DNA from: Acidimicrobiia bacterium
Lineage (GTDB): Bacteria; Actinomycetota; Acidimicrobiia; Spongiisociales; Spongiisociaceae
Direction: 5' to 3'
NCBI GenBank assembly: GCA_963663955.1
Contig: OY760694.1
Coordinates: 2,503,587 to 2,567,586 of the forward strand
DNA length: 64,000 bases
A program made the translations under genes and the position numbers. This document shows, one piece after another, positions 1 to 64,000 of the stretch. The notes beneath the pieces were generated by a model. The model worked only from the letters and a program-made list of their open reading frames with translations. It was not told the DNA's origin and made no database searches. The first letter of the stretch is position 1; each line of letters opens with the position of its first letter.

Positions 1-1
1 C

Positions 2-853
2 TACTGGTACAAGTCTGACTTTGAGACCTTGGTACGAGCAAACTTCGCCGAGGCACACGATGCCTTGGCAGCCGTGAACTTCGCCGAAACCAAACGAATC
101 GCGACGGGCCAACTCGTGAGACGGCTCCGACTCAACGAGCAGAAGTACCAACCACTGGTTATCGACGCTCTCGTGGCCCTCGGCCGTTTCGATCCAGACT
201 TCCCTCACCTTGCTCGCCTCGACGACGGTCCGGCTCGTGTCGCCGAAGCCAAAGAAGCATACGACACCGTCCAGACTGTCATTAGACAGCACGCCGAAGC
301 AGTAGCGTCACGAGAGGCGGTAAGGCGCACTGCCGATAAGACAATCGCTGAGGCGTCCGCGCGGCGACAGCACGACAGCAGACTCAACCAACTCCATGAC
401 CAGTTCTTGAGGATGGCTCAATTATCCGACGAACCACACAAGCGGGGATTCGCGTTCGAGAGATTACTGAACGCAATGTTCGAACTTTGGGACCTCTATC
501 CGAAAGCGAGCTACAGGACCAAGCATGAACAGATCGACGGCGCCTTCACATTCCGAGCCAACGACTACCTACTCGAAGCGAAGTGGCACGCGGAGCCGCT
601 TGGTCTCGAGCACCTCGACAAGTTCAAGGCGAAAATAGATCGTAAGGCCCGGAATACCCTCGGTCTCTGCATCTCGATTTCAGGCTTCAAAGAGAGTGCC
701 GTCGATGCACACTCCTACAATCAAACACCGCTAATCCTGATGGACGGGATCGACCTCGTGCCCATACTCGAAGGCCACATCGAACTCATCGAGGTCCTGG
801 ATCGTAAACGACGAAATGCAGCTGAGACAGGCAAGCCCATGTATCGCGCATGA
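2..853 (+). CDS. Mrr-like restriction endonuclease-domain protein (PD-(D/E)xK), 5'-partial at window edge
   Basis: Reading frame is open from nt 2 (TTG at 29 is only the first possible start). C-terminal half GFAFERLLNAMFELWDLY...EQIDGAF...YLLEAKW...LILMDGIDL matches the Mrr catalytic core (D...EAK). N-terminal half is helical. Confidence 0.55.
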   Translation, partial: YWYKSDFETLVRANFAEAHDALAAVNFAETKRIATGQLVRRLRLNEQKYQPLVIDALVALGRFDPDFPHLARLDDGPARVAEAKEAYDTVQTVIRQHAEAVASREAVRRTADKTIAEASARRQHDSRLNQLHDQFLRMAQLSDEPHKRGFAFERLLNAMFELWDLYPKASYRTKHEQIDGAFTFRANDYLLEAKWHAEPLGLEHLDKFKAKIDRKARNTLGLCISISGFKESAVDAHSYNQTPLILMDGIDLVPILEGHIELIEVLDRKRRNAAETGKPMYRA

Positions 854-1019
854 ACCTCGACGATAGGCCGGCACACGTAAGCATGCCGGGTTCAAAGGGT
901 GGTCGCAACGCTCCCTTCAGTCTTCTCGTCTATCGGCCCGTGCTCCTGACCAGAGCGAAACGGTGCCACCTGAGCGTCCAAGTTGGGCAACAGCCGTCGG
1001 ACGCTGTCGTCTGTTCCCG

Positions 1020-1799
1020 TCATGCCCCTGCGTGGAAGCCAGCTAGGTACTTGTCGATCACCGCGACGGCTTCGTTCCGGAGGCGCGCCTTGGCCAGGTA
1101 GTCGCCAGGTTCCGCTTGGAATGACGCGTAAGCGTGGGGTCCGTCGTAGCCTGCTTCGGCAAAGCGCTCCGAGAGGAGGGCGATGGCTTCGGTGACTAGC
1201 GGGTGGCTGAAAACCGGACTGGCAGCGCTGGCGTACCCGGCTGCGGTTGGACCGCCGTCGTAGTTGAGGATGACAAAGACGAGGTCGTAGGCATCCTTGT
1301 TGTCGTGGCGGTCCTGGAACGTTAAAATCTTCAGAACCGTGTAAGGAAGCAGTCCAGCGACTCGAACCGTCACCTTGGAGCGGCCGCCATCGTCGAGTCG
1401 GTCTCTTTCGATCGGGCGTTCGATGTAGTCCCTCGTAACCAGTTGGGCGCCGCGGACATTGACCGCAGCCACCTTTGAACCGGTCGTTCCTCTCGGACGG
1501 TAGATAGTTCCTGGTTCAACTTGGTCGGTTTCGCAGAGAAACTCTACGTATACAACGGCACCATCCACAGTTCGGGACCATCGAAAACTCGGCTGGGCTT
1601 GTTTGAAGCCTGCGGTCTTGAGATTGTTGTGGAGGGTGCGGTACGTCTCTGGCGTATCGGCGTCAAGGGTGAGCCCGATGATCAAGTCGACGTCAGTAGT
1701 GCCGACATGTGCTCTGGCTCCAGCGGGGAGGCGGCCGACGAGGTAGCGGGGTGCGAGGCCCTCCGGCGAGATAGACGCGCTTGTTCCATGGACCGACAT
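1020..1799 (-). CDS. Nucleotidyltransferase-domain protein (AbiEii / GSU2403-like, putative toxin/effector)
   Basis: About 259 aa with an hG...D.D-type minimal NTase core (GTTDVDLIIGL). Lies immediately downstream of an HTH gene on the same strand, the arrangement typical of AbiE-type modules. Confidence 0.45.
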   Translation of the reverse strand: MSVHGTSASISPEGLAPRYLVGRLPAGARAHVGTTDVDLIIGLTLDADTPETYRTLHNNLKTAGFKQAQPSFRWSRTVDGAVVYVEFLCETDQVEPGTIYRPRGTTGSKVAAVNVRGAQLVTRDYIERPIERDRLDDGGRSKVTVRVAGLLPYTVLKILTFQDRHDNKDAYDLVFVILNYDGGPTAAGYASAASPVFSHPLVTEAIALLSERFAEAGYDGPHAYASFQAEPGDYLAKARLRNEAVAVIDKYLAGFHAGA

Positions 1800-1874
1800 C
1801 GCCGAGGAGCGTTAGTAACACTCTCTAGCAGCGGTCTGTTGCGAAGTTGTCGTAGGCGGTGTGATGGTCCCTCA

Positions 1875-2957
1875 TCAGAAGCCTATGACCTCGCGTCGTA
1901 GGTGATCCGCTTGCTCGACCCCACGGCGTCTGTCACGTCGGAGATCAGCGTAGAGCCTGAACTGATTGACCATCCAAAGATTGCCGTATTGCTTGCTAAA
2001 GGCGAGCGGTGCGTCGGAGCGAGCTTGCAGGAACGCGACGTTGTGACCCTGGGCGACTGGAGTTGCCGCCGTGTGGTCGAAGAGTTGCCTGGGGTCGGCT
2101 GCCTCGGCAACCCATACTTCTGCGACGGTGATCGTAGTTATGAGAGGCGCGATGATGCTCGCTGCGGCGGCGCCGGTCAGCGCATACTCGATACCGGCAC
2201 CATGAAGGCCCTCCCCGAGTTCGGTGATGAGTTGCCGAGGGGTTTGGGCCAGCAGGTAGCAACGGGTCCGGACTGGTCGGTCAACATTCTCCTCGGCCCA
2301 CAAATCCAGCAAGGCGGTGGGATCCGAGACGTGGCGCGTCCGGAGAGGACCGGCACCCTTCGTGTTGACAACGCCCTCAACCTCAAGGCGTGACAGCACA
2401 CGGTGAATCAGGCCACTCGAGACGCCAGTCTGCTCAGCCAAGTCCTTAATTCGCCAAGCCCTTCCAGGATCCAGCAAGAGGGCTTGAGCTATCAAACCGG
2501 CCTTGCCCGACAAGCGGCTCGGCGCGGGGGGACGAGTCGACCGGCCGGTCCCTTCGATGTGACAGAGCAGTCCCGGCAGCTCTAGGTGAACGTTGCCGAG
2601 CCCATCAATGAAGGCTATGCCGTGCTCCGTGAGTATCCGTCGGGCATCTGTCGTAGTCTCGGCGGCGATGAGTATCAGTGGGAACTCGAGACGGGGTTGA
2701 ACAAGGTTGACTAGCTGCCAAGCGACCACAGCATTGACACGGGTCTTGAACTCGATCGCGACCCATTCCTCAGTCCCTGCGAACATCACAACGGCGTCCG
2801 CTGCACTGCGGAGAGGTTCGGACTCTGCAATGACATCGAGACCAGGGATAGCTCTTATTATCCGTAGGGCTTCGGCTTCGAACCTACCGCCTATGTTTAT
2901 CATCGGTGCTATCTTCACAATGAGTGTAAAGATAGCACTCCTTGTGAAGAAGGCCAA
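1875..2957 (-). CDS. HTH DNA-binding protein, putative AbiEi-like regulator/antitoxin partner of the downstream NTase
   Basis: Central helix-turn-helix IKDLAEQTGVSSGLIHRVLSRLEVEGVV. About 76 nt separates it from the NTase gene on the same strand. N-terminal ~130 aa resembles a small nuclease-like alpha/beta domain. Start codon uncertain. Confidence 0.4.
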   Translation of the reverse strand: MAFFTRSAIFTLIVKIAPMINIGGRFEAEALRIIRAIPGLDVIAESEPLRSAADAVVMFAGTEEWVAIEFKTRVNAVVAWQLVNLVQPRLEFPLILIAAETTTDARRILTEHGIAFIDGLGNVHLELPGLLCHIEGTGRSTRPPAPSRLSGKAGLIAQALLLDPGRAWRIKDLAEQTGVSSGLIHRVLSRLEVEGVVNTKGAGPLRTRHVSDPTALLDLWAEENVDRPVRTRCYLLAQTPRQLITELGEGLHGAGIEYALTGAAAASIIAPLITTITVAEVWVAEAADPRQLFDHTAATPVAQGHNVAFLQARSDAPLAFSKQYGNLWMVNQFRLYADLRRDRRRGVEQADHLRREVIGF

Positions 2958-3384
2958 GCGTCTGGGACTGTAGGCTCAACTGCTTTTCTCAACAAGAAGG
3001 GAGACGCATGTACGGCACTTCCAATTTCGAACCTATTGAGTGGGCCTGCCTAGATTGTGGTAGTTACAAGGATGGTTACACTGTTTAGAGATACTGAGCT
3101 TAGAGGCTAAAACTATATTATGCTTCAAGTCGGGCTATCCTTGAAGGTGCCGCCCCGACAACGGAACTCTGACTCGGGACGGACGGGTGTGCAGGGCTCA
3201 GTGTGAACCTACCTGACTTGCGATTACCCCTCCCCTCAGTACTGCATTACGGATCGGATACTTGGCTTGGTAGCCTCCGAAGGCAGGCCACTAACGATGA
3301 CACCACGGAGGCGAGACCGGTCGGACAACCCGCACCAAACTCGACACCTTGGCGTAGCACAGAACCGGACGCAGCGGGTTCTGG

Positions 3385-3812
3385 CTACTCGTGGCCCGAC
3401 GACGTGTTGTCAATCCAACGTCTTGCAGACGCTAGGAGCGACGGCGAACACTTCAACATGTCCATACCCACCGCAACACGAGAAGGTGAATCCTCCGGGA
3501 ACCATTTCTGCTCCAAATCCGCATAAACCTGAACCTTCGGGATTCGCACGTGTTCGATCTGCACGGTTACTTCCGGGAGCATGTGCTCTTCTGCTCCTGT
3601 TCTTGCAATAGTGATTTGAGACTGTGGGATGCCGTGTTGGACGAAGAGGCGTGTGAATAGCAAACGCTAGATTACCGACCTTTCAAGCTCGGGGTAAAGC
3701 AATCCACTAACCCTTGCACCGAATTGTAAATCGGTCGGGTCGGCTCCATAGGCGGCTATCTGCACAACAACGACTGGGCGCTCAGGTCCGTCAGCGATAG
3801 CGTTTCCTCCTG
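3385..3812 (-). pseudogene. Gene remnant with in-frame amber stop (unknown function)
   Basis: Minus-strand frame reads ...SGGNAIADGPERPVVVVQIAAYGADPTDLQFGARVSGLLYPELERSVI-TAG-RLLFTRLFVQHGIPQSQ... A single TAG at ~3664-3666 joins the 47-aa piece to ORF 3385..3663. No canonical start is visible upstream. Confidence 0.25.
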
Positions 3813-3953
3813 AGTAATACCGGCAGACACCCTAGCCTGAACCCTGTCAGTTCCCAACTCGGCACCCAACCCCCGCGATTCCGTGAAGCCTCAACTATGT
3901 CCCAATTCTGAGTTCAGACAGACCGATACTTCCCTGCCGGGCAACGGTCGTAT

Positions 3954-6919
3954 TTACTCAGGAACGGGGTCCCACAGCGTCCCAGAGCGAGTAGTTATCA
4001 CGGGAGTGACACGGCTCGCCCGGTCGGGACTGGTCTCTTGGGAACCGGCCAGGCCGGCGCGGACTTCTTCGGCGGCGCGCTGGGCGTTGAGTTCTAGCAG
4101 CCGGGCAAGCACCTCGTCGCGGACGGCGTCGGGCCAGCGGTAGGGCTTCTTCTTCTTGCCCCAGGTCTCCTCGTCGATCTCGTAGTCGAGGAGGAACTCG
4201 CAGTCCGTGGGGATGTCGGTCCAGCCGTAGGCATCCAGTACGGCTTGATCCATGGCGGTGTGCAGACGGCGGAGTTCGGCGATCTCGGGATCATTCTCGT
4301 AGGGATCGTGGAAGCGGTTGTATGTCTTCGTTATCCCCTCATTATTGTGGACCATGAGGGTTGCTCGGAACTCGTAGTACTCTGTGCCGACGTGTTCGAG
4401 ACTGACGCGATTCTCCCAGTTGCCCGGGAACGGAAATGTCTCGAAGCAGTCGGAGGGTGTGTAGCGTAGGTCGTCCTTCATCGAGGATACGCAAAACCGT
4501 GACCATAGTTCATGGGTCCTCGACTGAATCAAGCAAAAGGCTGCGTAGTCTGTAAACGGAAAAACAATCAGTGAATCCGCATACACCATGCCGCTAGATA
4601 AGAAGGCGAATCCCCAATAGTGGCTAACACGGCATATGGTGAGAACTCTTTCTAAGCCTATAAGTCTTTCGTACAGTTCTTTACGAGGACGTTCAAAGTG
4701 CCACCAATGCGCAGTCGAATGGCTCGCACGTTTTCCATGAACACGATCCTCTACGATGGACAATAGTTGCGGCCAGTCGGCTGCAACAGGGCCAGAGTAG
4801 TCGAGAGGGACCTCTCCGTCTCGGATCCAATCTTGCTGCTGGGTTTCTGACGCATCTCTCCATTTTTGACCTAGGCCCATCCGCGCAAGCGGATAGTCTT
4901 GGAAGTTGATTACATAGCGATGGTGTAGCAGAGCCGGACTTCGATTAACTTCTTTGCCTCCGATGTATGGTCCTTCGCCAGGGTGATCAACCAGAGCGAC
5001 AGCTTCGCGAGATCGACCGCCTTGGGATTGCGGTCTACTCCGTAGAGGCAGCGCTGGGCCACCAGCCGCCGGGCGAAGATCGCCTCGTCCTCGTCGGGTG
5101 GGATTTGGGGCATGGCGTCGTGGGCGCGCCAGGATTCGGCGAGTTGGCGGCAGGCCTCAACCAGGAAGGCGGCCGAGCCCATGGCCGGGTCGCACATCTT
5201 GAGGTCGAGAATCTGATCGGGACGGACCGGCCCGCTGGCTTTGGTGGCCAGCCCATCCAGGATGGGTTCCAGGGCTTTGCGGACGATGGGCTCGGTGAGC
5301 TCGCGGGGCGTGTAATGCGAGCCGGACTTTCGGCGTTCCTCGCTCGGTTGCAGCACCATGGCGCCCGCCGCTACCAGGTCTGGAGTGGCGTTGCGATCAA
5401 TAACCGGATCGAGTGCGGCGTGCATCTCGTCGAGCGAACCCGACTCCCGAACAGCCTTACCCACCTTGGCGGTGAGCTTGCGGTCGGTACGGTCCCGCAT
5501 CCACTTGACCCGCTCTGACGGTTCCTGTCCCAGCAGGCCTTCGAGGTTCACCGTGGCGGGAGCGCCGTGCCTCTTGGCGGCCTTGATGGCAACGCTCCGG
5601 CCTGTAGCGGTCTCCAGCCGGAAGCCCATCATGGTCTCGTAGACAGAGCCGATGTGCTCAACGTCGAGGGCTCGGTAGGAGATGCGTTCGGCGTCTAGGA
5701 CGATGAGCTTCTCGAGCACCCGGTCGATCGTGCCGTCCCCGATGCGCGGCGGCTCGATCCTCTCCAATGTCTGCCGTGGGCCGAAATCACGCCCTTCGAG
5801 GAACGGGTAGCGATCGGGGAGAAAAAGATCGCCATACTTGGGCGCCATGGACATCTGCCCGGCGTTTGCGCCGTCGTGGACCATGCGCCAGAGGGCTAGG
5901 AGCTGGGCGTAGGCGCCGTAGCGCTGGTCCATCGTATCTGGGTACAGGGAAGTGTGGGCTCGCAGCCGCTCGTAGAGACCGGACACCGAGTAGGCACCCA
6001 GGAAGGTCTCGTCCTGGGGTAGCAGGTCCCGTTCCTCGGCGTACAGCAGGTAGACGAGGCGCAGCACGACCGTCAGCAGTCCCCGATAGATCTCGTCAGG
6101 GTCCTCCGTAAGCCAGCGCCGGAGCAGCCGACCGTCAGACGCGTCATGAGCTGCCTGGAAGCCCCGCAGCAACTCGTACAGGGCGTGTAGAACCTGCTCG
6201 GCGAGGCGTTCCGAGACCTCGTTCTGGAACTTGCGGCTGTCTTCCAGCAGTGCCGCCAGGCGTTTCTCGCGAGCCACGCTCAGCAGGCGCGTCTCTCCGA
6301 GGAGCTCGCGCATGGCCGAGACGAGCCGGATCGTTTCGCCGTTGAAGAGGAGCCCCGCGGGAACGCCCGTGTTCCTCAGCAGGCGCTCCATCCGGCCATG
6401 AGGCGATAGGTCCAGACCGCCGCCGGTAATAGCGCGGTCCAGGTCCTCGCCGGGTTCGCACACGCTGACCAGGAACTGCCACGGAGAGGGTTCCTCCTCA
6501 AGCTCGTCACCCTCCGGAACGGCAGGCGGCGCCGAAGCCTTGAGCGGTTCGGAGCGAACTGCGAAGTCGGGCCGGAACACGTTGCCGGACTCCGGCAGCG
6601 GAAGCTCTAGGTTGGCCGGAACCGGTACCTCGGCGGTACCGGCGTAGCCCTTCGCGGTGAAACGCCAGCCGAGCACTTTCTGGGCGAACTCCCGGAAGTC
6701 CGGCAGTTCGGTCGTGGTGCCGGCCGGATCGGGAACGCCGTTCTCGACCCACTCGCGGAGTAGCTTCTGGCCTGCGATATCCCGGCGGTTCAGGATCACA
6801 CCCGCTTTTACGAGCGCAGGCGCCGACACCACCAGGCCGGTAGGTCGGACGAACCCGATCCACTCCAGATGGTCGATTACCCGCTGGTCGCGCTTCGCCA
6901 TCAGTTGGTCTCTGGCCAT
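3954..6919 (-). pseudogene. Gamma-class N6-adenine DNA methyltransferase (PglX / type IIG / DISARM DrmMI-like), frameshifted or internally deleted
   Basis: True start MARDQLMAKRD at 6919; the first 292 aa of ORF 4910..7795 are low-complexity overlap with the helicase. Motif X-like SGSHYTPRELTEPIV, motif I DPAMGSAAFL, then GVDRNPKAVDLAKLSLWL. Frame breaks near 4990-5000 before any NPPY-like motif IV. C-terminal domain (HWWHFERP..., FCLIQSRTHELW, DDLRYTPSDCFETFPFP, LHTAMDQAVLDAYGW) continues in a different frame as ORF 3954..4880. Confidence 0.65.
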
Positions 6920-9702
6920 AGGTATACGAGACCCACCGGTTCGACCCGTTTCACATGTACCTCGTAGAACTCGCGCACCCGGGCAGGCTCGTCCACCAGG
7001 TCCTCGTCGAACTGGGCGAGTCTCCTGTGCCAGTGCCGGATGTCGGCGTTGAGCTGCTTCGTTTCCTGGGCATTGAATCCGAAGGAAAGCTGCTTCCGGT
7101 CGCGTTCGTAGTGCTCGAGTTGGGCGACCACTTGGGCGCGGTGCCGCTCCAGGGTCTCTCGCAGCGACCGTTCCTCGCGCCGTCCGCGTTCGGCAAGCCG
7201 TTGCTCGGCTACTGCCGCGAACTCTTCCGCTCGAGGCTCCAACTGGGGACGGAGATCGGCGATGTCCTGGGGTGCGGAGGCGAGCAGTCTCCGGCGGATC
7301 ATCTCGTCCGGTTCTCGGGCGCGGGAGTCCAGGGAGGCGTCGAGGAGCCTCATGGTGCGTTCCTGCGCTTCCCGAGCGTAGGCGCGCAGCGGTCCGGAGC
7401 GCCGTTCCGGTTCGCTCCACCGGGCCGCCACCGGGATGATCTGCTCGTGCAGACGCTCGGCACCCCGGCCATACAGCGACAAGCGCCCGAGCAGGATGAC
7501 ACGCGGGATCGAATCCTTCGTCTGGGCGAGGCACGCTCGAGACAGGTCGTGATAGATGAACCCCTGTGAGCGGAACCGGGCCAGCAGCCGCTGGGCCACC
7601 CGCTGTTCCAGATGCAGGTGCACGGTTTGGTCGTCGAGCCGTCCTGTGTCCTCGAACACGACGGGTCGGAGGGGCGCGTCGCGTCGCCAGTCGGGGATCT
7701 TCTGGTCGATCCGGCGGGGCACGCGCAGTGAGTCGAGGGTGGATGTCCAGCTTGGATCGGTAGCTGCTCGCTGTTCCAGAGCAGGGAAGGTCCACACCCG
7801 GTGGCCGTTGTCACCGGCGCTCTCGGCGAGTTCCGAAGCTCCGAGCAGGCGGAGGGAGCAGTTGATCGCCTGGCGGAAGGGTTCCGCCGAGAACCTGACC
7901 CAATCCCGTGACTTCTCGAGGAGCTTCCGGCATCGCTCGATCTGGTCCTCGAGATCCTCGCGCCGTTCACGGGCCGCCTCTATCTCCTCGGCGGCGGCAA
8001 GGGTGCTTTCGCCCTGGGGAGACTCCGCCTTGATCTCGTATCTCAAGTGTTCCGCGTCGCTATGGCGGATGCCGTGGCGGATCAGGCGTTGCTCCACAGC
8101 GTCCTCGATCACCTTCGGTAGGCCTCCCAGTTCCTTCTTGATGGTCTCGGTCTTCCTGACCAGCACTTCGAGCACCCGGTCCTCGACTCGCTGCGGCAGC
8201 ACGAAGTAATGGCAGGTCACTTCGGTGGCCGGTTGCAGCTTGCGGTCGATGCGGCCGTTGCGCTGCTCGATACGGCCCGGATTCCACGGCAGGTCGAAAT
8301 GGAACATGTCCGAGCACCGCGCCTGCAAGTTGAGTCCCTCACGGGCGGCGTCGGTGGCTATCAGGATCCGCAGGGGCTCGTCGGCTGGGTCGGCATTGAA
8401 GCGGCGTTGTATCTCGCGGCGGCGCGCCGGGCTGGTCAACCCGTCGATCACATCTATCCGCTCATCGGCCTGGTCGGTGCCGAAGATGGCCTGCTCCAGA
8501 GTGGACTTCAGATACCGCTTGGTGCCCTGACGGTTCTCCGTGAAGATCAGGACGCGGCAGTCGGTCCAGGTGGGCGGCGGGCCGGTGATGGGCTTGCCCA
8601 TGGCTGGTAGCTCCGGGCACTGGTTGCGGCGTATCCACTCAATGAGCCATCGGGTCTTGGCGTCGGGTAGGTGCCTGGTCTCCTCGGCGATCTCCTGCAT
8701 GCGCTGGAGGAGACCCTGTTCACGTTCCCATGCCGCTGTCTCAGGGTCCTTGGACGGGAGGGCCGCCAAGTCGATCTCGCGGATGCGGGCCACCTCATCC
8801 GCCTCAACCTCTCAGGAGGCCAGCCAGCGCGCTCATCGTCGGCGTCGGGTGACTTCAGGAAAGCGAAGGCTTGATGGGAGTCGATCCGAGGTTGTGTCTC
8901 GCCGTCTTCGTGGGCTTCTTTCCAGTGGCGCAACACGTCCGGCGATGTACCAAGAGGGTGCGGACGAAAGCTTCGATCGACGACAGCAACTGCTGCCGCA
9001 AACGGATCACCATCAACCCGGCGGCATGTCGAACACGGCTGGATTCTGACCGGTAACGCTCCTCGCGCGCAATCCGATACTCGTCGAGGAGGCGGGATAA
9101 TTCCAGTTCGGGCGCCTCTTCGGGTAAGCCGTCGATCTCGATCCGCCTCACGTTGCGTTTCGGGAACCCACCTTGCACCGCCCGGATGTCCTCCTTCAGG
9201 CGTCGCACCATTACAGGTGCAAGATCGGTCTTGGGACGGGTCACCTTGACACCCCGGGTGAAGCGGTACGGGTCCAGCAGTTCCAACAGTGTGGAAAAGC
9301 TGTTCGAGTGGGCCGTTGTGGGGCGTCGCCGACAGGAACAGCCGATGCTCGAACCGGTGAGCGAGATCACGCACCGCTCGGGTGAACTTGGTCTCGATGC
9401 CGTACCGCCCGCCCGAGGAGGGCGCAGCGTGATGAGCTTCATCGAGGATCAGCAGGCTCCCCGTACGATGGTCACCCAGCCATTCACGCATCGGGTCCGT
9501 GTAGGACGGGTCGATCAGCAGGCGTTGCGAGATCAGGAACCTGCTGTGGGTACGCCAGGGATTCACACCGAAGCCGCGATCCCGGCGCATCCTCGACACG
9601 TAGCGCCTGTCGAGCACCTCGAACACGAGGCCGAACCGGTCCTCCATCTCCCCCTTCCATTGCTCCAGCATCGACGGAGGCGCGGCAACGACTGTGACCT
9701 TT
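6901..9702 (-). pseudogene. SNF2-family helicase (DrmD-like), C-terminal ~930 aa: remainder of ATPase core plus helicase-C and C-terminal region; internal frameshift
   Basis: DEAH box LILDEAHHAAPS and LFLSATPHNG in ORF 8547..9671. Frame switches to ORF 8855..9442 (STLLELLDPYRF), then continues in ORF 6901..8793 (helicase-C: RILIATDAAREGLNLQ..., FHFDLPWNPGRIEQRNGRIDR). The 5' boundary is the IS3 left inverted repeat at 9703. The stop overlaps the methyltransferase start by 19 nt. Confidence 0.7.
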
Positions 9703-9753
9703 GAACCCCCCCGGGTTTTCCGGAGACTCTAATTGGTTGGGAGATAATGGAGT

Positions 9754-12147
<2,394 letters not shown>

Positions 12148-12241
12148 CAATACCTGTCCATCCGCTACACAAACCGTTTAACGGAAACCGGGATCCGACC
12201 TTCGGTCGGATCCGTAGGCGACTCATACGACTGTGACGAGA

Positions 12242-13570
12242 ATGGTGTGGTCGTTGGGTCGGGTCTGACTCTTGTTACGACCGGCCGCAGAGTGCCTTTG
12301 CGTTGATCTGTCGGCCCGGCTCGGCGGCTTGTCCACACGCAGCTAGCCGTCCGGGAGGGCAGTGACCCAATAGGGGCCTGGGGTTTGAAACCCGACTCGT
12401 CACAGTCTTGTCCGCCCGCCCGGACGGCCGGTCTGCGTTCCACCACAGGGAGGAAACTATGACCAGTATCGTGTCCGATGCTCCGTTCGGGCAAGGTGAT
12501 TGTCGGGGTCGACACTCACAAGCACATCCATGTCGCGGTGGCAATTCAGCCAGCACGGCACCCGTCTGGGTGACCGCGCGGTGAGCGCTGACAGCGGCGG
12601 CTACGCCCAACCGGGTGGCATGGGTCCAGGAACTCGGCCAGCTTGACCGGTTCGGGATCGAGGGCACCGGCAGCTACGGCGCTGGGCTCACCAGTTACCT
12701 GCGACGCTGCGGGCATCGGGTAGTTGAGGTGAACCGGGGTGATCGCCGCTCGCGGCGCAACAGCGGCAAATCAGACGCTATCGACGCTGAAGCCGCCGCA
12801 CGGTCGGTCCTTGCGGGGACCTCGACCGCGGTTCCCAAGACCACGAATGGGCTGGTGGAGATGATCCGCCAACCCAAAGTAGCCAGAGACACCGCCCGCA
12901 AAGGCCGAACCTCGGCGATCATCACCCTTAAGACGCTGATCGTGAACGCCCCGGCCGAGTTGCGCGAGTCCCTCGATGGGCTCACCAATCGGGTCCTCAT
13001 CAACCGTTGCGCCCGCTTCCGAGTGTCGGCAATGGACAGCCCCACAGCCTCGGCCAAGCACTCGCTGAGAGCGTTAGCACGCCGCCGGCGCCACCTCGAC
13101 ACCGAGGTACGCCACCTACGACGCCGTGCTCGACGACGTCGCTACCCAGGCGTCGCCGACACTACGAGACGCCTACGGCATCGGAGCCGACTCCGCGGCC
13201 GAGGCTCCTCATCGTGTTCGGCGACAACCCAGAACGGATCCGCTCAGAGGCCGCCTTCGCGAAACTCTGCGGCACCTGCCCCATCCCAGCGTCGTCAGGG
13301 CAAACCAGCCGGCACCGCCTCTACCGAGGCGGACACCGACAAGCCAACGCGGCGCTCTACCCACTCGCCATCGTACGAATGCGATTCCACCAACCCACCA
13401 TCAACTACGTCGCTCGCCGCACCACCGAAGGCCTCACCAAAAAAGACATCATCCGCTGCCTCAAACGGTTCCTCGCCCGCGAGGTCTACCAGCGAGTCAT
13501 GACCGACCACCGTGCCCGGCAATGCCCTGCCCCCACCCCCTGAACCACAATATTTGACTATAGGGGCATC
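12242..13570 (+). mobile_element. IS110-family element inserted in IS3 OrfB; transposase heavily frameshifted
   Basis: Inserted exactly between the IS3 OrfB codons ...DSYD and NALAES.... No inverted repeats, as expected for IS110. Confidence 0.7.
12478..13543 (+). pseudogene. IS110-family transposase, at least 4 frameshifts
   Basis: MLRSGKVIVGVDTHKHIHVAVAI, then GTRLGDRAVSADSGGYAQ, then VAWVQELGQLDRFGIEGTGSYGAGLTSYLRRCGHRVVEVN...KSDAIDAEAAAR, then LLIVFGDNPERIRSEAAFAKLCGTCPIPASSGQTSRHRLYRGGHRQANAALYPLAIVRMRFHQPT..., each in a different frame. Confidence 0.7.
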
Positions 13571-13824
13571 AACGCCCTAGCCGAATCCGTAATCGGACTA
13601 TACAAAACAGAACTCATCCACAAACAGGCCCCATGGCGGAACCGTGACCACGTCGAATACGCCACCCTCGAATACGTCGACTGACACAACCCACCGGAGA
13701 CTGCTCAAACCAAACGGGGACAAACCACCAACAGAAACCGAAGCCGACTACTACCGTGACCACACACCAGCCCAGGTAGCTGGACTCAAATAAAAAAACT
13801 CTCCGGCAAACCCGGTACGGTTCA

Positions 13825-14255
13825 ACGGGTGATCAGGCCCGCCTCGATGGTCTTCCCCAAGCCAGTGTCGTCGGCAATCAGCAAGTTGACCCGCGGGAGC
13901 AGCAGCGCCTTACGCAGCGGGTTTCCATCTGATAGGCGTCGATAGTGATCCCTGCCCGGAAAGGCGCCTGGAACAGGGTCGGGTCGGTGGCAGTGGTGCA
14001 GTTCCACCGCAACGTGTTGAGAAAAGCAGCGAATTGGTGCGGCGGGTCCAACCCCTTAGTGGCCAGGCCCTCCCATCCCGCATCCTCGATGATCAGGCGG
14101 TCAGGCTCGTACTCCCAGAACACCTCGAGCGACTGACCCTGGTTGTCGTCGTCCACACAGGCCAGTCGGACCCGGGGCGACTCCGCCGGCTTGTCGGATT
14201 GGGCGACCTCCTCGACGATCCAGCGCCGAGATCGAACCTGGACCAGTTCACCCAC
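13825..14255 (-). pseudogene. SNF2-family helicase N-terminal fragment (motif I), separated from the rest by the IS3 composite insertion
   Basis: ORF 13878..14255 (...GITIDAYQMET) and ORF 13822..14007 (PLRKALLLPRVNLLIADDTGLGKTIEAGLITR = SNF2 motif I) are offset by 1 nt at the GAAACCC run around 13920-13926. The fragment ends exactly at the IS3 right inverted repeat (13824). Confidence 0.6.
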
Positions 14256-14321
14256 GTCGGGCGGACCCGTAGGGAGAAGAACGATGTCAACCTCCTCTCA
14301 CCGCCGGTTCGGAACGCTCGA

Positions 14322-16066
14322 TATCCTAGGAGCCTGCTGTTCTATGGGGGTTGTGGTGTAGCGGGTTGTGTGGGTGGGGGGTGTGTTTTGGTGGTTCGGG
14401 GCGGGGTTTTGGGGTTTGTTCGATGTTGGGGGGCCGGTTTATGCGGTGTGGGCTGGTTATGCGGGGTTGAGGGTCCAGCGGGTGTTTGTGTGGGTGAGTC
14501 CGAGGTTGGTGAGGCGTTGTAGGTTGACGGCTGCTGCTCTGGTGGTGAGCCATTGTTTGTTGCGGGTTAGTCCTCGGTAGGGGACGCGTCTGGCTTTGCC
14601 TCGGGTGAGCCAGGCGATGGTTCGTTCCACGAGCGGCCTCCGGGTGCGGTAGGTGGTTTGGTTTCCGGGTTCCTTGAAGCGTGTCTTGTTGGCTTCCCGC
14701 CGGTCGTGGTGTTCGTCGACTGTGACGGTGCGTCCTGCTTTGGCGGTGGTGCACCGGGCCCTCAGTGGGCAGCCGTTGCATCGTTTCGCAAAGCGGGCGG
14801 TTCCTCCGGGGCGTATGCTGGCGGTGTGTCCGGCGGGGCATGTCACGGTTCGTGCCCCGGTGTCGATAGTGAAATCGTCGCGGTGGTATCCGCCTTCGAT
14901 GCGGGTTTTGCGTACGATCGGTTTCACGATGGGGGTGTGACCTGCTTCTTCGAACGTTTTGAGCGCCGGACCCGACGCGTAAGCGGAGTCGGCGAGTATC
15001 ACGGTTTCGGGGGGTTCTTCGGCTATAAGATCGGCGATGCTGCCGGCGTCTGTGGTGTTAGCCGCGGTGAGATCCGTAGTGGTGACCAACCCGGTTTCGG
15101 GTTCCACCGCGACATGTGCTTTGTAACCGTCCCGCTTGGCGGACCGGGTTTTGTGACCGTGCCGGGCTTCGGGGTCCACCACCGAGATTGTCCGGTCCTT
15201 GGCGACACGGCGGGCTATCCGCCAACGGCCTTCCCGGTCGGGGTCCTGTTCCACGTCCTGGCCGCACACCACTCCCAACAAACCCAGAGCTTCGACCTGG
15301 TCCGAATCCAGTTTCATGTCCTTGACCGTTTCGATCAGCTTCAGGCCGTCTGTGACCAACCCGTTGATCAACTCGGAACGGGACTCCGGATCGGACCAAT
15401 CACAGGACGGTTTCGTCTTCGATTCGTAATCATGCGCTACCAACACCACATCGGCGGCTTCGGGTATCAGACGGCGGCAACGCCGTATCTGGGATGAGAT
15501 CATCGTTACCGTGTCCTGAGTAGCAACCGCGTCATCCAAAATCGTGGAATCCAGAGCCCGACGATCCTTACCCGCCAACACCCCCGACTCTGCAACCACT
15601 TCCCGCACCGCGTCGAAGATACGCTCAGGCTTCTTACTCGCCCGCAGCCTCGCCCGCCACCGGGTCAACACCGTCGGATGAAACCCCTCATCCACCAACG
15701 ACAAACCCGCCGCTGCTTTCCAGGCGATGTCACAACGCAGCCGCTCAACCGCTTCCCGATCCGAAACAGCCTCCAAAGCCTGCAACACCAACACAGTCGC
15801 AATCACAGAACCCGGAACCGACGGGCGACCCCGCCCACTACCAAACAAATCCGCGAACATCCCGTCGGGAAACAAACGGAGGCGATGCTCCGCTAGAAAC
15901 CGGTACACCGAACCCACCGGCACCAACCCCCCACACAACCCCATCGTATCCAACAACTCACGATCAAAACGTTCAACACCCTGCATAACCCCCACAATAA
16001 CACCACCAAACACAAAACGCGAATACCCCCGGGCCCGACCACCCGAATAAAACAGCAGTCTCCTAG
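14322..16066 (-). mobile_element. IS1182-family (IS4/IS5 superfamily) insertion sequence upstream of the helicase gene
   Basis: Terminal inverted repeats CCTAGGAGCCTGCTGTT (14323-14339) and AACAGCAGTCTCCTAG (16049-16064), 1 mismatch. Encloses a 518-aa DDE transposase. Confidence 0.75.
14457..16013 (-). CDS. IS1182-family DDE transposase (intact)
   Basis: ...ILADSAYASGPALKTFEEAGHTPIVKP...RPLVERTIAWLTRGKARRVPYRGLTRNKQWLTTRAAAVNLQRL, the C-terminal signature of IS1182/IS5-like transposases. Confidence 0.8.
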   Translation of the reverse strand: MFGGVIVGVMQGVERFDRELLDTMGLCGGLVPVGSVYRFLAEHRLRLFPDGMFADLFGSGRGRPSVPGSVIATVLVLQALEAVSDREAVERLRCDIAWKAAAGLSLVDEGFHPTVLTRWRARLRASKKPERIFDAVREVVAESGVLAGKDRRALDSTILDDAVATQDTVTMISSQIRRCRRLIPEAADVVLVAHDYESKTKPSCDWSDPESRSELINGLVTDGLKLIETVKDMKLDSDQVEALGLLGVVCGQDVEQDPDREGRWRIARRVAKDRTISVVDPEARHGHKTRSAKRDGYKAHVAVEPETGLVTTTDLTAANTTDAGSIADLIAEEPPETVILADSAYASGPALKTFEEAGHTPIVKPIVRKTRIEGGYHRDDFTIDTGARTVTCPAGHTASIRPGGTARFAKRCNGCPLRARCTTAKAGRTVTVDEHHDRREANKTRFKEPGNQTTYRTRRPLVERTIAWLTRGKARRVPYRGLTRNKQWLTTRAAAVNLQRLTNLGLTHTNTRWTLNPA

Positions 16067-16518
16067 ACCTTCACCCTGACATCCTAAAGGGAGCACTCTC
16101 CTGATCTAGGACCCGAACCCCTTGTATCCAGGACGAAGTCGAACCCAACAGGGCCCGATACGAACGCACACAGACGCCCGGACTCCCCGACAATGTCGAA
16201 GATGGGACTCCAGAGCGCCTTGAAGTGAATGATGACGACCTGGCCAGGAACACCAAGGGCGGACTGCGGTCGGATCAACCAGATCCGGCGAAGTATCGCT
16301 ACCGAGTCCCGGCGGTCCAAGAATCTTTGATGCATGGCAGAAACAGCGAGGGCCATCCGTCGATTCCCGGCTCGTCGGTCGCTCAGGGCGCGCGCCGGGA
16401 GGCACTAGTCAGAACTTATACCAGACCTAATCCTTGGTACTGAGTAGGTACTCATCTGGCTACCGCTATAACGGAAAACGAAGGGGCTCGCTGACACCCA
16501 CGTTCGCTTGCAGTCACC

Positions 16519-17322
16519 ATGTGGATCGGTATGGTGGAACGTATGAGCAGACGTGAGCCAGAAGGCAATCGAGCAACTCCTCACGACACGGTGGACGCCA
16601 TCGCTAAGTCTAGCCGGCGGACGGCTTTTCCTCTGCGCCGAATGTTTCTCCAACAGAAGCGGGGTGACGAGACTCGACCGGGCCCGCTGGCTAGATTCGT
16701 CTCAGCGGGTGACCGCACGGGTCTACTCCTGTACTTCTTGGCCCTTACCAAGGCGAGCCAGAAACCTTGGAACGTTTCGCTCCACTCGGCGGTCTGGGCG
16801 AGGGCAATAGACCTGCCCCTTCCTGACACGACAACCGCTCGGGGTCGCGTGTCGAAAGCGTGGTCTCGGCTCGCTGATCGAGACTTGGTGGTCCGAGCTC
16901 GGCAGGGCCGCCTGGCCAAGTTCACGTTGCTACGCGAGGACGGGTCTGGCTCTCCCTACACGAGACCCGAGCGTGCCTTCGTGAAAGTCCCACACGTTTT
17001 GTGGACCAACGGGCCCGTGGCATCAAAGCGGTGGTATCAACTACTGACCCTGCCTGAGCTCGCCTTCCTAATCATTGCGTTGAGTAACTTGGACGACTTC
17101 TCTCTTCCGGTCGAACGTGGTCCCGATTACTACGGTGTCTCGGCCGATACCCTGCTGCGCGGATACACGGGTCTCCAGAATCATGACCTTCTGGTGGTCC
17201 GGAGCAACGCGTTCACCGCCCCCCTGTCGCCTACCGGACTGTCATACGAGAACCGCTACACGTTGAAGCCGCCCTTCGGTCCGGTCGGCAAGGTCAGCAA
17301 GGCGAGGAGCCGTGCCCGATGA
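16519..17322 (+). CDS. Hypothetical protein (possible wHTH)
   Basis: 267-aa ORF with alternative starts at 16531 and 16543. Stop overlaps the next ORF's start as ATGA (17319-17322). No recognisable catalytic motif. Confidence 0.4.
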   Translation: MWIGMVERMSRREPEGNRATPHDTVDAIAKSSRRTAFPLRRMFLQQKRGDETRPGPLARFVSAGDRTGLLLYFLALTKASQKPWNVSLHSAVWARAIDLPLPDTTTARGRVSKAWSRLADRDLVVRARQGRLAKFTLLREDGSGSPYTRPERAFVKVPHVLWTNGPVASKRWYQLLTLPELAFLIIALSNLDDFSLPVERGPDYYGVSADTLLRGYTGLQNHDLLVVRSNAFTAPLSPTGLSYENRYTLKPPFGPVGKVSKARSRAR

Positions 17323-17858
17323 GTCGGCAAGCGTACGCTGACGAGTCTGTGCGTGGGCGCGACTACATGCTTGGGGTCACGCTTGTTCCATCGAGCGAAG
17401 TAAAGGCCACCCGCAGGGCGCTACGGGCCTTGGTCTTGCGTGGTCAACGACGGATCCACTTCTCGAGCGAGAGCAACCACCGCCGTCGGGCCCTCCTGAG
17501 TGATATCGCTGCCCTCGAGACGAGTTCGACTATCTACCTTGCTCGGCACCATGATCAACCGGCGGCTCGCGATGCCCTTCTCACGGCGATGGTGCACGAC
17601 CTACTGAAGGAGCCGACGGCGCGGCTCGTGCTCGAATCACGCGCAGGCCAGGATCAGCGAGACCGCTCGGTCATCTGGCGCGCTATCGGCTCGAGCAGCC
17701 GGACGCGTCTTGCCTACGGTCACGAAGTTGGTTACCACGAGCCGTTGCTGTGGGTGCCCGATGCAGTCGCCTGGGCATGGGGTCGAGGTGGTCGCTGGAG
17801 ACAGACGGTAAGCGATCTTGGGCTGGTAACCGAGATCAAGAACATTGAGGTTTCCTAG
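17319..17858 (+). CDS. Hypothetical protein with RNase H-like N-terminal motifs
   Basis: N-terminal AYADESV...YMLGVTLV resembles the RNase H first-strand motif (YTDGS...G..GvvL), followed by SSEVKATRRALRAL (candidate Glu plus helix). Weak; function not established. Confidence 0.35.
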   Translation: MSRQAYADESVRGRDYMLGVTLVPSSEVKATRRALRALVLRGQRRIHFSSESNHRRRALLSDIAALETSSTIYLARHHDQPAARDALLTAMVHDLLKEPTARLVLESRAGQDQRDRSVIWRAIGSSSRTRLAYGHEVGYHEPLLWVPDAVAWAWGRGGRWRQTVSDLGLVTEIKNIEVS

Positions 17859-17868
17859 AAGCGCGCAA

Positions 17869-17902
17869 GCCCGGCCGCTCTCCGTCCGGAGAGGAGCCGG
17901 GC
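17869..17902 (+). terminator. GC-rich stem-loop (intrinsic-terminator-like) directly after the stop of ORF 17319..17858
   Basis: GCCCGGCCGCTCTCC-GTCC-GGAGAGGAGCCGGGC: 15-bp stem with one 2-nt internal mismatch and a 4-nt loop. No U-tract follows, which is common in high-GC actinobacteria. Confidence 0.35.
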
Positions 17903-18140
17903 CTACTTCCTTGGTCTACTGCCCTTGGCAATTGCATTATCACTTGACGGAGTCACGATTTCAACCGGAATTACAGACGACGATCCTCAGGGTAACCAAT
18001 TGCACGACGGCGCCGACTCCGCAAAAGGGTCCGAGACGCGTTGGAAACGTCGAAAAGAAAGGGCACACACAACCCCAATCAGGCCAAACGGAAACCGACA
18101 ACCAATCGGGGCATTCAGGTTTTGGGTACCGGTGCCACGC

Positions 18141-18500
18141 TCATGGAGTCGGCTCGAATCCCGCGCATCCCTCCGCCTCGATCACCTCGAAAGTCTCGGT
18201 AGGAAGCTCGATAACCTGCATGACGGCAACTTCGGAGCCGTCTATTACCACTGTCCCGGTGCGGGCGCTGTCCACATGAACGGAGGGCTGGTGGGAGTCG
18301 TAGGTGGTCGACCAATCCACCATCGCATCGAACGGGGTCCTCTCACCTTCATGGTCCCATAGGTAGGGGATCGTCACCGACCAGGCCGCCTCGGAGCAGT
18401 CGATAGCTCCGTCGAACCCCTCCGGACTCTCGGAAGAACCACACGCCACAACCGAGAGCAGCACGAGGGCCGCCGACGGCGCGAGGTTAAGCAGTCTCAT
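18141..18500 (-). CDS. Small lipoprotein (hypothetical)
   Basis: Signal peptide plus lipobox MRLLNLAPSAALVLLSVVACGSS. Start overlaps the enoyl-CoA hydratase stop. Confidence 0.4.
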   Translation of the reverse strand: MRLLNLAPSAALVLLSVVACGSSESPEGFDGAIDCSEAAWSVTIPYLWDHEGERTPFDAMVDWSTTYDSHQPSVHVDSARTGTVVIDGSEVAVMQVIELPTETFEVIEAEGCAGFEPTP

Positions 18501-19291
18501 GTCCCGGTGAAACTCGCCTTGCGTTTCTCGAGAAAGGCGGAAACGCCTTCTTTGGCGTCATCGCCGGCGAACGCCTCGTCGAAAGCGGTGGCTTCGACAG
18601 CCAGCGCCTCGTCAATCGGTCGCCCCCACCCTTCATTAATCGCACGCTTAGCCATGGAGAGAGCTACGGACGGGCCGGTCGCGTAGCGGGTGGCATCGGC
18701 CATCGCCGCAGAGAGCAACTCGTCGGCGGGAAACACCTTGTCGGCCAGCCCGATAGCCAGGGCCTCTTCCGCCCCGATGTGGCGACCGGAGTAGATCAGT
18801 TCGCGAGCCCGGTTGAGACCGACCAACCGGGGAAGCCGTTGGGTTCCTCCGGCGCCGGGGATGATCCCCAGCCGGATCTCCGGCTGGCCGACCTGGGCAT
18901 CTTCGGCCAGGTACCGGAAGTCGGCGCCTAGCGCCAACTCGCATCCGCCCCCGAGGGCATAACCGAACACCGTCGCGATCACCGGCTTCGGTAGCTGCTC
19001 CAACCTTCTGATGACCGTACCGATACGAAGTTCATCCAGACCCTTCGAACCCCCTTCGTGGGCATCTTTGAATAGGTTGATGTCGGCGCCGGCCGCGAAG
19101 TGCGGACGCCCTGTGATGACGACCGCCCGAACGGCGCCATCGGAGGCGAGGTTGATAGTTGCATCGAGATCTTCGACCAACTGCGTTGAAAGGGCATTGA
19201 CCGGCGGGCGGTTCAACTCGATGACTCCGACCGCACCCTCGACTGTGTAGGACACCAGTTCCACGTTTCCTCTCCTCCTGAGCGCGTTCAA
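18497..19291 (-). CDS. Enoyl-CoA hydratase/isomerase (crotonase family)
   Basis: VGVIELNRPPVNAL, FAAGADI, GYALGGGCELALGADFR, GIIPGAGGTQRLPRLVG. Confidence 0.85.
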   Translation of the reverse strand: MNALRRRGNVELVSYTVEGAVGVIELNRPPVNALSTQLVEDLDATINLASDGAVRAVVITGRPHFAAGADINLFKDAHEGGSKGLDELRIGTVIRRLEQLPKPVIATVFGYALGGGCELALGADFRYLAEDAQVGQPEIRLGIIPGAGGTQRLPRLVGLNRARELIYSGRHIGAEEALAIGLADKVFPADELLSAAMADATRYATGPSVALSMAKRAINEGWGRPIDEALAVEATAFDEAFAGDDAKEGVSAFLEKRKASFTGT

Positions 19292-19294
19292 AGG

Positions 19295-20083
19295 TTAGAT
19301 GGATACGCCGGTCTCGGACAGATGGGCGCCATGGCTTTCGAGAGCCCTCCACAACTCCTCGATCCCCCGCCCTTTGGTGGCGACCGTCTCGACCACCGGC
19401 GGAAGCCAAGACCGTCGAGGCCCCATGGCAAGCATCGCTTCCAGATCTCTCCGGGCCCGAGCGGCCCCCGGACGGTCCGCTTTGTTAACCACGAACACAT
19501 CCCCGATCTCCATCAGTCCGGCCTTACCCGCTTGCACGCTGTCACCCCAGCCGGGCGTAACCACCACCAAGGTGGTGTCCACATGGTGCATGACCTCCAC
19601 CTCGGACTGGCCCACCCCTACCGTTTCGATAAGGATGATTTCGAAACCGGCCCCGTCGAGCAGACTGGCCACGTCCGGCACGGCCGCCGCAAGCCCACCG
19701 AGGTGACCCCGTCCGGCCATAGACCGAAGGTACACCCCCGGATCGACGATGTGGTCCTGCATCCGGATGCGATCGCCCAGAATGGCGCCCCCACTGAACG
19801 GACTGGAAGGATCGACCGCGATCACCCCCACCGTGTGACCGATCTTCCGGATGTGGGAGATCAGTAGAGATAAGAGCGTGCTCTTCCCCACCCCGGGCGC
19901 ACCGGTGACACCGATTCTGGGCGCCTTCCGAGAGTACAAGGAGAATCCTTCCACGATAACCGGACCATCCGGCGACCCATCCTCGACCGCGGTGATCGCC
20001 TTGGCTAGGGCGCGGCGATCGCCCGATCTCGCTTTCCGAACCAATCCGGTCGGGTCGGGCAAGCGGGCCGAGGGCCGATCCAT
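19295..20083 (-). CDS. meaB: Methylmalonyl-CoA mutase-associated GTPase MeaB/ArgK
   Basis: P-loop GVTGAPGVGKSTL, VIAVDPSSPFSGGAILGDRIRM, VVNKADR. Confidence 0.8.
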   Translation of the reverse strand: MDRPSARLPDPTGLVRKARSGDRRALAKAITAVEDGSPDGPVIVEGFSLYSRKAPRIGVTGAPGVGKSTLLSLLISHIRKIGHTVGVIAVDPSSPFSGGAILGDRIRMQDHIVDPGVYLRSMAGRGHLGGLAAAVPDVASLLDGAGFEIILIETVGVGQSEVEVMHHVDTTLVVVTPGWGDSVQAGKAGLMEIGDVFVVNKADRPGAARARRDLEAMLAMGPRRSWLPPVVETVATKGRGIEELWRALESHGAHLSETGVSI

Positions 20084-20131
20084 CCCGCTCAGCCGGCTAG
20101 CGGTCGGGAGTGCAACGAAGGTGGTCCGGAC

Positions 20132-20419
20132 TCAAGTGGCATTTACGGCGGTGACCCCGGGAACCCGATCCGTGAGTATGCGCTCGATTCCGGCGGTGAG
20201 GGTCATCATCGACATGGGGCACCCGCTGCACGCGCCGACCAGGTCGAGGTTCACAGTCCCATCGTCATCCACCCCGAGCAGGACCAGATCGCCACCGTCA
20301 TGCTGGAGGGCCGGCCGGATATATTCAAGCGTGGAATCGAGCAGGTCGCGGTCGACCTGGCCGGGCTCGCCAGCAGGCCGCGGCGGCTTGATGGTTACAA
20401 CAGTCTCCGATACGGCCAT
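20132..20419 (-). CDS. NifU-like (Nfu-type) Fe-S cluster assembly domain protein
   Basis: 95 aa containing ...GGDLVLLGVDDDGTVNLDLVGACSGCPMS... (CxxC NifU C-terminal domain). Confidence 0.65.
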   Translation of the reverse strand: MAVSETVVTIKPPRPAGEPGQVDRDLLDSTLEYIRPALQHDGGDLVLLGVDDDGTVNLDLVGACSGCPMSMMTLTAGIERILTDRVPGVTAVNAT

Positions 20420-20487
20420 GGCCGGTTGACTCCTGTCGGTAGGCGAGTTGATAACGATTTTAGGGGGTTCGAAGACTTGTGGGGGCT

Positions 20488-20693
20488 AACCCTGATTATT
20501 CAGGTTTCTCACACACCGGGGCATGTAACGCCAGTTCAACCCGAGTATTGGGAGAAACCCGCCGTTCACCCGGCAGGTGAATCTCTATACCGGGCCGGGA
20601 TGGGAAACGCCTATAGCTGTATTCCCTGGTCAGGGCGCGAATATGGTCTACTCCGCTCATCCTCCAAACCCCTATCCGTGAATAATCGGGGCT
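20488..20693. repeat. ~205-bp intergenic element with ~16-bp terminal inverted repeats (MITE-like or structured sRNA), copy A
   Basis: GCCCTGATTATTCAGG at the start and CCGTGAATAATCGGGGC at the end (reverse-complement match). About 85% identical to 32192-32398. Contains an internal palindrome GTTCACCCGGCAGGTGAA. Confidence 0.6.
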
Positions 20694-21480
20694 AAGCGTC
20701 GAACGCGGTAGCCGAAAGTTGGAGGGAGAGATACCCCGTATCGAGATCCTCCTTGCGTACCCGAAGGTCCAAGTACACGACCCCCAAAACTACCCCGATG
20801 AAAGGCTGGGCGACCAACCACGCCATCTCGGACGCCACCCAAAACCCGAAATCACCAAGTAGAGGTACCGTGACCATTCCAAGGAGCAATCCCCCGGCGA
20901 TCTCCACAAACAACACGAGGGCGGTGGAGATCAGGAGAACACCGAATACACCCCAACGCCTACCCGAGGTCAGCCTCCAGGAACGGGACATAGCGGGGAG
21001 AGGACCGCCGCCCTCGACCATCAGGACCGGTAGGCAGGCGCACAAGGCCACCAGCATGTAGAAACCAGGCACAACGAACAGGGCGGATCCCGCTGTCACC
21101 GCCGCCCAGAACAAGATCGATACCACGGCGATGGCGACCATCCTGCTTATCGCCGCGGCCGCGTGCTGACGCCAGGGCGACTCCACCCCCACGTAGGCCT
21201 CCACCACCGTTCTGGATATCGCTGACAGAATGATGGCAATGATCAACAAGCGGATGATCAGCCAGGGCGCCATCGCCGACAGGACCTGCTGGAGTTCTTC
21301 AACGGTGGCGGCAGCAGTTAGAGAGGGTGGCGATTCCATGAGGATGGGGTAGAGAACCGCGTACGGGAGGATGAGAACCCCGGCGACGGCAATCAAGGTC
21401 CCCCACCTCTTGCGGTAGACCTTGAACGAGGTTCCGAGAATCTCCCCGATGGTCATCGGACGGAGTTGCAGCATGTCCAT
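20692..21480 (-). CDS. Integral membrane protein (hypothetical, ~6 TM)
   Basis: Hydrophobic segments throughout. No catalytic motif recognised. Confidence 0.45.
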   Translation of the reverse strand: MDMLQLRPMTIGEILGTSFKVYRKRWGTLIAVAGVLILPYAVLYPILMESPPSLTAAATVEELQQVLSAMAPWLIIRLLIIAIILSAISRTVVEAYVGVESPWRQHAAAAISRMVAIAVVSILFWAAVTAGSALFVVPGFYMLVALCACLPVLMVEGGGPLPAMSRSWRLTSGRRWGVFGVLLISTALVLFVEIAGGLLLGMVTVPLLGDFGFWVASEMAWLVAQPFIGVVLGVVYLDLRVRKEDLDTGYLSLQLSATAFDA

Positions 21481-21574
21481 GGACCCATCCTATCGGTAGT
21501 ACGGCGTCACACCCACCGGGCATCCGGTCCGGCACGGATTCGTGGAAGCTATTCTCTAAGGGAAGGAGGACGCT

Positions 21575-22018
21575 ACGAGAGTTGCCATAGGTTCGGACCA
21601 TGCGGGTTACCCGTTGAAGGACTACCTCACCCGGGTCATGGCGAGCGAGCACCATTTCGTCGACCTCGGGACCCATTCGACCGACTCGGTGGATTATCCG
21701 GACTTCGCCGCTGCCGTGGGGGAGTCCGTGAGAACCGGGCAGGTTGAGCGGGGCATCATCGTGTGCGGATCGGGTGCCGGAGCGGCGATCGCCGCCAACA
21801 AACTGACCGGGATACGGGCCGTGCTGGCTCACGATCACTACACCGCTCATCAGGCTGTGGAGCACGACGACGCCAACATCCTCTGCCTGGGCGGCCGGGT
21901 GATCGGCCGAGACACGGCCATCGAGTTGGTGCGAGCCTTCCTGAAGGCCGGTTTCTCGGGGGACGCGCGCCATGTTCGGCGCCTATCCAAGATAAGACAG
22001 CTAGAAGTAACCCGCTGA
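21575..22018 (+). CDS. rpiB: Ribose-5-phosphate isomerase B (RpiB/LacAB family)
   Basis: RVAIGSDHAGYPLKDYL..., GIIVCGSGAGAAIAANK, CLGGRVIG. No ATG/GTG/TTG in frame between the upstream stop (21557) and the conserved AIGSDHAG, so the start is unresolved. Confidence 0.75.
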   Translation, partial: TRVAIGSDHAGYPLKDYLTRVMASEHHFVDLGTHSTDSVDYPDFAAAVGESVRTGQVERGIIVCGSGAGAAIAANKLTGIRAVLAHDHYTAHQAVEHDDANILCLGGRVIGRDTAIELVRAFLKAGFSGDARHVRRLSKIRQLEVTR

Positions 22019-22082
22019 GCCGGTTTCCAGTTACCAGTTACTACTTGCGTGGTATATCGTTGTGTAGCGATCAACTCACGGG

Positions 22083-22721
22083 CTACGGAAGGCCCGAAAT
22101 CCACTCCGAGGTACGATCCACCATCCAGGTGACCACCTCCTCCTGGGTCCGGCCGCTTCGCTTAAGAACCCGGAACCCGTGGTCGGCGTGAGGGATGATC
22201 TCGATAGTTGCCCGCTCCAACGGAACCAACCATCGATCCACCTGTTCGGGAAGAGCCAGCGCATCCCGGCTACCGGTGAGAAACAGCATCCGGACCGGAA
22301 CCTTCGGAAGGTGGTCGGCCCTGATACGGTCCGGGCTCCGGGCGGGGTGGAGCGGGTAACCGTAGAAAACCAGCCCTTCGCATGGCTCCCCGTCCGCCGC
22401 CAGGTAGGAGGCCATCCTTCCTCCCATTGATCGGCCCGCCATCACCAGATGGGGAAATCGCTCCCGCAGCCAAGCGGCCGCCGCCCGATGGCAGGCAAGC
22501 AGCAGAGGATGGCGGTCGGGAAACCGGCGGCCTGCTTCCATGTAGGGGTAGTTGAAGGTAAGCACCGGATGCCCATTTTTTACCAGGCCATCCCGGATAG
22601 CGATGACACCAGGGTGGTCTTGGCCTGCTCCGGCGCCGTGAGCCAGGAGCACCGCGGTTCCGGCTGCATCGTCCGTACATACCCAACGACCAGACACGGA
22701 CCGGTCTTCCCATCCGATCAT
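22083..22721 (-). CDS. Alpha/beta hydrolase family protein
   Basis: LLAHGAGAGQDHPGV...AGRSMGGRMASY...FLTGSRD...HADHGF. Start taken at an internal Met to avoid overlapping the divergent pgl gene. Confidence 0.55.
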   Translation of the reverse strand: MIGWEDRSVSGRWVCTDDAAGTAVLLAHGAGAGQDHPGVIAIRDGLVKNGHPVLTFNYPYMEAGRRFPDRHPLLLACHRAAAAWLRERFPHLVMAGRSMGGRMASYLAADGEPCEGLVFYGYPLHPARSPDRIRADHLPKVPVRMLFLTGSRDALALPEQVDRWLVPLERATIEIIPHADHGFRVLKRSGRTQEEVVTWMVDRTSEWISGLP

Positions 22722-22743
22722 TACCCGTTCCGGATCGTTTCTC

Positions 22744-23535
22744 ATGCCGAAACCTGTAAGGTATTCGCCGATGACGCCATCCTCATATCCATACCCACCC
22801 CCCGACCTATCGGTGTTCGCCGACGATACCGCTTTGGCCGCCGGCGCGGCCGGACTCATCGCCGGATTCATCAAGAAACACGCTAACAACCATCCGGTCA
22901 CCGTCGCCATGGCCGGAGGATCCACCCCTATAGCCACCTATCGGCACCTAGCGGGTATGGATGTCCCGTGGGATCGGGTCTGTGCCTGGGTGGGAGACGA
23001 GCGCTACCTCCCCCCCGACCATCCGGATAGCAATAGCGGAATGATCTCCCGGCTTCTGCTGGACGGAACAGATGCTCGATTCCTGAAGATCCCTTGGAAG
23101 GAAGGGCGTTCGGCCCATCAAGCGGCCGCTATCTACGAAGAGTATCTGCTCTCGGTCATGGCCGCCGGAGCGGATGGCCCTCAGCCCGACCTTGTATTGG
23201 TGGGGATGGGCGGTGACGGACATACTCTGTCGTTGTTTCCTCATTCACCGACCCTGGATATAGCCGATCGCTGGTATGTGGCCGACCGGGTTGAGGCCAA
23301 GCACCCCTGGAGGCTCACCGCCACCTTTCCCCTCGTCCATCGAGCAAGGCAGATCTACGTCCTCGTTTCAGGGGCCGGCAAGGCCACCGCCCTGGCGGAG
23401 TCGCTGAACCCGGTGGGTGGGTGGGTGCTGCCGGCTCGGCGCCTCATGGATGGTCCGGCGCCGGTAACGTGGCTGGTGGATCGGGCGGCAGCGTCCTTCC
23501 TTCCGGACGAGTGGAAGTATCCCGCCTTTTCCTGA
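22744..23535 (+). CDS. pgl: 6-phosphogluconolactonase
   Basis: VAMAGGSTP, LVGMGGDGHTLSLFPHSP, WRLTATFPLVHRARQIYVLVSGAGKA. Alternative start at 22771. Confidence 0.8.
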   Translation: MPKPVRYSPMTPSSYPYPPPDLSVFADDTALAAGAAGLIAGFIKKHANNHPVTVAMAGGSTPIATYRHLAGMDVPWDRVCAWVGDERYLPPDHPDSNSGMISRLLLDGTDARFLKIPWKEGRSAHQAAAIYEEYLLSVMAAGADGPQPDLVLVGMGGDGHTLSLFPHSPTLDIADRWYVADRVEAKHPWRLTATFPLVHRARQIYVLVSGAGKATALAESLNPVGGWVLPARRLMDGPAPVTWLVDRAAASFLPDEWKYPAFS

Positions 23536-23542
23536 TCGATGG

Positions 23543-24457
23543 TCAGGAGCGCCGGAAATCTCGAGGAGCGAGCCGTGGTCCGTAGGCCGGCGCCCTTCCC
23601 TCGTAGCGTTCCAGCAGCCGGATCACCCGACCCCGCTGACCTTGGTAAGGAGCGAGCAATTCGAGCATCCGAGCGTCATCACCTCTGGGTTCTCCGGCCA
23701 GCGCCCACGCCACCGTGTTAGGTAAATGGAAATCACCCACCGGAACTGCGTCGGGATCACCCCGCACCACCCTCATGACCGAAGCGCTGGTCCATGGACC
23801 GATTCCCCGAAGTTGGTGCAGAAACCGGTAGGAGGTAGCTAGTTCCCAGTGGATAGTCGCCTCGATTCGATCCGCCACCTTGCACGCATCGATGATCGTT
23901 TCCGCCCGGCGACGCTCCACTCCTAACGGGTGAAAGTCGAAGTAGCGAAGCTCGGCTAGGTGGTCGGGGCGGGGAGGCAACCTCACCAGATCCCCGGGTC
24001 CCGGCGCCGACTCCCCGTAACGAGCCACCAGGCGCCGGTAGCTCCGTCCGGCTTCCACCCCGGTAACTTTCTGGGCGAGGATCGTGGGTACCAGCACCTC
24101 TACCATCCCGCCCACCGCCGCCATCCGCATGCCCCTTCCTTTGCGGACGGCCCGCTCGACGGCCGGGTGACTTGGAATCAGCTCACCCGGGTCGTCATAC
24201 TCCCCCACCCACTCTGGAATCCGATGCATCGCCCACTCGGACCCTGTTCCCCAGGCATGCACGATCAGGCACCGGTTCTCCAAGCGCATCCTTACCGTCG
24301 CCGGACCGCATGGCGTGCGGGTAGCTCTCCATAACCCATCAGGTCGGAGCGCCAGCGACGGTCCCTTGAGGCCGGACACCGCTAGGGTGGCGCGCAGGTC
24401 CAACGGACGGGTAAGGGTGATGGACCGGGATCCCGGTGGGGATTGCATGGCCTTCAA
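23543..24457 (-). CDS. DNA-3-methyladenine glycosylase II (AlkA-like, HhH-GPD superfamily)
   Basis: HhH-GPD: LRGIGPWTSASVMRVVRGDPDAVPVGDFHL with a catalytic Asp. Helix-hairpin-helix ILAQKVTGVEAGRSYRRLV. Confidence 0.7.
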   Translation of the reverse strand: MKAMQSPPGSRSITLTRPLDLRATLAVSGLKGPSLALRPDGLWRATRTPCGPATVRMRLENRCLIVHAWGTGSEWAMHRIPEWVGEYDDPGELIPSHPAVERAVRKGRGMRMAAVGGMVEVLVPTILAQKVTGVEAGRSYRRLVARYGESAPGPGDLVRLPPRPDHLAELRYFDFHPLGVERRRAETIIDACKVADRIEATIHWELATSYRFLHQLRGIGPWTSASVMRVVRGDPDAVPVGDFHLPNTVAWALAGEPRGDDARMLELLAPYQGQRGRVIRLLERYEGRAPAYGPRLAPRDFRRS

Positions 24458-24573
24458 GGTAACAGTCCCTGGACAGGCAGCAATCAGGATCCGCCCCGTA
24501 CCGGCCGGATACGACGGGCGCCCTTCCAGCAGGGCTAACGTACGGTTCGCATCACCGACCGGCTAGGAGATCC

Positions 24574-26949
24574 ATGCGCTTGCAGAGGTTGAAACCCTTG
24601 CCTACCTGCGAGCCTTCCCGCCCGCGACCCCGGATTCGTCCGGCTGCTCTGTTAACCACCTTGGCGATGTTGCTAACCACCTTCTTCTCCACCCAGGCCG
24701 GCGCCCAATCAGGTAGCAACGACAACCCGAACCAGGATCCGGGATCGGCGCGGGTTACCTGCGAGGAAACCGTCGTCGTGTTCCAACTACTGTGTATCGC
24801 TTACCAGGTCATCAGCGACAACCATATCGATCCGGTCGACGACGCCGACTTGGCCAGGGAAGCGGTGAACCGGATACGGGAGGCGAAGCTGGCCGAGCGA
24901 ACGGAGGGAACACCTACTCCGTGCCCGCTACCGGCGCCCGAATTCGAGGAGGTGTGCCGGGAGATCGATAGGGTCGAAGACACCGCGATGGCCGTCGAGA
25001 TGGCCATGAGAGGAATGGTACGGGCGCTGGACGAGAACTCGTACTTCCTTACCGCGGCCCAGTACGACCGATTCCTGGAAGCCATCGAGAATCGGGGAAT
25101 CACCGGCCTCGGATTGGCCTTTGCTCTGACCGATGACGGCGAAGCCTGCTTCGAGGTTTCGACCTCCTGCGTGCCGGTAATCAGCGAGGTCTACGAGGGA
25201 ACGCCGGCTCATGAAGCCGGGCTGGCGGTCGGTGATGTGCTCGAGAAACTCGGAAACGTCTTCCCCGCCGACCTGAAGTGTTCTGCGGTACCCGGTCTCG
25301 ATAGGTTCCCGGCGGGTACCGGTGTCGCCATCACGGTGAGGCGGGGAACCGAAACCGTTTCAACGACGATCACCGCCGCCGACCTTGCTATACCCGCGGC
25401 GCGGGGGCGCCTCGTGGACGATGAAATCGGGTTGCTGCGTCTCGATTCGTTCGGTAGTTCGGCCGGCCAGGACGTGCGGGAGGTGCTTGAAAGGCTAACC
25501 AATACCGGGGCTAGCGCCCTGGTGTTCGACCTCAGGGGGAATCCGGGTGGTTACGTCGATTCGGCTGTCGGAGTGGCGGGGCTTTTCCTCCCGAACTTGA
25601 CAACGGTCGTGCAATTGGTGAGCAGGGAGCAGGCCGAGTCCATCGGCGCCCGAGGCAAGGAACTCTATCCGGATCCGATACTCCTGCCCATGGTGGTGGT
25701 CACCGACAACCGCAGTGCGTCGGCGTCGGAGTTGGTCACCGGCGCCCTTCACGACCACGGAAGGGTCACCACGGTGGGTGAACGGACCTACGGCAAGAAC
25801 ACGGGTCAGTCCTCCTACCGGCTGCATCTGGAAGGTAGGACGGTTGCCGTGATCCATTTGACCACGATCCGGTGGTTGACTCCCGACTCCCGTAGCGCCG
25901 ATGGCGGATTCGGGCCGGACGTGGCTATGGAACTGCCTTCCTGCCTGCCGCCTGCCGAAGTGGCCAGGAGAGCTGTCTCCGCTATCCGTCCCCGGGTTAC
26001 CGGCGTGGCGATCACCAGCACCCCCCAACATAAGGCAGGCTACGCGGCGGGCGAATCGGTGAAGCTGGCCGTGTCCTTTACATCCCCGGTGGTGGTCGTG
26101 GCTAGTGGAGCAACGCCACAACTCGAGCTCCGGATCGGAGAAAGCAACCGATTTGCTCTCTACCGAGCGGGAAGCGGAACTTCCCGGCTGGTCTTCGAGT
26201 ACCTGGTAACCGAGAACGACAACGACGAGGACGGAATCACCGTTGAGCCCGACTCCCTATTCACCGGAAGAGCGAATATACAGCTCCCGGGCGGACTGGA
26301 CGCCAACCTCTCTCATGCGGCCGCCGCTCCGGACCCCACGCAGCTGGTTACCGGATCGAGCCGGGATAGGCCCGACGACCACCCCGCCTTCGTCGATATC
26401 GCCGCTTCGCCACATCGCACCGGCATCGAGATCATCACCACGGCTGCCATCGCTGAAGGCTGCGGGAATGCGGATAGCAGACGGTTCTGTCCGGACGATC
26501 CGGTGACCCGTGGTCAGATGGCCACCTACCTCGCCAGGCTCCTAGACCTACCCGCCGCCGACCTCGACCACTTCACCGACGACAACGGAACCACCCACGA
26601 AAACAACATAAACAGCCTCGCCGCAACCGGCATCACCCAAGGCTGCGACAACCACCGATACTGCCCCGACCAACCCATCACCCGAGGGCAAACGGCTACC
26701 TACCTCGCCAGGGTCCTAGACCTACCCGCCGCCGACCTCGACCACTTCACCGACGACAACGGAACCACCCACGAAAACAACATAAACAGCCTCGCCGCAA
26801 CCGGCATCACCCAAGGCTGCGACAACCACCGATACTGCCCCGACCAACCCATCACCCGAGGGCAAATGGCTACCTACCTCGCCAGGGTCCTGGACCGTCT
26901 TGCGGCGGCGAACCCGCCGGTTGTGGAGGAAGGCTTCAAAGGCCCTTAG
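24574..26949 (+). CDS. S41-family C-terminal processing peptidase with PDZ domain and three C-terminal SLH (S-layer homology) repeats
   Basis: Signal peptide. S41 motifs LVFDLRGNPGGYVDS and DNRSASASELV. Three repeats FTDDNGTTHENNINSLAATGITQGCDNHRYCPDQPITRGQMATYLARVL (SLH consensus F.D...I..L...GI..G......P...ITR...A..L). Confidence 0.8.
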   Translation: MRLQRLKPLPTCEPSRPRPRIRPAALLTTLAMLLTTFFSTQAGAQSGSNDNPNQDPGSARVTCEETVVVFQLLCIAYQVISDNHIDPVDDADLAREAVNRIREAKLAERTEGTPTPCPLPAPEFEEVCREIDRVEDTAMAVEMAMRGMVRALDENSYFLTAAQYDRFLEAIENRGITGLGLAFALTDDGEACFEVSTSCVPVISEVYEGTPAHEAGLAVGDVLEKLGNVFPADLKCSAVPGLDRFPAGTGVAITVRRGTETVSTTITAADLAIPAARGRLVDDEIGLLRLDSFGSSAGQDVREVLERLTNTGASALVFDLRGNPGGYVDSAVGVAGLFLPNLTTVVQLVSREQAESIGARGKELYPDPILLPMVVVTDNRSASASELVTGALHDHGRVTTVGERTYGKNTGQSSYRLHLEGRTVAVIHLTTIRWLTPDSRSADGGFGPDVAMELPSCLPPAEVARRAVSAIRPRVTGVAITSTPQHKAGYAAGESVKLAVSFTSPVVVVASGATPQLELRIGESNRFALYRAGSGTSRLVFEYLVTENDNDEDGITVEPDSLFTGRANIQLPGGLDANLSHAAAAPDPTQLVTGSSRDRPDDHPAFVDIAASPHRTGIEIITTAAIAEGCGNADSRRFCPDDPVTRGQMATYLARLLDLPAADLDHFTDDNGTTHENNINSLAATGITQGCDNHRYCPDQPITRGQTATYLARVLDLPAADLDHFTDDNGTTHENNINSLAATGITQGCDNHRYCPDQPITRGQMATYLARVLDRLAAANPPVVEEGFKGP
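26527..26880. repeat. Near-identical 174-bp tandem duplication (2 copies) encoding SLH repeats 2 and 3 of the S41 peptidase
   Basis: TACCTCGCCAGGGTCCT... recurs at 26527, 26701 and 26875. Only a few mismatches over 174 bp (e.g. ACGGCT/ATGGCT and CTAGA/CTGGA). Confidence 0.8.
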
Positions 26950-27805
26950 GGTGCCACACGGTCTTGATCTCGGTGAAGGCCGCGATGAGGTAGGGGCTCT
27001 GTACAGCCCGGTCGTCGTGCCAGTCTATGGCGTCCTTCGGCGGGCGCACCACCCGCTTAATTCCCCCTGCAGCAGCCTGTTCCAACTCGACCATCAAGCT
27101 CGACTCGACCCCGCAGGCGTCTAGAGCATTCACGTCGAGGTGTGACGCAAGGTAGGGAACCATTCCGCCTCTCGATCCGGTCAGCACGTTCACCACCCCT
27201 CGCGGAACGTCCGCGGTAGCCATGGCTTCCGAGAAGGTGATGGCCGGCACCGGCCGACCTTCCGAGGCAATTACCACCGCGGTGTTTCCCGAAACCATTA
27301 CCGGCGCCAATCTGGACACCAGACCGAGCAAGGCCGACTCCTCCGGAGCGATTATCCCCACCACGCCGGTGGGCTCCGCTACCGAGATGTTGAAGAACGG
27401 ACCAGAGACCGGGTTCAGATTGCCGACAACTTGCTGGTACTTGTCGGCCCACCCGGCATACCACACCAGGCGGTCGATCGCCTTGCCTACCTCCCGGCGT
27501 GACTTGCCCGCACTCGCTCCGGTAGCGCGGATCCCTTCGACGAACGCCTCCGCTCGGTCTTCAACCATCTCGGCTATCCGGTACAAGATTTGACCTCGGT
27601 TGTATCCGGTACGCGACGCCCATCCGGGCTGGGCCTTCCTAGCGCAGCGGACCGCATGACGCAGGTCCTTGCGGGTTCCGGCCGCCATCCGGGCGATGAT
27701 CTCCCCCCGATAATCGTATGCCGGATAGGAACGACCAGACTCGGAGCGGGGAAAGTCCCCGTCGACGTAGAGTTTGTAGGTCTTCCGTACTCTGAGCCTG
27801 TTCAC
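26936..27805 (-). CDS. Aldehyde dehydrogenase-like protein, truncated/degenerate paralog (lacks catalytic Cys/Glu region)
   Basis: ALDH-like N-terminus KTYKLYVDGDF...SGRSYP and the NAD-binding region are present. Only 289 aa with no ELGGK or catalytic Cys motif. Start overlaps the stop of the upstream ALDH. Confidence 0.55.
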   Translation of the reverse strand: MNRLRVRKTYKLYVDGDFPRSESGRSYPAYDYRGEIIARMAAGTRKDLRHAVRCARKAQPGWASRTGYNRGQILYRIAEMVEDRAEAFVEGIRATGASAGKSRREVGKAIDRLVWYAGWADKYQQVVGNLNPVSGPFFNISVAEPTGVVGIIAPEESALLGLVSRLAPVMVSGNTAVVIASEGRPVPAITFSEAMATADVPRGVVNVLTGSRGGMVPYLASHLDVNALDACGVESSLMVELEQAAAGGIKRVVRPPKDAIDWHDDRAVQSPYLIAAFTEIKTVWHPKGL

Positions 27806-29289
27806 ATTCCGCCCTTAACGTAGGGAAGGAGCCCATGGCGGCCTCCCTCACGACCGAACCCGGACTCTTGATATCCACCGAACGGGGAACTCGGATCGAA
27901 CTTGTTGTAGGTATTGGCCCACACCACCCCGGCCTTGAGCCGGTCCGCCATCCAGAGGATCCGTGATCCCTTGGATGTCCAAACCCCTGCCGAAAGACCG
28001 TATGGGGTGTTGTTGGCCTTCTCCACGGCTTCCGTAGGGGTGCGGAAGGTCATGATCGAGAGGACCGGTCCGAATATCTCCTCCTGAGCAATCCGGTGGC
28101 TCTGCGACACCCCCATGAACAAGGTGGGCGCGAACCAGTAACCACGCTCAGGCAGGGAACAAGAAAGCTGGTACATCTCAGCTCCTTCAGCCAAGCCCGT
28201 ATCCACCAGTTCGGCAATCCTGTCGAGCTGGGCCCGGCTATTGATCGCTCCCACGTCGGTGTTCTTGTCGAGCGGGTCTCCCACGCGGAGGGTCGCCAGC
28301 CGCACCTTCAGCCTGTCTATGAAGCCGTCGTATATCGACTCTTGTACCAGCAGACGACTCCCCGCACAGCAAACGTGTCCCTGATTGAAGAAGATCCCGT
28401 TGATCACCCCTTCGATGGCCTGGTCGATGGGGGCGTCGTCGAAGATGACGTGCGGGGCCTTGCCGCCGAGTTCCAGCGTCAACCGTTTGCGGGTGCCGGC
28501 CAGGGTTCGTTGGATTCTCCTACCCACCTCGGTGGACCCGGTGAAGGCCACCTTGTCAACCCCCGGATGGGACACCACCTCCGCCCCGGTCTCCCCGTCT
28601 CCGGTGACGATGTTCAGCGCTCCGGGAGGCAGTCCGGCTTCATCAGCAAGTCGGGCGAACGCAAGGGCGGTCAGCGGGGTGGTCTCGGCCGGCTTCAGAA
28701 CCACCGTGTTGCCGGTGGCAAGCGCAGGCGCCACCTTCCAGGCGAGCATCAGCATGGGAAAGTTCCAGGGGATAACCTGCCCTACCACTCCCAACGGGCG
28801 GGTGTCGAGACCCGGGAAAGCGTATTCCAGCTTGTCGGCCCACCCTGCGTAGTAGAAGAAATGAGCGGCGGCCAGCGGAAGGTCGATGTCCCTCGATTCC
28901 GTGATGGGTTTGCCTCCGTCGAGGGTTTCGAGCACTGCAAACTCGCGGGACCGTTCCTGGAGCATCCGAGCCAGTCGATACAGATACTTGGCTCTTTCAC
29001 CGCCCCCGATCCGGCCCCAGACACCACCGTAAGCCTTACGGGCCGCCTTGACCGCCCGGTCCACATCCTCGGCGCCCCCTTCGGCCACCCGGCTGAGGGT
29101 CTCTTCGGTGGCCGGGTTAACGGTAGGAAAGTAACGATCTGTGGCAGGCTCGGACGGCTTGCCGTCGATCCACAGCCCGTAACTTTCATCTATGGAAACC
29201 ACGTCGGTTGATTCGAGTGAGGACACGTAGTCGAGTCCGGCGGGAACGATCTCCGGCTTCTCGCCGTCGGTGGAAGCTGGAAGATCCAT
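27802..29289 (-). CDS. Aldehyde dehydrogenase (NAD(P)+)
   Basis: FTGSTEVG, LELGGKAP, catalytic FFNQGHVCCAGSR, EEIFGPV, 495 aa. Confidence 0.85.
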   Translation of the reverse strand: MDLPASTDGEKPEIVPAGLDYVSSLESTDVVSIDESYGLWIDGKPSEPATDRYFPTVNPATEETLSRVAEGGAEDVDRAVKAARKAYGGVWGRIGGGERAKYLYRLARMLQERSREFAVLETLDGGKPITESRDIDLPLAAAHFFYYAGWADKLEYAFPGLDTRPLGVVGQVIPWNFPMLMLAWKVAPALATGNTVVLKPAETTPLTALAFARLADEAGLPPGALNIVTGDGETGAEVVSHPGVDKVAFTGSTEVGRRIQRTLAGTRKRLTLELGGKAPHVIFDDAPIDQAIEGVINGIFFNQGHVCCAGSRLLVQESIYDGFIDRLKVRLATLRVGDPLDKNTDVGAINSRAQLDRIAELVDTGLAEGAEMYQLSCSLPERGYWFAPTLFMGVSQSHRIAQEEIFGPVLSIMTFRTPTEAVEKANNTPYGLSAGVWTSKGSRILWMADRLKAGVVWANTYNKFDPSSPFGGYQESGFGREGGRHGLLPYVKGGM

Positions 29290-29292
29290 CTG

Positions 29293-30255
29293 TCAGTCCT
29301 TTGTGAAGTAATCAGGCGACTGGTACCGACCCTCGCGGATCCAGCGGATCTGCATCAGAAGATCGTTGAGAAGGCTGGACGCTCCGAAACGGAACCTGGT
29401 CGGGGTAAGCCAGTCCCGCCCTAGGGTCTCGGAGAGAAGAACCAGGTAGCGGATGGCGACCTTGGCGGTGCTGATTCCTCCGGCCGGTTTCATTCCCACC
29501 GCCCGACCGGTCGACCGGTAGAAGTCCCGGATCGCCTCGAGCATCACCAGGGTGACGGGTAGGGTCGCATTGGAGGCGGTCTTGCCGGTGGAGGTCTTGA
29601 CGAAATCGGCGCCGGCGGCCATAGCCAGCATCGATGCCCTACGGACGTTGTCATAAGGGCCGAGCTCGCCCGTCTCGAGGATCACCTTCAGATGGGCTGT
29701 CCGGCAGGCCTCCTTCACAGCCACTATCTCATCGTGAACCACTCGGTAGTCACCGGACAGAAACGCCCCTCGGTTGATGACCATGTCTATCTCATCGGCG
29801 CCTTCGGCAACCGCCCAAGCCACGTCTTCGACCTTCACCGAGATAGGGGCCTGCCCCGAAGGGAAGTAGGTAGCCACCGACGCCACCGCAACGTCGCTTC
29901 CCTCGAGCGCCTGGACCGCAAAGGGAACCATGTTGGGGTAGACACACAGTGCAGCTACCGGGGGGATGGTGGGATCGGTGGGGTCGGGACGGACCGCCTT
30001 GGCAGCCAGCTGGATGGTCTTGCCGGGTGTATCCCGTCCCTCGAGAGTGGTGAGATCGCACATGCGTATGGCCATTTCCAGGGCGGCCAGCTTGGACTCC
30101 CGCTTCACCGACCTGGTTGACAGGGAAGCCGCCCGCTCGGTTACCCCCACCTCATCAACAGGCGAGACGGAACGGAGGAAGGACTCGACTACTGCATTGG
30201 AGACAGCGGCGCCCAGTACCGGGGAGGCCGAAGCGGGGGCTGGAAGAACCGTCAT
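29293..30255 (-). CDS. deoC: Deoxyribose-phosphate aldolase (long actinobacterial form)
   Basis: GADEIDMVIN, FVKTSTGKTASNATL, GMKPAGGISTAKVAIRYL. Confidence 0.85.
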   Translation of the reverse strand: MTVLPAPASASPVLGAAVSNAVVESFLRSVSPVDEVGVTERAASLSTRSVKRESKLAALEMAIRMCDLTTLEGRDTPGKTIQLAAKAVRPDPTDPTIPPVAALCVYPNMVPFAVQALEGSDVAVASVATYFPSGQAPISVKVEDVAWAVAEGADEIDMVINRGAFLSGDYRVVHDEIVAVKEACRTAHLKVILETGELGPYDNVRRASMLAMAAGADFVKTSTGKTASNATLPVTLVMLEAIRDFYRSTGRAVGMKPAGGISTAKVAIRYLVLLSETLGRDWLTPTRFRFGASSLLNDLLMQIRWIREGRYQSPDYFTKD

Positions 30256-30370
30256 GGGCTACAGAGTATCCGAATGCGGAGGTTGACAGAAAGTCATCAC
30301 CGCTTGTCATTCACTTATCGAACAGGATAGCTCCCCAAAAGTGTCACACCCCCTCCGTACCATTGCATAC

Positions 30371-31513
30371 ATGGAAACAATTGCTCTGATCTCAGCTCTA
30401 GTCATATCCGTTCTATTCGCCGCCGGATTCGCCCTGGCATGGGGCCGGGAGCGGAGCGCTCACCCGCCGATCAACCCGGAAGCCCTCATGCAGCGGATGG
30501 TGGCGCTGGCCGACAGCACCTTTCGTAACCACTTGGAGACCGGTAAAGCCCAACTAGTACACCAGAAGGAGGTGATTGACCAGAAGTGGGATGGGGTCAC
30601 GTCCAAGATGAACGATGAGCTATCGGAACTTCGTAACCTGGTTACAGACCTGCAAAAGGAGCGGGCTGCCCAACACGCCGGACTCACCGAGAACCTACTC
30701 AAGACCGGACGGCAGCAAGATCTGCTGATCCGCTCCACCCAAAAGCTCAACGACATCCTGATCAACCGCCAGGCACGAGGCCAATGGGGAGAACGCATGG
30801 CCGATGACATCTTGCGAGCGGCCGGAATGGCGGAAGGCATAAACTACTTCAAGCAGAAGACCACCGCCAGCGGTACCCGGCCCGACTTCACGTTCCTGCT
30901 GCCCGACGGTCAGCAGCTGAACATGGACGTCAAGTTCCCCCTCGAGGCCTACGCCCGCTACATAGGCACCTCATCGGATCTCGAGCGAAAGAAGGCGCTG
31001 AAAGACTTTGGCGCCGCCGTCAAGGGCCACGTCAATGACCTTGCGCGCCGGGAGGGCTACATGGACCCGACCGGCACGGTCGGTTACGTGTTGATGTTCA
31101 TCCCCAACGACGGGGTGTACGCCTTCATACACGAACATCATCAGGAAGCATTCGATCAAGCGATGGCATGTCGGGTGGTGATCTGCTCTCCCTCCACCCT
31201 CTTCGCCATGCTGTCATTGATCCGTCAGGCTATCGACACCCTGGCCATGGAAAGATCGTCCCAAGAGATTCTTGAACATCTATCCACATTCGAGGATCAG
31301 TGGGGCCGCTACGTCAAGCAGTTCGATAAGGTCGGCGGGCACCTAGGGCGGCTCAACTCGGCGTTCAATGAACTGTCCACCACCCGGCGAAACCAGCTGG
31401 AAAGACAGTTGGACCGCATCGAAGAACTCAAGAACCACACCGGCCAAGCAACACTGGAAGGGGTAGGAAACGACGCAACGGTCACACCTATCCCGCACCG
31501 GGCGGCGAGATGA
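30371..31513 (+). CDS. rmuC: DNA recombination protein RmuC
   Basis: N-terminal TM segment, coiled-coil, C-terminal RmuC nuclease-like domain (RPDFTFLLPDGQQLNMDVKFPLEAY...FIPNDGVY). Alternative GTG start at 30341. Confidence 0.8.
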   Translation: METIALISALVISVLFAAGFALAWGRERSAHPPINPEALMQRMVALADSTFRNHLETGKAQLVHQKEVIDQKWDGVTSKMNDELSELRNLVTDLQKERAAQHAGLTENLLKTGRQQDLLIRSTQKLNDILINRQARGQWGERMADDILRAAGMAEGINYFKQKTTASGTRPDFTFLLPDGQQLNMDVKFPLEAYARYIGTSSDLERKKALKDFGAAVKGHVNDLARREGYMDPTGTVGYVLMFIPNDGVYAFIHEHHQEAFDQAMACRVVICSPSTLFAMLSLIRQAIDTLAMERSSQEILEHLSTFEDQWGRYVKQFDKVGGHLGRLNSAFNELSTTRRNQLERQLDRIEELKNHTGQATLEGVGNDATVTPIPHRAAR

Positions 31514-31586
31514 TCGACCTACCCACGGCTCACGACCGGACATGCACATCAGACCTCGGCGTTTCGACAACAGTACGGAATCGACC

Positions 31587-32081
31587 ATGAACCTCATCCT
31601 CTGTGACCTCAACATGACCCTTTCCAGCAACATGCGGCAGGTCTTTGCGCGGGTCAGCGCCTCCAAGACGTTTGGCGAGGCCATCAAGCAGGTGGAGGTG
31701 TACCGCCCGGAACTCGTCGAGTGGCTCCAGCAGGCTCAACAGGCCGGGTGGGCGGTGGAGCTGTTCACCGTCCGCAAGGCTGAGTGGAGAGAGGACACCC
31801 TCCGCAACGTGGAAGCCCGAACCGGGTTCGTCCCCGACGGTTCCTGGTTCAACGACACCGACATATCGGGCAGATACGCTGCCAGGGTGAAACGACAATT
31901 GCTGGAACGGGCGGTGCTTCACCACCGTCCAACCCGGCTGTTCGCCTTGGAATCGAACCCCTCGACCCGGGCAATGTTCAACCGGCACAAGGTGGCTAAC
32001 CAGCCATACCAAGGCCCCGAATCGCTTCTGGAGGTTGAAGCCTTAGACGACGTCGCCGGAGCCGCCCCCGTGTTTGAGTAA
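31587..32081 (+). CDS. Hypothetical protein (possible HAD-like fold)
   Basis: N-terminus MNLILCDLNMTL loosely resembles HAD motif I. No other support. Confidence 0.3.
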   Translation: MNLILCDLNMTLSSNMRQVFARVSASKTFGEAIKQVEVYRPELVEWLQQAQQAGWAVELFTVRKAEWREDTLRNVEARTGFVPDGSWFNDTDISGRYAARVKRQLLERAVLHHRPTRLFALESNPSTRAMFNRHKVANQPYQGPESLLEVEALDDVAGAAPVFE

Positions 32082-32191
32082 GGGGAGCCTCACGGCGAAA
32101 CCAGCCGGGAGGATCGCGGGAGCTCAAGAACCACACCAACCGGGAATCGCCGGAGGTCGAGGGATCCGAATCGAAATCGCGCCTGCCCCGC

Positions 32192-32448
32192 TAGCCCTGA
32201 TTATTCAGGTTTCCCACACACCGGGGCATGTAACGCGAGTCCAACCCGAGTATTGGGAGAAAACCCAACGTTCACCTGCCGGGTGAACCTCCACAGCGGA
32301 TCGGGATGGGAGATGCCGATAGCTGTATTGCCTGGTCAGGGCGTGAAACTGGTCTACTCCACTCATCCTCTAAACCCCCATCCATGAATAATCGGGGCTA
32401 AAGCCTGATCATTCGGGTTTCCCACCCACCGAGGCATGTATTCGGGAT
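32192..32448. repeat. ~205-bp element with terminal inverted repeats (copy B) plus an adjacent partial third copy
   Basis: GCCCTGATTATTCAGG ... CCATGAATAATCGGGGC (32195-32397), then CCTGATCATTCGGGTTTCCCACCCACCGAGGCATGTA (32403-32448) repeats the first ~45 nt. Lies between convergent gene ends. Confidence 0.6.
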
Positions 32449-32502
32449 AGCCGGTCGACAGGCCGGGACACGCCGGAGGAATCGTGCCGAAGTACTGGAA
32501 TC

Positions 32503-33216
32503 CTACCGAGCGGCAGTCGGCTCGGCGCCGGTTGATGATGTAGGCATCGTTCGGCGGGCCCCCACCGCGATACGAAATCCGGCCCAGATGAGGGTCGCCG
32601 CCACCAGTAGGGAAGCGGAGAATCCCCAGTCGATCCCGAAGGCCAGAATGGTCCCTCCGGTAGAAGCCGCCAGCGTACCGGCCACGATGACAACGTTCCC
32701 GAGAACCAACCGCCGGTTCCGGTTCCAGAAACGCACCGCCGACACCAGCGCCAGCACGATGATGATGGTGGCGCCCATTCCGCCCCCGATAGCGGCCCAC
32801 AAACGGGGTCCGAACATCTCCGCCCACAACTCCCGCCCGCCCGGCACCCCGTCCGGCGGGAGCGGAGCGAAGTCGAAGGGCTGCGCCACTGTCATCGGTA
32901 TTGCGATAGCGAAGAAGGGAAAAAGTAGCAACAGCATGAGGTGGCCGGCCCGTTTGCCCACTACTAGAAACATCGAACCCAGCGCAAGTACCGGAATATT
33001 GACGATGGCGCCGAAAAGGAAGAACGCTCGGTAACTCGCCGAGGTCCAGCCGGTGGCCGCCCCGATAAACAGCGCCCAGGTGGCGAGCGCAAAGAACCCT
33101 ACCCCGGCTGCATAGGAGGCTGTATGGGGCCGCGGTGACCCCCGATACCTCGAAACCAGGTCGGCAAAGAAGAGGGTGGCGACCAGCGCCGCCGCGAGAG
33201 CCACTGTCACTCTCAT
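32503..33216 (-). CDS. Integral membrane protein (hypothetical)
   Basis: Strongly hydrophobic 237-aa frame. The overlapping 287-aa frame is rejected. Confidence 0.5.
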   Translation of the reverse strand: MRVTVALAAALVATLFFADLVSRYRGSPRPHTASYAAGVGFFALATWALFIGAATGWTSASYRAFFLFGAIVNIPVLALGSMFLVVGKRAGHLMLLLLFPFFAIAIPMTVAQPFDFAPLPPDGVPGGRELWAEMFGPRLWAAIGGGMGATIIIVLALVSAVRFWNRNRRLVLGNVVIVAGTLAASTGGTILAFGIDWGFSASLLVAATLIWAGFRIAVGARRTMPTSSTGAEPTAAR

Positions 33217-33302
33217 TGGTGTTCATGGTAGGCGTACGAGTCCTGCGGAGTTATCTTCCGGCAGTTAGGTCGCATCGTTCCGACTCCGGTACCCTTGGCG
33301 AT

Positions 33303-34940
33303 ATGAACCGACACATCCTCGTATCCGTCGCATGGCCTTACGCATCAGGATCCCGCCACCTCGGGCACCTGGCCGGCGCCTACCTACCCGCAGACATCTT
33401 CGCCCGATACCACCGGCTAGTCGGCGACCGCGTCTTGATGGTGTCGGGTAGCGACGTATACGGCACGCCCATAACGGTCCGAGCCGACCAGGAAGGCGTA
33501 ACCCCCCAGGAAATCGTGGATCGCTACCACGCCGAGTTCGTGTCCAACTGGAAGGACCTGGCGATTCAGTGGGAACTGTTCACCATGACCGGGACGCGCA
33601 ACCACCACGAGGTGACCCGGGACATCTTCCGGACCCTACACGAGAACGGCTACATAGACCGGCGTACCTCCGAACAGTTTTACGATCCCGAATCCAGGCG
33701 CTTCCTCCCTGACCGGTACGTGGAGGGAACCTGTCCGCACTGCTCCTACGGAGAGGCCAGGGGTGACCAGTGCGACAGTTGTGGCCGGACCCTCGATCCG
33801 ATAGACCTTATCGACGCCCGCTCCAAGCTATCCGGCGCCACCCCTGTCAGCCGGAAAACCGACCACTTCTACCTGAAGCTTCCCGACTTTTCCGACCGGT
33901 TGGAGAAGTGGCTTCGGTCACGGCAGGGATGGCGCAAGCACGTCCTCAACTTCTCGCTCGGCTGGATAGAGGAAGGCCTGCAGGACCGGGCCATTACCAG
34001 AGACATCGACTGGGGAGTTGACATACCGGTCGAAGGGCTCGGGCCGGGCAAGAAGATATACGTGTGGTTCGATGCGGTGATCGGCTACCTGTCGGCATCC
34101 AAGGAATGGTCGCTTATCCGAGGGGAGCCGGACGCTTGGAAAGACTGGTGGCAGAACCCCAAGGCCGAGCACTACTACTTTATCGGTAAGGACAACATCC
34201 CGTTCCACACCATCATCTGGCCTGCCATGCTGCTCGGCTACGGAGGTTTGGAACTGCCCACCAATGTGCCCGCCAACCAGTACGTGACCTTCCGGGGAGG
34301 CAAAGCATCCGCAAGTAGAGGGATCGGCCTCACCATCGACGGCGCGCTGGAGATATATGAAGTGGATTCACTTCGTTACGCTCTGGCGGCCAACCTGCCG
34401 GAGAGCAGCGACACCGAAATGACCGAGGAAGAGATCGACCGCCGCATCAACGACGAGTTGGTCGCCACCTGGGGCAACCTGGTCAACCGGGTGCTTTCGA
34501 TGACCCGATCCAACTTCGATGGCGAGGTTCCGGAACGAGGACCGGAACATCCCGAGGACGCTGCCGTCCGGACCGCAGCGGACCGGTTGCTCGACCGGGT
34601 GGGTGACCGGATCGAAAGGGTAGAGCTCCGGGCCGGACTCCGGATAGCCATGGAGATGGCCGGACAACTCAACGCCTACCTAAACGCAACCGAGCCGTGG
34701 AAGACGGCCAAAATAGATCCGGCCAGGACTGCCACGGTACTCAAAACCTGCCTGGACGCCATCAACAACCTGAAGGTAGCCTTAGCCCCCTACCTCCCCA
34801 TCACCACGAACCGACTCCACTCCATGCTGGGCCTCTCCGGACCCCTCACCGAGCAGGGTTGGGTAGGTCAACCGGTGCCTGCCGGAACCAGATTGGGCGC
34901 CGTCAAACCGTTGTATCGTAAGGTTGAGAAACGCGACTAA
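33303..34940 (+). CDS. metG: Methionine--tRNA ligase
   Basis: HIGH-like PYASGSRHLGHLAG. Zinc knuckle CPHCSYGEARGDQCDSCG. KMSKS-like FRGGKASASRG. Anticodon-binding helical domain. Confidence 0.85.
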   Translation: MNRHILVSVAWPYASGSRHLGHLAGAYLPADIFARYHRLVGDRVLMVSGSDVYGTPITVRADQEGVTPQEIVDRYHAEFVSNWKDLAIQWELFTMTGTRNHHEVTRDIFRTLHENGYIDRRTSEQFYDPESRRFLPDRYVEGTCPHCSYGEARGDQCDSCGRTLDPIDLIDARSKLSGATPVSRKTDHFYLKLPDFSDRLEKWLRSRQGWRKHVLNFSLGWIEEGLQDRAITRDIDWGVDIPVEGLGPGKKIYVWFDAVIGYLSASKEWSLIRGEPDAWKDWWQNPKAEHYYFIGKDNIPFHTIIWPAMLLGYGGLELPTNVPANQYVTFRGGKASASRGIGLTIDGALEIYEVDSLRYALAANLPESSDTEMTEEEIDRRINDELVATWGNLVNRVLSMTRSNFDGEVPERGPEHPEDAAVRTAADRLLDRVGDRIERVELRAGLRIAMEMAGQLNAYLNATEPWKTAKIDPARTATVLKTCLDAINNLKVALAPYLPITTNRLHSMLGLSGPLTEQGWVGQPVPAGTRLGAVKPLYRKVEKRD

Positions 34941-34994
34941 CGAACTCGAAAGAAACGGCGGACGACCAGTGACGGTTTCGACTATATCCTGCTG

Positions 34995-35282
34995 GTGTCA
35001 CGGGCTATGACCGTGCTCCGCAACCTTCGCCGGATGCTCGTGGCGGTCGGCGGCGCCTTCTTGGTTCTCCTGGGCATACTGGGAACCGCCCTTCCGGTCA
35101 TACCGGGAATGGTGTTCCTCGGGGCGGGATTGCTCCTCTGGTCCACCGAGTTCCCATGGGCGAAGCGCCTTCTCTCCAGACTCAGGCAATGGATGAAGGA
35201 TCGTCAGGACCGAGTTAGGAAAACCGGAAGGCTAGAGTTCGGATCAGGATCGGATGTTACCGGAGAGGAGGAAGGTGGCTAG
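34995..35282 (+). CDS. Small PGPGW-type transmembrane protein
   Basis: LPVIPGMVFLGAGLLLWSTEFPWAKRLL. Confidence 0.5.
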   Translation: MSRAMTVLRNLRRMLVAVGGAFLVLLGILGTALPVIPGMVFLGAGLLLWSTEFPWAKRLLSRLRQWMKDRQDRVRKTGRLEFGSGSDVTGEEEGG

Positions 35283-36216
35283 TCAACGGAGACCAAGCCG
35301 CTCCGAGTCACCGATCATCGAAACCGCCGGTCTGTACAAGCACTACGGTAAGGTCAGAGCACTCGAGCAAATCGACCTGCAAGTTCCCCCCGGCGTGACC
35401 GGCCTGATCGGAGCCAACGGCGCCGGCAAGACCACCCTGATAAGGCTCCTGCTTGGTCTGATCCCGCCCACCTACGGCGAGGTATCGGTATTCGGTACGC
35501 CGGTAGCCGACGATCCCGCCGCGCTGCGGGCCCGCATGGGCTACATGCCCGAGGGGAAGTGCCTCCCCCTAGACCAGACAGCCGCCGATTTCGTAGCCTA
35601 TGCGGCGGAGTTGGCCGGTATACCCTCCTCCGAATCCCGGCGGCGCGCTTCGGAAACCCTCTTCCTCGTCGGCCTCCACGAAGAACGGTTCCGCTACCTG
35701 GGGGACTTCTCCACCGGTATGCAGCAACGGGTCAAACTCGCCCAGAGCATCGTCCACGATCCGGACTTGGTGCTTCTCGACGAACCTGCGTCTGGCCTCG
35801 ACCCGGAGGGAAGGGATCAGATGCTGGAACTGATCGGTCGTTTCGGACGGTTCGAAATGAACGTGCTGTTCTCGACTCATATCCTCGACGACATCGAGCG
35901 AACCTGTGACCAGGTGGTCATGCTGGACGACGGACGGTTGATCCACGCCGGACCGCTCGAACCCCCCGGTAAAGACGACCACATTTCGGTAGAGGTGTTC
36001 GGCGATCCGATTCCCCTGGTGACCGCCTTACGCGGCCAGGGCGCCGACGTAACGGTAGACAATCGGGTTCTTATGGTCTCAAGCCGCTCCGGTGACGTGT
36101 TCCTACTGCTCAGGGAGGCTATGGAGAGTTCCGATGCATCGGTCCGGAGACTGGGCACCAGCCTGAGCCGCTTGGAAGACGTACTCTTGGCAGCCGCGCG
36201 AGAAGCGAATGGCTGA
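35254..36216 (+). CDS. ABC transporter ATP-binding protein
   Basis: Walker A GANGAGKTTL, signature FSTGMQQRV, Walker B LVLLDEPASGLD. Confidence 0.85.
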   Translation: MLPERRKVASQRRPSRSESPIIETAGLYKHYGKVRALEQIDLQVPPGVTGLIGANGAGKTTLIRLLLGLIPPTYGEVSVFGTPVADDPAALRARMGYMPEGKCLPLDQTAADFVAYAAELAGIPSSESRRRASETLFLVGLHEERFRYLGDFSTGMQQRVKLAQSIVHDPDLVLLDEPASGLDPEGRDQMLELIGRFGRFEMNVLFSTHILDDIERTCDQVVMLDDGRLIHAGPLEPPGKDDHISVEVFGDPIPLVTALRGQGADVTVDNRVLMVSSRSGDVFLLLREAMESSDASVRRLGTSLSRLEDVLLAAAREANG

Positions 36217-37135
36217 CCTACCCCCGGCCGACGCTCGTGAAGAAGCGATCATCGTCGATCGCGGCTACCGCCACTTCGAGGGGACCCGAACGGGTAGGCG
36301 GGGCGCCATCCGGGCCATCATGCGGGATGGGTTCCGGAGAGTGACCGGTCTCCGCCGCAAGGCGCGAAGAAAGTTGCTGCCCTGGACACTGATAGCGCTG
36401 GCGCTGGCTTCGGTTGTCATCCTGATAACCATTGCATGGTTCGAGTCGCAACTCCCCACGCCGGACACCGCTGCGGAATTGGTGCCCCGATATCGCGGTT
36501 ACTTCGACTTCATCTCGGTGGTGGCCCTTCTGTTTGCCGCCTACGCGGGCGCCCAACTACTGGTACCCGATAGGTCCTACGGGGTTCTCAACGTCTACTT
36601 CTCCCGACCCCTCTCCTTGCGGGACTATCTCGTGGCCAAACTCCTGGCCTACGCGGCCGTGATCCTCAGCTTCTGGCTGGTCCCCCAGGCTCTGCTCCAT
36701 TTGGGATTGGCGACCCTCTCCCAGGATGGATTCCTCTCCTACCTCGGAGAAACCACCGACATCCTGTGGAGGGTCCCACTTGCCGCCTTGGTCTATTTCG
36801 TCCTTCACGCCTCGCTGATTTTCGTGGCAGCTTCCTTTATCAACCGGGTGGGCGGCGCCGCATCAGCCTTCCTGGCCGGCTCATTGGGACTCAACCTGGT
36901 AGCAGTTTTCTTCCAGGAGGCGATCGAGGAGACAACCGGAACCCGATGGACGGCGTTGCTTGCCACCGAACAGCACCCTCGATACGTAAGAGACTGGATC
37001 TTCGGGGTCCACGAAGGCGCGGAATGGATACCGGCTCAGGCCGGATTCGGACCGGAGGTGTCCCTTGGCGTGGTGATCGGACTGGCGGTGGTGAGCGTGA
37101 TACTGGTCGGCTGGCGCTACCGGAGGCTGACATGA
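36209..37135 (+). CDS. ABC-2-type transporter permease (hypothetical)
   Basis: Polytopic membrane protein. Translationally coupled to the flanking ATPase genes (ATGA overlap at 37132). Confidence 0.55.
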   Translation: MADLPPADAREEAIIVDRGYRHFEGTRTGRRGAIRAIMRDGFRRVTGLRRKARRKLLPWTLIALALASVVILITIAWFESQLPTPDTAAELVPRYRGYFDFISVVALLFAAYAGAQLLVPDRSYGVLNVYFSRPLSLRDYLVAKLLAYAAVILSFWLVPQALLHLGLATLSQDGFLSYLGETTDILWRVPLAALVYFVLHASLIFVAASFINRVGGAASAFLAGSLGLNLVAVFFQEAIEETTGTRWTALLATEQHPRYVRDWIFGVHEGAEWIPAQAGFGPEVSLGVVIGLAVVSVILVGWRYRRLT

Positions 37136-38082
37136 CCGGCAATAAACAGACCGTCGACGCCCTCCATGTCGGTAACGCCACCGTCGTAGCGACCAAACTA
37201 TCGAAATGGTACGGCCCCAAAGTGGCGGTGTCGGAGATGGACTGCTCGTTCGGACCCGGGGTCACCGGGTTGTTAGGCCCCAACGGAGCGGGCAAGACCA
37301 CATTCCTGAGGGTGGCGGCCGGGCTCCTGGCGCCCTCGTCGGGGCAGGTTACGATTCTTGATCGATCACCCAGGAAGAAACCCGACGTGTACCGCGACGT
37401 AGGGTTCGTTCCGGAGGACGAAGCGGTTTACGACCATATGACGGCCCGCCGTTTTGTGAGTTGGAGCGCTGCTCTGTCCGGCACGGGTAACCCGGCGGAA
37501 GATGCAAACCGGGCGCTGGAAACGGTCCGCCTCACCAAGGAAGCGGATCGAACTCTGGCAACCTATTCGAAGGGTATGAGACAGCGTGCCAAGGTCGCCG
37601 CCGCTCTCGTACATGACCCGGCGGTACTGCTTCTTGACGAACCGCTGAACGGGGCGGATCCGCTGCAGCGGGCTCGCTTGATCGATCTGTTCCTGGACCT
37701 CGGACAACAAGGTCGCACCATCATCGTCTCTTCCCATGTTCTCGCCGAGGTTGAGCGCATGGCCGGAAGGGTGGTGGCCATGGTCGATGGACGGGTGGCG
37801 GCTGCCGGGACGGTGGCAGCCCTTAGGGATGCGATGTCCGATACGCCGCGGCTGATCAAAATCGACACCGACCGGCCTCGTCCGCTGGCGCGGGAGTTGC
37901 TGGTAGGGGACTGGGTGGAAGCGGTGCGAGTGACTTCGGAGAGCATCGAGGTCAGGACCAACGACGCTCTCTCCTTAGGTCGCCATATTGCCGTCGCGGC
38001 CCGGAAGTCCGATGCGAGGATCACCTCCGTATCTCCCGAGGACGATTCGCTGGACAGCGTGTTCCGCTACCTCGTGAATTGA
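37132..38082 (+). CDS. ABC transporter ATP-binding protein (second copy)
   Basis: Walker A GPNGAGKTTFL, signature YSKGMRQRA, Walker B LLLDEPLNGAD. True start MTGNKQ... at 37132; the upstream part of ORF 36766.. is an artefact. Confidence 0.85.
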   Translation: MTGNKQTVDALHVGNATVVATKLSKWYGPKVAVSEMDCSFGPGVTGLLGPNGAGKTTFLRVAAGLLAPSSGQVTILDRSPRKKPDVYRDVGFVPEDEAVYDHMTARRFVSWSAALSGTGNPAEDANRALETVRLTKEADRTLATYSKGMRQRAKVAAALVHDPAVLLLDEPLNGADPLQRARLIDLFLDLGQQGRTIIVSSHVLAEVERMAGRVVAMVDGRVAAAGTVAALRDAMSDTPRLIKIDTDRPRPLARELLVGDWVEAVRVTSESIEVRTNDALSLGRHIAVAARKSDARITSVSPEDDSLDSVFRYLVN

Positions 38083-38849
38083 TGCATATGAGATCTCTCC
38101 TGCTGATAATCGGATCCATAACCGGTCGGTTAATGAACCTCCGGCGTTCGATCGCCATGTTCTTGCTGGCGGCTGCCCCGACGCCGCTGATCATCATGAT
38201 CGGGTTGGGCCGACCAGAGCACTTCATAACCGAGAGGTACAACGAAATCACGGCCACCCTGGGAATCGCAATCCTCTACCCGGTGGTCGCCCTCGTAATC
38301 TCGACCGCCGCTCTCGGAGAGGAACGAAAAGCCCACACCCTCCCCTTCCTGCTCCTGAAACCGGTATCGAGGTGGGTAATCGCCCTGGGCGGATTGACAG
38401 CTGCGGCGGTTTCCTCCTTCGTAATACTGGAAGCCGGTGTCATAACGACGTGGGTGACCACCGGTGTAATGACCGGCGATTGGTCCCTAGGAGCTTCTAC
38501 CACTGTCGCGGTAGCCATCCAGAGTGTGGCTTCGGCAGCTCTGTTCGTCCCTCTCGGCCTGATTCTCAACCGGGCTACGTTGGTGGGGCTCGGCTACCTG
38601 TTTCTCTGGGAGGGAATACTCGCCGGGTTGATATCAGGAATCCAGGCTTCTTCGGTCTACCGGATCGTTCTCTCCGCCTGGGCAGACCTAGCCGATATGA
38701 GCCCCGATACCTACGACGGGGTGGCCTTCGCCCTAGGCCGGGTAGCCACCGGTACCGGAGGCGCAGTCGCCAAGGTTCTGGTTATGGCTTTGGCGTCGGT
38801 CGTCCTTACCGGAATGGTGCTACGCAACCGAGACCTGGTCGGCGAGTAA
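38079..38849 (+). CDS. ABC-2-type transporter permease (second copy)
   Basis: Polytopic membrane protein. Overlapping start/stop with the ATPase gene. Confidence 0.55.
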   Translation: MMHMRSLLLIIGSITGRLMNLRRSIAMFLLAAAPTPLIIMIGLGRPEHFITERYNEITATLGIAILYPVVALVISTAALGEERKAHTLPFLLLKPVSRWVIALGGLTAAAVSSFVILEAGVITTWVTTGVMTGDWSLGASTTVAVAIQSVASAALFVPLGLILNRATLVGLGYLFLWEGILAGLISGIQASSVYRIVLSAWADLADMSPDTYDGVAFALGRVATGTGGAVAKVLVMALASVVLTGMVLRNRDLVGE

Positions 38850-38886
38850 CGCCGACCGGTCCCTGGTCAGATTGTTTCGGGATGGG

Positions 38887-39303
38887 TCAGGAAGGCGGGT
38901 AGAGACCCACGTTGGCCGACTCGTCGGTCTGCCAGAACACGTCGGCAATGGCGTTGATCTGGGCGATCAGATCCTCGGCCACGCCCGGATCGGTCGACTT
39001 CTTGGCGTCTCCCGCAGTCTTGATAGCGTTCCAGAACATGCCGTGCAGCTCGGGGAACCTCTCGAGATGGTGTGGCTTGAAAAAGTCCGTCCACAGGACG
39101 GAAAGGTGATGCTTCACCAACTCCGCCTGTGACTCCTTAACCGAGATGCAGCGCGACCGGAAAACCTCGTCATCACTACCGTGGTACTTCTTGGCTGCCT
39201 GGAGTACCGACTCGGCCTCGATGCGGGCTTGGGCAGGGTCGTACACCCCGCAGAACAGATCGCAGTGGGCGTGAGCCACCTTCAACGGCTTGAGAATCCC
39301 CAT
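38887..39303 (-). CDS. sodN: Nickel-containing superoxide dismutase precursor
   Basis: Leader MGILKPLKVAHA followed by the Ni-hook HCDLFCGVYDPAQA at the mature N-terminus. About 138 aa. Confidence 0.85.
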   Translation of the reverse strand: MGILKPLKVAHAHCDLFCGVYDPAQARIEAESVLQAAKKYHGSDDEVFRSRCISVKESQAELVKHHLSVLWTDFFKPHHLERFPELHGMFWNAIKTAGDAKKSTDPGVAEDLIAQINAIADVFWQTDESANVGLYPPS

Positions 39304-39468
39304 CTATGGTCTCCTTCGGGATTAGCTTCGCGTACCGGGTTCAGAATACACTCACCACCGCCCGCCGCAGACGTCGGTCGACGCCTGTCCTAACATCCGC
39401 ACGGAGCCCACACCATCATCGCTGCATCAGCGCCATTCGCCCGGCCCGGAAAACGCTTCGACCGCTTC

Positions 39469-39873
39469 GTGGTGATTGACCACTCGATGACACCCCTCCT
39501 TGCACCGGGCGACCATCTGATCACCCGTCTGCTAAGACCCGGCTTCCTTCCCCTCCGTGGGAACCTGGTGATATACCGCGACGATGACCGCTACCTGATC
39601 AAACGGGTAATCGGTCTCCCGGGGGAAAGCGTCACGATAGACGGTGGGATACTCTTGATCGACGGCCAGACCTTCTCCGAACCGTGGTGGTCCGCGGCCA
39701 CCCGCCCCGACGGGATCTGGACGATTCCGGCAGACTCCTGGTTCGTGTTGGGCGACAATCGCCCCCACTCCCACTCGGATAGCCGCTCAACCGGCCCGGT
39801 TCGAACCGGCGACCTCCACTCTGTCGCCGTCGCCCGTTACCGTCCGATCAAACGAATCCGTCGCCTCCGGTAA
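39469..39873 (+). CDS. sodX: Ni-SOD maturation peptidase (signal peptidase I / S26 family, SodX)
   Basis: S26 fold motifs RVIGLPGESV, WFVLGDNRPHSHSDSR. Adjacent and divergent to sodN, as is typical. Confidence 0.75.
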   Translation: MVIDHSMTPLLAPGDHLITRLLRPGFLPLRGNLVIYRDDDRYLIKRVIGLPGESVTIDGGILLIDGQTFSEPWWSAATRPDGIWTIPADSWFVLGDNRPHSHSDSRSTGPVRTGDLHSVAVARYRPIKRIRRLR

Positions 39874-39916
39874 GCCCCTGACCCCTCACTCAAACGATCA
39901 TCCACTCTCCCGTAGC

Positions 39917-40420
39917 TTGGGGGAAGCGGCAACCGGCTCCGCCTCACCGTTCGCACCTATCACACACGATCGCTATATTGTTACCGTGACAATTGGCAGA
40001 CAGACTTTCCCCGACTCTGACGACGACGTATTTGCCTTCTCCGACGACGAATGGGATTTGGATAATCCGTTCGGGGATTACGATGGGGATGCGTACCCCC
40101 CAGCCGCGGGGAACCACCTTGGGTCCCTCAGTGGCGGCTTCGTCCCGATACTGCTAGTACTGATCTCGTTCGTCGCCCTGATCGGCGCGGCGGCATTCAC
40201 CGTTCGCGACGTACAGGCCGAACAGGCGGTCTCCGGAAGCGGGTTCGTATCGGCGTTAGGGGCATACATTTTCGCCGCCGCCGCCGACACCGGCAACCGG
40301 CGCAGCAAGGAGATGAGAGAGATTCCCGGCCGCATGGGGTTTGCGGTTTTCTTACGGTGGATCGCGCCCTTAGTCGCCCTCGCGGTGGCCATCCTCGCCG
40401 CCCACGGAGCGGCCCTTTGA
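39917..40420 (+). CDS. Hypothetical membrane protein
   Basis: Two hydrophobic segments (GFVPILLVLISFVALIGAAAF and FAVFLRWIAPLVALAVAIL). Acidic N-terminal region. Start uncertain. Confidence 0.3.
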   Translation: MGEAATGSASPFAPITHDRYIVTVTIGRQTFPDSDDDVFAFSDDEWDLDNPFGDYDGDAYPPAAGNHLGSLSGGFVPILLVLISFVALIGAAAFTVRDVQAEQAVSGSGFVSALGAYIFAAAADTGNRRSKEMREIPGRMGFAVFLRWIAPLVALAVAILAAHGAAL

Positions 40421-40438
40421 GGATCTTCTTCGATAGCA

Positions 40439-40448
40439 GGGGGGGGGG
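40439..40448. repeat. Homopolymeric G10 tract in the intergenic region upstream of the VWA operon
   Basis: GGGGGGGGGG at 40439-40448, 42 nt upstream of the start at 40490. Confidence 0.9.
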
Positions 40449-40489
40449 AAGGCCCTTGGAACGAGTCGGCGCCAACAGGTACCGCGGCC

Positions 40490-43400
40490 ATGAGATTCCG
40501 GCGGCATGCTCTCATCCGGCGGAACAGGGTGGGTTTCCGTAAGCGGGTTTGCTCGCATCGAATACTGACCACGGTCACGCTGTGGCTCGTAATCGCGGCG
40601 GCTACGGTCGCGACGCCCTTGGGGGCCTCGGCCCAGACGTCATCAAGCTCAGACCCTGATATCCCGCAAAGCCCCGACTGCCATCCCAGCCAGACCATAA
40701 GGATCCTATTCCTGCTTGACACCTCGGGGAGCTTGCAATGGAACGATCCGGCGGGTAACCGGATCGAAGGAACCATTCGGGCCGTGTCCGACCTGGTAAC
40801 CCGGGCGATCAACGACGGCCCGGAGCAGCGCCGCAGATACGGCGGATGGTCATTGCAGGTGGCGGTCGACACATTCGCCAACGACTACTACCGATCCGGA
40901 GACTGGCGCCCGCTGGTCGGTACCGATGAGGCTCTGCTCACCGGTACCGACCAAATCAGGGATCTAGCCCGGCAGCTTGAGGACACGATACGAGCGGCGG
41001 AACCGTCCGGCTCCCGGACCGACTACCGCAGAGCCTTGGCCGGCGCCGTCGAACGGTTTCGCGAAGGCGGCGGCGGCTCCTGCAACCTGCTGTTCTGGTT
41101 CACCGACGGGGAACACGACACTCAGGGCCGCGCCAGGCTCAACAGTACCGAGCGCCGCCAGATAGACGACATGTGTCGATCGGACGGGGTGGTAGCGGAC
41201 CTCAGACAGTCCGGAATATGGACCAGTGTGATCGAGTTGACCGAGAACCGCGCCCCAACCGCCGTGCTGCCTCGGCTGGTTGGGACCGGTCAGGAGTGCG
41301 ACGGCCTCAACGGGAGCGTCGTGGGACGTGTCATCCCGGTAGCGTCCGCCTCGCAGCTGGTGGACGACATCGAAAGGATCCTGTACGAGGTCTGGCCTCG
41401 CACACCGATCGAATACCATCCTTGCTCCCCCACGCCGGAGCGTCGGTTCGTTCTCGACGAAGACCTTGAAGAGGTCAGGGTGTTCGTCGACCTTACCAAG
41501 GTCGACGAACCCGACGCTGTGGTGCTAAGCCTTCAACCTCCCGGCGGCCGACCGTTTCCGATCTCGTTTCCCGACACTTGGAGGAGAATCTCGAACACAG
41601 GATTGCTCGGCTGGAAGCCCACCAAGTGGCATCGGGAGATCAGGGCGCATCAGCTTGGCCGGCAGCTGTACGGAACGGTCTGGGGCGCCGATCAGGAGTG
41701 GCGTCTGTTCTGTTCCGGCCCCGGCTACGAACGGGCCGAGATCGCCATAGAGAAACTCGAGATAGAGAAAGCGAGGGTGGTGGAGCTGAACCGGACCGCC
41801 GACAATCTGGTGGGGCAGGTGCAACCACCACCGAAAGAGGGGGAAACGGTCCGCATCTCGGCCCGAATCGGCGGTGTTGGTCCCGGTGCCGGACGTAGCC
41901 TTGATCTCCCCGATGAGGACCTTCGGGTCGAGCGCAACGGCAGGTTCACGATCCCCACCGTCAAGGACCGGGTTGAGGAGGCGCTCGGGGAGACCGGAGA
42001 ATGCCAGGCCGAACTTGAGGTCTCGGTCACCAAGTGGGTGACCTATGGCGAAGAGCGCAGCTTCTGGGACATCCCCGGATCGGAGGCCGTACTCGCCGTG
42101 GACGTCTGTCGGGGCCCTCTGCCGGAAGTCTCGATCGCCCTGATCGATGGACAGCCTTCAGGCCCTCTCGAGGTCACCGCCCGCGGCGGCTATCTCGATT
42201 CCCTCCTTACGATCGCGGGAATCGGCACCGATCCTCCGGTGGAACTCGGTCCATTGGTGTGGCGTTGTGAAGTCCCCGCCAATGTAGACGGTTTCCGCTG
42301 CGACAACCTTGCGGTGGACGTGTCCGACCAGCCCGACATCGGAACGGAAGTGGACTTGGAAGTGACCGTCGAAGCAAGCCCCCAAGGCTTGGACCGGCCA
42401 GAGACCCGGATCCTTCCGGTGGCGGGGCTGCTGGTCAAGGGCAAACTCCCCCACCCCGATCGGGTGATGGTCGGCGGCGCTGGAACCGGTGTGGTCCAGG
42501 TAGGCGCCGACGGTGGCCTGCATGACTCCGAGATGGAGATAACCGCCGTCCGACCTGTGGAAGTAAGCGTGTCGGATGGTCCCTGGCGTTGCTACGTGCC
42601 CGCCAATGAGGTCGAGTATTCCTGCAGTCCAGATGTCGTCCTGACCGCGCCGGGAGCTACGCGGTCGATCAACACCCCCCTGTCGCTCACCATCAGGGCT
42701 CGATCCACGGTCGACGGTTCCGCCGAGTGGGTCAGGGACTTCCCGATCAGCAGCCTCGACATACCGGGTGATCTGCCCCGAGAGTTGACCGTAACTGCTC
42801 TGCCCCGTGACCCGGACGAGCCGATCACGCTGAAGGTAGCGGTCGAACCCGGGGCCCAGGCCGCGGTGGTGTCATCGGAATCGGTCGAACCGGTAGAGGC
42901 CGCCCATCCCGAGAAAGATCCGGTCCGGATCGTCGTATCATCCTGGGAAGGCTGGCGATGTGACATCGAAAGAACCCTTCCGGGTGTCGCCACGAACGTC
43001 ACAGAGTGCGACCAACCGCTCCGCATCGAGTGGGAGGGTTCCCACGACTCGGAGATCGGTCTCAACCTCACCTTCGGGATCCGGGGATCGGCGGACGGGG
43101 AAGTATCTCAGTCGGTCACCGCCACCTCCGGACCGTTCGAGATACGAGTCTGGGAACTCTCGGAGTTCATCGCCGCCCTGATCCGCTACCTGGCCGTGCT
43201 CGTCGTAGCTGTGTTAGCGGTTCGCGTGTTAACGGCTTGGTGGCGTCGGCGATGGGCCCCGGCGTCCTCGGCGCAATACTTCACCCTCCGCGGCGACAGC
43301 GGTACGTCGATCGAGGAGTCGACCGGAAGGTCTCAGATCGAACCGTCAGAGTATGAGATGGCACCCGGCCTCGACTCCAGAGCGTCCTCGGCGAACCTGG

Positions 43401-43825
43401 GCGAGATTCAGCTCCGCATGTTGTGGTGGCCGTTGCTGCTCGGGGGGCGCCGACGGATCGCCGCGTTCTATCCGGACGGCGCCTGCACATCCGGTGCCGG
43501 AAGTAGCAAGCAGCGGCTGGGCGAAGGCAGGTACGGCGTGGTCGGATCCTCTCTACGGGACGGTTGGGCCTTGGGACGGGCATCGGATGACGGATGGACA
43601 TTGGTGGTATGGGATCTCCCTTCCGACCAGGATGAGGCCCAAGCCAGGCTCGACGAGGCGATCAACGAGGCCGCCGCCCGGTGGGACTCCGTTTCTCCCC
43701 GGAAGACACCATCGCCAAGTTCGGCCCAGGATTCCCCCGAAGTTCCCCAACGTGAACCGCCCGGGGAAGAAGGTTCTTCTGACTGGGATTCCGATCTCGA
43801 CGACGATCCCTTCGTAACCAAATGA
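40490..43825 (+). CDS. Exported VWA-domain protein, 1111 aa, single C-terminal-proximal TM anchor and cytoplasmic tail
   Basis: N-terminal signal/TM segment. VWA MIDAS motif IRILFLLDTSGSL ... LLFWFTDGEHD. Three ~115-aa repeats each with W-R-C...C. TM helix FIAALIRYLAVLVVAVLAVRVL. ~200-aa tail ending in an acidic patch. Confidence 0.7.
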   Translation: MRFRRHALIRRNRVGFRKRVCSHRILTTVTLWLVIAAATVATPLGASAQTSSSSDPDIPQSPDCHPSQTIRILFLLDTSGSLQWNDPAGNRIEGTIRAVSDLVTRAINDGPEQRRRYGGWSLQVAVDTFANDYYRSGDWRPLVGTDEALLTGTDQIRDLARQLEDTIRAAEPSGSRTDYRRALAGAVERFREGGGGSCNLLFWFTDGEHDTQGRARLNSTERRQIDDMCRSDGVVADLRQSGIWTSVIELTENRAPTAVLPRLVGTGQECDGLNGSVVGRVIPVASASQLVDDIERILYEVWPRTPIEYHPCSPTPERRFVLDEDLEEVRVFVDLTKVDEPDAVVLSLQPPGGRPFPISFPDTWRRISNTGLLGWKPTKWHREIRAHQLGRQLYGTVWGADQEWRLFCSGPGYERAEIAIEKLEIEKARVVELNRTADNLVGQVQPPPKEGETVRISARIGGVGPGAGRSLDLPDEDLRVERNGRFTIPTVKDRVEEALGETGECQAELEVSVTKWVTYGEERSFWDIPGSEAVLAVDVCRGPLPEVSIALIDGQPSGPLEVTARGGYLDSLLTIAGIGTDPPVELGPLVWRCEVPANVDGFRCDNLAVDVSDQPDIGTEVDLEVTVEASPQGLDRPETRILPVAGLLVKGKLPHPDRVMVGGAGTGVVQVGADGGLHDSEMEITAVRPVEVSVSDGPWRCYVPANEVEYSCSPDVVLTAPGATRSINTPLSLTIRARSTVDGSAEWVRDFPISSLDIPGDLPRELTVTALPRDPDEPITLKVAVEPGAQAAVVSSESVEPVEAAHPEKDPVRIVVSSWEGWRCDIERTLPGVATNVTECDQPLRIEWEGSHDSEIGLNLTFGIRGSADGEVSQSVTATSGPFEIRVWELSEFIAALIRYLAVLVVAVLAVRVLTAWWRRRWAPASSAQYFTLRGDSGTSIEESTGRSQIEPSEYEMAPGLDSRASSANLGEIQLRMLWWPLLLGGRRRIAAFYPDGACTSGAGSSKQRLGEGRYGVVGSSLRDGWALGRASDDGWTLVVWDLPSDQDEAQARLDEAINEAAARWDSVSPRKTPSPSSAQDSPEVPQREPPGEEGSSDWDSDLDDDPFVTK

Positions 43826-43854
43826 GATGAAACCATCGACTAGGAGATGAACAA

Positions 43855-44961
43855 ATGCTGAGACCCGTCATCATGATCGGTTGCGGAGGATCCGGTTCCA
43901 AAGCGGTTCGCTATGTCCGCGACGCGGTGGAGCGCAAGCTGCGTCACGCCGGGGTCAAGGGCGGCATTCCCGATGCGTGGTCATTCATAGGGCTCGACAC
44001 CCTCACCGTGCAGGAGGACGCGACGGAAATACCGACCCTTCCGGCGACGGACTTCCTGTCGGTGTCGCTCGGCCTCAACAAGTACAGCGATGTTCACGAC
44101 GGACTGATGGTCGAACGCCCGGTTACTTCCTCCACCTATCCGAGCCTGGTGGGTTGGCGCCCCAACCCTGGTGACGTGAACGTGCCGCTGCTCGACGGGG
44201 CCGGAAAGTTCCGGGCAGTGGGGCGGTTGGTCGGGCTGCTGGCGTCGACGAACGAACTTCAAAAACGGATAGGCCGCGCCTTCATGGCCGCCAAGTCGGG
44301 GGGGCCGGAACTGGGTCGTATCTCCGAAGCCTTGGGTGTCCCCTCAAGCTTGGGCTCGGCGACGCCCTCCCCGCTCGTGGTGATCTGTGCTTCGGTGGCG
44401 GGGGGCACCGGCGCCGGGATCGCCCTTGATGTGGTGGATATGGTCCGTAGAGTCGACGATCTCGGGGGATTCCCGGTCCTGGTGCTGTTCACCGCCGACA
44501 TCTTCGACTTCGGCGTCGACGACGCCATGGCGGCCAATTCGCTCGGCCTGGTTTCGGAGACCATGGCCTCCTATTGGGGCAAGCAAGGCGACAACTTCTT
44601 TCCGTCGTTGGTTCCCGAGCCGGGGTCCGGCCCGCACGCCCTGTTTTTCGTCGGCCGACACAGCCTCAAAGGTGGCGATCTGGGCGACACCGTGTCGGTG
44701 TATCGGGCGGTGGGCGAAGCGATGTCCACCTGGGTCACCGAGCCGAGGGTGCAGGAACAGATCCACAACTTCATCACCGTCAACTGGGCGAGTCAGGCCA
44801 AGAATCGGATGGGGGGATATCCCTTCGGAGTGGAATATCAACCGGGTGCGGTGTCCTCATTCGGCGCGGCCACCGTCTCGATGGGGCGTGACCGCTTCGA
44901 GCGCTGGGCCACCGATCTGCTGTCCCCACGAGACCCTCCGACGACTCGCCGGCGGGCATAA
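43855..44961 (+). CDS. Divergent FtsZ/tubulin-superfamily GTPase domain protein (FtsZl-1-like); probably the N-terminal part of a larger protein
   Basis: T1 loop VIMIGCGGSGSKAV (cf. FtsZ IKVIGVGGGGGNAV). T4 signature LVVICASVAGGTGAGIALDVVDMV (cf. FtsZ ITAGMGGGTGTGAAPVIAE). The frame ends 3' of a C4 run at 44924-44927, where the next ORF continues. Confidence 0.65.
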   Translation: MLRPVIMIGCGGSGSKAVRYVRDAVERKLRHAGVKGGIPDAWSFIGLDTLTVQEDATEIPTLPATDFLSVSLGLNKYSDVHDGLMVERPVTSSTYPSLVGWRPNPGDVNVPLLDGAGKFRAVGRLVGLLASTNELQKRIGRAFMAAKSGGPELGRISEALGVPSSLGSATPSPLVVICASVAGGTGAGIALDVVDMVRRVDDLGGFPVLVLFTADIFDFGVDDAMAANSLGLVSETMASYWGKQGDNFFPSLVPEPGSGPHALFFVGRHSLKGGDLGDTVSVYRAVGEAMSTWVTEPRVQEQIHNFITVNWASQAKNRMGGYPFGVEYQPGAVSSFGAATVSMGRDRFERWATDLLSPRDPPTTRRRA

Positions 44962-47050
44962 CCGGTACAAGGCGACGGTAGGAGACGATGTCGATCTGGC
45001 CGAACCGGAATTGATCGAAGTACTGGCCGAGCAGCGGGCCGACAGTATCTACGAAGGTCTCCGGACCGCGCCCGACCACTTCGCGTCGGATCGCGATGGC
45101 AAGGACGAGAGAACCACAATCCTCGCCGAACTCAAGAGACCGTTCTCCGGTCACGCCGTTTCCGGGACCGACTGGTACCGCAGGCTGAAACGCCAGGTCC
45201 GGACCATGAGCAAGGAAAGGAAGAAACGTGCCGAGAACATCGATGTTCCCTCGTGGGGCGCCGAAATGGTACGGGCGATTTGCTCCGCCTCGTCCGAGGT
45301 AGCGGCGGATACCTCTTTGGAAGTTGCCCGGAATGCGATCCTGCTGGCCCGGGAGAAGGCCGAGCAACAGGCGGAGGTTTTGCGACAGAAAGCCGCCCAG
45401 GACCGGGATCCGGCGAAGAAATACCAGCAGAAAGGGCTCAACGACCTGACGGGCCGCAAAGGCAAACTGCGCCTTGACGATGCTCCGGTAACCGACGCTT
45501 TCAAGACGGTGGCTAGCGGCTTGACTTTTGAATGGCGCAGTGTACGCCGCGAGCGGACGGCCGAGGTATTGGAGGCAGCAGCCCGGGAAGTGCTACCGAC
45601 CGCGGCCCGTGCGCTCGGTGCGGCGGCGTCCCAGGCGAACGGCGCCCTCAAAGAGGACGAGGTAACGACTTGGCCGACGATCGGCTCCGGCATACCGAAG
45701 GACTACCTTCCCGCCACCGTGGAGTTTCCGCTTGAAGATCACAACGCTTGGCCGGACCAACTCAAACAACTTTGCAAGGAGGCGGTTCGCCGTGATGCGA
45801 GCGCTACCCGTCCGGTGGACGCGGTCCGTCGGGTTCTGGTAGGCGGAGACAGGGACGGAACTCTCCCGCCGCTGCTGAACCCCTCCGATCCTCAGGCTTC
45901 ATGGGCGCCCGGGGTGTCGCTTCGCCTGTCGTGCGACGCCCGCTCCGGGGCAATCAAGAAGCGTGTGGACGAGTGGACCGGCAGTCCGGGATCGCCGTTC
46001 TCCGACTTCTTTCGGGAAGGCCTGAGGGCCTACCTGTCGGAGAATAACCCGGACACCGATGAGCAACAGGTGGACCATGTGGACCGAATCAAGTCCTTCC
46101 GGCATAGCCTTGAGCAAGCGCTGGTCCGCTCCCAACCGCTGGTTCAGATCAACCCGGGTCTCCATCGGGTGGTCCACCAAAGCGATGTGGCAGTCGACCG
46201 GCTGTGCGCCGCCTTCCCCTTCCAGGAAGGACATCCCGCCGCCGAAGTGGCCCGTGAGGTCGTTGGAAAGGACAACTATCGGGTAACCGACACCGACACT
46301 TCTTCCGTGCTGGTCTCTCACTACATGAGTTCGCCGGTTCACCCGATGGTCGTCAAGTCCTTTACCGAGCCGGTATCCCGATCTGTAGCGAGTTTCGGCG
46401 CCGACGAGGGCCGATTTCGATCGTCTTTCTGGCTGTTTCGTCGGGCGAGAACCTTGCCGGGTTTCACGCCCATGGCCCCCGACATGCTCAAAGCCATGAT
46501 TCGAGGGTTTGCAGTCGGCCGGCTGTGTGGCTATCTGAACCTTGGCCCGTCGCGGCCGAGGATCAGTTCGCCGGAAGGCCCGGTAACCTTCCCCGGTCCG
46601 ATGCTGTCCTCGGTAGAGCAGGACGACATGCTCGCGGCCTTGATCGAGAACTTCTCCCTCTGCTATGCGCTGGTAGACGCCCAAAAGCTGCTGTGTTTCA
46701 AGGCCTACGAGCTCCTGTACGAACTCGGTGAGCACAGGAACCCTGTGCACGACGATCTCCGCCGCCTCCTCGCTACCGGGAACACCCTCCGCCATACTGT
46801 CGATGAGCCGAAATGCCGAGGCACCGATCCCGAAGCCCGCGAGAAGACCGCCGTCCTTTACCTGGACCTCAACATCAAACGTTTTGACAGGCTGGCGTCC
46901 GCAGATACGTTCACGGGCGAGGAATACCGGCATGAGACCGGACACGCCAACCCGAACGTTCCGAGCATGGAAATCGCCGCGATTGCCGCGGAATGCCATC
47001 AGGAGGTCCGCCAAGCCGTAGAGGAAGTGAGCGCCGGAGGGGTGGCATGA
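44942..47050 (+). CDS. Large helical protein, probably continuous with the tubulin-like domain via a frameshift (combined ~1060 aa)
   Basis: No ATG/GTG/TTG start in frame near 44940-45000. Protein-like sequence begins ...HETLRRLAGGHNRYKATVGDDVDLAEPELIEVLAEQ. Long charged, helical, coiled-coil-like stretches. Stop overlaps the next start (ATGA at 47047). Confidence 0.45.
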   Translation, partial: RLAGGHNRYKATVGDDVDLAEPELIEVLAEQRADSIYEGLRTAPDHFASDRDGKDERTTILAELKRPFSGHAVSGTDWYRRLKRQVRTMSKERKKRAENIDVPSWGAEMVRAICSASSEVAADTSLEVARNAILLAREKAEQQAEVLRQKAAQDRDPAKKYQQKGLNDLTGRKGKLRLDDAPVTDAFKTVASGLTFEWRSVRRERTAEVLEAAAREVLPTAARALGAAASQANGALKEDEVTTWPTIGSGIPKDYLPATVEFPLEDHNAWPDQLKQLCKEAVRRDASATRPVDAVRRVLVGGDRDGTLPPLLNPSDPQASWAPGVSLRLSCDARSGAIKKRVDEWTGSPGSPFSDFFREGLRAYLSENNPDTDEQQVDHVDRIKSFRHSLEQALVRSQPLVQINPGLHRVVHQSDVAVDRLCAAFPFQEGHPAAEVAREVVGKDNYRVTDTDTSSVLVSHYMSSPVHPMVVKSFTEPVSRSVASFGADEGRFRSSFWLFRRARTLPGFTPMAPDMLKAMIRGFAVGRLCGYLNLGPSRPRISSPEGPVTFPGPMLSSVEQDDMLAALIENFSLCYALVDAQKLLCFKAYELLYELGEHRNPVHDDLRRLLATGNTLRHTVDEPKCRGTDPEAREKTAVLYLDLNIKRFDRLASADTFTGEEYRHETGHANPNVPSMEIAAIAAECHQEVRQAVEEVSAGGVA

Positions 47051-49662
47051 GCGAGTCGCTGACGGTCTGCGTGGTTCCCGAGGACTATCGAGCCGAAGCT
47101 TCCGACCTATTCACCTCTTGGACCCAAGCAGGGTTGATTGGAGGCGTCGTCCTGTGCTCGCAGAGCGACCCCGAGGCCGATTGTCACTTCTCCGACGACC
47201 TGGAATGGAAATCGGGGAGGCTGTGGAAGGTGCTTGGGCGAGCTACTTACGAAGCGGTGACGGTCGCCGTGCTACGCCCCGACGGTCCCTCCGACAACGA
47301 GGAGAAGGTGGATTGGGAGCACCGACTCGCCGAGGATCTCAGCAAACCGTTCGAGGGAAGCAAGGTGAGGCTTCGGCGAATCACTGTAGGCGTCGCCAAC
47401 CCGGAGATGCCGACCGGGGACCGCGCATTCTCTCCACAATGGGATGCTCACCTGCTCCACGACCTGAGCATGGTCGGCCATGTCGAGGCTGTCCGTTCGC
47501 CGGTCGGCGCCGAGGACCGCGCCGGTGTATGTATGGTGACCGCTCTCCTGGCGGGTGGCGGATGGGCGTTCACCAACCAGGTATGGAAGGTGTCGGACCG
47601 ACCGGTGGGGAACACCAAACCCTTCCGCATTGTGCGGCCACAGATCAGGATTCTCTACGGCGGGGATCCCCGGATCCGGGTCGCCGCCGGAACTATACCC
47701 ATCACCCCGCCTTGGCCCCGTCCCAAAGGCACCGAGACCATCCGGGTAGGTCCGGACATCGAAGTTCCCCGTGACCTGGGAATATCGCTCGCCTCTCGGT
47801 GCGAGTTCCGCTTGCGACAGGCGAGGACCGGAGTCGAGCCGGAAGTGTCGTTTACCGGCAAGATGCGCACAGCGGTTCGGATACTCGGCAAACCCCTCAC
47901 GTCGCCGCGGCCGCCCGATCCGGTCGAACGGGCCCTGGATCGTCTCAACGCCATGGATGCCGGCCTATCCGGACACCCTCGGCAAGCGGAATCCCCCACC
48001 GAGGACCGCGCCATGCTTCTGAAACGAATCAGAAGATCGGGGATGCCCGACCTCGCGCTGGGCAGAGTAGGAGACCCCGAGCCGTGGCGACGGATGCGTC
48101 GTGTGCTGTACGGCTTGGTGGACGCATCTGTGCCCGGGGAGGATGTTCGCATGCCTTATCACCCGCAGGGGGCTGATCCGAGCCTGCTGCCGGTGTGGTC
48201 GGATCCCCACATGATCGCGCCTCCGCCCGATGCCGAGGCGTTCGATCTCGACGGAGACTTGCCGGACGAACTCGGGACCGATCGAATTGAAGCGATCGAC
48301 GTCGCCAACTGCCGGACCGCTCATCACCGCATCACCGGCGGCGATTCCAACTCACCCGCATCGGACACGGAGGAACGACAGGACGACGGAGAAATGGCGG
48401 ATCGGTGGCTTTCGTGGCGGGAACGGTGGAGATGGACGCCGTTGTGGACCCTTGCCGACCGGCTCGCGGGATCTCTCGAGGGCGCCCACAGGGCCTTCGC
48501 GCAATATTCGCAGCGGGCCCGTTCGGATTCCGAGCACCGGGCCGCGGTCCACGCCCGCCGCAAACTCCGTCGAACCGGGTGGACGTTGACAATAGCGGCG
48601 CTGCTGGCCGGACTGGCGGTCGCGGAACGTCATACCGGCTTGGCAGGCGATTGGTTGCAGTTCGTGATCGGCCCTCCGGCCGGGTCGTACTTCGACATTA
48701 TTGCCTACGCGGCCCTCGGCGCCTTTGGTGTAGGTGTCATGGGCTCGCTAGCCCGCCGAGTGGTGGTCGCGACCCTCGCCTTCGAGAAGGCGGAACGATC
48801 ACGTGAAAGCCACAGCAACGCTGCCCGCCACTACGCCTCCGAACTGGCGCGCTTGCACACCGCGGCGGCGGAGTTCCACGATCACCAGAAGGTGATCCGC
48901 ACCATGCTCCACAAGCCGTTCGGCCCCCTGACCGAGAGCCCGGATGTGGGACCCCAACGCCGGTTGATCCCCGAACATTGCGTCCCGGCTTCGATAGTCA
49001 TCGCCACCAGCGAGGCCGATCCCGCCAAGCTGGCGGATGTCCGAAAGGAAATAGCGCAGGGCGTAATCAACCGTGGATGGCTGCTCGATGCCCACTCCAA
49101 GGCGTTAGCGCTCTGGCGACCCTCATTCGAGCGGCAGGTGACCACCGACTTCGATCCGCCCGATGCGGACAACAGCCCACCGGACGCCGAGTTTCTCCAT
49201 GATCCCGCCGGGGGCGGCGCCGTGCCCTTTCCGAGACAGCACTTCACCGACACGGTGGCCGCCGACAGCGCTCTGCGCCGCGCCCTTCGGATAGAGTTCC
49301 CGCTCTCCGTGACCGAGGAAGGGTTCGACGCCCTTCGAATTCTCGGCCTGGTACAGGTGGAACACGGTCCGCAGATGCCGGATACATCAGCCGAAGAGTT
49401 TCTCCGGATAGACGAGCCGGGGGACCAAGACTGGTTCAGCCAGGAGATACTGGACAAGGCGGCCGGACTGAAGCGCCGCCACACCAGGCTGGAAGGTCCG
49501 GAAAAGCTGATAGAACTCCCCGACGGGGAGGAGCGCGACGAGATGATCATGGCCAACTGGCTGATCCCCATGTCTGATCCGATCGAGCCCCGCCATCTGG
49601 CCGGTTGGCGCTCGGTAACCGATGCGGCGATTGTCAGCCAGGGGAGTTCCCAATATGCGTAG
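47047..49662 (+). CDS. Large membrane-associated protein (hypothetical, ~870 aa)
   Basis: Start MSESLTV overlaps the upstream stop. Central pair of TM helices (WTLTIAALLAGLAVA and YFDIIAYAALGAFGVGVMGSLA). No known catalytic motif. Confidence 0.45.
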   Translation: MSESLTVCVVPEDYRAEASDLFTSWTQAGLIGGVVLCSQSDPEADCHFSDDLEWKSGRLWKVLGRATYEAVTVAVLRPDGPSDNEEKVDWEHRLAEDLSKPFEGSKVRLRRITVGVANPEMPTGDRAFSPQWDAHLLHDLSMVGHVEAVRSPVGAEDRAGVCMVTALLAGGGWAFTNQVWKVSDRPVGNTKPFRIVRPQIRILYGGDPRIRVAAGTIPITPPWPRPKGTETIRVGPDIEVPRDLGISLASRCEFRLRQARTGVEPEVSFTGKMRTAVRILGKPLTSPRPPDPVERALDRLNAMDAGLSGHPRQAESPTEDRAMLLKRIRRSGMPDLALGRVGDPEPWRRMRRVLYGLVDASVPGEDVRMPYHPQGADPSLLPVWSDPHMIAPPPDAEAFDLDGDLPDELGTDRIEAIDVANCRTAHHRITGGDSNSPASDTEERQDDGEMADRWLSWRERWRWTPLWTLADRLAGSLEGAHRAFAQYSQRARSDSEHRAAVHARRKLRRTGWTLTIAALLAGLAVAERHTGLAGDWLQFVIGPPAGSYFDIIAYAALGAFGVGVMGSLARRVVVATLAFEKAERSRESHSNAARHYASELARLHTAAAEFHDHQKVIRTMLHKPFGPLTESPDVGPQRRLIPEHCVPASIVIATSEADPAKLADVRKEIAQGVINRGWLLDAHSKALALWRPSFERQVTTDFDPPDADNSPPDAEFLHDPAGGGAVPFPRQHFTDTVAADSALRRALRIEFPLSVTEEGFDALRILGLVQVEHGPQMPDTSAEEFLRIDEPGDQDWFSQEILDKAAGLKRRHTRLEGPEKLIELPDGEERDEMIMANWLIPMSDPIEPRHLAGWRSVTDAAIVSQGSSQYA

Positions 49663-50608
49663 GAGTCCCGGCCCGGTCGGATCCCGACGGATTTGGCCCG
49701 CGGTTGTGGCTGTGTTGATCTGTGCAGCGACCCCGGTTACCGCCCAACCACTATCACAACCCGACGACCTCTTGGATCGCGGCTACGGCCTCTGGGTGTC
49801 GGTTGTCGTCAACGTGGATGGCGCCTCCGGCGGTCACGCCGAGTTCGTGGCTACACGCGAAGCAGTGACGGCCATAGCCGACCATTTCGATGTCTCCCGA
49901 GCAGAAGCCTGCCGACGCATCGTCTATCCCGATTCGGAGTCGGAGAGACCATACTTCCTTAACCCACGCCTGTGGACTGAACGTACCTCGCACCAGGGGG
50001 TAGATCAATGCCGCTACACCTTCGGATATCCCGAAGGAACCGACCTCTCCTCCTTCTCTATTACCTCGACGGGGCGGATCCGCTATTCCGAGCGGTTTGA
50101 CTCTCCGAACCGGAGCACCCTGTTCGAATCGGAGCAGACAGCGGGCACGGTCTGGGATGAGGAGGTTGTCGAGTTGTTGATCAGTGAGTACGGGCTCCCT
50201 AGGCAGGGACCCTTGGAGGTGGTAAGGATTAGGTTTCCACATCGGCCCGACGGCCCCGAGTCACGCAACGCCGAGTATGCCGTGGGTAACGATCTAATCT
50301 GGCATTACAGCCCTCTCGGTACGATCATCGTAGACTCCTTGGAAGGTTCCGCCACCCCGACCACGACCGCGCCGACCACCTCAATAACCCCTACTACCAC
50401 TACAACCATACCGACAACCACAACCACAACCACCCGCCCGCTGTCTACGACCACTACCACAACACCGGTCGCTGAAGAACCGCCGCCCGAGCCGGAACCG
50501 TTTCCGTGGCTGTTGCTGCTCCTAGCCATGCTGGGCGGCTTCGCATCCGGCTGGATAGTGGGAGAAACAACATCGAAGCGCAAAGCAGAACGTGCTTCGG
50601 AGGGTTAG
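49655..50608 (+). CDS. Secreted protein with Thr/Pro-rich linker and C-terminal TM anchor (hypothetical)
   Basis: Signal peptide MRRSPGPVGSRRIWPAVVAVLICAATPVTAQP. Linker PTTTAPTTSITPTTTTTIPTTTTTTTRPLSTTTTTTP. C-terminal anchor PWLLLLLAMLGGFASGWIV. Confidence 0.45.
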   Translation: MRRSPGPVGSRRIWPAVVAVLICAATPVTAQPLSQPDDLLDRGYGLWVSVVVNVDGASGGHAEFVATREAVTAIADHFDVSRAEACRRIVYPDSESERPYFLNPRLWTERTSHQGVDQCRYTFGYPEGTDLSSFSITSTGRIRYSERFDSPNRSTLFESEQTAGTVWDEEVVELLISEYGLPRQGPLEVVRIRFPHRPDGPESRNAEYAVGNDLIWHYSPLGTIIVDSLEGSATPTTTAPTTSITPTTTTTIPTTTTTTTRPLSTTTTTTPVAEEPPPEPEPFPWLLLLLAMLGGFASGWIVGETTSKRKAERASEG

Positions 50609-50793
50609 GTCGAGAACGCATCTCCTGAATCCCGCCTGTCCGACCCATCGGTGCAAACCGAACTGCACACGGGTTCTCGGATGAATGTCAACGGATCCGT
50701 CGGCTTCTGTAGCCGCTAATCGGGCGATTCGGCGGCCTTACACCTATTAGGGTCGTTGCATTCGGACCATGTTTTCTGAGACACTTCACCTAT

Positions 50794-52011
50794 ATGTCTA
50801 TGTCGCGCAAATCCCTAGCCATCCTGACTATCTGGCTTCTCATGGCCGTTGCCTGTGGAAGCGAAGATACCGTCCCGTCTTCGACCGGCACTCCGAGCGA
50901 AGAGGGAACGGTCACGACCACAGCACCCGCCACCACCGGTGCGGGAACCAGCCCGGAACCGGATCCGGAAACCAGCACGTCGGCGGCGGATGATCCGAAC
51001 ACGGAAACGTCGGACCCGGAGCCGAACCAAACCGAGACACCCGTCTCCGAAACCACTGTCGTTGACCAGCCACCACCGCCGGACGACGCTCCGACCACCA
51101 CCATCTACTCGGGCCCGGTTTCGCCGATCACCGGCCTCCCGGTCCAGGACCCGGAGCTCCTCAACCGGAATGTTCTCGCAGTCAAAGTAGACAACCATCC
51201 GGCCGCCCGACCGCAATCGGGGATCGAGCAAGCCGAGGCCGTCTACGAGGTGATGGTCGAAGGGGGACTAACCAGGTTCATCGCATTGTTCCACCATTCA
51301 GACTCGGACTGGGTAGGACCGATGCGCTCGGCTCGACCCACCGACTGGACGCTGCTACAACCACTCAGCGGGGTCATGCTGATCAGCGGCGCCCAGCCGT
51401 GGATCACCCGACGGATAACCAACAACAACGTGCCTCTGATCGGGGACTCCGGCCCTCCGCTAACCGCCAGATGGGGACAGCGCGTAGCGCCGCACAACCT
51501 GTACGTCGACACCTACCAGGGCCGACGGGTGGTGGACGAACGCGGTATCGACCGGCCTCCGCCTCCGGCGCTATTCAAGCGAGGTCCCCTTAACAGTCCC
51601 GAAGGTGCGACCGCCGGCTACATCTTCTTCGATTGGTCATCCGTGGTGGACGTGTCATGGCTCTGGAACGGCGAGCGATACGTCAGGCTGGCCGCCGAAG
51701 AACCCCACGAGTGGCGGTCCCGTGAAGGTGAGCAGACCGACCAGATATCAGCGGATGTACTGGTAGTCCTGATGGCCGAGGGCTACACGGCTTGCCCTCA
51801 GGGGGAAGGTTCCTGCGTGCCGGCTTGGGACACGGTGGGCGAGAACCGAGCCATCGTGTTCGCGGAAGGAAGCTACGTCGAGGGTAACTGGCGCCGCGAC
51901 CGGGCCGCTGACTGGTTCGTGATCACCGACCAATCCGGTGAAGAGATCACCGTACCTGCCGGGAGACCCTGGATAATTATCTACCCCGATACGGAAGACG
52001 TGACCTGGTAA
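50794..52011 (+). CDS. DUF3048 (YerB-like) lipoprotein
   Basis: Lipobox LLMAVACGS. Thr/Pro/Glu-rich linker. LAVKVDNHPAARPQSGIEQAEAVYEVMVEGGLTRFIALFH resembles the YerB/DUF3048 core. Confidence 0.55.
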   Translation: MSMSRKSLAILTIWLLMAVACGSEDTVPSSTGTPSEEGTVTTTAPATTGAGTSPEPDPETSTSAADDPNTETSDPEPNQTETPVSETTVVDQPPPPDDAPTTTIYSGPVSPITGLPVQDPELLNRNVLAVKVDNHPAARPQSGIEQAEAVYEVMVEGGLTRFIALFHHSDSDWVGPMRSARPTDWTLLQPLSGVMLISGAQPWITRRITNNNVPLIGDSGPPLTARWGQRVAPHNLYVDTYQGRRVVDERGIDRPPPPALFKRGPLNSPEGATAGYIFFDWSSVVDVSWLWNGERYVRLAAEEPHEWRSREGEQTDQISADVLVVLMAEGYTACPQGEGSCVPAWDTVGENRAIVFAEGSYVEGNWRRDRAADWFVITDQSGEEITVPAGRPWIIIYPDTEDVTW

Positions 52012-52021
52012 AGGGGTTGAA

Positions 52022-53431
52022 GTGTCGGGACCGGTTGAATCCATCGCCAAGGAGGTCCGAGCAGGCACCCGCACCGCCCGGGAAGTTGTCAACGAGTATA
52101 TCGAGATTGCCCGCGACCGGAACCGTCACCTCAACGCCTTCATCGAACTCGACGCCGAAGGGGCGCTACGGCAGGCGGAGTTGGTCGATCGCGGGCCCCG
52201 GACCGGTCGGCTGGCGGGCGTTCCGATCGCCCTCAAGGATCTGATCGACCACGCCGGTCGCATCACCACCGCCGGTTCCGCCTTCTACCGTTTCGAACCC
52301 ACGGTCTCCGCTACGGTGGTTGACCGGTTGCGGGATGCCGGCGCCGTTATCTTGGGCCGGACCGGGCTTCATGAGTTCGCCTTCGGTTTCTCCTCCGAAA
52401 ACCCCTGGTACGGGCCGGTGAGAAACCCCTGGGACCTCGCTCTGTCACCGGGAGGCTCCTCAGGCGGTTCGGCGGCGGCGGTAGCGGCCGGAATGGTACC
52501 GGCCGCCCTAGGGACCGACACCGGCGGATCGGTCCGCGTGCCTGCCGCCCTGTGCGGGATAGTCGGACTCAAGGTAACCCACGGACGCATTCCCCTCACC
52601 GGGGTCTTCCCTCTGGCCGGCTCTCTCGACACGGTAGGTCCACTGGCCTTGACGACCGGTGACATCCGCCTGCTCTACGAGACCATGAAGGGATTCGACC
52701 GGGGAGATCCCTGGTCGGTCCCCGCAGCCCCGTCTAATCCACACGTCCCCGATGTTGGTCGCCTTCGGGTGGGGGTACCGCTCCGATGGCTCGATCGAGT
52801 GGAGACTTCCAGCGCAACGAGGAGAAGTTTCGATGCGTTTTGCGATCGGCTCAGGGATCTCGATGTCAGCGTCGATCCGGTGACACGTCCCGCCCTGGCG
52901 CCCGAACCCATCCTCTTTACCCTGGTCGGAACGGAGGCCGCCGAGGTCCATAGGAAGTGGTTCTCGGACCACACCAAGACTTACGGACCGGACGTCCGTG
53001 AACGCTTGGCTCAAGCCATGGATACCACCGCCGCCGAATACCTGGAGGCCGTTCGGTGGCGGGCCGCCATGATTCAGGCGGCGCGGGAACTGTTCGCCCG
53101 ATACGACCTGCTCCTTGTCCCAACCGTGGGGGATCCCGGAAAGAAGATCGGGGTTGACACCATCGACATCGATGGAACCCCGGCCTTCTACCGGTTGGTG
53201 CTGAGCGGTTATACCGCCTTGGTCAACGTATTGGGTTGCCCGGCGATGTCCCTGCCGGTTGCCGACGAAGGAAAGCCTCCCCCGTCGGTGCAGATCATCG
53301 GCCCATGGTGGAGTGAAGAACTTCTTCTCGGGGTGGGCGCCGCGCTGGAACGGTCGGGGCTCGTCGCTTCGGGGAAACCGCCGGTACCGTCCGGCTCGAT
53401 TGGAATACCCGAACAAGGACCGAGAGGTTAG
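52022..53431 (+). CDS. Amidase (amidase-signature family, GatA-like)
   Basis: GGSSGGSAAAVAAG amidase signature with Ser-cisSer-Lys context. GTG start. Confidence 0.8.
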   Translation: MSGPVESIAKEVRAGTRTAREVVNEYIEIARDRNRHLNAFIELDAEGALRQAELVDRGPRTGRLAGVPIALKDLIDHAGRITTAGSAFYRFEPTVSATVVDRLRDAGAVILGRTGLHEFAFGFSSENPWYGPVRNPWDLALSPGGSSGGSAAAVAAGMVPAALGTDTGGSVRVPAALCGIVGLKVTHGRIPLTGVFPLAGSLDTVGPLALTTGDIRLLYETMKGFDRGDPWSVPAAPSNPHVPDVGRLRVGVPLRWLDRVETSSATRRSFDAFCDRLRDLDVSVDPVTRPALAPEPILFTLVGTEAAEVHRKWFSDHTKTYGPDVRERLAQAMDTTAAEYLEAVRWRAAMIQAARELFARYDLLLVPTVGDPGKKIGVDTIDIDGTPAFYRLVLSGYTALVNVLGCPAMSLPVADEGKPPPSVQIIGPWWSEELLLGVGAALERSGLVASGKPPVPSGSIGIPEQGPRG

Positions 53432-53532
53432 AATCAAAGTCGCGTCCTGCCGTGTTCAGGAAGGCAGATGAGTACCTTTACACCCGTAAAACCCTCTGGT
53501 AAGAGCTTGCCCGCGTCAAGAGAGCAGTAGCC

Positions 53533-55437
53533 ATGGAAAGTGAGACCCACACCACAAACTCCAAGGGCCCACAACCTGTGACCCTGGAGTCGAACGGAAA
53601 CATTAAAACCGTCAACCAGGATCGGATGGTGATCCGCTTCGCCGGCGACTCGGGCGACGGTATGCAGTTGGCCGGTAACCGGTTTACGGATGCAGCCGCC
53701 AACTTCGGGAACGACCTGTCCACCCTCCCCACATTTCCCGCTGAGATACGGGCGCCTGCAGGCACCCTTCCCGGAGTTTCCTCCTTCCAGCTGCAGATAG
53801 CCGACTGGGACATCCTTACCCCCGGCGACCGGCCCGGGGTGCTAGTTGCCATGAACCCCGCCGCTCTAAAGGTTCACCTCAAGGATCTGCGCGAGGACGG
53901 GATCCTGATCATCAACGAAGAAGCCTTCGACGAGCGTAACCTCTATAAGGCCGGTTTCGAGAAAAACCCCCTCGACGACGACACCCTGCTCCGCTACAAC
54001 GTGCACAAGGTACCCATGGAGACCCTTACCAAGGCAGCTGTGAAGGGTTCGGGGGTGAGTGGTCGGGCGGTGCTCCGATCCAAGAACTTTCTGGCTCTGG
54101 GTCTGCTCCTGTGGATGTTCGGACGCGATACCAAGGTCACGGCCGAATGGGTGAAGAAGAAGTTCGGACGTATCGAGCCGGTCATGAACGCCAACCTCGC
54201 GGCGCTGAAAGCCGGATACAACTACGGAATAACCACCGAGAGCTTCGCTCATCAGATCGAAGTAAAGCCGGCTTCGCTCCCCCCCGGCACCTACACCAAC
54301 GTGAACGGCAACACAGCCCTCTCGTGGGGGCTGATAGCCGCATCGCAACTGTCGGGTCTTCCGCTTTTCTATGCCTCCTACCCCATCACACCGGCCTCGG
54401 AAATCCTCCACGAATTGGTGCGCCACCGTAACTTCGGCGCCAAGACCTTCCAGGCGGAAGATGAGATCGCCGCCGCCGGAGCGGCGCTCGGAGCGGCTTT
54501 TGCCGGGTGCTTGTCGATTACCGGAACCAGTGGCCCCGGCCTCTCTCTCAAGGGGGAAACGATCAGCCTGGCAATGATCGCCGAGCTGCCGCTGATCATC
54601 GTCGACGTGCAGCGCGGGGGACCTTCTACCGGCCTTCCCACCAAGCCGGAACAGTCTGACCTGTTCCTGGCCGCATGGGGACGGCACGGCGAATCGCCTC
54701 TCCCGGTGGTGGCCGCCTCATCGGCATCCGACGCCTTCGAGGTAGCAATCGAAGCCGCCCGCATTGCTGTCAAGTACATGACCCCGGTCATCCTTCTCTC
54801 CGACGGTTACATTGCTACCGGTTCTGAACCGTGGAAACTGCCGGATGTCGAAACCCTCCCCCCTATCGACGTGCCCTACGCTACCGGGCCGAACACGCAG
54901 GATCGGTTCCTGCCCTACGTGCGGGATCTGAAGACAATGGCCCGAAGCTGGGCGATACCCGGCATGCCGGGGCTGGAACACCGCATCGGGGGATTGGAGA
55001 AGGAGGAAGCCACCGGAGACGTCTCCTACGACCCCGCCAACCATCAGCTAATGACGGACATCAGGGCCTGGAAGGTAGCGAACATAGCGAACGACATTCC
55101 CGAGATCGAAGTGGATGACCCCGACGGAGCGGACCTGCTGGTGCTCAGTTGGGGATCGACCTCCGCGGCGGTGAGGGCCGGGGTGGGGAACGCTCGCAGA
55201 AACGGCGCCAAGGTCGCCTATGGCCGGATCCGGCACCTGTGTCCTTTCCCGCCCAACATGCCCACCCTGCTAAGCAGCTACGAGCATGTTCTGGTCCCCG
55301 AGTTGAACAACGGACAGCTATCCCGGCTGATCAAGGCCGAGTTCGTGAGGCCCGTCGTTTCCTACAACAAGGTGGCCGGAGTCCCGTTCACATCAGGCGA
55401 GATACACGGGAAGATAATGGAATTGGTGGCGCCATGA
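53533..55437 (+). CDS. korA: 2-oxoglutarate/2-oxoacid:ferredoxin oxidoreductase subunit alpha
   Basis: 634-aa KorA-type fused alpha/gamma subunit (FAGDSGDGMQLAG..., ITGTSGPGLSLK...). Stop overlaps korB start (ATGA). Confidence 0.85.
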   Translation: MESETHTTNSKGPQPVTLESNGNIKTVNQDRMVIRFAGDSGDGMQLAGNRFTDAAANFGNDLSTLPTFPAEIRAPAGTLPGVSSFQLQIADWDILTPGDRPGVLVAMNPAALKVHLKDLREDGILIINEEAFDERNLYKAGFEKNPLDDDTLLRYNVHKVPMETLTKAAVKGSGVSGRAVLRSKNFLALGLLLWMFGRDTKVTAEWVKKKFGRIEPVMNANLAALKAGYNYGITTESFAHQIEVKPASLPPGTYTNVNGNTALSWGLIAASQLSGLPLFYASYPITPASEILHELVRHRNFGAKTFQAEDEIAAAGAALGAAFAGCLSITGTSGPGLSLKGETISLAMIAELPLIIVDVQRGGPSTGLPTKPEQSDLFLAAWGRHGESPLPVVAASSASDAFEVAIEAARIAVKYMTPVILLSDGYIATGSEPWKLPDVETLPPIDVPYATGPNTQDRFLPYVRDLKTMARSWAIPGMPGLEHRIGGLEKEEATGDVSYDPANHQLMTDIRAWKVANIANDIPEIEVDDPDGADLLVLSWGSTSAAVRAGVGNARRNGAKVAYGRIRHLCPFPPNMPTLLSSYEHVLVPELNNGQLSRLIKAEFVRPVVSYNKVAGVPFTSGEIHGKIMELVAP

Positions 55438-56435
55438 GCTACACCCGGGTCGACTTCCAAACCGATCAGGAGGTCCGCTGGTGCCCCGGCTGCGGCGACT
55501 ACACCATACTCGCCGCGGTCCAGAACTTCTTCGCGGGGCTAGACATCAAGCGGGAAAACGTGGTGTTCGTCTCGGGAATCGGCTGCGCCGCCCGGTTCCC
55601 CTATTACATGAACACCTACGGTATGCATTCGATTCACGGTCGAGCTCCCGCCATCGCCACCGGCGTAGCTGTCGCCAACCCGGCATTGTCGGTGTGGGTG
55701 GTCGGAGGCGACGGGGATCTCCTCTCGATTGGCGGCAACCACCTGATCCATGCCTTGAGACGTAACATCGACATGACGATCCTGCTGTTCAACAACCAGA
55801 TCTATGGACTCACCAAGGGTCAATACTCTCCAACCTCCGAACCCGGGAAGACCACCAAATCCTCTCCGGCGGGGTCGATCGATTATCCGTTCAACCCGGT
55901 AAGCCTGGCGCTGGGAGCGGAAGCCACCTTCGTGGCGCGTACCCTGGATATGGACCGCAAGCACACCACCGCCATCCTCAAAGCCGCGCACGCCCATCGC
56001 GGGTCAGCGCTGATCGAGATCTACCAGAACTGCAACGTGTTCAACGACAAGGCCTTCATCCAGTTGACCGGCAAGCAGGAGCGGCACGCCAACCGGATCG
56101 ACCTAGTGCACGGCCGGCCTATCGTGTTCGGCGCTCGTAAAGAGAAAGCCTTGGTATGGAAGGGTGGACAGGCGGTAATCGTCGATCGCGCCTCTGTGAA
56201 CCCCGGAGCGATAATCGTCCACGACGCCCATGCCGAGGATTCTTCCCAGGCTTTCGCTCTTTCGAGACTGGCGCATGGTCCCTACGGTCCGACTCCGCTG
56301 GGTGTCTTCCGCGACGTGTACCGCCCGGTCTACGATGATGAGCTCCAGGAAGCGGTGGTCCGCTCCCAAACCGCACGCGGCTCGGGAGACCTCGGCAAGT
56401 TGCTCACCAGCCTGGGAACCTGGACCGTCGATTAG
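55434..56435 (+). CDS. korB: 2-oxoglutarate/2-oxoacid:ferredoxin oxidoreductase subunit beta
   Basis: TPP-binding beta subunit WCPGCGDYTIL...VVGGDGDLLSIGGNHL. True start MSYTRVDF at 55434. Confidence 0.85.
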   Translation: MSYTRVDFQTDQEVRWCPGCGDYTILAAVQNFFAGLDIKRENVVFVSGIGCAARFPYYMNTYGMHSIHGRAPAIATGVAVANPALSVWVVGGDGDLLSIGGNHLIHALRRNIDMTILLFNNQIYGLTKGQYSPTSEPGKTTKSSPAGSIDYPFNPVSLALGAEATFVARTLDMDRKHTTAILKAAHAHRGSALIEIYQNCNVFNDKAFIQLTGKQERHANRIDLVHGRPIVFGARKEKALVWKGGQAVIVDRASVNPGAIIVHDAHAEDSSQAFALSRLAHGPYGPTPLGVFRDVYRPVYDDELQEAVVRSQTARGSGDLGKLLTSLGTWTVD

Positions 56436-56492
56436 GAGGACCTGCTTGGTAACCGAGTCCTCCGGACTTCCCTCGTCTTTCGAGGCCCGAGC

Positions 56493-57152
56493 ATGAGAGG
56501 AGTGCGAGTGGATGTGCTAGACCTGATGCGAACGCAGCGGAGCGTCAAGCGCTTCAAGCCGGACCCGGTGTCCGACGATGACATCCGCACCATCCTCACT
56601 GCCGCTACCTGGGCGCCTAACGGAACCAATGCCCAACCTTGGGAGTTCATCGTCATCAGGAACCCGGATCTGAAGAAGGAGATCGCCGACATCTACCGGG
56701 AGGGTCTCCAGTTCCTACTGGATCACCCTCGGCGGCAGGGTTACCGGGAGCCCGACCCCCGCACTTTCTTCAACACGATGCTCCGCAAGTCGCAGCACCT
56801 GCGCGATCACCTCGAAGAGAGCCCGGTTCTCATCGTGGTCGCCATGAACAAGAAGAAGGACAACCTGCCGCGCTTCGGAGCTCTCAAGTCCATCCGAGCC
56901 GAGGCGACCTACACCTCGATCATGCCTTGCGTCCAGAACCTGATGCTGGCGGCTCGCAGCCTGGGCCTCGGTACCTGCCTGACGACCGCTATCACCATCC
57001 TGGAAGAAGACGCCAAGATCGCGCTCGGGATGCCGGAGGAAACCCAGATCATAGCTTTGATTCCCTTGGGGTATCCCGCCGATGACTTCAAACCGGTCAC
57101 CAGGATCCCGGCCGAGGAGTTCACGCACTGGAACGGATGGAACCGCGACTGA
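56493..57152 (+). CDS. Nitroreductase family protein
   Basis: RSVKRFKPDPVSDDDIRTILTAATWAPNGTNAQPWEFIVI. Confidence 0.75.
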   Translation: MRGVRVDVLDLMRTQRSVKRFKPDPVSDDDIRTILTAATWAPNGTNAQPWEFIVIRNPDLKKEIADIYREGLQFLLDHPRRQGYREPDPRTFFNTMLRKSQHLRDHLEESPVLIVVAMNKKKDNLPRFGALKSIRAEATYTSIMPCVQNLMLAARSLGLGTCLTTAITILEEDAKIALGMPEETQIIALIPLGYPADDFKPVTRIPAEEFTHWNGWNRD

Positions 57153-57189
57153 GGATCGAGTAGATCGACCTCGCCCAAGCGGTTACGGG

Positions 57190-58359
57190 CTACCCATCTG
57201 CGGCAGAAAAATCCGCGTCGTCAATCCGTAACCACCGAAATGCGGAAAACACCCATACCAGTGACATGACCACCACCAGGCTGAGGGCGAACAACCAAGG
57301 CGCCGGCGCCCACAGCGCAGCAACAACCACGACTCCTGACGCTGACATCATCAAGCGCACCATCGGCTTATAAATGGTCGGAAATCGGTTGTGGTCGATC
57401 AGAGTCCTGATCTTGAAAACAAGGGCCCACAGCCCGATGGCCATCGACCCGGAGAGGAGCCACGCCGTGGCCGTGGGGGTACGGGCATCAGCCGCGTGCT
57501 CTATCAGGCTCACCATGGCGGCGCCGGCCGCGGCGATCGACAAGGTAACCGGAAGATGGAGAAAGGTCCATCTCGTCCGGATCCGGGCCGTATCGATCGG
57601 TAGTCGTTGGCCCACAAAATCGAAGTATGTCCACCAGTACGCAAAACCGACACACAAGCCGACCACCCCTGTCATGATCGAGCGAACGTTGTCCTCAGCC
57701 TCGGACAGCCCATCGACAACACCGACCACCACCTCACCGAGAACGATGATGACGAACAGGCCGAACCGCTCGACCATGGAATGGGTTACGGTGACCCCCG
57801 ACTCCATGGCTTCGAAGCGGGAGAGGCTTAAGCCGAAGCCGACCGACGTCACGATGAGCAGCGCCCAGACGATAACCCGGAACTCGCCGGGGACGGCGAT
57901 GCTGATCGCCATCAACCCGATGGCTACCAGCATCGCGGTGAGGTAACGACGGGTTGCCTCCATGTATTCCTCTGCGTCCTGGCGTCGCACCGTGTACCAG
58001 AGCCATGACAAAACAGCCAGGTGCAGGATGTATACAATGGCGAACTGCGTTCCCGAGCCTCCTGCCGCGTCGCCGGTTAACACCGCCAGAAGGGTGAGGA
58101 GAATCATCTGGATGAACACGTACACGCGGGTACGCCCATCCTCACGCCCGTGAAACTCGTAGTAAAGGGTTCCGTTGATCCACGCGATCCAGATAAGAGC
58201 GAAGATCACGACGAACTCCCCGGCGCTTCGCCATGTGATCTCCTTTGCCAGGGTATGGGCAGCCTGGGCGATCACCACCACATAGACGAGGTCATAGAAC
58301 AGTTCGAGAAATGAGACCGACCGATCCTCGATGATTTCACCGTGAGCGCGTGGAGGCAT
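57190..58359 (-). CDS. Low-temperature-requirement LtrA-like membrane protein
   Basis: SFLELFYDLVYVVVIAQ near the N-terminus, polytopic. Start placed at an internal Met; the ORF is open to 58491. Confidence 0.55.
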   Translation of the reverse strand: MPPRAHGEIIEDRSVSFLELFYDLVYVVVIAQAAHTLAKEITWRSAGEFVVIFALIWIAWINGTLYYEFHGREDGRTRVYVFIQMILLTLLAVLTGDAAGGSGTQFAIVYILHLAVLSWLWYTVRRQDAEEYMEATRRYLTAMLVAIGLMAISIAVPGEFRVIVWALLIVTSVGFGLSLSRFEAMESGVTVTHSMVERFGLFVIIVLGEVVVGVVDGLSEAEDNVRSIMTGVVGLCVGFAYWWTYFDFVGQRLPIDTARIRTRWTFLHLPVTLSIAAAGAAMVSLIEHAADARTPTATAWLLSGSMAIGLWALVFKIRTLIDHNRFPTIYKPMVRLMMSASGVVVVAALWAPAPWLFALSLVVVMSLVWVFSAFRWLRIDDADFSAADG

Positions 58360-58664
58360 CCAGAAGCGGCGACGGAACTCAGCGAATATCGAATCAGTCA
58401 AAATATCACCTCCCGCTTCCAACGCCGGGGTGGGCTGGGAGATGGATCGGACCCTGGGCCAGCCCCTTGACGGCGAACGAAATCGACCCATCAGGACGTT
58501 ACCAAATGCAGCACGCTAGTACCCGTTCAAAGGGGTCGCGCCCTGTACCCAGCGCCTCGACCACGGGGGTTGCCGGACTGCGAACTCCGCCTGTATCACG
58601 TTTCAGTACCCTCCGCCATCAGAAGTATGATTTGTTCCAGTCCGGATGGAAAGGCGAATCGGTT

Positions 58665-59180
58665 GTGACACCCAAGCTGTGGTTGATCGGGATGATGAGT
58701 TCGGGTAAGACCAAAGTAGGCAGGAAGGTCTCCCGACTCAGCGGCCATCCTCTCGCTGACACCGACGACGAAATCGTGGAGCGAGCGGGGATGAGCATTC
58801 CTGATATTTTCGCTACTCGGGGCGAGCCGGCTTTCCGAACCATGGAGTCCGAAGAGGTGGCGCGCATCGCCGACGGACCCCATCAAATGGTGGTCGCTAC
58901 CGGGGGAGGCGTGATACTCGATGAAACCAATCGCCGACTGATGCGTGAGTCAGGACTGGTGGTCTTGCTGAAACCTTCCCTCGGTGCCCTTATCGCTCGG
59001 GGTAAGACCCGTAACCGTCCCCTCCTTCAGGGTCATGCTGACCTAGGAGCGCGCTACACCGAGATCTGGGAAGCTCGCAAACACCTCTACCGGGAAGCTA
59101 GCCACGCCGACGTTCCAACGGATGGTAAGCCTAGGAGCCTGATCGCCAAGGAGGTTTGGGAACTATGGCGATCGTCCTGA
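58665..59180 (+). CDS. aroK: Shikimate kinase
   Basis: P-loop LIGMMSSGKT, DTDDEI, VVATGGGV. GTG start inferred; a TTG at 58632 is also possible. Confidence 0.7.
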   Translation: MTPKLWLIGMMSSGKTKVGRKVSRLSGHPLADTDDEIVERAGMSIPDIFATRGEPAFRTMESEEVARIADGPHQMVVATGGGVILDETNRRLMRESGLVVLLKPSLGALIARGKTRNRPLLQGHADLGARYTEIWEARKHLYREASHADVPTDGKPRSLIAKEVWELWRSS

Positions 59181-59241
59181 GCCCCGGATCCACCAATCCC
59201 CGATTCTCACCCCTTTGGCCCCGGATGCTTATGGATCGGGG

Positions 59242-60012
59242 CTAATACATCAGCAGCGCGCCGCTGACGTTGATGGTGGCGCCGCTTATGAAGCTGGCAT
59301 GCTCGGACGCCAGGAACGCTACCACCCGGGCTAGTTCCTCGGGGCGACCCATCCTGCCCAGCGGGCATTGAGCCATTGCAGCCGCCACCATTTCGGGACT
59401 GTTGTCGAGATGCTGCATGGGCGTGTCGACCTGGCCTGGTGACACACAGTTCACAAGGATGTTATGGGGACCGTAGGTCCGAGCGAACCCTCTAGTCATG
59501 GTGACCACCCCGCCCTTGCCGGCCACATATGCGTGGCTCCCGTGCGCCGGCCCGGTCAACCAGGCGCCGGAAGTGAAGTTAATGATGCGCCCACCCCGCC
59601 CGGTAGCGATCATGGCCTCCCCCACCGCTTTGTTGAGGAAGAAGGAAGCCTTGAGGTTCACGTCGAGCTGCGAATCCCAGTCCGCTTCGGTCACCTCATG
59701 CAGTTCCTTCCGCCGCAGATAAGCCGCCGCGTGAGCCGCCGCCCAGATCGGGCCCAGCTGATCCTCCACCCGGGTCACCATGGCAGGGATGGCGGCGATG
59801 TCGGAAAGGTCGAACACCAAGGACATGTGCGGCCCCGGACCGCCCAGATCGGCTACCACCTCCCGTACCCCTTCCTGAACATCCAGCGCCGCCACCCGGG
59901 CGCCCAGGGCAGCCATAGTGATGGCGGTCGCCTCGCCGATTCCGCTCGCGGCGCCGGTTACCAGGACGGCCTGTCCCTCCAGGCCGGCTCCCAAGCTCCA
60001 TTCGGTGCTCAT
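59242..60012 (-). CDS. SDR-family oxidoreductase
   Basis: VLVTGAASGIGEA, NAAA, YVAGKGG (YxxxK). Confidence 0.8.
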   Translation of the reverse strand: MSTEWSLGAGLEGQAVLVTGAASGIGEATAITMAALGARVAALDVQEGVREVVADLGGPGPHMSLVFDLSDIAAIPAMVTRVEDQLGPIWAAAHAAAYLRRKELHEVTEADWDSQLDVNLKASFFLNKAVGEAMIATGRGGRIINFTSGAWLTGPAHGSHAYVAGKGGVVTMTRGFARTYGPHNILVNCVSPGQVDTPMQHLDNSPEMVAAAMAQCPLGRMGRPEELARVVAFLASEHASFISGATINVSGALLMY

Positions 60013-60575
60013 CTCATGGTCACTTTCGGTTGGCTATCGATCCGGGTATGAACGGGAAACAAAAGGGTCGGAGGGACTCGCGTGGTTGTCACACCACGCT
60101 GGGCAAAGATTGCTCGACCATGACGGGACCGACCGTAGCACCGCCGTCATGAAAGCCCGCTTCGATCGTTCAGTCTCAGCTCGAGGAGAACGACCAGCGG
60201 AGTATCACCATCGGGAAACCTGTCCGGATACGCGGTCCCTCGGCCTCCGAAAATGAACTGGTCCCCTGGGACGTGGGACTCGGTTGTCGTCTCGACGGGG
60301 GAGATCAAGATGGTCTCGATCCACTATCTGCCGCAGGGCCTATTCGAGTCTTAGCTGGGCGAGGAACGGTTCGACGCTAGATGGGACTAATAGTGAATCC
60401 ACTGAGTGCTTGTCGGTACTCTGGAGAAGGTGAGATGAGTGATAGCTACCGCAAGGATGGGTGTCGGGACGATCCCACCCCGGCACTGCACAGAATCAAG
60501 ACTATGTTCGCTTCCCGGTCGAGGTGGATGTTCGGAATCGACTTCGCCCTGACCATTATTAGCGCGGTACGGCGA

Positions 60576-60755
60576 TGACGGTCAGCGAGTCCCTGGTGGA
60601 CGCCAAGGATACGGCGGTTGAGGCGCGCCTCGAATCGAAGATCGAACGAGCCGTAGCGGCCTTGGAACGCCGAATCAACCAGCACACCCTTTGGGTAGTC
60701 GGCTGGATCACCCTCGTCGGCGGCCTCATCATCACGGTGGTCCTCAACCAGTAGG
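60576..60755 (+). CDS. Possible 59-aa small membrane protein
   Basis: MTVSESLVDAKDTAVEARLESKIERAVAALERRINQHTLWVVGWITLVGGLIITVVLNQ: amphipathic helix plus a C-terminal TM segment. Not in the ORF track (below 60 aa). Confidence 0.2.
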
Positions 60756-60870
60756 ATCGGACCGATTAGGCGCATCGGGCGCGGGCAGGCGCTTCAATGG
60801 TCGAAACTCCTTCAACCCCTACCATCCGGGAACCGCAAGAAATGTCTTCAGTCACGGTCCGACGACGTGA

Positions 60871-62655
60871 CTACCGACCTGCGACGTTCCTCCCCGACTG
60901 CTGACGATCCAAGCGGGCGTCAACGGGGGTCGCGATCCCTTCCGCGTTGACCTTGACTCCGTAGACCCGTTCAGCCTGTTCCGGCGAGACGTAGCCGTCT
61001 AGGACGTCTTCCCGGACCAACTCGATGAGGCGATCGAGCGGGTCCCCCCAACCTCCGCCACCTGCCGAGAAGTTCCGGAACCGGTCACCGGGCGCCATGG
61101 TGAATCGTTCCATCCGCGCCGAGTGGGCCCGTTCCGTGTCAGGCCATACGATCATGCCGTTGGTCTCCGGCTCGTGTCCACCACGCAACGCCCAAGGTTT
61201 GGTCTTGGTTTTCTTCTTCATGGATAGCATCTCGCCGGTCGCCAGAAACCTAACCTCACGCCAGATCCCCAGCCCGCCTCGCCACTTTCCGGCGCCTCCG
61301 GAGTCCTGACGCAGCTCGAGGCGTTCGTGAAAGATGGGTGACTTGTGTTCGAGAACCTCCATCGACGTGTTGCGCACCGCGGTGGTCGAAGGGTGTTGCA
61401 GGGCGGTGGCCCCGTCGTGGGTGGGCGTGGCGCCCCAACCGATTCCTTCATTATTGCTCACCGCATACATCTCCCCGGTATGGGGATGCGCGCCCACCGC
61501 CATGAAACCCGGTTCGTCGGAGCCGGACGAAGCGTTGATCTGATCCATCCCCTGCGCCAAAGCCTTGTTGATCAGCTCGAAGGCCGCCATACCCGTCCAG
61601 AGCGTGAAAGTCGCTGCGGGGTAGACAGCATGAAAAAGGTTCCCCGGTGGACACGAGACGGTGAGTGGTAGGAAGTGGCCATGGTTGGCCGGGGTGTCGG
61701 GGGTGGTAAGGGACTTGAAAACGGACTTCGCCAGGCTCATGGTCTTGCCGAAGGGCATATTCACCGGCCCGGGAACGGCGCCGTCGGAGTCACCGTAGTC
61801 GACCATGAACCGGTCTCCCTCGATAGTTACCGTCACCGCCATCCTGATCAGATCGTGGGAGATTCCATCATCATCGAGCCAGTCATGGGCCGACCATGTC
61901 CCGTCGGGCATGGCACGAACCGCGTCGGCAGCCGTCAGGGCCCCATGATCGATGATCCGGTCAATGGCCTCTTCAACCCTGGACAGCCCGAACTTGTCCC
62001 AAATCTGGTGCAGGCGCCGCTCCCCCACCCTGATGGCGGATATCTGGGCATGGAAATCCCCGATGATGGTCTCGGGCATTCTCGAGTTGTAACGCAGGAT
62101 GGCCATGATCTGCTGGTCTATCTCGCCCCGCCGAACCAGCTTCACACCCGGCATTATCAGGCCTTCCTGATGCATGGAGGTGGAGTCCAGAACGTAACCC
62201 GGATCCTTGGCGCCCAAGTCCATCCAGTGTGCCCGAACCGCCAGGTAGGCGTCGGGTAGTTCGCTTCCCTCGCAGAACACGGGGGCGAACAGCATGGCAT
62301 CGGATACGTGGGCGCCGCTCCAGTAGGGATAATTGATCATCACCACATCCCCCGGGTGGAGGTTCTCGACCCCTACTTTTTCGATCCCTTTGTGAATGGC
62401 GTAGTCGTTAGCCCCCAGAAAGGTGAGTATCCCCGTCGACTCCGAGATCAGTCGACGGTCCCGGTCGTACATCGAGATGCCGAAGTCAAGCACCTCGTAG
62501 ATGACCGGATTGAAGGCCGTCCGTACAAGGGTACGACGCATCTGCTCGGAGGTGGAGTTCAGGTAATGACGGATTACTTCCACACTGGCGCCGTCGAGGA
62601 CAGGTGGTCCGCTCATCGGATCACCTGTCGAGGGTCGAGGGTGCAAGCCCAACAA
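60871..62655 (-). CDS. Hydantoinase B/oxoprolinase family protein
   Basis: HyuB-family N-terminus ...LDGASVEVIRHYLNSTSEQMRRTLVRTAFNPVIYEVLDF. Alternative start at 62616. Confidence 0.8.
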   Translation of the reverse strand: MLGLHPRPSTGDPMSGPPVLDGASVEVIRHYLNSTSEQMRRTLVRTAFNPVIYEVLDFGISMYDRDRRLISESTGILTFLGANDYAIHKGIEKVGVENLHPGDVVMINYPYWSGAHVSDAMLFAPVFCEGSELPDAYLAVRAHWMDLGAKDPGYVLDSTSMHQEGLIMPGVKLVRRGEIDQQIMAILRYNSRMPETIIGDFHAQISAIRVGERRLHQIWDKFGLSRVEEAIDRIIDHGALTAADAVRAMPDGTWSAHDWLDDDGISHDLIRMAVTVTIEGDRFMVDYGDSDGAVPGPVNMPFGKTMSLAKSVFKSLTTPDTPANHGHFLPLTVSCPPGNLFHAVYPAATFTLWTGMAAFELINKALAQGMDQINASSGSDEPGFMAVGAHPHTGEMYAVSNNEGIGWGATPTHDGATALQHPSTTAVRNTSMEVLEHKSPIFHERLELRQDSGGAGKWRGGLGIWREVRFLATGEMLSMKKKTKTKPWALRGGHEPETNGMIVWPDTERAHSARMERFTMAPGDRFRNFSAGGGGWGDPLDRLIELVREDVLDGYVSPEQAERVYGVKVNAEGIATPVDARLDRQQSGRNVAGR

Positions 62656-62676
62656 GTGGTAACAATGCTCGACATG

Positions 62677-64000
62677 CTACGCCGCCCCGTCCTGCGCACG
62701 AACCATCAGGTTCCCGAGAGGATCGGGAGTCACCTTCTGGTCACCGTGGATGATGGTCACCGAGGTGGGTTCGCGGATGATGGCAGGACCGTTGATTTCC
62801 ACGCCCCCTTCGAGCAGGCTTCGCTCGTAGATGGGGAAGCGGCGCTGTTCCCGAGTCGCGAAATCGAAGGCGTAACGTTCGCCGACCCGGGCGTTTCGCC
62901 GGGTGCCGACCCCGTGTCGGGCGCCCACAACGTGGGTGGGTGGTTTCTCCAGGCGGCCGATTGCCCTCACCCGAACGGTAAGGATCTCGACTTGTTCGGT
63001 CAATCGGTGCCCGTAGCGTTCAACATGGCGGTGGTGAAACCGGTCGATGACCGCGTCGCTGTTGTCACCTTTCTCCAAGTCAACCGACAGGGTGTGCTCC
63101 TGTCCGTTGTAACGCAGATCCAATCGCCTCAGAAATGTCCGGTTTTCCGGGGGTACGGATTGGGCGGCGAGCACTTGGACGGCTTCCCGTTCGAGTTCGG
63201 CAAAAACTCCTTCGATTTGGGTAAGGGCCGTGCTGTCCAGCATGGTCAGGACCGTTTGTCCCAGGTCGTATTCAAGATCCGACATGAGCATTCCCCAAGC
63301 GGAAAACACGGCAGGGGCAGCCGGTACCACGACCTCGGGCAGTTCCATCTCCCTGGCCAGAAGCGGCGCCAGCATCGGCCCCGCCCCACCGAAAGCCACC
63401 AACGAGAACTCTCTCGGGTCGAGACCTCTCTCTACCGTGATCTCCCGGATGGCGCCGACGGTGCGGGCCAGAAGCACATCAAAAACCGAAGCGGCGGCCC
63501 GCCGGGTGGACATACCGAGCGGCGCCGCCAGTTTCTCTCCAACACCTCGAAGAGCGGCTTCCTCATCCAAACGCATGTCACCACCCAGAAACTCGTCCGC
63601 CGCCAGGTATCCGAGGCAGAGGGAAGCGTCGGTCACGGTCGGTCGGGTAGCGCCTCTTCCGTAGCAGATCGGTCCGGGAACCGCGCCGGCGCTCTGGGGA
63701 CCCACGCGCAGGAGCCCTTTGTCCATCCAGGCGATAGACCCGCCCCCGGCCCCGATCGTGCGGATATCAAAGACAGGAATACGGATCGGCAGGCTCTCGA
63801 TCTCGGCTTCGTACACCTCGGTGGGGGCGCCATCGACTATCACGCATGCGTCGAGGCTGGTACCACCTACGTCAAAGGAGATAAGGGAAGACCGGCCGGT
63901 AGCTTCGCCCAAGCCGATCGTCCCGGCGATACCACCCGCCGGCCCGGAGAATACCGTAAGCAGGGGTGACATCCGAGCGATCTCCGACGTCATGGCGCCG
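62677..64000 (-). CDS. Hydantoinase A/oxoprolinase family protein, 3' part (gene continues beyond window end)
   Basis: ISFDVGGTSLDACVI..., FGGAGPMLA. ORF is open at 64000. Confidence 0.75.
   Translation of the reverse strand, partial: GAMTSEIARMSPLLTVFSGPAGGIAGTIGLGEATGRSSLISFDVGGTSLDACVIVDGAPTEVYEAEIESLPIRIPVFDIRTIGAGGGSIAWMDKGLLRVGPQSAGAVPGPICYGRGATRPTVTDASLCLGYLAADEFLGGDMRLDEEAALRGVGEKLAAPLGMSTRRAAASVFDVLLARTVGAIREITVERGLDPREFSLVAFGGAGPMLAPLLAREMELPEVVVPAAPAVFSAWGMLMSDLEYDLGQTVLTMLDSTALTQIEGVFAELEREAVQVLAAQSVPPENRTFLRRLDLRYNGQEHTLSVDLEKGDNSDAVIDRFHHRHVERYGHRLTEQVEILTVRVRAIGRLEKPPTHVVGARHGVGTRRNARVGERYAFDFATREQRRFPIYERSLLEGGVEINGPAIIREPTSVTIIHGDQKVTPDPLGNLMVRAQDGAA

Follow-up and report, generated by a model that had tools for sequence, protein, structure and literature searches.

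A probable recent one-base insertion interrupts an FtsZl1 gene in a predicted vWA-FtsZl1 operon of an Acidimicrobiia bacterium

In the window, which denotes the whole stretch of 64,000 nucleotides analyzed in this study, the reading frame of a predicted FtsZl1 (Tubulin_2) gene leaves the homologous frame at a run of four cytosines (C4) at positions 44924–44927. The most probable explanation, which we hold with fair confidence, is an ordinary and very recent insertion of one C (CCC to CCCC) at these positions that causes a loss-of-function frameshift. We infer that this change is present in the DNA of the organism rather than in the reads only, and that it abolishes the function of FtsZl1. A preceding sequence-only reading had suggested the C4 run as the site of a frameshift that splits a tubulin-like protein of ~1060 aa, and the 1064-aa allele of a sister genome, which has CCC where the window has CCCC, confirms this proposal to the base. 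The features of the interrupted gene are as follows.

43855–44925, plus strand: native residues 1–357 of FtsZl1/Tubulin_2, the GTPase domain, in frame 1 (Pfam PF13809, invariant loops, Foldseek matches to CetZ/FtsZ)
44924–44927, plus strand: frameshift site, a C4 run with one C more than the intact sister allele (C3), from the pairwise DNA alignment
44926–44961, plus strand: out-of-frame tail PRDPPTTRRRA and TAA stop codon of the truncated product, from translations
44927–47050, plus strand: native residues 358–1064 of FtsZl1 and the stop codon in frame 2 (+1), mostly helical, from alignments
45011–47050, plus strand: 679-aa open reading frame P0001, whose TTG start at 45011, chosen by gene callers, corresponds to native residue 386

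The first open reading frame (43855–44961) encodes 368 aa, starts with an ATG that is preceded by an AGGAG Shine-Dalgarno sequence according to a scan of the upstream sequence, and ends in ATDLLSPRDPPTTRRRA* with a TAA codon at 44959–44961. The four Cs lie within TGTCCCCACG, and the tail PRDPPTTRRRA encoded behind them had no counterpart in any of the aligned homologues. The +1 frame stays open between 44387 and 47050 and its translation reads CCPHETLRRLAGGHNRYKATVGDD from 44927 onwards. As had been noticed from the letters alone, protein-like sequence continues in this frame past the C4 run, and its residues were homologous to those of relatives from 44927 to 47050. The accompanying statement that no in-frame ATG, GTG or TTG codon follows for ~50 codons was incorrect, because gene callers use a TTG at 45011, located 28 codons past 44927 and 50 nt past the 0-frame stop. 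The resulting protein P0001 starts with MIEVLAEQ, is 100% identical to the window, and has the same start in the Logan gene call. This TTG has no Shine-Dalgarno sequence 5–10 nt upstream and no good ribosome-binding site. The FtsZl1 gene in the window contains eight runs of at least four Cs and 14 runs of at least four Gs, none of which is special.

A close relative with an intact allele was found through a 90% cluster look-up, and the best match among the GTDB species representatives was only 57% identical. The allele of this sister genome (P0122), located on a circular 4.02-Mb contig with 46x coverage, encodes 1064 aa without interruption and is 98.65% identical across the gene. A pairwise DNA alignment of window positions 43855–47050 with positions 10001–13195 of the sister locus (L085) contained one gap, which coincides with the C4 run, 43 substitutions, and zero other indels. 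When the intact sister protein was compared with the window by tblastn, the match broke exactly at residues 357/358 and switched from frame 1 to frame 2; the C-terminal part encoded by the window is 97.7% identical to residues 358–1064 of P0122. Since P0122 reads ATDLLSHETLRRLAGGH at the junction, the join proposed earlier (ATDLLSP followed by HETLRR) contains one Pro too many, and the true junction is ATDLLS followed by HETLRR.

A deletion of two nucleotides (GA) in CGAGAGACC, which would give LLSPRETL, was considered as an alternative lesion, as the Arg (CGA) in frame 1 matches an Arg found at this site in 39/39 homologues of a first alignment. This candidate was rejected based on the spacing between a conserved W and the R/K/H position and on the C3/C4 difference and the His in the sister allele. 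The spacing was six residues in all 72 homologues that could be scored with the search pattern (the other 47 of the 119 listed deviated from this pattern), which agrees with the join of LLS to H. A His at the R/K/H position also occurs in one other homologue (P0069).

The joined sequence of 1064 aa matched over 100 full-length homologues with E = 0 and a query coverage of 97–100%, which greatly exceeds chance, and all of these homologues carry a precomputed PF13809 annotation. Among the homologues listed, 117 of 119 are single polypeptides of 1066–1130 aa, and the C-terminal region of the window gene aligns with the last 700 residues of all homologues. The comparison with orthologues suggested by the sequence-only reading thus yielded single polypeptides and not pairs of separate proteins. 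Consistent with these results, the N- and C-terminal tblastn matches were all in one frame at 42 of 46 related genomic loci, and at none of the 46 loci did the frame change, or was the gene split into two, at the position equivalent to the C4 run. FtsZl1 frame breaks at other positions of the gene occur in L033, L034 (a MAG submitted as a chromosome) and L040 (a MAG contig with ~6x coverage). The relatives stem mainly from sponge and marine metagenomes.

The FtsZl1 (FtsZ-like 1) family and the vWA-FtsZl1 operons were described by Makarova and Koonin in 2010 (PMC2875224), and FtsZl1 has been equated with Pfam Tubulin_2 (PMC9871819). The function of the family is only predicted, and the proposed role in membrane remodelling was contested by a reviewer of the original paper (PMC2875224). 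Judged by its sequence, the window gene is a member of this known family and lies in a vWA-FtsZl1 operon. The 368-aa open reading frame matched PF13809 with E = 4.8e-31 and 108.7 bits (cut-off 27) over profile positions 1–344 of 356, and the nucleotide-binding loops GCGGSG (residues 9–14) and GGTGAG (residues 183–188) were invariant in 32 aligned sequences. An AF2 model of the joined protein reached a pLDDT of 89.2 and a pTM of 0.80. The best PDB match of this model in Foldseek was CetZ2 (4b45_A; E = 7.6e-5, TM-score normalized to target 0.49), with FtsZ and tubulin chains ranking next; these matches comprised ~340–393 alignment columns with targets of ~290–446 residues and are taken to represent the N-terminal domain of the model. 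Like other FtsZl1 proteins, the window gene product combines PF13809, both loops and an FtsZ/CetZ-like predicted fold over the N-terminal ~360 residues with a long, mostly helical C-terminal region that is unrelated to FtsZ_C or Tubulin_C. The C-terminal extension of the family has been described as containing a coiled coil, and the model of the window protein predicts long helices at residues 437–460, 464–485, 488–532, 543–578, and 580–598. A Pfam search with residues 358–1064 gave no match, and beyond FtsZ and tubulin no significant solved relative of the C-terminal ~700 residues was found in the PDB by Foldseek. Dynamin and IniA were rejected as relatives of the C-terminal fold, as their matches had E > 0.2 and TM-scores ≤0.16 and were not meaningful. 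What distinguishes the window copy from FtsZl1 family members in general is the break caused by one inserted base.

Whether the fourth C could stem from the assembly was weighed with an independent assembly and the sister assembly. If the extra C were a read or polishing error at a short homopolymer, the organism would possess CCC and an intact 1064-aa gene. An indel of one base in a homopolymer is a typical error class of long reads, and contig names such as ctg17310_46x_c in the related assemblies resemble the output of a long-read metagenome assembler and serve as a lead only. The perfect preservation of both gene halves is also compatible with an error, as are the frame breaks at other positions in the L033, L034 and L040 assemblies. 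Moreover, the sister assembly contains a mirror-image loss of 1 nt in a CCC run, which breaks an ABC ATPase at the H-loop, and two frameshifting indels in ~23 kb between two assemblies would be expected from an imperfect homopolymer consensus too. However, the 23-kb Logan contig ERR3887494_19068, a de Bruijn (k-mer) assembly, is 100% identical to window positions 39011–53050 (14,040 nt, 0 mismatches), contains the same C4 run, and yields the same gene calls of 368 and 679 aa. An artefact of one assembler is unlikely given this identity, and an error-free de Bruijn contig of this length would imply accurate reads in which C4 is the majority path. The agreement with Logan concerns assemblies; ERR3887494 is possibly the same read set that underlies the 4.14-Mb contig, and a systematic read error might be shared by both. 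Accurate platforms generally do not miscall homopolymers of only three to four bases in a systematic manner, which also counts against an error. Furthermore, every other coding indel between the window and the sister genome was a multiple of three, indicating that random indels are not widespread in the assemblies. Taken together, we regard a consensus error as unlikely.

If the insertion is real, translation from the normal start would leave the native frame after Ser357, add 11 unrelated residues, and stop at 44961. The 368-aa product would carry only the FtsZ-like GTPase domain, and the remaining 707 codons would be intact but in the +1 frame and without a proper start. The weak TTG at position 45011 could at most initiate translation of a 679-aa fragment. 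Both possible products would lack native residues 358–385, which comprise the latter half of a long connecting helix and the conserved motif ETLxxLxxGH with the invariant G367, and the single-chain architecture seen in the relatives would be lost. In the AF2 model, the junction of residues 357/358 is at the centre of helix 345–375 and a restart at the TTG (residue 386) would begin within helix 383–403, so that the break is predicted not to coincide with a domain boundary. The most likely outcome is a loss of function, with the gene as a nascent pseudogene in an otherwise intact operon.

A real lesion with retained function, through either two working polypeptides or low-level +1 slippage to the full-length protein, appears improbable. 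Both gene halves and the three partner genes are intact without an excess of derived changes, a TTG is available 50 nt past the stop, and the U-CCC-CA context suggests that two of three bases could re-pair in the +1 frame. For slippage, tRNA-Ser on UCC would shift to CCC in front of CCA, a codon assumed to be rare in this G+C-rich genome. The intactness is explained equally well by a recent lesion, though, and the cut falls mid-helix in a confident single-body model. The two-piece version would have to function without residues 358–385, which include the near-invariant L364 and H368 besides G367, and with a restart codon that lacks a suitably spaced Shine-Dalgarno sequence. An arrangement as two genes at this point was not seen in any of the relatives. 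Little credence is given to the C4 allele being a natural, still-functional variant of FtsZl1, be it a split one, in which the GTPase and a restarted C-terminal fragment act in trans, or one with leaky recoding.

A programmed +1 (or −2) ribosomal frameshift, or a phase-variable switch, that sets the ratio of GTPase-only to full-length protein is highly improbable. In its favour, the change of frame is located at a run of Cs and translation in the 0 frame terminates no more than 12 codons later. As in the programmed +1 frameshift of prfB (RF2), the product is read in +1 with respect to the start codon, and a 0-frame stop is located nearby. In contrast to prfB, the window lacks a conserved shift site, an in-frame stop at the shift codon and a Shine-Dalgarno stimulator, and a close allele is in frame. 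At CUG UCC CCA CGA there was no prfB-type arrangement, i.e., neither an adjacent stop nor a hungry codon with an upstream Shine-Dalgarno sequence, and a downstream RNA fold that could act as stimulator was not apparent (z = 0.69; 151 of 200 shuffled sequences folded at least as well). The frame change is not conserved, as it occurs at this site neither in the 98.65% identical sister nor in any other relative and the three other MAGs with frame breaks have them at other positions; given the sister allele, programmed frameshifting is close to refuted. Tracts that support transcriptional slippage or phase variation have ~7 or more bases and the C4 run is far shorter; the long tract of a phase-variable homopolymer locus is absent here, where only C4 and C3 occur. 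Among the three causes offered by the sequence-only reading, a recent pseudogenising mutation thus remains the best one, a programmed shift lacks support, and a pure assembly error is unlikely.

The two halves of the gene show no sign of decay. All invariant columns of 31 aligned homologues are retained in the window (63 + 37, the 37 being C-terminal), and dN between window and sister was 0.010 in both halves. Of 13 amino-acid changes that could be polarized, four were derived in the window lineage and nine in the sister lineage. The dN/dS of FtsZl1 (0.42) was within the range of the neighbouring genes (0.03–0.47) and gives no positive evidence of relaxed selection. Neither secondary lesions in the FtsZl1 halves nor a signal of relaxed selection in dN/dS, polarized changes or invariant columns were detected. 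This lack of later decay suggests that the lesion is very recent, although it would be equally compatible with an artefact or with a gene that still functions. Real decay of another gene of the window, the DISARM remnant described below, also speaks for a true lesion. The window gene resembles ordinary recent homopolymer pseudogenes in that it has one base too many in a run of CCC, stops prematurely after 12 further codons, shows no decay in the remainder, and has an intact counterpart in a close relative, and nothing sets it apart from these.

The other genes of the predicted operon flank FtsZl1 as follows.

40490–43825, plus strand: gene 1, a 1111-aa vWA protein with a MIDAS motif (DTSGS, residue 77), an N-terminal signal/TM segment and another TM segment at ~890–919, from a motif and hydropathy scan
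47047–49662, plus strand: gene 3, 871 aa, with one predicted TM segment (551–569) and no Pfam match
49655–50608, plus strand: gene 4, with a Thr/Pro-rich repeat of variable length

The Pfam match of gene 1 to VWA_2 was weak (E = 2.7e-4, 22 bits, below the gathering score of 27 bits), but its DTSGS motif is clear, and a vWA orthologue is located upstream of FtsZl1 in 45 of 46 related loci. The ATG of gene 3 overlaps the FtsZl1 stop codon (ATGA), and a gene 3 orthologue directly follows FtsZl1 in most related loci. A homologue of gene 4 was detected only in the closest of the related loci compared (L007). In the sister genome, gene 1 encodes 1112 aa (dN/dS 0.24), gene 3 encodes 871 aa (dN/dS 0.15), and gene 4 encodes 325 aa with in-frame repeat indels of 30 nt and 6 nt. 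As in other vWA-FtsZl1 operons, FtsZl1 adjoins a vWA gene with an intact MIDAS, signal peptide and TM segment and is accompanied by more lineage-specific partner genes with predicted membrane segments, here in an actinobacterial clade. Unlike in other such operons, partners of the OmpA, protein kinase or P-loop GTPase types were not detected in the window version. Searches of the four operon proteins against NCBIfam and PADLOC gave no matches and provide no evidence that the operon is a catalogued defence system.

The window case is probably a recent one-base inactivation in a family described in 2010, involves no new mechanism, and has little consequence for biology at large. For annotation, the calls of 368 and 679 aa represent one frameshifted FtsZl1 gene that should be merged and flagged. 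The recent inactivation of an FtsZl1 gene has a precedent in the Sulfolobus copy SSO1376, which was “rather recently inactivated” by a transposon (authors’ response, PMC2875224). There the transposon inserted behind the GTP-binding loop, whereas the window contains a point frameshift. The inactivation of SSO1376 suggests that the FtsZl1 family is dispensable and recurrently lost, and the breaks in L033, L034 and L040 are consistent with this; among Acidimicrobiia MAGs, FtsZl1 appears to have been broken repeatedly and to be dispensable. The sister strains with C3 and C4 represent a clean natural pair for studying the vWA-FtsZl1 operon and, if the split or leaky variant were true, would be a natural experiment on domain separability in an uncharacterized cytoskeletal family. 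Further work on FtsZl1 may benefit from the full-length 1064-aa model, which was predicted with high confidence (pLDDT 89, pTM 0.80).

A codon-usage frame plot of the whole window placed the other same-strand frame switches only in the DISARM/IS region. Overlaps at 36.2–38.1 kb and 53.5–56.4 kb were rejected as frame switches, as they are normal adjacent genes. The DISARM remnant in the window carries an internal deletion of ~380 aa and is a case of real gene decay.

The Tubulin_2 family is equivalent to the FtsZ-like 1 (FtsZl1) family that Makarova & Koonin described in 2010 (PMC2875224; PMC9871819). It is the FtsZ-tubulin superfamily's most divergent branch and is typically encoded in operons with a vWA-domain protein (PMC2875224); its role in membrane remodelling is only a proposal in that work (PMC2875224). 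The gene examined here resembles this family in its Tubulin_2 match and its vWA-gene neighbour, and lies in the following operon:

Upstream of FtsZl1, + strand: vWA gene with signal peptide, DTSGS MIDAS motif and TM segment
43855-44961, + strand: FtsZl1 N-terminal ORF, 368 aa, Pfam Tubulin_2 match
Start overlapping the FtsZl1 stop (ATGA), + strand: gene 3, one TM segment
49655-50608, + strand: gene 4, signal peptide and C-terminal TM segment

The N-terminal ORF matched Pfam Tubulin_2 (PF13809) with 108.7 bits (E = 4.8e-31, profile positions 1-344 of 356) and ends in ...RFERWATDLLSPRDPPTTRRRA, followed by a TAA stop at 44959-44961. The +1 frame (frame 2) is free of stops over 44387-47050, and its translation from 44927, the last base of a C4 run at 44924-44927 within TGTCCCCACG, reads HETLRRLAGGHNRYKATVGDD... 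In a frame plot of codon usage, with the window's own genes as training set, the coding signal switched from the start frame (frame 1) to frame 2 between ~44898 and ~44967. The sequence-only reading had thus described the frameshift accurately, including the ORF end, the continuation in the +1 frame and the position of the C4 run, as confirmed by translation and frame plot. It erred in stating that no in-frame start exists for ~50 codons, as a TTG at 45011 is in frame with the C-terminal part and was chosen by the gene callers to yield a 679-aa protein (P0001, MIEVLAEQ...). The sequence upstream of this TTG contains no usefully spaced Shine-Dalgarno sequence. Just past the premature stop, at 44980-44990, an AGGAG stands 3 nt ahead of an ATG (44988) in the third frame; this ATG opens only 8 codons in a frame different from that of the C-terminal part, and the pair is probably fortuitous.

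Using the joined 1064-aa protein, in which the frame-1 and frame-2 parts are fused at the C4 run, 221 homologues were retrieved. With the window's own fragment left out, 117 of the 119 listed homologues comprised 1066-1130 aa at 97-100% query coverage; the top homologues were 57-62% identical to the joined protein, and PF13809 was present in all among the matches listed. The junction aligned without gaps in 39 homologues with the consensus GRDRFERWAxDL[LF][AS]RETLxxLxxGHxR, of which the window encodes ...RFERWATDLLS in frame 1 and (H)ETLRRLAGGHNRY in frame 2. With one genome scanned per species, 46 related Acidimicrobiia loci were found, mostly from sponge and marine MAGs. In 42 of these loci, tblastn placed every match of the N- and C-terminal parts in a single frame, and in none of the 46 did the frame change at the position of the window's C4 run. 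The comparison with orthologues that the sequence-only reading had proposed therefore points to single polypeptides. Frame changes elsewhere in the gene occurred in two orthologues and one extra paralogue:

L034, ~11631: frame break in the orthologue
L040, ~10977-11078: frame break in the orthologue
L033, ~2752-2774: frame break in the second, tandem paralogue

A further related locus, L047, carries two FtsZl1 copies in differing frames. FtsZl1 seems either to have been repeatedly duplicated and broken, or to be affected by indel errors in these MAGs.

In a 90%-identity cluster, the sole further member besides the window's two fragments was P0122, a 1064-aa protein of a near-identical sister genome, encoded on a circular contig of 4,016,103 bp (ERZ25069711 ctg17310_46x_c) and reading ...ATDLLSHETLRRLAGGHNRYK... 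across the junction. The sister locus (L085) is syntenic with window positions 33969-57026 at 97-98% identity. Pairwise alignment of the FtsZl1 DNA showed 98.65% identity, 43 substitutions and exactly one gap, TGT-CCCACGAG in the sister versus TGTCCCCACGAG in the window. Since the sister has CCC where the window has CCCC, and no other gap exists, the lesion is one C inserted into the CCC run (+1C), and natively LLS is followed directly by HETL. The proposed split of a ~1060-aa tubulin-like protein at the C4 run is thereby located to the base. Both the sister DNA and the six-residue spacing, constant in 72/72 scorable homologues, exclude a GA deletion, which would retain Arg at the junction. 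One of these homologues, P0069, has His at the junction position, as in the window.

The sequence-only reading had also considered a programmed frameshift at the C4 run. This option is unsupported and extremely improbable: no shift occurs in the 98.65%-identical sister allele or in any other relative, the three other FtsZl1 frame breaks (L034, L040, L033) sit at unrelated positions, and the site CUG UCC CCA CGA has neither an adjacent stop nor a Shine-Dalgarno stimulator. The 100 nt downstream of the site showed no folding advantage over shuffled sequence (z = 0.69). Transcriptional slippage or phase variation would need a longer run than C4.

The extra C is probably a real mutation that inactivated FtsZl1. 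An independent assembly, the 23,123-bp Logan contig of run ERR3887494, matches window positions 39011-53050 at 14,040/14,040 positions, includes the C4 run and gives the same gene calls of 368 and 679 aa. This identity eliminates a single assembler's or polisher's artefact as the cause, and such a long error-free de Bruijn contig would imply accurate reads with C4 as the majority path. A consensus or read error, including a systematic read error, is unlikely. In its favour, the 23 kb common to window and sister contain a mirror case. All coding indels in this region are multiples of three with two exceptions, the FtsZl1 C4/C3 site and the following site:

Window 37733, L085 ~3767: ABC-transporter ATPase indel, sister one C short of the CCC run, window copy intact

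The sister ATPase is cut at the H-loop (IIVSSH) into 240 + 82 aa. Such a pair of single-C frameshifts within 23 kb may reflect relaxed selection in these bacteria or an imperfect homopolymer consensus. Genuine decay occurs elsewhere in the window, in a DISARM island beside insertion-sequence fragments:

3954-9671, - strand: decayed class-1 DISARM remnant
10076-10828, + strand: truncated IS3-like transposase fragment, HTH_21 and partial rve
10740-12140, + strand: IS30-like transposase, HTH_38 and rve

DrmD is represented by profile positions 475-1036 of 1040 in ORF 6901-8793, with most of the N-terminal half missing; upstream (8547-9671) only a weak helicase-motif trace remains, and the coding frame switches at ~8900 and ~9300. 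DrmMI occupies two ORFs, 4910-7795 (profile 202-701 of 1347) and 3954-4880 (1084-1331 of 1347). Its internal deletion of ~380 aa is real decay, as this size is incompatible with a base-calling error. The IS3-like fragment abuts the IS30-like transposase, and both (10076-12140) directly adjoin the DISARM helicase at its truncated end; disruption of the island by insertion sequences is suggested by this position.

The FtsZl1 lesion itself looks very recent. Of the columns that do not vary among the other 31 sequences of the alignment, the window retains 63/63 in the N-terminal and 37/37 in the C-terminal part. Compared with the sister, dN was 0.010 in each half, and dN/dS was 0.42 (19 synonymous, 24 non-synonymous changes), not outside the range of the neighbour genes (0.03-0.47). 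For 13 amino-acid differences the direction of change could be assigned, with 4 changes on the window's lineage and 9 on that of the sister. All partner genes remain whole (window vs sister: vWA 1111 vs 1112 aa, gene 3 871 vs 871 aa, gene 4 317 vs 325 aa). None of these four measures gave a sign of long-standing pseudogene status, and the event is thus either very recent or not real.

The product is expected to be a 368-aa GTPase-domain fragment whose last 11 residues would form a nonsense tail, and loss of FtsZl1 function is the most likely outcome. An AlphaFold2 model of the joined protein, computed from the joined sequence and 31 homologues, predicted a confident single body (mean pLDDT 89.2, pTM 0.80). 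The model places residues 357/358 midway along helix 345-375, and residue 386, the TTG restart, within helix 383-403, so that the break would not fall at a domain boundary. That function survives, by way of a two-piece protein or of leaky slippage, is very unlikely: the break would interrupt a helix, the restart lacks a suitably placed Shine-Dalgarno sequence, and residues 358-385, among them G367 (invariant) and L364 and H368 (both near-invariant), would be absent from both conceivable products. Overall, the sequence-only observation and its main interpretation hold, and we regard the locus as an ordinary case, a recent frameshift of a single base in a gene that belongs to a known family. The annotation should be corrected from two genes to a single frameshifted FtsZl1 gene, and the C3 and C4 strains form a natural pair.

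In fold searches, FtsZ/CetZ/tubulin structures were matched (best E = 7.6e-5), presumably by the N-terminal ~360 residues, and the remainder of the protein had no significant solved relative. PADLOC and NCBIfam gave no match for the operon proteins. The order vWA gene, FtsZl1 and a gene of ~870-1080 aa is kept in most relatives, and gene 4 is detectable in the closest ones only. At L003, a locus among the closest non-sister orthologues (61% identity, contig labelled 16x), FtsZl1 is intact and the flanking genes were called in pieces, with 500 + 266 aa upstream (5955-8996) and 253 + 284 + 304 aa downstream (14096-16670), beyond two intervening calls; these look like a fragmented vWA gene and gene 3. 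Outside the operon, the alpha and beta subunits of a 2-oxoacid:ferredoxin oxidoreductase (53533-56435) showed dS of 0.17-0.21 against the sister, versus 0.02-0.08 in neighbour genes, at a very low dN/dS (0.03-0.06). The rise points to DNA imported by recombination, or to a junction of genome segments that differ in history. Within gene 4, a Thr/Pro-rich ACAACC-type repeat (50360-50420) differs in length from the sister, with 30 nt missing and 6 nt extra in the window, both in frame, giving the 317 vs 325 aa; this linker of an exported protein is fast-evolving.
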